NCBI GenBank assembly: GCA_020137815.1
Contig: CM035352.1
Span: forward strand, 5,580,001 to 5,644,000
DNA: 64,000 bases
Direction of reading: 5' to 3'
From: Hormiphora californensis
Lineage: Eukaryota > Animalia > Ctenophora
The notes under the pieces are model-generated. The model saw nothing but the letters and a program-made list of their open reading frames with translations. It had not been told where the DNA came from and did not search any database. Position numbers and translations under genes: made by a program. Positions 1 through 64,000 of this stretch are shown piece after piece. The first letter of the stretch is position 1. Each line of letters opens with the position of its first letter.

Positions 1-295
1 GGGTGAGTCGATCTTCAGCGGCAAAAACGCAAAATGCTCAGAAAGCTAATCTCTACTACCTACAACAAACTTGTCCAATTCTGATTCGGTCCACTCTCAC
101 TTTAAATGCATGGCCTGTTTTCACCAATAATGAATAATCGCTCATAATCAAGAATCGAGATTCAAGATTTAAATAGCAGGCAGCTCAAAGACGAACTTGT
201 GAGCTGTATGTGTTGTGAGTTGTTCTGAGCTGTGAGTGTTATTTGGTACAGAAAAAGACAATTCCGAGAATCCTTAGTATATTACTCTGAATAAG

Positions 296-1250
296 AAGTT
301 TACAAGTTTACAAGTTTACAAGTTTACAATTAAAGTTTTATTTATAAAGAAACAGGCCTTCCCTGAATGGGTCCACCTAAATAAAATCAAGTTGAAAAAC
401 TATCCCTTCACACTCACACTCATCAGCACAGCACAGCACATTGAGGCGAAAGGTCATTTGGAAGTGGCGGGTACCCTCTGACTGGAGGACGATCGTGAAA
501 TCCTGTCAAGTAATTGCCCAATGATGATTTGAACTGGTTCAAGCTCACACAAGAATTGACAGCAGCAGGTAGAGTGTTCCATAAATGAGCTGCTCTTGGA
601 CCAAATGAGCAGTGAAATTGATTAGCTCGTTTCGTTTCTGCTCTATAGGGGTAAGGTGGTGGGACTATCCGCATACCCAGTCTAGCGTGCTGTTGAAATA
701 CTAGGTTGGCAGAGTTAGGTACAAAACCATGAATCGTCTTCCACACATGAATCAGAATGTAGCGCTGTCTCCGACGCTGAAGGGACATAAGATTGAGCAA
801 TTTCAGTCTATCCCAATAGTCATGACCCTGCATACCATCAAGACGTCTGGTGAAACAACGTTGGACATTCTCAATAGCCTTGATATCACCAGCCTTGGAA
901 GGGTTCCAGACTAGGCAACAGTACTCAAGAATAGGCCTGACCAAGGACTTGAAAAGCTGTACCATAACCTCCGGAGAACGGTCCCGAAAAACGCTGAATA
1001 TCCAGCCACTCAAGAGGGAAGCCTTCCGCACTATGATAGAAATGTGCCTCGTCCATGACCCATCTGCAGACATCTGGACACCCAGATCACGAACATCAGG
1101 TTCGGGGGTCAACTGCACACCTGAGCTTGTAGTATATGAAAACACTTCAGCTGCGAAAGGAAACTGTCTGAGGATAGCAGACTTATTCAGACTATAGCTC
1201 AAGAGCTGAAATTTATCCTCATGTAACTTCATATTGTTCTTCTTTGCCCA
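296..1250 (-). mobile_element. 5'-truncated CR1/L2-group LINE (C-terminal RT fragment, ORF 423-1232) with (TGTAAACT)n 3' tail
   Basis: ORF carries CR1-group C-terminal motifs (LFKSLVRPILEYCCLVW, IENVQRCFTR, SLQRRRQR, HLWNTLP). An 8-bp tandem tail aagtttac lies at 296-329. Upstream of the ORF the frame reads WAKKNN and stops at the adjacent inverted-repeat element. Confidence 0.85.
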
Positions 1251-1634
1251 TAATAAAGTTCAAGAGCCTCCAAGAGCGCACCCCATCCAAGAGAGACCAA
1301 AATCAAGAGCGCACCACAATCAAGAGAGACCAAAATCAAGAGCACACTACAATCAAGAGAGACCAAAATCAAGAGCACACCAGAATCAAGAGAGACCAAA
1401 TCAAGAGCGCACCACAATCAAGAGAGACCAAAATCAAGAGAGACCAAAATCAAGAGCACACCAGAATCAAGAGAGACCAAATCAAGAGCGCACCACAATC
1501 AAGAGAGGCCAAATTCAAGAGCGCACCACATCTGGTATCTTCTGGATAGGGAGCTCTCTTGATTGTGGTGCGCTCTTGATTTTGGTCTCTCTTGGATGGG
1601 GTGCGCTCTTGGAGGCTCTTGAACTTTATCATGG
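1248..1634. mobile_element. MITE-like element with ~80-bp terminal inverted repeats and internal AATCAAGAG-based tandem repeats
   Basis: 1248-1330 (CCATAATAAAGTTCAAGAGCCTCCAAGAGCGCACCCC...) is the near-perfect reverse complement of 1553-1634. No clear TSD. Confidence 0.7.
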
Positions 1635-1984
1635 TTCCTTATTGAAACTGAAAAGAACAGGCAACTATTTTTAGTTTTTGAAAGTTGAAACTAATTTTTA
1701 AAAAATGAAAAATCACCAAAATTTTTTTTCAGGTTTTTCAGGTTTTTTTTAAGCTGACAAAATTGACATTCATTGCGCGGCGGGCTCTGTTGGCATGCGC
1801 TGCATAACCCCGGCGCGCGTTTTTCAGGCCATGGCCGGGATTATATTATGTTATTTCGCGAAATTTCGCAAAATTTCGTTTTTTTTAAAATAGGGCGCGA
1901 TTATAATCTGGGTGCCTTGCAGCCTGTTTACAGGTGCGCGCTGCCAAAGGAGTATACTTAGACCGACTTTTTTCAAACGGCTAT

Positions 1985-2208
1985 AAAGTCGGATTTTTTG
2001 AAACTGTCACCCCCCTTGAGTTTTCAAATTTCTTTAAATGACCATAAGTCCGGTTCCTGATGAGATAAAGACTTGAAATTTGGAGGTTATAAAGATCTTG
2101 CTAAGTTCTTCCGAACCTCCAAATTTCAAGTCTCTATCTTATCAGGAACCGGAGATATGACAAATTTGTTATTTCAGGGGGGTGACAGGTTCAAAAAATC
2201 CGACTTTA
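1985..2208. mobile_element. Palindromic MITE
   Basis: AAAGTCGGATTTTTTGAAACTGTCACCCCC and TCCGGTTCCTGATGAGAT...TTTGGAGGTT each have a reverse-complement partner arranged symmetrically about ~2100. Confidence 0.65.
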
Positions 2209-2482
2209 GCCACGCAACCACATGGCCAATTTGAGTAAACTAAACGGTAACTGATAGAGAATCGATAGCCCTAACCGATAACCCCAAACCAAACCCTAAC
2301 CAGACCCTAACGGATAGCCCTAACCCGTCGCGCGCGCTAAAACTACGAATTGTTAGCAATGGAAGGCACCCAGATTTTAACGTTTTCCTACAGCGTAGGA
2401 ATGGGAATGGTTGTGGGAATGGGAATGGTTGTGTGATGTGTGTCGTTGCTGCCAACGTCCACCGCTCACATGACAAGTCCGA

Positions 2483-2529
2483 TCAGTCCACCTCCCCGTG
2501 GTCCATCCTGGGTCATGCTAAGAGACTGA
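2483..2529 (+). ncRNA. Candidate HDV-like self-cleaving ribozyme core in the RTE 5' UTR
   Basis: P2 TCAGTC(2483-88)/GACTGA(2524-29); P3 ACC/GGT; L3 TCCCCGT; P1' CCATCCT; P1.1 GG; J4/2 GCTAA with putative catalytic C2518. The best P1 5' strand, GGAATGG (2398-2428, repeated), has one mismatch. Confidence 0.6.
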
Positions 2530-2593
2530 GGGGCAATGCGGCGTGTCGTGCTAGCAACTCGTCACGCTTTAAAATCTTGCTACGAATCTCTCG

Positions 2594-5500
2594 GTGTCCT
2601 CCTCAAATTTGGCGTCGGTGAAAGCTGGCAAGCACCTTATTCCGGACAGCGAGGTTAGGGTGACCAGAGGACGGGAGGAGGGTAAAGCTGGGTCAGGTGA
2701 TTCGGGGCCCTCCGACCTGATGGGAGTCTCGGATCTGGTGTCATTCAATCGCAGAGTTATTTCTGGCCAACACATCCCTGGTGTGGCCGCTCCGGGTTCT
2801 TTTAGTTCCTTTAGTTCTTTTAAGCCAATTAATGCAGTCCGTAATCATTTTCATCTGGCAACTTGGAATGTTTTATCTCTACAGTCATCATCCTCTAAGT
2901 TGTACGAATTATCAAACGCAGTTTCATCTTTCCAACTTGACGTTTTGCTTCTCACAGAAACGCACTGGCCTGGTACGGAGGTTATGACCCTGGATAACGG
3001 GCATCTTTTTATTAACTCTGGCAGGGCAGATGGTTTGAGGCGGCAAGGTGTTGGGTTGGTGTTATCAAAATCTGTCAAGAAGTCCTTAATTTCCTACAGT
3101 CCCTTCTCTGAGCGCATCATGGCAGCCCGACTGCACACCAAACATGTTAATATCTCCCTTGTTATTGCATATGCTCCAACCAATGATAAGGATGACGCGG
3201 TCAAGGAGGAGTTCTACAACCAGTTATCATCGGTTTTGGATAGGCTTCCTCGGCAGGACGTGGTCTTCTTGGGCGGGGATTTCAACGCGAGGGTTGGTGG
3301 CGGGCACTCTCTCCACCAAGTTTCTAATGACAACGGTGAGCGGTTGGAGGATTTGTGTGGGATCCATCAGTTGTCTATTGGTGCGAAGATGTTCCCTCAT
3401 AGGGATCACCACAAGGGAACCTGGAGATCTCCTGACGGTACCACTGTGACGCAGATAGACCATCTGTGTGTCGGCAACAAGTGGCGAAGTTCTCTGTTGG
3501 ATGTTAGGGTCCTAAGGAGTGCAGACATCGGGTCTGATCACTACCTGGTTCGGGGTAAGGTTAGGATCCGGCTGAGTGCAGCTAAGAACTGTAGGAAACC
3601 GGTCAGGGAGGTTCCAGCTATAGAGAATCTCAGGAAGGGGTGTGATGAGACACGCACGGAATACAATGTCTCTCTCCGGAACAGGTTTGAATCTCTGGAG
3701 CCTGAGGAAAGTCTGGAGGGTCAGTGGCGGCAACTTAAGGAGGTAATCGGTGAGGTGTCACTGGAGGTCCTGGGAGCGCGGCCGAAACGGATTCGTCAGC
3801 AGCACTTGTCTCTGGAGACTCGAGACCTCATCGCCCAACGTGCTGAGCTGAAGAAGAATGATCCCGAGGGTGGATCTGAGTACTCTAGGCTTAATAAGCT
3901 GGTCAAGAAAGCAGCACGGGTGGACGATGAAAGGTGGGCGGATAGTTTGGCGTCTGATCTGGAGGATGCTGCGGTGCACGGGCGGCAGAGGGAACTTTGG
4001 CAGCATATGAAAGATCTGTCAGGTGTGAGGAAACGCGGCGGTACTGCTGTTCGTGATAGGAACGGTGAACTCATCGCTGATCCTGTTCAACAGCGGGAGC
4101 GCTGGGCGGAGCACTTCTCTGAGCTGTTAAACCCCCCTGTAACTACATCACAGCTCTCGGATCTGGATGGTCTGGAGGTGGACCCGTGCTTTGAGGATCT
4201 TGGTGAGGATGATCCTCCGCCTTCTCGTGGAGAAGTTTTAGTGGCACTGAACAGGCTCAAAAACCATAAGAGTCCTGGCGTTGATGGGATCTCGAACGAA
4301 CAGCTACGGTATGGCTCGTCCGGTCTTGTTGGCCCCCTTGTGGATCTGTTTGGTGGAGTCTGGAGGGAGGAGAAGGTCCCGGAGGAGTGGTTAAAGGGTG
4401 TCATCTCGGTGATTCCCAAGAAGGGTGACGCCAGTGTGTGCTCAAATAATAGGGGCATCACTCTGCGATCTACCACTTCCAAGCTGTTCCAGATAATTAT
4501 GCTGAACAGGTTGTCTTCTGGTCTTGAATTGGCACTTCGAGAGAATCAGTGTGGATTCAGACGTAACCGGTCTTGTGTGGATCAGATTTATTCCCTCCGT
4601 ACCATCATCCATCAGTGTATAGAATATAATTTACCGTTGTATATAAACTTTATTGACTTCAAATCAGCATTTGATTGTATTAACAGGGATTTTATCTGGG
4701 CCGCATTTCGCCATTATGGTCTTCCAGAGAAGTATGTCCGGATAATTCGAGCATTCTTTGACGGTACTGTGAGTGCAGTGAAACATGACGGAGAGCTCTC
4801 CAGCTGGTTCAGTGTCCTCAGTGGTACCGGTCAGGGCGACATTCAGGGTCCACCAGTCTTCAACATCGTGATTAACTGGGCGGCTCAGCTTGCTGAGTCC
4901 AACAAGACTGTCTCCAGGGGTCTCACTCTTCACGGCGCTGAGAGTGATGAGGGTGGGGAATGGATCATGGATCTCGACTATGCTGATGACATGGCTGTAA
5001 TGGATGATACTGAGGAAGGGCTCCAGGAGTCAACAGATTTGCTGGTAAAATACGCAGGGTACGCTGGTCTGAAGATTAATGCGAAGAAGACCAAAGTTGT
5101 GGCTTTTTCAAAGGGTCTTAGCCAGCGCCCATTTTCAGAGGCGGATACGGTCAGCATCTCTGTGGAGGGTAATCCGGTTGAGCAGGTTTCCAGTTTTACC
5201 TATCTCGGATCGGCGTTGTCCTCTGACGGTACCATCGACAAGGAGCTTGGTATCAGGATAGGGAAGGCTTACAGTGCATTCAGTATGCTTTGTAGGATCT
5301 GGTACAACCGTAACATCAGGACTTGTACCAAGATCAGGATATACAGAGCTGCTGTTCTGACAGTTCTTCTCTATGGTTGTGAGGCCTGGACAACTACTCA
5401 GGTCCAAGATCGCCGGGTGGAGGCGTTCCACCAACGGTGCCTGCGTAGAATCCTGAGAATACAGTGGTTTAGGAGAGTATCTAACAGGGAGGTACTGGAG

Positions 5501-5809
5501 AGGGCGGGGATAGAACCAATCTCGAACTTCATTGGCAATGGGAGACTCCGCTGGTTTGGACACCTGATTAGAATGCCTGAGGGTAGGGTGCCCAACAAAC
5601 TCTACCACTGGGTGCCTAGTCATGGGAGACGTTCCAGAGGAAGACCGCGTAAAACCTGGTCCTCCTGTGTGCTGAATGATTATCGAGACGCTACGGGTCA
5701 ATCCCAGTCTCTCCGTGCAATTACTAACACTGCAGAGAACAGAAATGAGTGGAGACAGCTCACGTCATTACGAGCGAGGATACTTGGAGCCGGCCACTCG
5801 AATGATTGA
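2594..5809 (+). CDS. RTE ORF: apurinic-like endonuclease + reverse transcriptase (1071 aa, uninterrupted; true start uncertain)
   Basis: APE motifs ATWNV, LTET, YAPT, GDFNA, IDH, SDH. RT motifs KSPGVDGI, QCGFR, FIDFKSAFD, QG, LDYADD, FTYLGS. RTE-type C-terminus LRWFGHLIRM...RGRPRKTW. Confidence 0.95.
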   Translation: MSSSNLASVKAGKHLIPDSEVRVTRGREEGKAGSGDSGPSDLMGVSDLVSFNRRVISGQHIPGVAAPGSFSSFSSFKPINAVRNHFHLATWNVLSLQSSSSKLYELSNAVSSFQLDVLLLTETHWPGTEVMTLDNGHLFINSGRADGLRRQGVGLVLSKSVKKSLISYSPFSERIMAARLHTKHVNISLVIAYAPTNDKDDAVKEEFYNQLSSVLDRLPRQDVVFLGGDFNARVGGGHSLHQVSNDNGERLEDLCGIHQLSIGAKMFPHRDHHKGTWRSPDGTTVTQIDHLCVGNKWRSSLLDVRVLRSADIGSDHYLVRGKVRIRLSAAKNCRKPVREVPAIENLRKGCDETRTEYNVSLRNRFESLEPEESLEGQWRQLKEVIGEVSLEVLGARPKRIRQQHLSLETRDLIAQRAELKKNDPEGGSEYSRLNKLVKKAARVDDERWADSLASDLEDAAVHGRQRELWQHMKDLSGVRKRGGTAVRDRNGELIADPVQQRERWAEHFSELLNPPVTTSQLSDLDGLEVDPCFEDLGEDDPPPSRGEVLVALNRLKNHKSPGVDGISNEQLRYGSSGLVGPLVDLFGGVWREEKVPEEWLKGVISVIPKKGDASVCSNNRGITLRSTTSKLFQIIMLNRLSSGLELALRENQCGFRRNRSCVDQIYSLRTIIHQCIEYNLPLYINFIDFKSAFDCINRDFIWAAFRHYGLPEKYVRIIRAFFDGTVSAVKHDGELSSWFSVLSGTGQGDIQGPPVFNIVINWAAQLAESNKTVSRGLTLHGAESDEGGEWIMDLDYADDMAVMDDTEEGLQESTDLLVKYAGYAGLKINAKKTKVVAFSKGLSQRPFSEADTVSISVEGNPVEQVSSFTYLGSALSSDGTIDKELGIRIGKAYSAFSMLCRIWYNRNIRTCTKIRIYRAAVLTVLLYGCEAWTTTQVQDRRVEAFHQRCLRRILRIQWFRRVSNREVLERAGIEPISNFIGNGRLRWFGHLIRMPEGRVPNKLYHWVPSHGRRSRGRPRKTWSSCVLNDYRDATGQSQSLRAITNTAENRNEWRQLTSLRARILGAGHSND

Positions 5810-6426
5810 GGAGACCGTACCAAGTATCAAGTAAGTAAGTAGGCCAACCCGTGCCTTTGAATAGCGCTACCTCGTTTTTATATCACCCTGGAGCCTACAA
5901 ACACGCGAAAACGAGCTGTTTACCCGTTTGCAAATGTCTGGTGATAATGTGCATCAATTATACAGTTGAAGGGAGAGTTTGATATTTCACTTTTGTCCAT
6001 TAAATTTTCCAGAGCTTAACGCTTCGGGACTTTAGAATTAGACTAGCCCTAAGGCCTAAATAACATGCAAATCCTGGGACGTAACTCTTTTAAACTGTAG
6101 TGATTAGGTACTAAGTTTTAACATTACTTGAAGACCACGCTATGGACTATTTTCCAACCTCCGAAGAATCACAACACTTCGCACAGCTGATTTTCGAAGA
6201 GGAAGACGTGGAAACACAGGACCTTCACTTGATAAATGGATGTACAACTGTGTATATTGGGACCAGGACTAACTCGACAAAACTGTGGACGTGTGTCACT
6301 CGGATTAAGGGAGGCTGAGAAAACTTAAAATTGAATTCAGTTTTAATAATACCTTAATTTATCATTGATTTATCAGGGATCAGGGAGAGAGAAAAATTGA
6401 TTTGTTAAACTCTATTTGCTAAACAG

Positions 6427-9400
6427 ATGACCACTAAAATTGATATAGAATGTGCGATGGCTGAAGCTCTGCTTGGAAAGCTAGAGGATGCGATTACTAG
6501 CGTTCAGTTAAAATACGGTGGTCACGCCGGACTAGCTATTGAGGATGACTACTGCGTAGCTAACCTATGTCGCTGTTTAGAGAATGTGTTTCTTGATCAC
6601 GCTAAAATTAGGAAGTCTTCGCCACTGCAAAAGGTTTGAACATTGAACAGGCCGGAAGAAGCTCGACATAATAATACAGTGTGACGATAGGGGATGTAGC
6701 GAGTCTCAACTCAGACAATAGTATTTCAAATAATATAGTATTATTTTAAATACATTGGAGCGTGCTAACTGATAGTGGTGTCTGAAGCTAACAATAGTAT
6801 TTTCTTTCAGGAGTCCAATACAGATGTTCTGGTTTGGGATCTAATTTCACGGTTTCTACCTAAATCAGAGGTTTCCCGTTTTGAAAATGAAGCTTCACTT
6901 AATTCAGGTCGGATGATTTTACAACTTACATCACAGGGAAAATAATTAGACATTGATCTAACATTTGGTCTAAAATTTTCTAATGTCTAATAGGTATTGG
7001 TAGGTTTCGGAGCTGGTTGAGGAAGCACGTTGAATGATGGTCTGATGGGGAGATATTTGGAACAACTCCTACAAACCGACCCAAACCTTCTCAGGTATGT
7101 AGTCTCATAGTAGGTCTTACATGTATTTTGTAATTGTAAGTTGGTCCCTTACATGCTGTTTTGTTTTGGGATTTCACCTTCCCTCGGCAGTTTGCCTTGT
7201 TCGATCCTCTCTCTCTGCGCCCCGTAGAGGAGGGTTATAACATAAAAATCGGCAGCAATATAATATATTGATAAACGCTTCAGGATTGTACTATGATCCT
7301 GGAAGTATTATGTTGGACCCCTCCCTGAGCTCATGTATTCCATTATCAATATCCCGCATCAACACTGTCCTCTTCTCATTTGATCTGGATAGGCCCTCTT
7401 TTAATATGCCCCTGGTGAGATCAGAGAGGTGCATGTCGGCTACAATATCTGCAGACATTCGACAGACAGGTAACACTCGTGGTTGTGATGTTGTCTGTGT
7501 TCTATGTTGTACTGTACCCTCAGTCTTGGTGACGCAGCCACCCCTACACTAGCCGCGCGCAGTGCGGCTAAACGAAGCCTGCGAAGCAGGCTGAGTTATA
7601 ACATAATAGGGATGTCATCACCAACCCTCAGTCCTCTCTGACTACCTTCATTATTTAATATCTCCCCATGTAATTCACTACTCGACCAGGTAGCGGTATA
7701 ATAAAACCAGTTGGATCAGTAAAGGGTAAAAGGAGAAAGAGGCCCCAGATATGTGAGACAGAAGAAGAGACTGCACAGGGATCCAACCCAGCCATCTCAG
7801 TCCCTCCCTCTCTCCCTTTGCTGGGAGACGGACGGTTCTCTACAGCAGTGGATCTTAACATGCTAGTAGCAGATCTGGACTTCAACAGGGATCCCAGTAG
7901 TGACGAGGTATAATGAGTTTTTAGATTTCCAAACAATGACTTGGTGACGCTGTCACCCTTACAACTCCCGCGTGAAGCGCGGCAAAACGAGACCCGCGAA
8001 TCTAGTGAGTCACTAAATCAATACAATGACATTATAAGCCAGGGGGGGTTCAACCCTAAAAATTTGGCACTGTTAGGAATGGCCGACACTAACAATTTTT
8101 TGTTAGTGTTTTTTGTTAGTGACGTCACTAACAAAAAAATTGTTAGTGTTTTCACTAACAAAAAAGACTAACAAAAAAATTGTTAGTGTTTTCACTAACA
8201 ATTTTCACTAACAACAAGAATTATTGCATTATGTATTCATAATGCGGTGTTTCCCTGCCCCAGATGGGTGTAAAATTGATGACTAAGCTTCAAATTCAGA
8301 TTTTCCGATGAATTTTGCACTCTAAGAGCAATTTTTGGCTGATACGATGTTAGTTGCTATGGTAACCAGGGTGGTTGCTATGGTAACCAGGGTGGTTGCT
8401 ATGGTAACCAAGGCAGTTGCTATGATAACCAAGACAGTTGCTTAGGAGACCTTAGTTGGTGACCAAGCGCTTCACCTTTACCCTCAGGCCTCAGTTATCT
8501 TAACACCAGTCACTTACAATTATTGTGTGATAGTAGTTTCATGCTTGGAAGACTTGCTACCACGTCATGGTACGGCTGTAGGGTACCCAAAGTGATTTCA
8601 GGTGAAAATAGGAAGTGATACGAGTGAGTAATTGCGTGCCACAATATGTGTTAATCATTTCCTTTGTTGCATCAACAAAGTGTGAGTTGAAAGATTTATG
8701 AAGGAGCAGACTTTGTTGCTATGTGTAACGGTGGACAGACGGACAGACGGACATTTTAGTTAACTACACAATCTGCTGATTTCTAAACCCTGAATGATCT
8801 TTTTAGCACGTGCGTGCTAAAAACATCATCCCGGGTGATTGCCTTCGGCAATCACCCGGGCAGGGAAAAAATTTTGTTAGTGTTTTCACTAACAATTTTC
8901 ACTAACAAACATTTTGTTAGTGTTTCTAATTGGGGTGATGGTTATGAGATACGATTCAGGGACGCATTATTGGCAGTGTGAGACGATACGGGTTATGGAA
9001 CATGATTCGGTGAAGCTTATTAGGATGGTTAGGCGATATGAGACACGATTCGGGGAAGGTTTTCTTCGTTTTTCAAGTAACGATACATGGAAAATGAAGA
9101 CATTTGTGAGTAGACAAGGAATACACCAATTTCAAGAGAATAAAACTAAAAACACAAATCAAATAACTTGTCCACATTTAGTTGCTCTGTCCAACAATTG
9201 GAGTACAATACGAACCGATTACCCCACCATATGATCCTATCACCCTGCCACACGAACGAATTACCACACCATATGATCCGGTAGTGTCTGACTGTGGTCT
9301 GGAAACCCCTTACTGCACGAAGCTTTTCTGAATCACATTTTCGAGACGAATCCAACGCAACCGGAATTAGCTTTCTATCTTATTGGGAAGTTTGGGCTTG

Positions 9401-12400
9401 AGCATTTTCATTTTTGGTCATTTTTCGGTGCGCAAGCCAATCAGAGGCCTGGATTTCGAAATAAAGGCCTCTGATTGGCTCGCGCACCGAAAATTGACCA
9501 AAATTGAAGATGCTCAAGCCCAAACTTCCCGATAAGATAGAAAGCTAATTCCGGTTGCGTTGGATTCGTCTTGAAAATGTGATTCAGAAAAGCTCCGTGC
9601 TCCTAGTGGGTTTCAGACCACAGTCAGATCCGGTTATCAAACAGACCGATACCACTGCACTTGAGGTATCACGTATCGGCATGAGGTACACCGAATCGTG
9701 AGCAGTATCCCGTATCGGTTGATGTTGTAAGAGGTTCCGCTGCTAATGAGGCACACCGAATCGTGAGCAGTATCCCGTATCGGGGCTCAGTGCTCACGAT
9801 TCGGTGTACCTCATTAGCGGCAGAACCGCTTACAATGTGAACTGATACGACGGTATCCCAGTATATCGCTCCTACTTAATAATGAGGAAGTGAACTTACA
9901 AGAGAGTTTACAGACCCATTGGACGGCTCTGCACACTCTTCCCCGACACCATAAACAATCGGATGAACGAACCTGCCACAAAATCCGCCAAACTGGCAAT
10001 ATCTCAAATGGAGAGCCTTTCAACAGAGCAACTAAATGTGGACAAGTTATTTGATTTGTGTTTTTAGTTTTATTCTCTTGAAATTGGTGTATTCCTTGTC
10101 TACTCACAAATGTCTTCATTTTCCATGTATCGTTACTTGAAAAATGAAGAAAACCTTCCCCGAATCGTGTCTCATATCGCCTAACCATCCTAATAAGCTT
10201 CACCGAATCATGTTCCATAACCCGTATCGTCTCACACTGCCAATAATGCGTCCCTGAATCGTATCTCATAACCATCACCCCAATTAGAAACACTAACAAA
10301 ATTTTTGTTAGTGAAAATTGTTAGTGAAAACACTAACAAAATTTTTGTTAATGAAAATTGTTAGTGAAAACACTAACAATTTTTTTGTTAGTCTTTTTTG
10401 TTAGTGAAAACACTAACAATTTTTTTGTTAGTGACGTCACTAACAAAAAACACTAACAAAAAAATTGTTAGTGTCGGCCATTCCTAACATGACAGTGCCA
10501 AAAATTTCCATTGATACCCACTTTTTTGTTGTTATGTTCTAACCCTCCCTTTACATTTGGGGCGTGCGAAAAACAGTCTAACTTAGCAACTTTTTTGGCA
10601 AATGGAAATTTTATATTGGAAATTTTTAGAAATTTTTAGAAGTTTTTGGAAATTTTTGGAAATTTTTAGAATTTTTTGGAAATTTTTAGAAATTTTTAGA
10701 AATTTTTAGAAATTTATGGACGATGGAAATTTTTGGAAGTTTTTAGTAAATGGAAATTTTTAGAAATTTTTAGAAATTTTTAGAAGTTTTTAGAAGTTTT
10801 TAGAAGTTTTTCGGTAACCCAATTGTAAGCTAATAATAGGTAATCTTTGCATGTTTTCGACAGTAAGTTAGTTATACAAGCTACATCCATGATCTACATT
10901 GTTATGTTCTAACCCTCCCTTTACATTTGTAAGGGGCGTGCGAAAAACAGTCTAACTTAGCAAGATCTACAGTGATCTAGCTTAAAAAAGAGTTTAAAGT
11001 TTCTATTTTGTATGCTAAGAAACCCGATCTACTACGGTATTAGGCATTCCGTCCGAAGGAATGTAAGGTATCTTGTGCTATTTGGTAACTTACTTTTCAA
11101 TAAGTTTTCGAGACGCCCTTAGTTGGCCTTAGTTGGCCAATGAATCTATGATTTCTGAAGAAATTGTACGGATTGCCAAAAAATATATGATCTCGATGTT
11201 TTTGACCTATTATTAAATGATTTATTGATGCTCAGTGCTCACAAGAGGTAAGGAAAAGTAACCAGTTCTGCGACAACTGTGTTTGTATATTTTCATGTTT
11301 TTGTTAGTTTTTCTTTTCTTGATCAATGGAAATTTTTGGAAATTTTTGGAAATTTTTAGAAATTTTTGGAAATTAATGGAAATTTTTGGAAATTTTTAGA
11401 AATTTTTGGAAATTTTTAATACTAAAAACTTCTAAAAATTTCTAAAAATTTCTAAAAATTTCCATCGATACCCGGATTTTGGCAAATGGAAATGGAAATT
11501 TTTAGGTTGAACCCCCCCAAGCCACCTAGTAGACCTAGTTGAGTCCACTACTGCAGAGTAGACAGTAGACCTAGAGTCCCAGTACAGATAGCTCGCTGCT
11601 TACTACCTACAATATTGCAGGAAGTACGGCCGTATACAGCTCAGGATGATTCCCTGCCTCCCTCTCCACCAACCACTCTGGATCTTAGCTGCGAACTAGG
11701 TAAGTTGTTAGTTGGTTTTCCTAGTGGATGCCCAGGATACCCAGAGATATTGCCCATCCAGGATTAGTTTAGGGTATCTTACTTCTCTAGTTCTTACGAC
11801 AAACTTCAAGTCGCCTACCAATGTAACGAACAGACAATTCTTTATCAGAGCTGAGAAACAGTAGTATCATATTTCTTCAGGTTCAGTCCCTGATAGTTAT
11901 ACTGGTGGGGAGAACCCCCTTACCACTGACACCACACTTGGGGAGACTACCTCTGAGGTTTCTACAGCTGAGGAGGAGGAGACTACTGGGGATCAGGATG
12001 AGGAGACTGGTTCAGTGGTTTGTGAAGAGAGGAGTGTGGAGGTAGATGGTGGATTGAGTCCTACTGTTACTAAGAGTGAGGAGCAAGTAAAAAGGCCGAC
12101 AGTTTCGTTTGTACATGGCGACCCCTACGCTGATGAATGCGGCCCTTATAGTTTGGATTATCCTGATGGCTCTAATAGCTCTGCTGGGGTTAGTTTGGAA
12201 TCAGACCCCCCTGAAACCCTTACCAGTGCAGCTACTAGAGAGGAGGAGGAAGTTCTTGCTGTTGAGCCAATAACTCAGCCAACTGGGGTTCCCTCTGCGC
12301 TGGATATTATCAGTAGCTCCCCCAGTGATGCAACTATAGATGGTAAGTAGTTGTTATCAGGAACCGACCGAACCAAGTAAACAACCAATCAGAGCTCGTT

Positions 12401-15400
12401 ATTTAGGTCACGTGACTGGTTATCAGCCAATCAGGGACCAGTATTTCCTGATTCGGTCGGTTCCTGGTTGTTATGTCCTCGCCCTCCTTTGAGAGGGTGA
12501 AGGAAGACACTCCTAACCCCCTTTTCTCTCTAGATGACCCGTCTGAAACACTACCTAGGAGCAGTGAAGTTATCAGTAAACCATATACTGCAGATGTTCA
12601 GAGGCATCTTGATAAAAAGAGGCTCAGTCTCCCCGCTCCACCACTAGAACATGATATGCGGAGAGGCAGGTACTTTGTATGTGGGATGTCTACAATTTCT
12701 AGAGTTTATTTGGGTCATTACTAGCTACTAGTAGTTATTGTTTCCAATTAACAGTGGCGATAACACTCAATGGGGTAGATCACAAACAGTAGTGGGCCGC
12801 CTCCCCCGTCGTCCCCCTCCACTTGGTGGATCAGCTGATACCATGGGTAGGTCCTTCAATTATCAAGTTAATTAATCAATTAAATCATGCAATAATCAAT
12901 TAAATCGTGCAATAATCAATTAAATCATGCACTAAATCAATTAAATCATGCAATAATCAAGTAAATCATACAATAAATCAATTAAATCATGCAATAATCA
13001 ATTAAATCATGCAATGAATTGATATATTTTCAGAGGGGGGTCCAGTGTTTTATGACGACTATTTTGGAGACACTGTGTCAGTTTGTTCAGATACCTCTTC
13101 CATACCTAACAGCAGGTAATAACTCTCAACTAACACAGTGATCAGCTTTTAGTACAGATTCCATGACACTAAAATTTTATAGATTAATTTTCTGGGTTAG
13201 AATACATAAAATGATCCTCCCGCGCAATTACAAGAATCATGTAACGCGCATTGAAGGTCATATAAAGAAAGTACATCACAGTATGCTCCAGCTCCGCGCG
13301 CCCAGCATTATCTTCCTTTCCAGCGGCTGCTGCCCTATGTGTCACTGTGGCTCAGTGGCTGCCTTATTATGTGACTCACAGGGGAGGGGGGGGGGGGGGT
13401 GAGGGTGGTGACATGATAAATTGTTAATGTTGTTAAACCTTCACCACTTTTTTGAGTTAACATCGATTAATAAAATGAGAAAATCTTTAGATAACGGTCT
13501 GGTGAAGTTTTTGAATATTGCTCTATATTTTATGCAATTGTACAATTATTTATTGGATGGTTTGGTGGTCCGACATACAAGTTTTTTGGCCCAAAATCGA
13601 TGAAAACCAAATTCATGAGTGTTCTTAAGTTTTAATGGTGGGAAAATGTGGATTAGGGTATCGCGGTTTAGTTTGGCTAGTTTTTATTTAAATTTAAACA
13701 ATGGAGCAAATCACTGTGTAAGGTGGTAATAAACGTCCTTAGGGGTATGCAAATCCTGCAGAAGGAACACCTTTGCTTGCAGAACAACATGCTACAAGTG
13801 TTCAATACCAAAAACATGCGATAAAGGGGATTTAGATGGCATAAATGGCATTTATTAATGTTTGTTAATAGTGTATAATGTTAACCCTTCACCAAATTGT
13901 TCGATGTTAATTTTAACATGATTAACAAAATTATCGTGTCAAGCCCCCCTCCCCTCCGACTCACACTGCCTGCTGTGCCACTGTGGCTGCCTTATTGTGT
14001 GTCTCACACTGCCTGCTGTGCCACTGTGGCTGTCTTATTGTGTGTCTCACACTGCCTGCTGTGCCACCTGTTAGCAGGGATGCTGTGCCAGATAAATTGT
14101 CCACAAAATAATAATAATAATAATAATAATATCTAGACTTGTATCCTGCCCAGATCCCCCAGGGACAGCATAGCATAGCTAATACTGCCACTGAGGGATA
14201 ATCAGAGCAGTTTACTCACACACTCAACCAAAATTAGATTCAAAAACGGTGGTAAAAACCAAATTAACCTGCTCTCATGAGATGGAAGAAATACAATCGG
14301 ATTCATAACAGACATAAATGGTAAGAAGACAAAAAATGTAGCTTCAAAAAAAAAATATCCTCTACAACCTTTACACCTCTCCAAAGAACTTTATCAGATC
14401 AAAAAAGGTTCAGATAAATCTCTGAACCACCCTCAACACAGACATCGCCCAGGAAAAAGCGGAAACTGAACACTGAATAAAAATAGTATTACACACTCAG
14501 ACACTCGTGCTTCAAACCCAAAAAGATGTGCTAGAAAAACTTGTCACGAGGGACACACAGTACAAACACACGTCTTACCTGATAGACAGTATAACAGCGA
14601 GTGATAGGATAGCGATAGGGGAAATCCGGAAAGAGGAAAGACACAACTAGTCAGCCCCAAAGGATTCCACGAACAGTCTTGTCTTGAGACGGGTCTTAAA
14701 CGATTCCACAGTGGTCAACGACCTCAGATCGAGGGGGAGGGCATTCCAAAGGTCCGGTAGGAGAACTGACGGTCTCCTCTTCCTCAGTTTAGAACTGGCA
14801 TTCACACTCGACAGTTTGGGGTACCGGAGCTTAAAGAGATCGGGCACAGTAGTCGCTCTGGTCCGGCGGGGTACATCCAGTACATTGTCCGCAGGTATTT
14901 GCTCACAGAGGTAGTCTGGAGCACTTCCATGTATGATCTTGTAGGCCATAAGACATGATTTGAAGACAACACGTTGCTCAATAGGGAGAATGTGAGTCTC
15001 TCTCAGGTAGGGCAGGTAATCATCTTGATGACCATGCAGTCCATAGATGAACCTAACACAGGAATTGAGCACCTTCTGAAGGCGGGCAATGAGCTTCTTT
15101 GGAAGACCTCCATAAAGGATATTACAATAATCCAGTCGGGAGATAACAAGCTGCTTCACCAAGAGAACTTTGGTGGAGAAGTCCAGACAACGATTGACCT
15201 GCCATAAATTCTTCAACAGCATTCCACAATGTTTTCTCACACTGTTCACCTGACGCTCCAAAGTCAAGTTTTCATCCATGTAAATACCCAGAGTCTTGCC
15301 CGAAGTACCCTTGAAGTCAATAGGACCGATATCCACATCTCCAAACCTAACCGACGGTTCAAAAGTAAGCTTATCGATAGCACTACTTTTACCCAGGATG

Positions 15401-18366
15401 AGAAGTTCCGTCTTCGACTCATTGCATTTCAACCAGTGCTTGACCATCCATGCCTTGAGGCGATCAAGACATTCCTCAACATTCCTCTTCGTTCCTTTCC
15501 ATTGGTCTTCATCACAGGGAACCAGACTCACATAAATCTGTGAGTCATCTGCATATAGCTTAATTTTAAGCCCATATGCACGCACCAGATCCTGAAGTTC
15601 CTCCACATAGAGAAGAAACAAGACTGGACCAAGAAGGGATCCTTGGGGTACCCCACATATCAAATAAATCATCCTTGATAGTTCTCCTCGCACGTTCACT
15701 CTGAAGTTCCTCGATCCAAGATAACTGATAAACCACTGAAGGGCTGCTCCTCTTACTCCAAACCTCCTACTCAGAACGTCCACAAGCTTAGAATGATCCA
15801 CAGTGTCAAAGGCAGCCGACATATCCAAAAGAAGAAGGGCAACAATATTACCCTTGTCCATTTCCTGTAAAAGGTCATCAAACATTCCCATAAGTAGAGT
15901 CTCGCAACTATGGCCTACCCTGTACCCCGACTGGTGAGAGTTCAGTAAGTCATTCTCCTGAAGGAACTCGTTGAGCTGGTCAAGTACCACCTTCTCAAGA
16001 ACTTTTGAGATAAATGGTAGGTTCGATACCGGGCGATAGTTAGATAGGCTGTCCCTATCCCCATTAGGGTTCTTAATGGTGGGAAAAACAAAGGCTTGCT
16101 GAAACGTCTCTGGAACAACAGCTTTGCGAAGAGAGGAGTTAATAACTCTTGTAAACAGAGGAGCAAAAACTTCGATACACTCTTTAATCATCCACGTTGG
16201 TATCAGGTCCAGATCACACGTCTTATCCGCCATATCCTTCACTATCCTCTTAATCTCCTCACAAGAGACTTCCCTGAATTCCTCGAACGTACAATTCCTA
16301 ACCGAGTCCTCAAGAGATTCCACATCCTCATAAGCATGCTCCTCTGCAGTAACAGAATTTCTGATTTTCTCAACTTTACCAGTAAAGAAGTCCGCAAAAT
16401 CCTCAGCAAGTTTACGATCACATCCTGTTTCAGGTAGTACTACCTCACTTTTTCCCAGCAGTCGGTTGAGTTTCCTCTGTAGGCCATTGGAGTCCCCTTT
16501 AGATTCTTCGAGATCTGCTTTGACGTAGTTAATCCTCGCTTCCTTGTCAACTTTTCCAAACATCTTCTTCATAGCATTGTACTGCTTCTTCGTGATGGGG
16601 GTTTTATTACCCTCCCACGCCCTCTCAGCACACCGACGGAGTCTAAGTGCCTGTCTGACCTCCTCATTGTCTCTCCACGGGCGAAGCTTCTTAACTTTCT
16701 TTCTCCTCCTCAATGGGACAGTAGTATCCACTAATTCCTCTAGTTCTCGCTCATAGATCTCAAAGTTCTCTTCAGGGGAGTCCTCCAGCATACGATCCTC
16801 AAGATTCAGTCCTCTAACGGCTTTAGTAAACAAAACTGGGTCCACTGATTTGAAGTCTCTGTAGGTATTGACACGATTTCGGTCCTGCATGTTGCCATGC
16901 CTGGTTTCCAGGGAAACCTCACTCAAGACTAGGAAATGATCGGATTCAGTCCCATCAGGGTAAATCTCCAAGGATTTGACTTTTTCCTCCACTTCCTTCG
17001 GGCAAACCACTAGATCAAGTGTACCTCCACGATTGTGGGTAGGCTGCCTAGGAACAAGCTGAGAAAATTCCAGAGAGTCCAGGAGTTCAGCTAGCTTTCT
17101 GGTGTAGAAATTTTTCCCATCCTGCCACTGGAAATTAAAATCACCCATGATCAGAGGAAGACCTGTTTTTGACACCAGTTCAGAGAGATAATCCGCGAAT
17201 TCATCCAGGAACTTCGCCTCAGTAAACCGAGCTTTACCCGTATAGGGGGGTCTGTAAATATTACATAACCGAGTGAGATCGGCACCGTCCCCAATTAAAA
17301 CCTCCTGTATCTGAAAAGACACAAAATTCCGAACAGGTGACAGCCTGACCTTCACTCCATCCCGGTAGAGAATACCTATTCCTCCTCCCGCTCTCTCCGC
17401 TCTTGGTGATGAAAAGATATTCCAGCCATAATCTCGTATCTCCTGAAGTTTAGCTGTATCCGTATTCTTTAGGTATGTTTCCTGAATTAGACATATACCT
17501 TACTCTCGTTAATTAAGCTCGCATATTTCAAGAAACTTTTAAATAAGGAACTTTTTTACAAGAAACCCCAAAATTTAGACACCCTAAAAATAAGAAACTC
17601 TCTCGTTTATTAAGAAACTGAAAAAATAAGAAACCAAAATTAAGAAACTAAAAAAATAAGAAACCAAAAATAAGAAACCCCAAAAATAAGAAACCCCAAA
17701 AATAAGAAACCCCAAAATTAAGAAACCCCAAAAATAAGAAACCCCAAAATTAAGAAACCCCAAAATTAAGAAACCCCAAAATTAAGAAACCCCAAAATTA
17801 AGAAACCCCAAAAATAAGAAACCCCAAAAATAAGAAACCCCAAAATTAAGAAACCCCAAAATTAAGAAACCCCAAAAATAAGAAACCCCAAAAATAAGAA
17901 ACCCCAAAATTAAGAAACCCCAAAAATAAGAAACTCGAAAAATAAGAAACTCGAAAAATAAGAAACCTAATTAGGGGAGGGCCTCAAAAAGCCCTAAAAT
18001 GGACATTTTTGACAACACAGACCAAATGCGGCAAAATAACGCAATTTAAACTAGGTAAAATGTTGTTTAGGCTATTTCGAAGGTGTGGTCTAACGGTTGA
18101 CAGGTTACGGAATGGTGGCCGGAATAAGAAAGCTGAGACAAGGGGGGTTAAACACAAAACAAAACAACTGCAATGAACTGCTTGTGTGTTAACATTCAGA
18201 ACTGTTGCAGAATGCAGAGGCCCGTTTCTTATCTCTGTTTTCAAGATGGGTGTGTCGCCCTGCTTTCTCTCCCAATCTCTCTTCCTATCTCGTCCTCTTT
18301 TTCTTTCTTTATCATTGATGATGTCTGCGTGTGCGTGTTAGAGAGAGAGAGAGAGAGAGTGTGTGT

Positions 18367-18403
<37 letters not shown>

Positions 18404-21400
18404 AGAGAGATAGAGATAGAGAGAGATACTAAGAAGCAAAGCGAGTGTTAAAACACAATCTAAGAGTGGGTGGGTACGAAAAGATAAGGTATTAGACCAG
18501 AATGTAGCTCGACAGTGGGGGGTACGAAAAGATAAGAAGTGATACTGAGTGTGAGAAGGGAAAAAGGGGGGGGGGAAAGAGATGAAACAAAAATGACGAC
18601 ACGAAAGCAAGAAATCATGAACACAAAACACACGGATTTGAGAGAGTGCAAGAGATAGATGAACGAGATAGGGATCGGGAGGTGCTCATGCGTGACAGAC
18701 CTCCACGCACGTGACTTAGAATGCTCGCACCCAATTGGCTGATCATAGTGAAAGTGAAAGTGACCATAAATGCAGCAATTTGATTGGCTGCGCTGACTGA
18801 GTTTGTGATTGGGGGCGGGAACTGGGAAGAGAGAGAGAGAGAGAGGGTAGAGAGAGAGAGAGGGAGAGAGAAAGCAGGGCGACACACCCATCTTGAAAAC
18901 AGAGATAAGAAACGGGCCTCTGCAATGCATTCTGCAACAGTTCTGAATGTTAACACACAAGCAGTTCATTGCAGTTGTTTTGTTTTGTGTTTAACCCCCC
19001 TTGTCTCAGCTTTCTTATTCCGGCCACCATTTCGTAACCTGTCAACCGTTAGACCATACCTTCGAAATAGCCTAAACAACATCATACTACTTACTAAGCA
19101 AATTGTGTAACGGTGATCACCTAGCAACTACACTTGCACGTGCAATTATTAGAGAGACTTGGAGAGATCTCTCCCGGTTGTAGTTGGGTACCAAGGGCGA
19201 ATTCAATTCTGCACGTGCATTTACTTCTGTCCTTATGCCTAGCTCTTCCACCCCAATCGCTATTCGACAACGGTTATATGGGTCCAGAAGATCTGCTGCT
19301 GTCAGAGAGCAGGCTAGAGAATATGACAGATTACGCCAACGTGTTCAAGCGAGCCAATCAACCACTGAGGATAGCTTTACCCAACGTCGCCCAAGGGTGA
19401 TTACTCCAGTCGAATATAGAAATCTCCGAATCGGCTACATAGCGGTCAACTTTTCACGTGATGAGTTTCTGGAACAGCACTGCATCTCCATGACATTGAT
19501 CTCTTAAATTCGGACCTTGACATTGTCAGGAAGCCCAGAGCGTACAACAACATGAGTAGGGAGAAAGTGAGAGATAGGCTAGGAACGGATGGTGCAGGTG
19601 ATGTCAGCGTTCCCTAATCAAGCTACCATTTCCCCGAAATTCGCCCGTAGGGCGAACGGGCCTACTAGTTTTACCTAGTTTAAATTGCGTTATTTTGCTG
19701 CATTTGGTCTGTGTTGTCAAAAATGTCCATTTTAGGGCTTTTTGAGGCCCTCCCCTAATTAGGTTTCTTGTTTTTCGAGTTTCTTATTTTTGGGGTTTCT
19801 ACTTTCTTATTTTTCGAGTTTCTTATTTTTCGAGTTTCTTATTTTTGGGGTTTCTTATTTTTCGAGTTTCTTATTTTTCGAGTTTCTTATTTTTGGGGTT
19901 TCTTAATTTTGGGGTTTCTTAATTTTGGGGTTTCTTATTTTTGGGGTTTCTTATTTTTGGGGTTTCTTAATTTTGGGGTTTCTTATTTTTGGGGTTTCTT
20001 ATTTTTGGGGTTTCTTATTTTTGGGGTTTCTTAATTTTGGGGTTTCTTATTTTTGGGGTTTCTTAATTTTGGGGTTTCTTAATTTTGGGGTTTCTTAATT
20101 TTGGGGTTTCTTATTTTTGGGGTTTCTTATTTTTGCGTTTCTTATTTTTGGGGTTTCTTATTTTTGCGTTTCTTATTTTTGGGGTTTCTTACTTTCTTGG
20201 GGGAGTTTCTTATTTTGGGGTGTCTTATTTAATGTGTTTCCACATTTCCCGTTTCTTATAAAAAAATTTCTTCCTAAAGCGTTTCTTAATTAGCGAGAGT
20301 AAGGTATCACATTTCTTATCCTCAAGATGTGTAATGACCCCAGACGTTTTGTTCTGAATGGAGTGTACATTTAATGTACCGATCCTCCACGTCTCTTTAC
20401 TTTCAGATCTTCCCACGCCCTCGTCAGATAGGAGTTTTTTCGCTCCTTTGTGACTCCACTTGTGTTCTCCATGAGTCGTCCTCTAGCATTCACATAATGC
20501 GGACACAAGTTGCTTGATGCTGGGTGAGATTTCGCATATCTCTTATCCTCTTTGCTACCTCCAACATCACAGTTGACACACTTCATTCTACCAAGATCAT
20601 TGTCCTTCTTCGCATTACACTGTCTGGTGTCATGGTCCCCTGAACAGAATGCACAGGTGGGACTCTTATCTTTGTTAGGACAGTAAACGGATCCTGCAAC
20701 ATGTCCATATCGCTGACAATGGAAGCATTGTGTCACATAGAATCTGTCCTTCACAATATGCTGTCGTAGTTTCAGGAAAATCCTGTCTCGGTTGTTGGCA
20801 ATCATTGTCCGAATTTCGGGTGCAACCTTGATCACTGCATACTTCCCTGGGATATTGACGTGTACAACATTGATCGCCTGCCCTGCCTGATGTAGCCTCT
20901 TAATTCCCTCATTTTTATCACTAAGGATGGCATCCATCAGCGCATCCTTGTTCAATAGATCCTGGTCAAGATCAGAAATCATCAGTCGAGGGTCTCTCTT
21001 CTTCTGTTTCTCAACTACCGGAGTGACATCCAGAAAAGGTGATAGAGCCTTCTCTGCCTCCTTCAGATCATCATCAGTCTCAAAGAACAATTGAGTGTGC
21101 TTCCTATTCACGGAAGTATCAAGAACAGGAATGTTCTTCAACGCCTTCTCCACTTTCGATCTCACCACAGTGGTCCATTTCTCCTCACACATAGGGGTCG
21201 CTCCTTCATCACTTGTGTCTTTGATATTTACATACCGTTTGACAGGGGTTGGTGGTGATGGTTTCTTAGCCAGGTGATCTATACTTCGACTGGTACCACT
21301 TCCATTCTCCTCTTGGCTAACTTTCAATATTTCACTCACTTTTGGGGCTACAAGTCCAGGGAGGCTATCAATCAGGTCTTGTTTCAGTTTAGAGAAACTG

Positions 21401-24400
21401 TCCTTCAGGTCATCACACGAGAACGAAACTCCAGACTCGGAAGATAGGGTTGCACACCGAGATGTGTCAGGAAGCATGTTGTAGCACATAACAATCATTC
21501 TCCATAGGTGTTCTCTGGTAGGTCCATCCGGCGGGGTCATTCTTCCCTCTTCCAGGCACTTCACCACTGTACTGCCTTTACATCTGTCAGAGAAACTCGT
21601 GCCAAGTAACTCACCTTCATAATCTTTCTTCGTTCGTGTCATTCCATTTCCATACTGGGGTGCCACACCCGACATTCTATCCTGTAACAGTGACGCGAGG
21701 GACCGCTCCACCAAGATTTGGCTTCCCGGATTTGACTCAACGAGGTCTCCTAAGGCTTGCTCAATGTAGAGGGAGACAGGAACACCAGACTTGTCTTGTC
21801 TTTAGAAAAGAGATGGATTGAGCAGAGCTCTCAGAAGATTAACGAGGAGTAATTGAACGGAACCTCAAATTAATTTGTTTAAAGTAGTGTTGAAAAGTTT
21901 GAAACTAGAATACAAGGTTGCCTAGCTCGAACTTCCTTTACATGTATTATGGCCAGTATAAATGAAGTATGAACGTTTGTAGACTGGCGCGTTATGAAGT
22001 TGGCTGTTCCCAGCGCGAGCTGGGGACAGCCAACTGGAGTTTAATCGCCCGGCAGGGCGATTAAACTGGTTTAAATCCCGACGCCGATCCCGACGCGCCA
22101 GCCGAGGGTGAGGGGGAGGTGATTTAAACCTATAACGCGATAGGCTAACAAACGTTCATATTTTATGAAACCCGATAGCAATTACACACAAATAAGAGAC
22201 ACAACACAAGGTGAAACAGACTAGGACTGCTGGCAATTAGTCAACAGACACCCTGAAAATGTGTGTAGACTTAGTGTCTACTGTTCCTAACATGTTCGAG
22301 AAAGAGAGAGAAAGATTAGGGGCAATACACACTGTCAGAGGTAGTGAACAGTAAAAGAGACAATGAGAGAGAGAAATGAATGGAATGTGATTCTTTTCAC
22401 TCCTTATGAGAGAGATAACATTGAAACGTGTTGCAGACATGTTTCCCCTTTCTTTTGTTGACAGAACTGTGTGTTTACACACATTTTCAATACTTAGAAT
22501 TTTACACGCATGTTATTCAAATGAAGAGAAACGCGTGAAAAAGGGAACTGGTCTGTCAAACTGCGAGGAGGGTGTTAAATCTCCCAGCTGGCGGTTATCA
22601 TGTGCGCGCAAATTCTTCAAACGACTGATAAATCTGCTATCGGGTTTCATACCAGTATAAACCACTATCCTTCACCAAGGAGGAAATCGTTAAAATTAAA
22701 ATAGAATATAATCAATTAAAATCTACCCACGCCGATTTTTAATCGGAATTAAGGGTACGCTAACCAAAAATTTTTTTCGAGTGCAGGGAAATCTCTCGCC
22801 GTAGGGTTGTAGGCCATGCCAAGGAGACCTCAAATATGCAATTTGAGCTCTCAAGTCGAATTCATATTTTTGCTACAGCTGCTTGAAAAATGAACTGAAA
22901 ATAAGTTTTTGGCATCTCAAAAAAAATTTTTTAAAGATAGGAGCATGAAAATTTGGGGATTTGAAGAGGACATGAAGGTTAATAACCACCAAAAATTTTT
23001 TTGCAATCCGAGCTGATTTCCGGTCCTGAGATGGATTTCTTTTTTCCCACTTTAACGCCCTATTTGGCAAAGTTCCGAAAACATGTGAAAGCTGTAAATT
23101 GGTGAAAAGTTGCGTCTAACAATTATCTAAGTGGCCATAAATTTTGGGCGTGTCCTTATTTGAGATAAGCTGTACAGAGTTTTTTTTGTGAAAGCCGTCA
23201 TTTCAGAAATAAATAAATTCCCTGTATCTCAAAAACGGCTGATCGTAGAGACCTGAGACTATGCTTAAACGATTCAGAAGGTCCGATTTTGGGGGGGTCT
23301 TCTGAGAGACATTTTGCTCCTACTTCAACCGTTTTTGCTGTAATTGCGAAAAACAAAAACCCATCTTCGCCATCGTGGATTTTTTGTGATTTTGTTCTTG
23401 GTGATTATAGGGACCCATATGGACCAAATAGTGAAGGAATTAGCTTGTTACACACTTTTCCATAGTTTCGGTCCTTTCTTAGCTAAAATTCCCTAATTAC
23501 AGGATATTGGAGTTTAGCTTTTGCCCTTTTCATAGAATTTGTTTTTCGCAATTACAGCAAAAACGGTTGAAGTAGGAGCAAAATGTCTCTCAGAAGACCC
23601 CCCCAAAATCGGACCTTCTGAATCGTTTAAGCATAGTCTCAGGTCTCTACGATCAGCCGTTTTTGAGATACAGGGAATTTATTTATTTCTGAAATGACGG
23701 CTTTCACAAAAAAAACTCTGTACAGCTTATCTCAAATAAGGACACGCCCAAAATTTATGGCCACTTAGATAATCGTTAGACGAAACTTTTCACCAATTTA
23801 CAGCTTTCACATGTTTTCGGAACTTTGCCAAATAGGGCGTTAAAGTGGAAAAAAAGAAATCCATCTCGGGACCGGAAATCAGCTCGGATTGCAAAAAAAT
23901 TTTTTGTGGTTATTCCCCTTCATGTCCTCTTCAAATCCCCAAATTTTTATGCTCCTATCTTTAAAAAATTTTTTTTGAGATGCCAAAAACTTATTTTCAG
24001 TTCATTTTTCAAGCAGCTGTAGCAAAAATATGAATTCGACTTGAGAGCTCAAATTGCATATTTGAGGTCTCCTTGGCATGGCCTACAACCCTACGGCGAG
24101 AGATTTCCCTGCACTCGAAAAAAATTTTTGGTTAGCGTACCCTTAAATCTCCCTGGATGGTTTACAGTAGTTATGAATTGGGTGATTTACCGTAGTTATG
24201 TCGCCGCACCATGCTGAAAATAATATTTTTATTTATCTTAATTTATCTAAATGGTTCACCTTGAAAAGGTATCATTCGAATTTAATAAGGATCGAAATGG
24301 TTTCATATTTAAGTTTAATAAGAATATTAGCATTTCCCAGCACAAAATTTTACATAAAGACTTAGTTTTTTGAGTACACCAAGTTCTCCTTTTATCATTT

Positions 24401-27400
24401 CTCCTTTTCAGCTATCGGTCTATTGGAGACGGACTAGAGGACTTTGAGGTGCGTTAATTCTTCAAACACCATAAAAAAGTATAAAAAGTTGCCAAAACCG
24501 GGAAATCATTCATGACAAAGGTTTCTCAGCGAGAGTGAAGTTTGTCATACAATCGATGATATGAGACCCTTTCATCGAATACCGACCCCCTTCACATTGG
24601 TATCATAAAAATCTACTACATAGGTTCAAAACCCAAAAATTTTTGGTTTTGCCTATATGGGCAAAATGGGCAAAAATGGGCAAAAATGGGCAAAATGAAA
24701 TGTTCAGTGTTATATGTCGTTTTTTCTTGCCTAGCTAAATCAGTTGTTTTCATATGGGCAAATATGGGCAAATATGGGCAAAAAAAGGTGACCCCCCCCC
24801 CGTTCTGATGGAGGTTGGACGTCCTTCAGGAGTACCGTGTCCTCGAATGTACAAACTGTATACTTGGTATCGAAGACACCTCACACTCTGTTCGGCCTTC
24901 GTTTGGCAAGGGAGGGGTAACTTCGTTACTGTGCACAGTAATAGCACCACGTATACAGTTTGTACATTCGAGGGCACGGCACATGTAGTGCTACGTTTAA
25001 AGTTTGATCAAAATATCCAGTTACTTGTTCACTATGTTAATGTACTACTTTTTCAATTCGCGTGATCTACGATTTGGAAGCGTGATTAGAAGTACGACAA
25101 AAGTAGAGACGGAAGGGGGCCAGGATTGACAGATCGGGTGATATTTCTCAGAGGAGAGAGATGAGTTAATCATTTAGTTAATAGGTTCTGACGTCTTGAC
25201 GCGACACTTCCTCAGAGCCAGGCTGGAGACGGAGAGAGATAGAGAGAGATAGAGAGATATACAGAGAGAGGAATGAGATTTTGCAGCGATAAAGATACTT
25301 CCTAAACTACATAGTAGTATATCAGAGCATTAAACTGCTTAAAGCAACAAAAAAGTAAAATAATGATTAGATTTGATACTCCATTCCACGAAAAATGTCT
25401 GAGGTTCCTGGTTATATTATTATGTAGATGGCTGGTAATACGTCAAGCCGGCGTTCTATCAAGCTATCAGGAGTGGTGTGATCCGGTGACACCTTAACCG
25501 CTAATCGAATTAGTTTGACCATAAGTCATGACGCAGGTTATAGGTTGAGTCGCTTGACACTGTCTAAAGTATGAACAATTCAAGTTACAGGATCAGTCCA
25601 TCACTTTCCTCACAGTCAAAGTCATCCGCCCTCCCCCCAACCGCCCCCCAACCGATCATATGACACTCATGATTCCCTGTTTCTCCCATACAGATACCCT
25701 ATTATCCATCATTATTCCAGGTCCACTCGCTTGCGAGCTCCTCGGGGAATGGAGAGGATCTTAGAATGCTGCTCAGCTCTGTCCTTCAACAGAAAGAAGA
25801 AATTGAGACACAAAACAGGTATTGTTTGAAGACCATGAAAGATATATATATATATTTTCTTTTGGAGTGTCACGTTAAATAACAAGAACAGCGAATTCAG
25901 CAGAATTACTATGTTGACAGTTAAAGCTGAGCCATTGCAGCTCTGATCAATGTCTGAACTGTTCAACTCAATGTCATTCTCTCACCTACCATTTTGTAGT
26001 ACTGTCTAGACACGCATGGCACAAATATCATATATACCTCACTATCGTTTTTTAAGCAACGGTTTCGTAATGACCGCATTTTGATAAACGATAGTAAGTT
26101 AGGCTGAATTTTACGAAGTAGTAAGGAATGTTCTGATATTGTAGGAAGGTCCCTACAATAAATCACCTAAATGACCGTCTCTTCCATCCGGTTATGATCT
26201 AAACTTTCCTTAGTCGGATCAGATGGGAGCTGAAACCTGGAATTATCCTCTGAAACAACCTGAACTCTGTCTTTAAACCGGAGTTCCTGGGTCCTCGGTC
26301 TATTGTTAAACCGGGTCTTAGATTTTGGGTTCATTTCACGCTGGCACCCCATCGTAAGGTAGACCAGTGGATCCGTTATACAACTGAGGTACCTGGATGT
26401 AAAAATAGAACTACCTGTTACACCATGTTGGATTGGGTCGGGATCGGTGTCTTTTTGGCACAATGGTGTAACCACTGGTTAGTAACCAGTCCATTAGAAA
26501 ATTATAGGTCGGGTTATTTAGGTGCCGGCAGGCACCTCCGACCCGAAGAAAACAGCAAAAAACGAAAAAAAGAAAAAAAAATTTTTTGCCCTTGCACAAA
26601 AACCCAAAAATGCCGGCCCTATTAAGAACAAAGAAAGGTCTTTTTTTTTGGGGGGGGGGGGGGGCAAAAAACATGTCAACGATTGTGGCCACACCGTTTG
26701 AGATATCGACTTGAAATTTTGTAGGCATGTTCTTGTAGTATTCCTTTGTGTCATGACGTTGGCGGATTTTTGAATTTTTAATTAATTAATTAATTATAGG
26801 TAATTAAAAATGGTGCAAGGGCACCGTGCCCTTGCACATTGCGTGTTCTGTCCCTTGCACCGCGCCCTTGCACCAAATTCTATTTTCCGTTCTGCTTAAA
26901 ATATCGACTTGAAACTTTGTAGGAATGTTCTTCAATCATAAAAGATGATGTTCGAAAAGTGGGAATAGTCAAAATTAATTAATTAGTTAGTTAGAGCCGT
27001 GCAAAAAATGGAATTTGGTGCAAGGGCAGGCAATGTGCAAGGGCAAATGGTGCAAGGGCAGCCCTTGCACCAATTTTATGATCGAACTGTGTCCACACCG
27101 TTTAATATTTTGACACGAAACTTTCTATGCATGTTCTAGTAGCATAACTACGAGTACTAGAAGAGCCGTATGATTAATATATCAATTAGGTAATTAATTA
27201 TAGGCAAATTAATCAAAATTTGCCCTTGCACAATTTGTGCAAATTTCCCCTGAACATGTGCCCTTGCACCATTTTGTTTGCCCATGCACTAAATTATATT
27301 TTCCGTTATGCTTAAAATATCGACTTGAAACTTTCTAGGAATGTTCTTCATGCATAAAACATATAATATAATCTACAGAAAGTGGGAATAGTCAAAATTA

Positions 27401-30400
27401 ATTAATTAATTACTTAGAGATTAATTTTGGGGTGGCCCCTGCACAATTTTGGCAAATTTGATATTCAAACTTTGAGCCTTTGTGAAAGTAATGAAAATTA
27501 TTTATTTCAGGTTATGATGAACAATAAGCTATAAAAACGCCCCTTTTTGTTACACAAGCCTGTGCAGGTGCTTGGTATCGAAGACACCTTACACTCTGTC
27601 GCCGGGCGACCTTCGCGTGCACACGCTGGCAAGGGGTAACTTCGTAACCAAAGCCTGTGCATTGTGCATAATGAAATGGATAAATTTTCATCCAGTTGCT
27701 GGCGATAGAACTCGATAGAGTTCGATTGATTTACCATGACAACGGAGTTGGTTACCATACTAACCAGAGAATTCGTTGTAAAATAGTCCTTTCTTGCTAT
27801 AAACTCGGCCTTTAGATAGAAAATTGATTTTATTCTACTCGCACTAATGCAAGGGCATTTCACAGTTTGGTGCCGTTATTTTTGTCTCTATTTTTAATAG
27901 GATTTTGGGATTAGACTGAAAGTATGGGATCATTTGAGAAGTAGTGAAGATTTGAAAATGTTAGCAACTTGCCGGTTCGACAAACTAAACCCATATGATT
28001 CCAACTTCGGGTCGGACGAGGGGAAGCTTGCCTTTTGCGAACATATGTCTTAATGAATGGATCAGTTAGGGGGGCTTTTAGCAGGTTTAAGTGACTTCTG
28101 AGTCGAATATCATGCATTATGGGATCGTCTAAGTAGCAGATGGGAGGTCAATTGAATAGCAGAGTAGCGCGAGTCAATGGTGTATGAATTGGAAATGGAA
28201 TTGTGTGGTAACTGGCACACATTTTAGGACAGCAGTATCAATACAAGAAGACACACAGACACGGATGATGGAAGTGGTTTGTTGTGAGAAAGGGTTGAGA
28301 GCAAGGAAAGGAATTGTTATGTTCTAACCCTCCTTTACGGGACACGCGAAACACAGTCTAGCTAGGCAACCGCGAAACATAGTCTAGCTAGGCAAGGAAA
28401 GGAAGTGGTAAATCCATTTCAACCTCTCTACACTTACACATTAATGATAGTCATCTGTAGAAGGTAGACAAGCCGTGACTTGTTCTTTACCAGAGATGAC
28501 AGTGTAGTTTGAGTTATCCCTGTTATCTCTAACAACTGAAAATAATGGTATGTAGTTTCGAGACAAAATTTAGGTCCAAAGATCAACTACTTAGGCGGTT
28601 TAATAGGCCTATTAAACTTATTAAACCGCCTAAGTAGTTGATCTCTGGGCCTGGGTTTATATATCATGTAACTAGGGACAATTTTCTTTGGGTTCTTGTA
28701 CCCCTCACTTTAACAAGCTCTAATTTAAACCATTTATTTGGATTCCAATCCCGGCGATTAATCTGTTAACGGTTGACAAGTTATCTAAAATATTTCTTCT
28801 ATCTTAGAAGAAAAGTTATCTAAACTATTTCTCCTATCTTAGAAGGAAAGTTCTAGTTATCTTGTTAATAACATGGGGCATAATTTACAGGTGGAATGTT
28901 CCCTTGTCAAATATTTCTAAATGCTCTTCTTGAAAGCCATTCAGATTGTCAAAGTCTCGACATGACTGAGTGATCTCTGTGTGGCGGCGCCATACCCCAT
29001 TTGCCTGAGTGATCTTTAGTCTTGACAGAATGAAAATGTTAAAAATCTGGAATGCAATATGAATGGAATATGAGTATGTATAATTATAGGCTATAGCGGA
29101 CAGATTGTGGTGATTCTCCCGGGTTAGAATCCGAAAATTACACAATTGTATATACTAAGTCATCCGGGTGATTTTCCTTACCGTCCATAGTGAGTATGTC
29201 CACCACCACAGATACGTTAGACAAAATGTAGAACCCAACACCAGAAGAGTCTTCGTGGCCTTCGACATGGCTAGCGTTGGAACAGAAATCGATTCTGGGG
29301 AGGGGGGGGGGGGTGAATATTGAAAGTCTGGAACGCCATTGCAATAGCATGCTATTCGCCCTTTGGTATAATTACTCTGTTTCAAAGAGCCCAGTCTATT
29401 TTGTGCGATATAACTTACTGCAAATGTTAGCTGATCGATTAGTTTCTAGAACTTCCACCATCCGCTTTCTCTGCAGTTGAAACATCTTAAGTAGGGTAAG
29501 TATTAGGAGGATGATGATAATAATACCAGGAATGGTTGTGGGTAGAATTATAAGGAAGGTGTACGGCATTATCCAATTCGAGAGATCTCCTGAAACGGGG
29601 GGGGGGGGGGGGGGGGTGATATTACTTATCATAGAGATAAGATTGAATCAATTTTATGTGCTAGTTCACTTAGTTCGACCTTTTAATGCTAATGGCTTTA
29701 TATGCTAAGTATATATTGACGGTTATATACAGTCGAACCCTGATGAATTTTTGACCCTCTATAGATCAAATTTTCACACCAAACAAGCAAATTCAATGAC
29801 ACACTAGGCTTTGCATAGCATATATAAGTAGATATATCATTAGTATATAAGGCGCTTTAATGAATTTTAGACTCGTTCTACATGATCTGAAACTTACGCT
29901 TGTCCTCGAATTTAAAGACTTCATCGATCCGATACGTGCATAGACACTCATATTTATTAAAGTAATATTCACTGCCCATTGTGTATGGAACCAGAGAAAC
30001 ACACAAGGGAAACGCCCATAGGACTCCTGAAACATAGGGGTGGAAGGGTAAAATGTGGGGGTTTAGGTCTCCGTGAAATATGTTGTGCCAACATTGAGCT
30101 ACATGACCGTCTGTTGCATCATGATGAAAACATAGTGTTATTGATATGGTATAATATGATTGATATGGTATAAAATATTGATCTACCGAACCCTCACAGA
30201 GCGCGCTGTGAGCCACATAATTGTGGTCTATAATAACACAGAGGGGGCAATAGCGGGGGAAGGCTTATCACACAAATTGTCTTTTAACTGGTATAAAATA
30301 TTAATTTTTCATTTTCTGATCATATCTTCGTGATTGCTAAGAATCTAAGGCAGCCCTAGATATAATATGTAGATTTGTAGGTGGCCTTTCTAGTACATAT

Positions 30401-31380
30401 TTCAAGTCTTACCAATCATCATTATAGAGTTGTGCCTGTTAAACACACTCTTGTATCGGAAGGGCCAGGTCATGGCAAATAACCTGCCGACTGCCATCAG
30501 CAAGATTACCAGAAGAGTCGCTCGTGAGGTGAAATTGTGGATAAAACCTGTCAGGTTACATACCAACCGACCTGATAATGGGGGAAGGGGGGTGCTGGTT
30601 AAGGGGTGCTAGGGGATGCTGGGGAAGGGGGGTGCTGGTTAAGGGGTGCCCATTTTGCCCAAAGTCTCACGATTTTTGTCCATTATATGGGCAAATATGG
30701 GCATATATGGGCAAAAATAAAGGTGACGCCCCCCCCCCCTTGTCTGAACGATGACATTTCAGATTTATAGGCAGAGCCGGCTCTGCCTATAAATCTGAAA
30801 TGTCATCTTTCAGACAAGCATGGGGCAATAAAATTATCACTCAGTAATATGACAACTTAAAGATCAGGTCTCTCAGTAGCTTCAAATTTGATACCTTTAA
30901 TCATGGCTCAATCAGAGAAGGTTATTATTATATATATGTGGGTGTCACGAAACAGCATTGGCCTACCCCTATTCTCAATTGGGAGCGTGTGAGAACTGTG
31001 GTCAGAGCATTGAAATATCACGAAACAGTGCATTCTTTAATATCTTACTATATAATGCAAAAACACCCGAAACTTGATCCCACCCATGCATGTTTGGTGG
31101 TCCCTAAATCGTCGTCATCAAGATCAGATCACATCACCCAACAATCAACATGCATGATCAGATCACCCTACTGAGGATCAGATCCCCCCACCAGATCAGA
31201 TCACCCCTACTGATTGGAGTCAAGATCCCCCCACCCAGATCAGATCATCCCATTGAGGATCTATCACCCCACCCAGATCAGATCACCCAGTGATATCAGA
31301 TCCCACATTTCACGCAGCATCCACTGTGCGTGATGAGATCCCCAGAGAGAAGATGAGAGAGAGAGATGAGGAGAGAGAAG

Positions 31381-31423
<43 letters not shown>

Positions 31424-31448
31424 AGAGATGAGAGAGAGGAAGGGAGAG

Positions 31449-31511
<63 letters not shown>

Positions 31512-31585
31512 AAGGAGACAGACAGAGACAGAGACAGAGACAGAGACAGAGACAGAGACAGAGACAGAAACAGAAACAGAAACAG

Positions 31586-31652
<67 letters not shown>

Positions 31653-34600
31653 CAGAGAGACACATAGACAGAGAAACAGAGCGATACGAAAAACGAGGAA
31701 TTTCCTAGGTGTTTTTAGTTTAGTGTACGTCGCTTGAGTAATCAATTAATTGTAAGCCATCCGTAGGATGGTCTGGGTCCACTAGTAATCATAATGTAGT
31801 AATAGCAATTGTACCTAGGAAGGTGGTAGAGTTGACCCAAGAACGTTCCAGGGCCATAGTTACAATCATAACGGGGTTACTGCCCAGGAGGGTGACAGTG
31901 TTTGTCATTGATAGGACCATGAAGAAGAACACTGTTGTGTTGAACCCTTGCCGTCGTAACAGCTGTGGGAAGGAAGTTAGAAAACTGTTAGGGGAACTCC
32001 CAACATTGGTGTATAACAGGAACCGACCGACCCAAGTAAACAACCAATCAGAACTCGTTATTTAGGTCACGTGACTGGTTATCAGCCAATCTGCAGGGAC
32101 CAGTATTTCCTGATTCGGTCGGTTCCTGGTGTATAATAAAACTATCAAAATGTTGTGAAAAGTAGGACCCCAAACTGAGTTAATCCTGTTTACAGAGTAT
32201 ATTCGTACAATGCAGTGATTATCATGCCTCTTATAAACCCTCATTGGTCTCTGCTGCACGGACTATAAGCCCTATGTTGCAATCTCTACTGCAGACATAA
32301 TTAATCAATTGCAAAAGTAACATCTTGCTGAATGTGGAACTATTTTTAGCTATCTAGACTCTCCCCTCGGAACCATCGCAGCTTGCTCATATATATTTAC
32401 CACAAAATACTAACTACTAATTAATTAGAGTGGCTGGATAATGGTAAAATCTAGGTAAATCCGAACTGAAATTGATCTAAGATTTTTGCCCCCCCCCCCC
32501 TCCCATATTTTTATTAATGTTAACGAATAAAATTGTACTTGTATACAAACCAACACATGTACTACACTTCTCACCCAGCTCCTATTGTTTTGGTTCCATT
32601 CAAAAAGAATAGCACATCCCACACTGAGTTGCTTTGTAAGACAATTATACTGTCATGTCGAATCAACTGTTGTATGGATTAGCAGGGTGTGTTGGAATAC
32701 CCAGCAATGATACCTGCCCTGAATTGAATGAAGCCCATTCCACCCTCTTCTACACCGCCCTTGGGGTCCTACTGGCATGTTCCATCTTCATCTCAGTCTC
32801 TGGGCATGTCCTTCTCCACGCTGTATTCCGGGTACATAAGATACTTCTGAGAGACACGAGTGTGTCCCGGTTATGTGTTGCCCACCTATCGGTATCTGAT
32901 ATGATGTACAGTTTACTTGTCTCGCCACTGTTTCTCAGTAGTCTCTTCTCTACTAACAGGTAACAAGCTATTTAATTTAATCTTCCTGAAGTCCTGCAAC
33001 GCTGATCACTTAATTACTTAGTCGGATTATTGTAAAGTTTTGCAGTTAAGTTATCAACATGGTTAAAGCTAATCAAATCCCTCAACCGTTGCCAGAGAGG
33101 GAGATGGTATGAGCTCAAAATTAAATCTCCTGCTAATCCAGCTGGTTGGGTTTCTGTCCACTTTAACAATCCGAGCTTCTCTCTTTGTTCTGGCCATTGG
33201 ATCTGTCGACGAGGCATGCAGGCAATACCTGTCGCAGTTTTACAACAAGCATTTCAACCTTGTGACAATCAAGACAGCGGTAGGTGATGGAATTGATTAT
33301 AGTGTCTGAAGGTGTATAAACTTTTTTAAAATGGAATTGATTATAATGTCTGAAGGTGTATAAACTTTTTTAAAATGGAGTTGATTAGTGTTTGAAGGTG
33401 TATAATGAACTCAGATGAATCCCTCAGATTGGTGCAGGATGGGTTGTGAGCGTGTGTTATGGTATCCTGCCATTCATGTGCAATGATGAATACTCCTTCA
33501 TGGAGAGGGGTGCCTTGCCCCACTGGTGGTTGGCTGATCTCATGGCATCGAGTGGGAAGATAACCCAAATGTGGGGCTTCATGGTTACCGTGGCGATTCC
33601 CATCATCGTTCCCATGGTGACTGTGGTTGTGTCAAATGTGGTCATGCTCTGGCACCCTTCCAGCGAGGGGACCAGGGAGGAGGAGGTGGATGAAGTTATA
33701 AGGGAGGCTAGGAGGCTGAGGATGAGACTTCCCACCACCAGACAATTTGTAATTGGGATGAACAACAACTCTAAAGGTAGATATCATCAACTTTGAAAAT
33801 AATGATGAATAATTGTATATTTCCTTGAAATGCTATATCCCCAAAATGTATCAGATCCTGTCGAAGAAGGGATGGATAAGGGAAGTACTCCAGCTATCCC
33901 GGGAGGCAACATCAACACGGTCGTTTCTTCAATGAGAGTAGTCAGCCTAGTTTATGTAGTTTGCAACGTTCTTCGTGTTATATCCGAGATACAACTGTGG
34001 ACTTCACCACACCGAGAGATACAGGTTGCTACCAAACTCCTTCTATACTTTTGATAGTTTCTCTTTGGCAACTTCAGGGGGCATATATATTATTACATAT
34101 TGTACGTCCGAACCATTTATCCCGATCCCCCTGCATGCTAAACTAAAATATAATCAATTTAACGAATTTCATTTCCCAGGGGTATGGTGAACTAGTTAGT
34201 GTCCTTCTTTACCAAGCCTACGTAATGCTTAGCCCCATTCTTCACTTCACATGCAGCCGCCAGATGCACCTGGCGCTCCGGGCACTCCTCTCCGGACATG
34301 GATCCATCGCAGAGCACCTTAATGCTTTCAACGAATCAAACTAATTATGATAACGGTCATTACTACTAATAACTGGGATATTAAAGTGTGTGTACTCGTG
34401 TCAAGTTAAAGCTAGTGATAATGTATGGAATCTTAAGTTTCTATAATGATCATCCAATTATTTTGTGTTTATTTGGAGTGGGTGATGGGGAACCCATGGC
34501 TGAGTTGTAATGTTTGTTGTAGTTGTGGGGCCTGCGGGCAGTCAGTGTCATCCTCTCTCTGGCCATGTTATTAATTCATTACCTAGTATCCTTTTTTCGA

Positions 34601-34830
34601 GCAGGTGTGAGTATAGTGTGTTTTAATTTATATCTACAGGATTATGGGACCAGTTATTCCCTCAGTTTTATAAGTCAAGTTTATTTAGTCGTCTATATAT
34701 TGTTTTTCAACCAGAGCTGTTCGAGTGTGTCATATAATTAGTCGAGGATATACCGCTCTGATGATTCGGCGGAACATCGTCAATATTTTGGCATGTCTCT
34801 GTCGGGTATGGGCGGTATATAAGCGCGGAA

Positions 34831-34873
<43 letters not shown>

Positions 34874-37800
34874 TTGTCATATTGAAAATACCTTTCGCTG
34901 GTGACACTGCGCCATCACGTTGAAGATAAGACCAAAAATAAGAATAACCGACAGGAGAGTTACAAGAGTGTAATCTGCAGTTTCATCTCGGATCGTGGTT
35001 GAATTTTTCATCTCCTAATCGCTGGGAGGGCTTGGGTTTTGTTAAAAAGAATTAGAAAGTCCGTTTTCTATAAAGCATGCACATTAAAGCAAAGTTTCAG
35101 ACAATTTGAGGTGAGCGCCAAGTTTTAATTCACAAATAATGCAATCCCTCCTCGGCCCTTCTCTCGTGATATTTATATCCAGAGTCTAATTTTGATGTTG
35201 TAATCCAACTTGTACTTGGGGTGCACCTTATTGCTCCACCAATTCTAACAATGCTATTATAATAGCGATATACAAAAGTAGACAAAAAGTGACGCTCCCC
35301 CCCCCCCCACCGATATAATAGCATTGTTAGAATTGGTGGAGCAATAAGGTGCACCCCAAGTACAAGTTGGATTACAACATCAAAATTAGAGTTTGTAGAG
35401 TAAAAGTAAATAGGTTCACTGTCAACGTGTCACAAAATAGGGCCCTATAGGGGGGGGGGGGGAGAACTGCTGAGACACTCCACGCACCACTCCCACTACA
35501 TTAAGTTATTTAGGAGATGGGAGATCGGTTGGTTTCAGGGGTGCAATTCATGCATCAGCAAAGGTCAGGTAGCTGTGTGTACACGTTTCAACTTCAAATA
35601 CTGTCTGCACTATGTATTTTAATATTTCAACAAAACATGTTCCTGCAGAGAGCTGAAAGAATCATTAACTCGAGAGTTGGGAGTAAGGAATGTGTTAAGG
35701 GATGAGATGGCCCAGCTTCGAGACGCCTTCCAGGGAAAACAGCACCACAATGATGCAGTACGTTAATTAGTTAATTAATTAGTTAGTTCTCTATAATTTG
35801 TATACTACTACTACGAGTGCCTGGGCTTGCCAACGGCAAGCCCACAGGGGACTATCGCAAGCGATATCGCCGGCACTAGGAGAGCAGCCCCCCCAATCCC
35901 CCCACGAAAAAACCAAGAGGTTACAACAAGGACCTGTCATCTGACACGATCACTTGAAGGTGGTTCAAGGATTGGAGGTGCGTCTCCTGCGGTAGTTGTT
36001 TGATTTGTTTCTATTGTTTCCCTGTTCTGTGTATTTCCCCTGTGCTACCATCAGGGGTTATACTCTCCTTATTTCATTTTTTTTCTTTCTCTTCTTTTGC
36101 TTTGAGTTCATGAACTTTGCTTATGATCTTTAAGGCTTCCTCTGTGTGGTGTAGTATTGTTTCTCCTAGGTTATCGTAGTTTGTTTTTCCGCTTATTCTC
36201 ATTCTTACTATTTTCAGTGTTTCGCAATCGCATATCAGGTGTTTGGATGTTTCCTCTGCCTTAGAACATAGGCTACATGTTGCTGAGTTTGTTTTCCCAA
36301 TTTTTTTGAGGTACTTGTTGAATGGTCCTATATTTGTGGTGAGGTGTGTGATGTTTCTGAATTTCTTCCTGTTCTTTTTGTATATTTCTATCTTTTTTGT
36401 GAGTGTTTTCCAAGTTAATTTGCTCGTAATTATTTGTTTTGTTTGTTTGCCACCTTTTTTAAGGAAATGATTCCATGTGTTTTCCTTGGCTGTTTCCTTA
36501 GTGTTTGTTTTGATGTAACTCTGGGGGATTGGGCTTGGTAGACTTTCGCTTATTTGTTTCTTACTTCCTTCTTTGGCTAGTATGTCAGCCGCCTCGTTGC
36601 CTTCTATCCCTATATGTGCTTTAACCCATTTGACTGTTACGTGATTGTGTTGGGCCAGTTTATTTAGCTCGTTATTGCTCTGCTTTATAGTCTATAATTT
36701 GTATGATACGTGATTTATAGCATGTTTTAATCAATTAACAGTCATATGATAAAAAGTCAACTACTACTAGTTTTGATGCTCTACTGAAACCAATTAAGGT
36801 GATCAGAAGTTTACAAAGGGAAAACCAGGCGCTGAAGCAGCAGCTAAGGAAGTACGTCTCGGTAATACAGACAATACGAAGGCAGCACGATATTGTTGAT
36901 ACCCCTGAGATTGCCGCAGGTATACTAATTTTCAGGAAATAGCATAATAACCTGTATTTTGTACCCTACCTTTCTTCAATTTTCTTAGAATATTCTAGAC
37001 CCTATCAAATGGGGCCTGAAATGCCACATTTTAGTCACATTTCGCAATTTAGAGAAAGAGAGAGCAAATAGGGGATAATGATAGATAGGGGATAATGATA
37101 GATAGGTATAATTTAAGCAACTTTTGAAAGATTACCTGTCAACAAAATATGAATCAATAAGTTGACCAATCGGCTGTTTTTGAGTCGCATAGTTCTGATA
37201 CAATGAAATAGTGTTTATTTAGGACTGTACACGACTCGGAGATTTATCTCAGGAAAGATAATACGGAACGGTTTCGACGTTTAACGTCATCATCAGCTCA
37301 AATTAATTTGTTTAAAGTAGTGTTGAAAAGTTTGAGCTGATGATGACGTTAAACGTCGAAACCGTCCCGTATTATCTTTCCTGAAATAATAATAATAATA
37401 AGTCGTCTACAGTCCTAAATAAACACTATTTCATTGTAACAAAATATGGGTCGTGGACCCTCAACAGTGTTAGTGAACTACGAACTAGGGCACCAACTAT
37501 CACTATACCAATAATGTTTCCTATGTTTCAGTGTTGGTGGAGGTTCCAGTTGTCCAGCCATTACAACTACCACTACCAAGCACCTCGACCAACTGTGATA
37601 CAACTGCTTTAGAACAAAAGCTAGCCCAGGTGACAACATTAACCACATGATTCATAATTACCACATATAATTAATTACCACAGTCAAAACAATATGAAGG
37701 ATCCCTATATTATCCCTATATTATCCCATTAAACCTTTTTTAGGTTTCTGAAATGCACGGCGAACTACTGGAGTTCAATCAGTCCCTACTGGCACAGAAC

Positions 37801-39353
37801 ATGTCAAGAGAACGGCAACTTGCTGAAATGGAGCAGAGACTGTTAGCTTTCCAACAAAAGGTATTACCCTGGCAGAGCAGTGACCTAACCCTATTTTAAT
37901 TTCTCACGAGCGCGTTAGAACAGCGCTCAGAAAATAAATATTGCATTGTGCTGGGAGTAAATTGTGCAACAAAACTAACGCACTCGCAGACCACCATCAG
38001 AGTTGCCTTGCTCGACCCTCTTTCCGTGCTACCTCCACGTAAAGGATGATTAAAACAACATCAGAGTGGACGGTTTACCTAAAATATATAAGCCTTCCTC
38101 ACTGATGATGGGACACATTATTTTAACATCTTTCGTATATATGAAAGTATAGTGTTCAGTACTATTCCACTGGCTGCATTCCATGTTTCTAATTCCTCTT
38201 ATACTTCGAACAACGATCTTAACGTATAGGCAATCATATCACATTATCGACCTACCGAACATATAAGATTGGCCATATCATACCGAGAGACTTATCGGTG
38301 CGTGATCTTGACCAAGATTTATTAGGCACCAAGATTGTATTAGGCCCCATATATCGCGTAAAACAAACTAATTAATCATTTTCTTGTACGAAGCTAACTA
38401 AAAAACATTTAAAGAACACTACACTCAAATGTACAGACAATGATGAATGAAAGCTCCGCCTCTTCTGTAGAGCAATTTCACCGGTGTCACTTCAAAATGA
38501 TTAATGAACTAGCAGGAAAAATCTCATTAACCTAAATATTAAAGTTCCTAATCGAAATTGGGTCAACAGCTCAAACCGTACAAACTTTATGATTGGATTT
38601 GCTATGAGCAAACTCCTTTTTTCTGAACTGGCTGATCAGTGTAGCCTACATAGATGGTACTAGCCTACTCACTTTTTTTTCATAAATGGCACTTCTTTTT
38701 TGATGAGTTACATCATGGATCTTCGACCCGGAGAATATATTGGACAGGGATTGGACACCCTGTATATATATGCATGTTAGTGTGTTAAAATTAACCTTGT
38801 CTAGAACCAAGCTTTCAAAAGAAGGTGTTGTTTTCAATTATATGAAATGAACTGAAACACACAAATAAAGGAAAAGCAATTTTCCAAACAACGTTCGTGC
38901 AATGTGTTCAAACCTGGTGCTTTAGAAGGCCTGCAAACTTGCCAGCAAACTTGCCTTGTTCGAACCTCTCTCGCTCACACCCCCCCCCCCTGTTAGAACA
39001 GGTTGAACAGGACAAACCTCAATATAAATATAAATGTGTTTCAGAGCTCAAAGGGGAAGAAAGCACATAAGACAATGATTCTCGCAGCCGATCTACCATG
39101 GTATGTTGCGTTGTGGATAACGCACAGCTGATCGCGGTATCATTCAAGCAACTCTCTAAAACAGCACTGACTATATAGAGATTATATAGAGATCACCAAA
39201 TATCAAGGAGCTAAACCACGATGACAATTAGTACGACACTTTTTCCCGCCCTACATACAGTATCAATTATCATCCATTTAAAGGCTCCAAAGGAGCTGCA
39301 TACAATAGTGCAAACGCTTTAAAAGCAATGCCTAATTTTAAGAGAGACAGAGG

Positions 39354-39416
<63 letters not shown>

Positions 39417-40472
39417 CGATAGGACCCCAGCTTTGGACCCTATTCCATTTGTACTCTATCAACCAATCCCTCACCTTGTGCAGTTGAAAACCCAACCACC
39501 CCCTGTCCCTTAAATAGCTAAGCATATACTATTCTCTATACAGACAGCCTCAATATGCCCTCTTGAGTGTATTACATGGTTTACCCTGAGCTTCGAGTAA
39601 TAAATGTATGAGGGTCGGAATAAAGTATTCCCCCATGCAATGAATTTTAATGTTCTCCACAAAGTCCCAGTGTCCCGGGACACCGGGCACAAAGTCACTA
39701 TTTATAAGCCCTCGCATCCCTCGCAGTGGTGAAGAGTTTGCTGTTGTGACAAGTCCGTTGTTGAAAGTGTGGATTCCAGCAGCCATGCCTAGGAAGGAGG
39801 GGGCCGCCAGTTACCATGTGTATCAGGTACATTGCCTGCAGCTAGACTAGCTGTTAGAACAAATTAACAAGTACTGAAGGGGTTCAATTATAGTTATTTG
39901 TGGATTACACGTCCATTACCACCCAACTACGTAGATAGTGGTACAAGTGAACACAGAGCAATGGACGATATACAGAAGATACACAGATTTCCGTCTTTTT
40001 CATAAATCAGTGAGTTTTTAAAGAAAGCCGTATACAAAGTACCACATATTAATAGTTAATACCGACCAGTTTAACTTTATTATTTAGTATGTATATTTTT
40101 TGCCTGAAATTATAGCAAACTATAAAAAAACTGTCTGCCCCTTTTAGCTAGTGGCGAGATATCCATTTTTCGCAAAGTTAGAGCTCCCCAGAAGACGCCA
40201 CTTCACAAGAAAGGTACAGTTCTCAAAACGGCATTATACGGCATTATATTATCATATTATATTATATATACCGCGAGTGCACATATCACTCCCGCTGTGC
40301 GCGACCATTTGCACTGTGAAATATGCACTGTGCTTCCGCGGGAGCGAGCAGATATAGAGGTAGCGGGATATATCTGTGAGATTTGCACGCACAATTCATC
40401 CCTCACTGTACACAACTTTACACACACACAGCACGTCACACAGTCTGTGTTTCACTCTGTAGTTGTTTCTTT

Positions 40473-40566
<94 letters not shown>

Positions 40567-43279
40567 TTGCTTAGGATAGTGACACACGCCACTTAATTGA
40601 ATCAGCTCTCTAATCTGCAACTTTTTTAGTTCTTTATTTCTCTCTCTCTCTCTCTCTCTCCCTCTCTCTCTCCCTCTCTCTCTCTCCCTCTCCCGCCGAT
40701 CATCCCCTTATCAATCTTTATTTCTTGGAATTTCCTTCTCTCTCTACCAATACTAAGCTGAGGTGCCATTTCTTTCCCGCCTTCTGGCGGTTTCGCATCT
40801 CTCACAGAGCTCTGCTACCACTTCCCAAATTTCAAGTTTTTACATTTTATTCTATTATGAATTATTTAACAATCATTTTTCACACTAGCTCAGCATTAAG
40901 CATGGTCAATACTCGTGCCACCGCTCCAGTTCCCGTCAACATGATGGATGACTGCTGCAACACATCCGACGAGGACATGTTTGATGACATCACCCTACCC
41001 CCGGACTATGTTCCTCCAGCTACAAAACCGAGATATCCTAATCGACGTCCTACTGCTGCCGTGGCTCCTACAGCTACCTCAGCACGTCCTAGTGGTGCAG
41101 CTACTGCAGGGAGGTCCCAACCTAATTTCGATCTCATGATTGATGAACTGTTGGAAGGATCCACTCCTGCCAACACTCAGCGTGCCACGAAATGGGCTGT
41201 CAACCACTTCGATTCTTGGATCGTCTCTGTTGAAATCTTCCCATGGACCACCTTACTGACAGTTCCACCGGTACACTTGAACAAGGTGTTATCTGCTTTC
41301 GTGACTCATCTGAACACTCTAGAGCTCCGGTCAACCACCCTCTATCAAATTCACTGTGGACTGAGCCGTGAATTGAAATCGAAGATGGGGAAAGACATCA
41401 TTGAGGACCTTGCTTTCAAAAGTTATCGTGATGTCCTAGACGGGATGATGAAAGCAAAACAGGCAAATGAGGAACGTCGGCACACCAAAGCACAGGCTGA
41501 TATTATCTCTCCTGATGAAATGAGAGAAGTGGTCAACTCTTACCGGCTGAATGAAATAACTCCTCCTGAACTTCTTGAGCTCCTGTTATTCTCTATTCAC
41601 CGTGTGTTCTGCACTAGAGGATCGGATGAATTGAGCCAACTAACAATTGGCTGCATACAGGTTAAACTCCAAAATCAGTCTCCAGTGAAGGTGACATCAA
41701 CATACCTGGAGAGAAGGTCTAAAAACCGCCAACCGGGACTTGCCAATGTTCACAAGGAACCTAAAATCGTCACCCATTCGGAACTGTACAAACCTGGTAG
41801 TAGCAACTGTTTTGCAGTCGTGTTGATGAAATATCTGTCTCATCTACCCCCTGATCTGCCCCCATCTACCAAGCTTCTGTGCCACCCATTCACCAAGCCG
41901 AAAGACAACGTGTGGTTCAACCCATCTAAACCCATCGGACGAAATTATTGTCCCAAACTGTTCAACAGAGCACTGCAACATGGAGGTATAACTAGGGTGT
42001 TCACTATCCGTACTATGAGATCAAGTGTAGTCCACCAGTTAGCGGATGCAGGACTCTGCCCGGAGCAAATAAGGACACGGACCGGGCACTCAACAAACGC
42101 GGCTACCCTCCAATACACCAGATACAGGAATAACCAAACTCATGAGGAAATTTCTGATATTTTGAACAAATCTGTGTCTCCTGAAGGACCTTCTCTCTTC
42201 AACTGGGATGATCCTGATCGCCTCATCAAGAAGATGCTTGTCTTGGTACTCCTACTCGTGGCCCTTCTGCTACTCAAGTTCATTTTCTTTTAAATGAATT
42301 ACTCTTTTAATTCTTCTCTTATATCATTGTTTACATGTTTATCTCAACAAAACGTATCTCATTATAACGTTAAGTTACATAATCAGCTACGTTTTCATAT
42401 GAATCATATTTCACAATCTCGTTCTCGCGGAATATATACTCAATAACGTCCTGCACGGCATGTGCAAGCGTTCCTATATCGCACTCGTTTCACTCGTGCA
42501 ATATAGGTGTGAAATGCACTCCAGCTGCGCTGTCGTGCATTTCACCTCCATATACGCTCTGCAGTGCAGAGCGTATATGGCGCGCTTGCACTGCGTGCAG
42601 AACGTTATGTACTATATATTGTCATCTTTCTCTATACCTGCTACATGGCATAGAATTAGAATTAGAGAACAATGCAGAATTTTTAGCCGAATGAAATGAC
42701 TATAGCCTTCTATGATCAGTCCATAATAATTGACCATTTGGCATGCCAAGTGACAACCCCGTATGCCTTTTTGTAAATCAAATAGATTCATTTGAACAGA
42801 TGGCACTTTATCTTACAAATTGGTAACAGATCATATTATATGTGACATATTATTGCATATACTATAATAGGGAGCGCTATTTAGCCAACTTATATCAGGA
42901 AGCGACTGTGGTGGAGGAACGCCGCGTTAAGCTCGAGAGCTATCTACAGCGAGTAACGTCTTATCTGGCGGACAAGAAACTTGGAGTCGACTGCCCTACC
43001 ATGGACTTAGAACTCAACTCTAGCTTCAACACAGTCGTAAATGCAATACAATTTCTCAGGTATGTTTTATAACGTGAGTAAGAGTTAATTTGCCATGCCA
43101 TATTCATGCCATATACAGTCGGACCCCGATTTAGTGGCATACTCGGAGGGAAGAAATCCTGCCACTAAATCGGGGTGCCACTAAATCGGGGGCCACTAAA
43201 TCGGGGTTCGACTGTATGTCATATTAATTTTAAATTAATTTTCAGAACCCTTGAAGAGGACCTTGCATATGGATTTTAG
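6427..43279 (+). CDS. SNX29: Sorting nexin-29-like (RUN domain, low-complexity linker, coiled coil, PX domain), multi-exon
   Basis: Approximate exons: 6427-6633 (LLGKLEDAITSVQLKYGG...VANLCRCLENVF), 6811-6907, 6994-7094 (GRFRSWLR/STLNDGLMGRYL), 7284-7469, 7690-7907, 11621-11699, 11881-12342, 12533-12669, 12755-12846, 13034-13114, possibly 24411-24448, 35649-35757, 36799-36919 (RENQALKQQLRKYV), 37531-37629, 37744-37860 (VSEMHGELLEFN), ~39727-39826 (KVWIP...YHVYQ), 39934-40009 (WTIYRRYTDF), ~40148-40213, 42899-43059 (EERRVKLESYLQ), 43246-43279. Domain order and peptides match SNX29 as recalled. Confidence 0.85.
8214..8867 (-). mobile_element. Helentron/DINE-1-type non-autonomous element (HINE)
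   Basis: On the minus strand: 5' TTTCCCTGCCC subTIR plus GC hairpin; 3' GGGCAGGGAAAC subTIR, GCATTATG-CATAATGC stem-loop, CTTGTT end. Inserted in a T-run without TSD and absent from the opposite arm of the host foldback element. Confidence 0.7.
9287..9628. mobile_element. Palindromic MITE (~165-bp arms)
   Basis: TCTGACTGTGGTCTG...CCAATCAGAGGCC is mirrored by GGCCTCTGATTGG...CAGACCACAGTCAGA. Confidence 0.7.
10529..10589. mobile_element. 61-65-bp mini-MITE (TTGTTATGTT...AACTTAGCAA); other copies 10899-10963, 28314-28395, partial ~47328 and ~47457
   Basis: Imperfect 10-bp TIR. TSD CTTTTTTG here, GATCTACA at the second copy, GGAAAGGAA at the third. Confidence 0.7.
12358..12466. mobile_element. 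hAT-type MITE (CAGGAACCGACCGA TIR, 8-bp TSD)
   Basis: TSD GTTGTTAT on both sides; CAG...CTG termini. Family copies at 32017-32128, 49983-50077 and 54581-54684. Confidence 0.85.
12877..13015. repeat. ~20-bp tandem minisatellite (CAATTAAATCATGCAATAAT)
   Basis: About 7 tandem units visible inside an SNX29 intron. Confidence 0.85.
13381..13957. mobile_element. MITE with G-rich imperfect TIRs and 8-bp TSD
   Basis: TSD GACTCACA at 13373-13380 and 13958-13965; TGACATGATAAATTGTTAAT / ATTAACAAAATTATCGTGTCA inverted ends. Confidence 0.65.
17498..20304. mobile_element. Tc1/mariner(pogo)-type non-autonomous foldback element with 16-bp (AATAAGAAACCCCAAA)n arrays
   Basis: TIR CCTTACTCTCGTTAATTAAG / CTTAATTAGCGAGAGTAAGG; TA TSD at 17496-97 and 20305-06; mirrored arms extend inward to ~18270/18870. 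Confidence 0.85.
19082..19668 (+). mobile_element. Non-autonomous Helitron
   Basis: 5' TC; 3' GCCCGT-ACGGGC hairpin then CTAG; inserted between A and T with no TSD. The empty site CCTAAACAACA^TTTTACCTAG is confirmed by the opposite arm of the host element (18051-18071). Confidence 0.85.
20371..21714 (-). CDS. LINE ORF1, gag-like nucleic-acid-binding protein with three Cys/His knuckles
   Basis: QCFHCQRYGHVAGSVYC, CAFCSGDHDTRQC, CVNC...HPASSNLC. Overlaps the ORF2 start. Confidence 0.85.
   Translation of the reverse strand: MVERSLASLLQDRMSGVAPQYGNGMTRTKKDYEGELLGTSFSDRCKGSTVVKCLEEGRMTPPDGPTREHLWRMIVMCYNMLPDTSRCATLSSESGVSFSCDDLKDSFSKLKQDLIDSLPGLVAPKVSEILKVSQEENGSGTSRSIDHLAKKPSPPTPVKRYVNIKDTSDEGATPMCEEKWTTVVRSKVEKALKNIPVLDTSVNRKHTQLFFETDDDLKEAEKALSPFLDVTPVVEKQKKRDPRLMISDLDQDLLNKDALMDAILSDKNEGIKRLHQAGQAINVVHVNIPGKYAVIKVAPEIRTMIANNRDRIFLKLRQHIVKDRFYVTQCFHCQRYGHVAGSVYCPNKDKSPTCAFCSGDHDTRQCNAKKDNDLGRMKCVNCDVGGSKEDKRYAKSHPASSNLCPHYVNARGRLMENTSGVTKERKNSYLTRAWEDLKVKRRGGSVH
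21864..21906 (-). other. Spliced-leader-like sequence at the LINE 5' end
   Basis: AGTTTCAAACTTTTCAACACTACTTTAAACAAATTAATTTGAG; 39 nt are identical to 37297-37335. Matches the ctenophore SL as recalled (ends TTTGAG). Confidence 0.8.
22753..24142. mobile_element. Kolobok-like foldback MITE (~600-bp arms, TTAA TSD, GG termini)
   Basis: TTAA|GGGTACGCTAACC...GGTTAGCGTACCC|TTAA. Twin spurious ORFs 22873-23070(-) and 23825-24022(+). Confidence 0.8.
25702..32259 (-). CDS. Rhodopsin-type 7TM GPCR, multi-exon, nested antisense in an SNX29 intron (start uncertain)
   Basis: TM-like exons in order: ~32130-32200 (GPTFHNILIVLL), 31817-31965 (TTVFFFMVLSMTN), 30445-30553 (ATLLVILLMAVGRLFAMTWPFRY), ~29975-30050 (GVLWAFPLCVSLVPY), 29418-29590 (TM5), 29180-29295 (KATKTLLVLGSTFCLTYL), 28432-28535, 26167-26392 (YLSCITDPLVY), ~25910-25985, 25702-25780. 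Confidence 0.7.
26515..28045. mobile_element. 1.5-kb dispersed non-autonomous element, copy 1 (subterminal IR CCGACCCGAAG/CTTCGGGTCGG, terminal hairpins)
   Basis: Near-identical to 50816-53445 minus its insert; contains many TGCAAGGGC motifs. Confidence 0.85.
31355..31680. repeat. (GA)n / (GAGACA)n / (GAAACA)n microsatellite cluster; similar tracts at 18340-18425, 39355-39410, 40480-40690 and 58990-59100
   Basis: Direct inspection. Confidence 0.95.
32017..32128. mobile_element. hAT-type MITE copy
   Basis: Same TIR as 12358-12466; TSD GTGTATAA. Confidence 0.85.
32655..34344 (+). CDS. Rhodopsin-type 7TM GPCR, ~5 exons, nested in the same orientation within an SNX29 intron
   Basis: Exons 32655-32959 (TM1-2, HLSVSD), ~33104-33279 (TM3), 33429-33776 (TM4-5, AIPIIVP), 33855-34023 (TM6, VYVVCN), 34180-34344 (TM7 LSPILH, stop TAA). 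GT-AG boundaries visible. Confidence 0.8.
34500..34872 (+). mobile_element. Probable 3' UTR fragment of an L2-type LINE
   Basis: Ends TGGGCGGTATATAAG...(ATT)n, resembling the 3' end of the L2 at 14108-14190. 5' limit is approximate. Confidence 0.45.
35185..35390. repeat. Inverted repeat (~75-bp arms); shorter near-perfect palindromes at 28572-28652 and 30740-30817
   Basis: TCTAATTTTGATGTTGTAATCC...ACAATGCTATTA is mirrored on the right. Confidence 0.75.
35804..36690 (-). mobile_element. 5'-truncated RNase H-bearing LINE (LOA/R1/I group)
   Basis: Minus strand translates VTVKWVKAHIGIEGNEAADILAKEG (RNase H) and CSLCSKAEETSKHLICDC (CCHC). (TAG)n tail; 14-bp TSD TCTATAATTTGTAT at 35790-35803 and 36691-36704. 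Confidence 0.85.
37199..37438. mobile_element. Palindromic Penelope-like pLTR remnant: hammerhead core on each arm, SL at centre
   Basis: ~100-bp inverted arms, each with CTGATGA-T-GACGT/ACGTC-GAAAC, followed by AATAAA. The spacer is the SL motif (37297-37335, minus strand). Confidence 0.65.
40263..42619 (+). mobile_element. Crypton (tyrosine-recombinase DNA transposon), apparently complete
   Basis: YR ORF flanked by hairpin-rich ends, TATATAT at both termini, subterminal IR ATATATACCGCGAG / CTCGCGGAATATAT. Lies in an SNX29 PX-domain intron. Confidence 0.75.
40901..42293 (+). CDS. Crypton tyrosine recombinase (DUF3504-like) with hydrophobic C-terminal tail
   Basis: NTQRATKWAVNHFDSW N-terminal helix; catalytic-type residues RGSDE (R), ERRSKN (K), TIRTMR (HxxR position), RTGHS (H), LQY (Y); VWF...PIGRN. 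Start assumed at MVNTRA; the frame is open from 40725. Confidence 0.85.
43116..43214. mobile_element. Tc1/pogo-type mini-MITE (TA|CAGTCGGACCCCGATTTA...CGACTG|TA); relatives at 50614-50713 and 60083-60240
   Basis: CAGTC termini and TA TSD in all three copies. Confidence 0.8.
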
Positions 43280-44082
43280 TTCTACTATGGCGTAGCTTGG
43301 TGGATCTACACGGACAATTATTTTATAGTTATACTTATCTGGTTATCTGGTTGTCGTAAAAGCTGAAACAAGTGATGGCACTTTTATGTAGTGGTAAAAC
43401 GCGATCCACGGCAGTATTGAACTTATATCCCGGCCCACTAAAATATGATATAGCAATTTTAATTCGGTAGATTAATGCATTCGCTTTGTTGCACCAAAGC
43501 TTATCCAAAGTGCATATTTTCATAGACCTAGATAAATTGCACTCTTATAAGACTAAGAGCTCAGTGGCCAGCTTGACGATAAGCAAGGGATATTTATAAT
43601 ATGCTTTCATATTCATCATATTTTATAGACGCTAGATCAATTGCATAGATACTCATACTACAAAAAAGGCATAGCAGTATAATAGCGCTGCTATTAGCAT
43701 ACAGGGTTAGAAAATGACTAAATTTAGTATACATATTAAGTCACCTGTTAGTCACGTTTCACACTGCCTTCCATTTTGGTAGGGTACCTTGCATGTCAAC
43801 AGTAGGCCGATCAGTTACTCATTGTTTGTTTGTTTGTTTGTTTCCATAAATTCTTTTAGTCCTCCTTCACATTGCACTTGGGTCTTGGATTGCATTCTGG
43901 GCTGTGACAGGTGACATGATCTCAACAGAATATTCCCAAAATGAGAGTATCATGATACTGGGTAGGGGAAACCAGGCGAACATATATCACCTGAACAGTT
44001 TTATCATGGGTTTATGTTATGTAGTTGATCCGCAAATTACCGGTGCCCGACTTATTGCCGAATCGATTAATACCGTGTACAA

Positions 44083-45205
44083 GGGGGGGGGGGGTGACAC
44101 GTAACACTTTGTAACACTTTGTAACATGTAACGTGCACAAAAAGTTTTCTGCACATGTTACAAAGTGTTACAAAGTGTTACATAGTGTTACAAAGTGTTA
44201 CATAGTGTTACAAAGTGTTACATAGTGTTACAAAGTGTTACATAGTGTTACATAGTGTTACAAAGTGTTACATAGTGTCACAAAGTGTTACATAGTGTTA
44301 CAAAGTGTTACATAGTGTTACAAAGTGTTACATAGTGTTACAAAGTGTTACATAGTGTTACGAAGTGTCACAAAGTGTTACATAGTGTCACAAAGTGTTA
44401 CAAATTGTTACAAAGTGTTACAAATTGTTACAAAATATTTACAAAATATATAAGACGGTTGGTGAATAAGTAATTTGAGCGACTTTGGTGTCTTTCTAGA
44501 ACACATCTAAAAGTTTTAAATCATTTCTAGGGTTAAAACATACACTTTTTTACTGATTTGCAGATGTTTTGAGCCTGCGATGTCATCGACTGTGGAAATC
44601 AGGGCTGAAATAGTCCATTTGGTAAAGAAAAATATGAACTTTAGACAACGGTAAAGTTTTTAGAGTGATATTAAAAGTATTGTGCCTCTCAGAGGCCCCC
44701 AATGTGCTGAGTCACCTGTGAGTTGTGACCCAATCGACTTTTTTTCATTGGTAATCGATTCTTTGTACTTAATAAGATGATATACAACGTTTCTGTTGGA
44801 AAAAGAAATAAATTTTTCCAAAATCAATTTTTTGGTCAAAGATTGAAAATTTGCTTCGCTACAAATCCTTGTGTGTTTGTAAATATTTTGTAACAATTTG
44901 TAACACTTTGTAACAATTTGTAACACTTTGTGACACTGTGTAACACTTTGTGACACTTTGTAACACTTTGTAACACTTTGTAACACTATGTAACACTTTG
45001 TAACACTATGTAACACTATGTAACACTTTGTAACACTATGTAACACTTTGTAACACTATGTAACACTTTGTAACACTATGTAACACTTTGTAACACTTTG
45101 TAACACTATGTAACACTTTGTAACACTTTGTAACACTTTGTAACATGTAACGTGCACAAAAAGTTTTCTGCACATGTTACAAAGTGTTACGTGTCACCCC
45201 CCCCC
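44083..45205. mobile_element. MITE with poly-G GTGACACGTAACAC TIRs and 10-bp (GTGTTACAAA/ATA)n arrays
   Basis: Inverted ends ~80 bp; apparent 7-bp TSD TGTACAA at 44076-44082 and 45206-45212. Confidence 0.75.
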
Positions 45206-45566
45206 TGTACAACAACCTTTTTCCCGACCATCCGAGTATTGACTGTTATAGTTTTATGTAAATTTATAACTGTGGTAAATGTGTTTTTAATTGTATTGAG
45301 AGAGATTTTGTTGTACCATTGCGTTCTTTTATTTTAGCTTTTTAAAGCTCCAAGTAAACAATTTTTTATCGTGTGTACTAATGTTACATGGCCCCTCAGC
45401 TGGTACAAGCTTCCCTTTCCCATCCCTATATTCCATCCCTCTCTTTCCCGTTATCTCTTGCACTATCTATACATCACCTGACCCCCTCTCTCTAAACTCA
45501 ATTTTCTCCCAGCTCTTATCGTACAACAACGCCCGCTTCATTTCTCGAACCACATTTCCCTTCAAG

Positions 45567-49827
<4,261 letters not shown>

Positions 49828-50090
49828 ATACATCACATGTGTGTGTGTGTGTGTGTCCCAATGATCCAACCAGTTAAATGTCCTAATTAAAAACACCCTG
49901 TATACATGGTTTACAAAACTGTAATTTATATAATTTATACTCTGAAACTGTCTCTATATATTGTCCCGCGTTGTACATCTACCAGGAACCGACCGAATCA
50001 GGAAATACTGGTCCCTGATTGGCTGATAACCAGTCACGTGACCTAGATAACGAGTTCTGATTGGTTGTTTACTTGTTCCGCGTTGTACAT

Positions 50091-53000
50091 CTACCTACTC
50101 ATCAGCCTATGGCCTGCGTCCACGGTGTTCTCACGGCTCACTTGTCCCAGAGTGCTGATGGCCTGTCTAACTCGCTCCTCGCTGATAACAGCACCCAACT
50201 CCTTGATCACATCAGTCACATCCTTGGTACCTTGGTCCACTGAAGGGGGGAAATATATGTTCAATATAACAGCTAACTACTGTATGATTAGATTCGCATA
50301 TATATTCGTGGGAAGTTTTATGGGAAGAACCCGGAAGAACGATTAAACTTGAACTAGGTGTTTCTCTGAACCAGGTGTTTCTCGTTTGAAGTTCAACGGA
50401 ACCTGGATTTTAACTAAACATTTTACTTCAGCTAGGTGAATCGTTCATTCAGTTCTCAGGAAGCGCATCGAGACAGTAAAATACTACTTGATTTTATTTT
50501 ATTTGATCAAGTCAAACCCTTATATGGGCAGTCGACACCTAGAAAGAAACAACTACAATTGATCCCTCGATAGAGTAGTAAGATACAGTATGGTGTATGG
50601 TAACTACTAACTACAGTCGGACCCCGATTTAACGGCACCCTCGGGGGGAAAGGGTTTTGTCCGTTAAATCGGGGTGCCGCTAAATCGAGGGCCGTTAAAT
50701 CGGGGTCAGACTGTAGTATGTGGTCCCCCCTAGTTACTACCCTGTCTGATCGGCAGCTGACATGCAGGTATTACAATCTGATCCCCTTGTAGGACCGTAT
50801 AACCACCCACGACCGTATTTAGGTGCCGGCAGGCACCTCCGACCCGAAGAAAACAGCAAAAAACGAAAAAAAGAAAAAAAAATTTTTGCCCCTGCACAAA
50901 AACCCAAAAATGCCGGCCCTATTAAGAACAAAGAAAGGTTTTTTTTTGGGGGGGGGGGGGGCAAAAAACATGTCAACGATTGTGGCCACACCGTTTGAGA
51001 TATCGACTTGAAATTTTGTAGGCATGTTCTTGTAGTATTCCTTTGTGTCATGACGTTGGCGGATTTTTGAATTCTTAATTAATTAATTAATTATAGGTAA
51101 TTAAAAACGGTGCAAGGGCACCGTGCCCCTGCACATTGCGTGTTATGTCCCTTGCACCGCGCCCTTGCACCAAATTCTATTTTCCGTTCTGCTTAAAATA
51201 TCGACTTGAAACTTTGTAGGAATGTTCTTCAATCATAAAAGATGATGTTCGAAAAGTGGGAATAGTCAAAATTAATTAATTAGTTAGTTAGAGCCGTGCA
51301 AAAAATGGAATTTGGTGCAAGGGCAGGCAATGTGCAAGGGCAAATGGTGCAAGGGCAGCCCTTGCACCAATTTTATGATCGAACTGTGTCCACACCGTTT
51401 AATATTTTGACACGAAACTTTCTATGCATGTTCTAGTAGCATAACTACGAGTACTAGAAGAGCCGTATGATTAATATATCAATTAGGTAATTAATTATAG
51501 GCAAATTAATTAAAATTTGCCCCTGCACAATTTGTGCAAATTTCCCCTGAACATGTGCCCTTGCACCATTTTGTTTGCCCATGCACTAAATTACCGCGTG
51601 GCCCAAATTAAAGGGAGGGTACGTTGGCCTTCTTTTCACCCAGAAGTTTAATTTCAATCACTCTGATATTTTGACACAATGTCTGCATGGGTACTCATTC
51701 GAGGAATCCGAAGTTTCAAATCATAAAAGTTGAAAGTTCATTAATGAACTCAATTTTTCGTTTTTCGGGTTTTTTGAGGTTTTCTCTTGATTAAATTCGA
51801 TTTTATTATTCAAAAAACCGCCATACAATAGAGCAAGTATCAACAAATGGCAATCTGCATTTTTATTAAAATTGAATTAAGTTTAGTGGGTGAAATAAGT
51901 TATTTAAAGATGATATTTTTTACCAAACATCGATTTTGACCTGTTTTGACCAGAAATCGGTAAATTCAGGCGCTGAAAATCTGTACGGCCACTTCACTTG
52001 ATCAATTTTGATGTTAGCAGGAATTTAAGCTCTCTATCTTAAAATTCATTTTTCCGACTGGAATGAATCCTGAATGAACTTGAAAACAGGACTGCTTTTT
52101 GGAACCGGAATTTCACAGTCGCCTTCGGGTATCGATTTCCTTTCAAACGCGACTAATTTGAGCTCAATTGGACCACCACAAGAGACACAGTGTCTAGTTA
52201 TCTAACCCTAGGTTTGGTCATCTGACACCTAATGAGACGATAGCGTCATTACTAAGTGCCAATAAGCAGGTGTAACGGTCGAGTATCACGTATCACGTCT
52301 GCTAATGAGGATGGTGTACCGATACAGCATCCGTTAAAATGTAAGCTCTCTTGCTAACACGTCATAATTTGATGGGGATCACATGACTTACCCTAGGCTT
52401 AGAAAACGGATCACTGTGATTCTTGTGGTGATCCAATTAAGCTCAAACTGGTCCCATTCGAAAGGAAATCGATAGCCAAACAAATTTGTGAAACTTTGGT
52501 ACCGAAATATGGTCCCATATTGGTGTTCATTCAATGTTCATTCGGTCGAAAAAAATGAACTTTTATCCAGAGGGCTGAAACTTCGGATTCCTCGAATGAG
52601 TAACCATGCAGACATTGTGTCAAAATATCAGAGTGATTGAAATTAAACTTCTGGGTGAAAAGAAGGCCAACGTACCCTCCCTTTAATTTGGGCCACGCGG
52701 TATATTTTCCGTTCTGCTTAAAATATCGACTTGAAACTTTCTAGGAATGTTCTTCATGCATAAAACATATAATATAATCTACAGAAAGTGGGAATAGTCA
52801 AAATTAATTAATTAATTACTTAGAGATTAATTTTGGGGTGGCCCCTGCACAATTTTGGCAAATTTGATATTCAAACTTTGAGCCTTTGTGAAAGTAATGA
52901 AAATTATTTATTTCAGGTTATGATGAACAATAAGCTATAAAAACGCCCCTTTTTGTTACACAAGCCTGTGCTTGGTATCGAAGACACCTCACACTCTGTC

Positions 53001-56000
53001 GCCGGGCGACCTTCGCGTGCACACGCTGGCAAGGGGTAACTTCGTAACCAAAGCCTGTGCATTGTGCATAATGAAATGGATAAATTTTCATCCAGTTGCT
53101 GGCGATAGAACTCGATAGAGTTCGATTGATTTACCATGACAACGGAGTTGGTTACCATACTAACCAGAGAATTCGTTGTAAAATAGTCCTTTCTTGCTAT
53201 AAACTCGGCCTTTAGATAGAAAATTGATTTTATTCTACTCGCACTAATGCAAGGGCATTTCACAGTTTGGTGCCGTTATTTTTGTCTCTATTTTTAATAG
53301 GATTTTGGGATTAGACTGAAAGTATGGGATCATTTGAGAAGTAGTGAAGATTTGAAAATGTTAGCAACTTGCCGGTTCGACAAACTAAACCCATATGATT
53401 CCAACTTCGGGTCGGACGAGGGGAAGCTTGCCTTTTGCGAACATAACCACCCACGAATGACACTTTTTGTAGTGAGCTATGGTAAGGGAGTATTAGGCAA
53501 CGTCAACTTACAGAACTCAGTTCGAGATACTGGATAGGTGTATTTATGGGTTTCAATGGCTGATAGTTCCTCAAGTTTGTCAATCATCTGGTCCTCAATG
53601 GCTACAATCTCTGCTTCCGTCCAGTTAGAAAATGCAGAATTTATAAACTCCTAAAAAGATTATGAAAACCTCATAGCTAGTGTTATGAACAAACATAAGG
53701 TATATTCTCATCCGTTATACGCGGTCAAAGTTTGCCAAATTAGCCAAAAATGTTGCTGAGTACGGGTTTACCTGTCCCTCATGTAGGTTAGTTAAATTCT
53801 CCTCGATTTGAGTGAGCTGAATCTTCATGACGTCTTCGTTGGAGCTGCATCTCTGGTTGACCTGCTTCACGAGTTCCATCTGAAACATCATTTGAAATGA
53901 TTCATTTCAGTCATCTTCTGATCATTGCCAGACCCTCACAGTTCTCAGCTGTTCCTTACCTCTCTTTCCTTGAGGTAGTTTATGCACCTCTCAGTCATCT
54001 CCTGGATTTTCCTCTTAGCAGCGAGGCTCTCAACGTCGCTCTCCCGGTCAGCGTTCTTTATTTTCACAATGCTCTGCCTGGGAAGCAGTTGTGGATGGTA
54101 CCGGAATGTGTCATTTTGGGGAAGTGAGAGGACTGGCATAACGCCATTCCACATCTGTATTTCGCAATGTCATAAAAAAGGGTTAGTAGGAGGTCTGGGT
54201 GGGGGATAGCGTACCTCAGGGGTTTGTACGTGCATATAAATTTCTTAACCAATCTGCATAATCAATAATACTGATCTATGAAAAGAGTTTGACTTCCTCT
54301 TTCCAATGATCCTAAGATTTTCGAAAATGTTTGAAAAATGGCCGAGTTATGGCGTAAAAAGTCTCAAAATGGTGCCAAAATGGTGATTTCTAAACTGTAC
54401 TTGGCAAATTTTGTAGTCGACGGGGGCTCTACTTGAAGGGTACCCTGGTTTTGTATTAGGGGGACCGACTGGGGGGTTGTAAGCTCACTTGAGGTTGTAT
54501 ATTTTAGTTTCTGTCCTCTTTTTCAACTCCTCCATTTTCACCTGGAAGTAAGAGTCGTTGTAATGTCTGGTTTTTAGGTGACCGACCGACACAAGTAAAC
54601 AACCAATCAGAACTCGTTATTTAGGTCACGTGACTGGTTAACAGCCAATCAGGGACCAGTATTTCCTGATTCGGTCGGTTCCTGGTCTGGTTTTTAGGGG
54701 ACTACCCGGGCCGCTGGGTATGGTTCAAGCATGGGCTGATGACAAATTCCTTATTCACCGTTTAAACATCAATTTTTAATGTTGAAATACGGTAGCTGAA
54801 GCAGTAACCATGACGCTTGAATTGCGTAAATTTATTGGACAATCTCAAGCTGCCGAAAGTGCCAAAAACAGCTTTACTTGTTTGGTTGCAAATGGATGTG
54901 GTAGTTTCCAAATTGATATTGGAATAGAGATACCAACTATAGTAGTGAACTTTCTAAGTGAGGGTAAAAGCTTTTAGTGCCTTTGAAATCATTTAAACCA
55001 TTTTCATAAACGACAATAAGTTGACGAAAAGTCTTTCTTAGGGCATCTATTCACGGTCAATCTAAACGTGGTAGGCCTTCGAAAACCTTTGTGGACGTTC
55101 TACGGCAAGATAGGGGTCTGGGTGACGTGAATGAGATAGCTTCAGTGATGGATCATGGAGGAGCGTGATGCATGGAGAAAACTTGTTCAAGTCGTTCAGG
55201 TATTCCACCCGCCACGATTACGTTATCGTGGAATGAATGAATAAATGGTTATGGTAATGGTTTAAATAAAGCTTTAATGATGCTTATCTTTGAGATTATG
55301 ATGAATGGTCTAGACGTAGATTATTAATTGCTTATAACGGGGGAATTCAAAAACTACAATACTGCCCCTTACGTTCTTTAAATGACACTGGTTACTTTGA
55401 GATAAGGTGGTTATAGAGACTGGTGGTGAGATCTGACTTAAGAATTACCTTGATATGCTCATACACCTCCTCAATACTGACTACGTCATGGGACTTGTGG
55501 TGGCCTATGGCACACCTGGGGCACACTGCTTTCTCACAATCGTTACAGAACAGTGAAACTAGCTCCTTCGGGTGGGTCAAGCCTGATAGAAAAGATTATG
55601 ATAAGGACTTGTTACTTCATACATGATATTACTGTGTTGGTTTGGGGAGTCAATCCTCAGAGAGAACTCTACAGAGAACCTATAGATTCTCAGGACCTAG
55701 ATGTATACTTACAGTAGTGCCTCTTATGAAGCATCTGGAACGCCTGGTGGGATTCCAAAACATCCTCTATTAGAACTAGATGGTGGTCACACGTTGCACG
55801 CGACCTTTCGTGGAAATCTGCGTGTCTCTGACAGTAGTTCTCCTGACATTCAATGCAGTGGTACCTGTCCGAAATTATAGAGCATATTATGGAGGTGGCC
55901 ATTGGTCACCTGTCTAGATTGTGCTGCCTTAGTAGACAGTCTGGCAGCAGACATTTTACCTTGTTTTTAATTCTCAAAAATCTCTGATCAAGTTTTAGGG

Positions 56001-57795
56001 ATCTGTTATAAACTGATACCCCCTCCAATTAAACTAAATATATTTGACATACTTGGAGAGCAGGTCACATCCCACACAAGTGAGAAGCCCCAGTTTGTGC
56101 TCGCCCCTCATTTTCACCATCTGTAGAAGCTTCATGATACGGAGGTTGGTCTTGAAGCCGAGTATAGTACCCCCGGGAATGAGAGCCTCCCTTCGGCAAA
56201 CTGGACATCGCAGGACCTCAGGGTTCTTAGGGGTGTAGCCCACGCCTGTATAGAATGTGGAATCAAGAGCTAATAATGAAGGGTACCCTTCGCGTGTCGT
56301 GTGTGTTTTTGTGTGGAGAGTGGGAGAACGGTTCCCCTCCACACCAAGATAAAGGGTCAGTACAGTACACGTGTACACACAGTACACACACACACACACA
56401 GTACACGTGTATTCAACTTCATGCTCTTACCCTTATTACACCCGGGGCAGCAGAGTGTTTTCTCAGGACATCGGGAGCACCGAATACTCTTCTTCTTGAC
56501 ATCCTCCTTGGCCAGCACCTCAAGACATTCTCCACACACTGAAAAATTCACAACGTTATGTTGTTGTTATTTTTCAAACTTTGTCTCTGTCATAGATAAT
56601 AGACATAGTGGGGCGCCGTGACAGAAGTGTTGAGGGTCAAGCATGAGAGTTAAATATTTCATGGCATGGATAGTAACGTACAAGGTGGCCCACGGATTTT
56701 TTCCCTGCCCGGGTGGATGCCGAAGGCATCCACCCGGATGCCTTTTTACTTTGTAAAAAGGCATAGCAGGGTTAGAATTCGAAAACGACATTTTGGTATA
56801 CTAACTAATCGGTAGAGGGACATTTTTTGGTCACACTTTCGTTGCGAGGGGCAACCGTGCGGCGCGCACGATTTGAAGTTTGCGGAGTAACATGCGCGCC
56901 ACAAACTATTGAAAATTTATGAGGCGTGCGCGGCTATAAACTGTAACGCGCGGCAAAATTTGTTTTATATCGGCCGCACGTTTTTGGGGAAAATGCAAAT
57001 TGAGAAATTGCGTTTTTTTCAAAAATTCGGAAAACACAAATCCCCATTTTGTGGACAGCTTAATGGCGAGTTGAATGGCAAATCGAAGAGGGCAGGGAAA
57101 CGTAGCATTATGGATACATAATGCAAATAATTCTTGTTGGTCATGGTTAGCGGGTTGGCAAATGGCAGGTCAAAACTGTGAGAATAAAAATTATGGGAGC
57201 ACTCTGGATCAATTTCTTGGTAACTTTTTCCATAATTCGAAAATTCATTTTCATTCCTTCAGTTATTTCTTGTTCATTTATGACGAGCATCCTAATTTAT
57301 CCTCATCATGCTATTTTCTTTGGCTTGAATTTATCTTTCCAGCAAGCACCTTATTTTGTTCAAACCCAATTTATGTCATTTTAAGGGGGTCTATCTATCT
57401 ATAAATCTATCTACATAGTGCCTGGGCTTGCCAAGGGGGTCTAGTAAGGTGTTGAGTGGTGCTACAAACCTGTGTGCAGACATGGTAGAACGCGTGGCCT
57501 CTTATCTCTAGCGTTCTCTTCAGTAGGTATTTCGTAGGCTTTGTTACAAGCCGGGCAAGTCAACTCTGCCTGGACCGCCTAGACAAAAACAAGTAGAATT
57601 ATATGGAACCAAGCTGATCATGTTTACTATACACACCCAGATAATCTCAAATATAATGTGTTGCTCCTTCATAATACCTCGCTAGGCTACTGAGATGTCA
57701 ACTTGGGTGCCGGTGTCACCAGGTGCCAGCATGGACATGGTGGACAAGGCATCACCCTCCTGGAGGGGTACGGACGGGAGCGGTGTCGTCGTCAT
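50091..57795 (-). CDS. TRIM protein (RING, two B-boxes, coiled coil), multi-exon; start exon uncertain
   Basis: ELTCPACNKAY...PRVLPCLHT (57470-57578), VCGECL (~56540), CPVCR (~56205), B-box1 CIECQENYCQRHADFHERSRATCDHHLV, B-box2 HPKELVSLFCNDCEKAVCPRCAIGHHKSH, helical exons 53480-54060, last exon 50091-50239. Confidence 0.8.
50816..53445. mobile_element. 1.5-kb dispersed element, copy 2, carrying a nested mariner-type MITE
   Basis: Matches 26515-28045; flanked by duplicated ATAACCACCCACGA at 50799-50812 and 53443-53456. Confidence 0.85.
51594..52700. mobile_element. Tc1/mariner-type MITE (~120-bp TIR CCGCGTGGCCCAAATTAAAGGG, TA TSD)
   Basis: The empty site CTAAATTATATTTTCCG is present in copy 1 at ~27290. 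Confidence 0.88.
56700..57138 (+). mobile_element. Second Helentron/HINE-type element
   Basis: TTTCCCTGCCC plus hairpin at 5'; GGGCAGGGAAAC, GCATTATG/CATAATGC stem-loop and CTTGTT at 3'. Ends shared with 8214-8867; interior differs. Confidence 0.72.
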
Positions 57796-58375
57796 GACCT
57801 AGCAGATAGCAAAGTGTACAAGCTAGAGAGAGGTGGGATGGAGATGTGTGTGTGTGTCTCTCACAACACCTCACTCTGGTAACAAGCTCAGGTGGACCAA
57901 TTGCTGAGAGATATGTGACACGTGATGGGGGTCATGTGACTTGTTTTAAGTGTCAATAGATGTGTGCATTGTGGATTAATCATGCAAGCAATCCATCTCC
58001 TGAGTTCTTTTCCTCACCGTATTATAGACACCCTCCTGCACAAGGGTCCCTGCTTGGATGGGGCCGGGACTGGCAGTGTATACACTTATTGATTGTTTGT
58101 CTACCTTTAAGCGTCTCGCTTTAGTTTGTTTACCTTTTTTTAAATATATTTAATATAATCAATTGGGTACTTGAGGGTATTTAGCCACGCCTTATGTGCC
58201 AGTAAATCGTTGTACATTATTTATCGAATTGCTCCAAGCCATCAAATAACAATGGTGCTTTAAAATCACCCTTTTAAAATTGACATCTTCTGTCATATAT
58301 CGTATCTGACCATATCGTATGTGACCACTACTAGTAGTAGTGGTAGTATCTGTCCACGATGAATTGTAGAAACTA

Positions 58376-59719
<1,344 letters not shown>

Positions 59720-59914
59720 TATAAAATATAAATGGTCATTTAAATAAGCTTGTCTGTCAACACTCACTTTATAAAATCAAGTACACAAACAGTCTAACTT
59801 GGCAAAAACAAGTACCGTATGTTGATCTACCGGACCCTCACAGTATGCGGTGTGCAGTATGCGGTGTGACTGTGATCCACACACATCTTATGCAGTGTAA
59901 AACTAATACCCTAT

Positions 59915-61662
59915 ATGTATCTTCCACACAGCTGGCTTGGTAAAATGGCAAAATCCCCGTCTGAGATTGGGATGTTACCCCGAGGCGATAGATCCTCAAC
60001 AGTCCAATCCCGCTCTACCACCGCCGGGCCCAAGGGAGAGAGAGTTGACGATCTACTGTCGGAGAAAGTCACCAAAGAGGTACAGTCGGACCCCGATTTA
60101 ACGGGCGAAACCCTTTCATCCGAACATCCCGGTAAACCGGGGTCCGACGTTATATTTTGATTCAAAATTTGAAGTGAAATATCATTGAGGGGATTTTATC
60201 CGTTCGGTAAATTGAGATCCGGTAAATCGAGGTTTGACTGTACTGTACCATCACCCACCCTTATGATTCCCTCTAATATCACTTGATCCTTTAGATAACC
60301 TGTAATCCGTGTGGACGGACGTTTCGTTATGGCATGAGAACTCCCCGTATCTTGCCTTGTCTGCATACCAGCTGCGAGAAGTGTTTGCGTCCCAAGATGA
60401 TCGGAGAGGAATATGGCGGTCGAGATAGTAGGGGCGCTGACACCGCTGTCGGATTTGTAGGTATAAAGAGAGTATTATAATATATACTGACCAATAACCG
60501 ATAGTGTATTAGATAATATTCCTTGCTATTATAGATAACATTCCTTGCTATAAATTCCACAAGGATTATATAAGACTATATAGATTATAGCCTTTCGCCG
60601 CCGCTGGTTGAATGGTTCGATTAAATATCCCTGACAGATTCCGTCGCGAGATGACTGCAGCTGGTTATATGATCGAGACATTGCGATAGTATTAATATCT
60701 AGTTTAGCCATTTTAAGGCCCCTCATTTGTCTCATCTGATATGATGTCTTGAGAGCAATTTGACTAGCACAAGATTTTGGATTATGGAGAAATAAATGAA
60801 TTTAGAGGCTAACTATTTAGCTAGCCATTCATTGAACAACGCCCCTCCATGTTATTTCCAGATGATTCTCAAACGAACGGAGAAGTGAGTCCCGGGGAGA
60901 ACCCTCTTGCAGCCTACAAAGTTGTCTGTCCTATCTGCAGGAGGCCTGCTAACGTTACAGGAGACAAGATAGATACTTTACCCATAAACTACTATGCTGT
61001 TAAACTACTGGAACTGATTGATTACTTTAAATTGGAGAGAAACGTAAGAAGTGGCGGAGAATATCACCTGCAGTAAAGAGAGGGAACTAGTTCAGTTTTA
61101 ATCTGTCTGGTGGCGCCGCCGGCCCGATTTGAGTGCTGAGAATCAAAACGGGGCCGGTGTTACTGCAATACATGATAATATCGTACAATCACGATACTGT
61201 AATGTTACTTGTTAGAACACTTGTTCTACATCTCCCCTTTCTCAGAACAAGCTACCCTGTATTGGATGCGCGGAGCCAGCTCACTGGAGGTGTATTGAAT
61301 GTGATGAAAACTACTGCCAAGATCATAGTGACTTCCACCATAAATCAAGGTACACCTTGTTGAGTAAGGGCCGGTGGGAGACAAGGTACACCTTGTTGAG
61401 TAAGGGCCGGTGGGAGACAAGGTACGCCAGAATAAAAGTGTCATTTTCGAATTCTATCCTACATTTTCGGTGACCAGATTCTAGCTACCAGTTCTTTGGA
61501 CTTTATAATTGCATGATTAAACCTGACCTTTTTTCCAGGGCAACAAGTGACCATCGGATCCTGTCCTTCAAGCAGATCCTTCTTTCACCCCGGTCTTTGA
61601 GTACGATGAGGAACCAGTACTGTAGTCAGCATAACAACAAACCTCTTGAAATATTTTGCAAG
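59915..61662 (+). CDS. Second TRIM paralogue (RING, B-box1, start of B-box2); 3' part not seen
   Basis: Exons ~59915-60079, 60295-60460 (ITCNPCGRTF...PRILPCLHTSCEKCL), 60862-61042 (CPICRR...LPINYYAVKL), 61246-61349 (CIECDENYCQDHSDFH), 61539-61662 (YCSQHNNKPLEIFCK). Confidence 0.8.
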
Positions 61663-62466
61663 GTATATGTTGTATTGTCACTATAGAATTGTACTGGGGA
61701 ATAATGGGAAACATTCTTGACAGCACCTGACCCAAATTCACGCGCTTCCAAAAGATATACGTATTCATGACTCATAGCGAAAGTCGCGATAGTTCTTTAG
61801 GGTATCATACCCGACACTCTTAAAAAAAGAAGAAGATGACTCATAGCAAAACGTTTTTTCTCGAATAAAACAGCATATGTTACGATGCAGTTAGAATTTT
61901 TGAAAACATGAATATATATTGCACAAGATCTGATTCTCACGGGTAAGCAATCTGACACAAGGACAAATTGTATATTATGAGGGACGGGCAGCATATAATG
62001 GTTCGAATTGCCCCGGTTTACCCTATGCTATTATTCGTCGTGTGTGACAGATTGTTTACCCGCGAGATCTCTTCAAGTTGCTGTACAAATTGTAGGGTCA
62101 CGGTAAAGTTTCAGTCTAAACTAGTACAATTGTTCGAAGTCTAGACTGAAATGTTCATGACCGGAATGAAATATTCACATCCACCTATCAACTATATTTG
62201 TCTATAGATTTACTTTCCACGGATCGCGTGTCGTCACATAGAGAATATAAGTGGCACCCAAGTGGCACCATGGTACCATGTACTAATATCTGTAGCTGCA
62301 GATTATAAATGCTCGGGGGATTTAGAAATGTTCGATGGCACTACAACTTGGCAGCTCGATTTACTTAACAGTCCTCCCTGTCTCGTCATGTTGTTACTGG
62401 TAGTCCTTATTTTGGGATCCCCAGCTCCCCCCGCATCACAACTTGAGAAGAGCTTGTTCGTTCCTC

Positions 62467-63890
62467 TTAGAAATGCCAAGCTTCCTTGAATCTTATTCCT
62501 GCAAAATTTGTTGTCAGGCACACTCGGGGGAATAACATACATCTGGGATGGGACTCCAATAATATTTCTACACATGTATATACCCACCTAATTGTACTGC
62601 TCCTAATCAGTATCAGTAAAGGATTGTACGCTGATAGTATTACTGGCATCAAACACGCCCCTGTAAACTGCAGAATAGGTAGAACCGGACTGCCAGTCGC
62701 CCTTAGAGCTATGAAAAGGGAGACAAATAGAGCCTGTAGGAAGTTGCCCACATTCATTAGAATAATGGTAACACTGCCCTGTCCCCGGCTCTTATCTGCT
62801 TGGTTCCTCAGGGAAATGTAGAGAACAAGACAGGTTGCTATGGCCGTTACTATCGAGACAATACCATTCACCTAGGGAGGGGGGGCAGAATAGAGATGAT
62901 TTATCAAACAACGCTTTACACTCAGTCATTACAGCCAGCTGCAGGGATTATACCAGGTATTTATACCTGATATTTCACTCGTATTTATACCTGATATTTC
63001 ACCCGTATCAGAAGGAAGTGAGGCTCACTCTCATTCAGGGTACTGACTGCTAGTTGTTCCTCTTGAGACCATTTACCCCTGGTTATCACCACCGTGGTTG
63101 TGTTAACCACTAGCGCAGTTAACAGAAACCCCGCACAGAAACACTTTAGAAGCCGTCGATGTATCCGGTAAAATGGTAGACGAATGCATATCAACCTGAT
63201 CACTCCTATATCGGGGGGGGGGGGGGTGACACGTAACACTATATCGGGAGAGAGAGAATGTTTTACATTAGGTTTAAATTTTACAAGAACATTCACAGTG
63301 ATGCATGTTATAGTTATTGACTTTCATGCCAATGCTCTGACCACAGTTCTCGCGTGCTCCGAGTCCGAGAAATGAGAATCAGGACAATGCTTTGACAGGT
63401 TATAGAGCTCATAATTAGCTAACTCCTGTAGTCTGCACCTTCCATTGAGAGATTTGTGTCTAACTATAACTAGCTATCTGCTATAGTTAAATACGGTTCA
63501 GTATTTAATATTTGCGTACTGCAATATATATGCCATGCAGTGGTTGAACAAAGCCTGATAACTAAGCTACAATTATACTATATATAAAACAGCTCTCTAC
63601 GCGAAACTGGTTTGGCCATGTGACTTTTCTTCGGTTAAATTGCCGTGACCCCCCGTAATAAACAACTATCTCGCGATCTATATATCTGTATACCAAGGAT
63701 TGCGATTGGTTACGAAGTCACCCCTATTATTGCATATAGCTAGCGCAGAGGGGGAATTTCATTACCAAGGATTGCGACATGAGTTGCAGACATGCATCCG
63801 GCCGTTAGGAACCACACTGTCAGAACCCGCTCCACAACTGTACTTCCTCTCTGAAATATAGAACCGGGATATGTATCAAGATGTGGCTGA
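62467..63890 (-). CDS. Rhodopsin-type GPCR, 3' exons (TM3-TM7); 5' part outside the window
   Basis: VWFLTAGCMSATHVAILG; VIRLICIRLPFY; TM5-7 exon 62467-62871 with SVTIILMN and LSAYNPLLIL. Confidence 0.7.
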
Positions 63891-64000
63891 ACTGAGTAGT
63901 ACAAGTACAAAATGTAGTACAAGTACAAAATGTAGTACAAGAACAAAATGTTAGTTTTAACTGATGTGAATTATATAGTTATATACCTCCATCGATTGCT

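Follow-up and report, generated by a model that had tools for sequence, protein, structure and literature searches.

A spliced-leader-headed Penelope stub with an inverted arm in Hormiphora californensis, probably a retrocopy of trans-spliced RNA

The window, a 64,000-nucleotide stretch of contig CM035352.1 of the ctenophore Hormiphora californensis, holds a palindrome of about 290 bases; all positions below are window positions. The insert occupies 37152-37438 and, to judge from the sequence alone, is predicted to lie inside an intron of a host gene on the plus strand. It consists of two inverted arms, each starting with a hammerhead core, and a spacer between them. The first-pass annotation had described this arrangement and all of the parts were found where it placed them, but its boundaries (37199-37438), which took in both arms and the spacer, missed a 47-nt extension of the left arm and the flanking target-site duplication (TSD). 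The features are listed here, L007 being a metagenome locus that matches the arm.

36920-37531, plus strand: predicted host intron around the insert (GT..AG between open exons; gene on the plus strand)
37142-37151, plus strand: left TSD by direct-repeat comparison (11 nt if 37141 is counted)
37152-37198, minus strand: one-sided 47-nt tail, holding an ATG at 37190-37188
37199-37296, minus strand: sense arm, Penelope pLTR/5' UTR, 89 of 98 positions identical to L007 1265-1362
37267-37296, minus strand: minimal type I hammerhead core (CUGAUGA, extra U, 5-bp helix II closed by G10.1-C11.1, GAAA, GUU)
37297-37335, minus strand: nt 6-44 of the ctenophore spliced leader (SL), abutting the native acceptor AG of the element
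37298-37302 with 37331-37335, no strand assigned: 5-bp inverted repeat internal to the SL, the junction microhomology of the window copy
37336-37438, plus strand: inverted arm without tail (aligned part 37337-37438), its end base being that of the L007 copy (1362)
37337-37366, plus strand: second hammerhead core, with a GUC triplet
37439-37448, plus strand: right TSD by direct-repeat comparison (also given from 37438)
21864-21906, minus strand: comparator SL nt 2-44 (exact), not part of the insert, heading a LINE without inversion

The insert is bounded on both sides by a direct repeat of 10-11 nt; 44 of 20,000 random window pairs matched equally well. The last two bases of the left TSD are also the terminal bases of the family, a microhomology of 2 nt. 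Alignment of the arms with one another (37199-37296 against 37337-37438) gave 91 identities, 7 mismatches and 4 gap bases. No variant private to both arms marks one of them as a copy of the other, nor does any exclude copying. In the right arm, at about 37385-37401, an (AAT)n tract that is rare in the sequencing runs stands in place of seven family bases and may reflect either slippage of the reverse transcriptase (RT) or a later change.

The minus strand of the 39-nt spacer is an exact match to nt 6-44 of the H. californensis SL as given in the available text of PMC8527503, and the SL is also abundant in the sequencing runs of this organism. The spacer had already been recognized as the SL of the species, and this identity was confirmed against the published sequence. 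What required correction was the strand; the SL lies on the minus strand, and the TTTGA that leads the right arm is the complement of SL nt 6-10 and is common to SL and arm. The pairing of TCAAA with TTTGA had been named as the turning point of the palindrome, and this was borne out. Among 145 arm positions no other offers SL nt 6 a microhomology of 5 nt, so the location of the turn at the SL repeat is not a matter of chance. In a computed fold the hairpin formed by the SL repeat alone had a free energy of +0.8 kcal/mol and a pair probability of 0.15-0.2.

The boundary of the SL in the window falls exactly where the acceptor AG of L007 ends, and everything upstream of that AG has been replaced. 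In L007, the sequence before the hammerhead core has a branch point, CTAAC, 26 nt ahead of the boundary between TAG and CTGATGA, followed by a pyrimidine- and AT-rich tract and the TAG itself; donor-like hexamers lie 76, 87 and 91 nt before the acceptor AG. In D. virilis, Penelope has a 75-nt intron whose 3' end falls at the 5' end of helix I (PMC4209133; PMC2377424, available parts). Because that intron also ends at helix I, the L007 acceptor resembles a conserved Penelope acceptor, here used in trans. By these sequence comparisons, the SL is joined exactly at the native 3' splice acceptor of the element, directly before CUGAUGA. The insert thus has the marks of an SL trans-spliced retrocopy: the SL is that of the host, it abuts the native acceptor AG, and no donor follows it. 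Given its position, the SL replaces whatever forms the 5' strand of helix I, which supports the earlier proposal that it takes the place of that strand of stem I. A pattern search for the SL followed by CTGANGA returned 0 matches in the genome-contig and viral-contig collections. In run X9, which is RNA only by guess, there were SL contigs continuing into hammerhead-like letters with 4-7 mismatches, none of them on L007; these perhaps represent a second trans-spliced Penelope-like element (PLE) family.

The SL at 21864-21906 heads a LINE on the minus strand that runs from 21906 to about 13206 and encodes ORF1 (20371-21801, with CCHC knuckles) and an APE-RT ORF2 (14647-17499). Since this second SL heads an APE-RT LINE that has no inversion, SL-headed retrocopies are not special to Penelope here and the inversion is a Penelope trait. 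The LINE is interrupted by an inverted-repeat insertion at about 17495-20307; its candidate 9-nt TSD at 13206 is weak and no tail was seen. Just upstream of it, at 22746-24149, is a 612-bp inverted repeat with 98.5% identity. MITE-like palindromes with neither SL nor hammerhead core are present at 1984-2208, 9287-9628, 28572-28652, 30739-30818 and 35180-35395. A 559-amino acid frame on the plus strand (40614-42293), with DUF3504 and weak tyrosine-recombinase matches that are both below cut-off, is presumably Crypton-like.

Both hammerhead cores start with CTGATGA-T-GACGT-TAA-ACGTC-GAAA-CC-GT(T/C); the triplet is GUU in the sense arm of the window and GUC in most contigs of the family. A descriptor of the core matched twice in the 64-kb window, once in each arm, and 0 times in 60 doublet shuffles, while Rfam returned no hammerhead or SL family match. 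The core has the elements of the minimal type I hammerhead as defined in the available text of PMC4209133, namely CUGANGA, GAAA and UH, with G10.1-C11.1 closing helix II and a base following position 9. In the GUC register helix I comprises 1 bp with native acceptor and SL alike (4-5 bp in the definition; 2 bp in D. virilis), and in the GUA register 4 bp in native L007 and 2 bp with the SL. In the computed ensemble neither helix I fold was favored, the probability being about 0. A G-to-A difference of the organism at L007 1261 would preserve a GUA-register pair.

The SL had been suggested to switch off cleavage, an idea that is weak on the modeled helices. Metazoan minimal hammerheads cleave poorly alone (PMC4209133), and in the anole element hammerhead cleavage requires protein and is dispensable for insertion (PMC11167929), according to the available parts of these papers. 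One or two other copies begin at 37265-37266, the predicted GUC cleavage point (including the 37265-37405 junction described below), and one inverted arm begins at 37260, one base off the GUA point. The starts at 37265-37266 are possibly a trace of ribozyme cleavage in vivo; both these and the start at 37260 are leads only.

A scan of metagenome contigs with the hammerhead pattern yielded 10 loci, among which only L007 matches the arm itself; the other nine were excluded from the argument. Those nine (L001-L006, L008-L010) share the hammerhead core, have a palindromic ACAUGU helix III and lack the SL, and three of them (L001, L004, L006) are located within an inverted repeat. L007, whose source may be another species, is the 3' part of a Penelope-like element, with an RT bearing YVDD (3-587), a frameshift, a linker, a GIY-YIG-type endonuclease and then the hammerhead. 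The linker CNVTNCIVC (CX4CxxC) is of the Neptune/Nematis type, CX2-5CxxC before GIY-YIG. The GIY-YIG domain was detected with PF01541 at E 0.0016, below the curated cut-off, and Pfam made no call on the 194-amino acid RT piece. Among 227 candidates, 29 were homologues of L007 at E<=1e-10, all of them longer than L007's own piece. Homologue P0011 had GIY-YIG above the cut-off, P0003 had RVT_1 above the cut-off, and one homologue had RVT_1 above the cut-off plus GIY-YIG. The five full-length homologues (926-940 amino acids) showed 40-62% tblastn identity across the RT and endonuclease parts. A search of the PDB gave nothing under E 0.36, and no L007 RT was confirmed in the viral contigs.

A contig in run X3 passes from the endonuclease end into the hammerhead, so that the pLTR lies downstream of the ORF, matching the insert. 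A link between the arm and a GIY-YIG/RT Penelope ORF, as anticipated from the hammerhead, was therefore found by way of L007 and its homologues. Within the 64-kb window there is no Penelope ORF (best tblastn E 0.49), and the RT ORFs of the window belong to APE-type LINEs. The ATG at 37190-37188 in the tail opens MRLKNSRLVNLLI, which is likely, on the evidence of the reading frame, the start of the Penelope ORF. Four of the five full-length homologues start with MRL(I/L). Similarity scores against the tail start were 16-29 for those four and 13 for the fifth, the null maximum being 18 in 226 internal Met windows; three of the five homologues exceed this maximum. Furthermore, the tail adjoins L007 position 1362 in three X4 contigs. 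The insert is a derivative of an EN+ Penelope-like element and itself lacks the ORF body. The first-pass description of a short retroelement holds with regard to the Penelope relationship, but the unit is not free-standing; it represents the 5' UTR of an autonomous Penelope together with the start of its ORF.

The window sequence, or part of it, is present in 7 of the 9 listed runs, from 3 studies; one of the samples may be the source of the window, and no run with the sequence is listed as RNA. Contigs of X3, X4, X6 and X9 were compared with the window, and those of X3, X4, X8 and X9 with L007 900-1420. The arm is a repeat, as 19 (X3), 10 (X4) and 13 (X6) contigs leave the element at 37150 into differing flanks. 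Both flank junctions of the window locus are covered in X3 and X4 contigs; no listed contig spans the whole insert, and no empty site was found among the contigs listed from X3, X4, X6 and X9. The native acceptor runs into the core in one contig per run (X3 1071-1291, X4 1187-1291), which comes from the endonuclease end or 3' UTR, while SL letters stand at the same acceptor in at least 7 contigs of X3 and at least 4 of X4, among the matches listed on L007 900-1420. X8 and X9 gave 0 contigs on this segment, a zero that may be false, X9 being RNA only by guess. The single-contig depth of the native upstream region (1061 and 911) against that of unique flanks (312-415 and 213-309) corresponds to roughly 3-4 copies, an estimate from single-contig depths only with summed contig depth left aside. 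At several positions that distinguish it from L007, the body of the family hardly varies.

The possibility had been raised that other copies break at the SL, and they do so, at its 5' end. The 12 junctions listed, a listing that cannot show copies with the window's own junction, comprised six of the SL 5' end with an inverted arm, two of arm with inverted arm without the SL (37194-37401 and 37265-37405), and four that were skips within the arm or other families. The six SL inversions represent five distinct junctions, landing at 37218, 37251, 37260, 37281/2 and 37405. All six break within the first 3-8 bases of the SL, and their landing positions in the arm differ. Exact microhomology at these other junctions was 4, 2, 0-3 (TTTCA, 5 with the family letter) and 0 nt, and the 37405 junction contains four intervening letters, three of them SL. 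The support for each junction is a single assembled contig in each run, matched at 80% likeness; one of these has just 24 letters on the short side, and intervening letters may be hidden. Microhomology was scored exactly, a score that allows slack being uninformative (at least 4 nt at 49 of 142 positions).

The claim that priming by the SL's own 5-bp repeat is the rule did not stand, since all five of the other distinct SL junctions listed land elsewhere and two inversions lack the SL. Given these junctions, with 0-4 (or 5) nt at other sites, and the positive free energy of the hairpin, the SL repeat is one patch among several rather than a dedicated primer. The outer ends fall into two classes, 37150 (19 X3 contigs) and 37196-37199 (the right arm of the window, L007, one X3 contig and one X4 contig). 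Other rearranged copies were also seen. A contig in X3, X4 and X6 (37194 to 37318) joins the 5' half of the SL via 28 other letters to the same tail, an X4 variant (37183 to 37268) has 36 other letters between hammerhead and tail, and copies in X3 and X4 (37183 to 37157) have part of the tail duplicated.

Trans-splicing places an SL at the 5' end of processed sense RNA and nowhere else. The template, at least of the founder, was therefore a spliced sense RNA, and the position of the SL exactly at the splice site of the element makes it likely that a host-processed RNA was copied. That the insert is a processed SL-Penelope stub is regarded as very probable; given this, the chance that the inverted arm was produced by the joining of two cDNAs is put only a little above even. 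The reading as a whole, judged fairly likely, is that of a short non-coding Penelope 5'-end retrocopy, made by Penelope RT on SL-trans-spliced, capped sense RNA, with a second cDNA, also primed at the target and linked to the first at the cap end by a short microhomology, as the inverted arm.

According to the available text of PMC11167929, the two target strands are nicked by the Penelope enzyme at points about 10 nt from each other, and reverse transcription begins internally on the RNA, at two fixed positions close to where the ORF starts. In the anole element the two start sites are separated by the length of the tail, and each target strand is cleaved and extended. By this route, the SL would be trans-spliced onto Penelope sense RNA at the pLTR acceptor to give a capped template, on which RT would start, as Penelope biochemistry suggests, at two points lying some 100 and 145 nt downstream of the SL. 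One cDNA would begin at the tail end (37150-2) and the other 47 nt closer (37199/37438). Both would run off at or near the cap because only 140-190 nt lie upstream of the start sites on the SL-capped RNA. The free 3' ends of the cDNAs could then anneal at any complementary patch, here the TCAAA/TTTGA of the SL, followed by trimming and fill-in. The product would be a dead end with no ORF and no internal promoter region. The two classes of outer ends are expected from two initiation sites, and the arm that lacks the tail shares its final base with the L007 copy and lies directly against the TSD, with further contigs stopping at 37196.

In the alternative of fold-back self-priming, a single cDNA would reach the cap, its 3' end would fold on a short patch and copy the second arm, and the endonuclease would resolve the hairpin at the tail boundary. 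The junction in the window is what fold-back would use, being the single best microhomology of 145 positions, and the SL-side breaks cluster at the cap end. Moreover, Arkhipova et al. inferred self-priming of an antisense strand from junction palindromes (PMC3846280, available text), and the cDNA is such a strand. However, the landing sites range across at least 65 nt, and at some of them the microhomology is 0-2 nt; the hairpin of the SL is unstable (+0.8 kcal/mol), no inversion accompanies the LINE that this SL heads, and a PLE has been seen in vitro to cut both strands and extend them from two start sites (PMC11167929). The central junction looks alike under both mechanisms and cannot discriminate between them. 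The outer ends lean to two cDNAs, so that two-cDNA joining fits slightly better; yet a hairpin resolved by the endonuclease could leave the same tail-less end (PMC8557442, available text), and fold-back, although rather unlikely, retains an appreciable chance for this reason. Of the first-pass proposal that an SL-trans-spliced RNA was copied to the cap and the cDNA then folded back, the SL RNA template, at least of the founder, and the breaks at the cap end are upheld, and the fold-back step is less favored because the landings vary.

A SINE-like non-autonomous master, with the SL fixed in DNA and amplified by the Penelope enzyme, would need only its founder to come from trans-spliced RNA. It would account for the excess of SL-headed over native contigs, among the matches listed, and for the near-uniform family body, but the 5' breaks fall within SL nt 3-8 and not in a common flank, native copies with an intact acceptor occur in the same runs, and no promoter is evident in SL plus arm; it is considered improbable. 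Rearrangement at the DNA level after a plain insertion, by repair or a replication template switch, or an artefact of assembly, is more improbable still. Inversions without the SL do occur and no listed contig spans the whole insert. Nevertheless, the arms differ at 11 positions and so are not an assembly mirror, both flank junctions were found in contigs of two samples, and the TSD abuts both outer ends in a layout that is recurrent in PLEs. Least credible is that the insert is a gene for SL RNA, or a structured ncRNA of the host that resembles a miRNA or snoRNA. The insert folds as one long hairpin (-152.7 kcal/mol) and Rfam miRNA hairpin models score 53.6 bits, but this is below the gathering score of 90.8, and the insert shares 91% identity with a Penelope pLTR and is flanked by a TSD. 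An SL RNA gene in particular was ruled out, since CTGATGA follows the SL and there is no GT donor.

Which RNA Penelope elements copy and how their inverted ends form are both unsettled, and the SL provides a natural tag for these questions. A 2013 rotifer study (PMC3846280, available text) proposed self-priming on an antisense or unspliced template for head-to-head inversions and intron retention, and asked for means to discriminate between template models. The stubs indicate that spliced sense RNA was the source of at least some insertions, and that these invert at the point where the cDNA arrives at the cap. With tens of such copies in one genome, template polarity, start sites and inversion mechanism become countable from sequence alone, and the 2013 proposal becomes testable by counting SL-tagged copies. 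Additionally, 718 and 491 genomic SL copies have been reported in two ctenophores (PMC8527503, available text). The SL-headed stubs offer an origin for part of these and a caution that genomic SL matches are not all SL genes.

A broader and tentative reading, about whose truth there is more doubt than confidence, is that SL trans-splicing in ctenophores is part of the Penelope cycle. The conserved pLTR acceptor would let the host cut tandem transcripts into capped monomers and, because RT starts just inside the ORF, capped RNA would yield only dead SL stubs; helix I might be toggled as well. Many of the hundreds of unexplained genomic SL copies would then be retro-fossils that record inversion at the cap end of sense cDNA. 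If true, trans-splicing both feeds Penelope translation and brakes full-length transposition in ctenophores.

The marking of retroposition by genomic SLs and the presence of SLs on TE RNAs are already known. In dinoflagellate relic-SL retrogenes (PMC5585692) a genomic SL likewise marks the reverse transcription of trans-spliced RNA, and in Hydra (PMC12220107), where about 30% of TE transcripts carry an SL, TE RNAs are likewise trans-spliced. However, the former are host genes and the latter operates at the RNA level; as far as the available parts of these papers go, neither concerns PLE pLTR stubs with inversion at the cap end. A literature search, mostly at the level of titles and listings, turned up neither trans-splicing of an SL at the pLTR acceptor of a PLE nor inverted stubs capped by an SL. 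Non-LTR retrozymes (bioRxiv 10.64898/2026.07.22.740005, available part) are also short hammerhead-bearing derivatives of PLE pLTRs, but they are head-to-tail tandems. In the insert the arms stand head to head around an SL, and no tandem was found in the window, so that a non-LTR retrozyme was ruled out.

The closest likeness in overall layout is to Penelope itself, for which the available parts of PMC3846280 and PMC8557442 describe a head-to-head inverted pLTR, a one-sided tail with the ORF start and a 9-10-bp TSD. As in EN+ PLEs such as Pen2a_Av, the insert has an inverted 5' pLTR, a one-sided ORF-start tail, of 47 nt against the 30-40 described for PLEs, and a short TSD; it differs in having the host SL at the pLTR acceptor, in the loss of the intron region and in having no ORF body. 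PLEs are known for intron retention, for which an antisense or unspliced template was proposed (PMC3846280), whereas the insert comes from a spliced form. PAc Poseidon (PMC11167929) likewise has two RT start sites bounding the tail and little homology between primer and RNA, 1-2 nt in the insert. Its hammerhead overlaps the ATG, whereas that of the window lies about 100 nt before it, and SLs and an inverted arm are not addressed in the available text of that paper. The hammerheads of metazoan pLTRs (PMC4209133, available text) have the same core, with the extra base after position 9, G10.1-C11.1 and no real helix III, and the same opposite-strand pairing, 100-700 bp apart; in the window, by comparison, the 15.2-16.2 segment is an odd-length quasi-palindrome and helix I is 1 bp in the GUC register. 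Finally, Penelope of D. virilis (PMC4209133; PMC2377424, available parts) has the same acceptor at helix I, giving spliced and unspliced forms, whereas in the window family this acceptor is used in trans by the SL.
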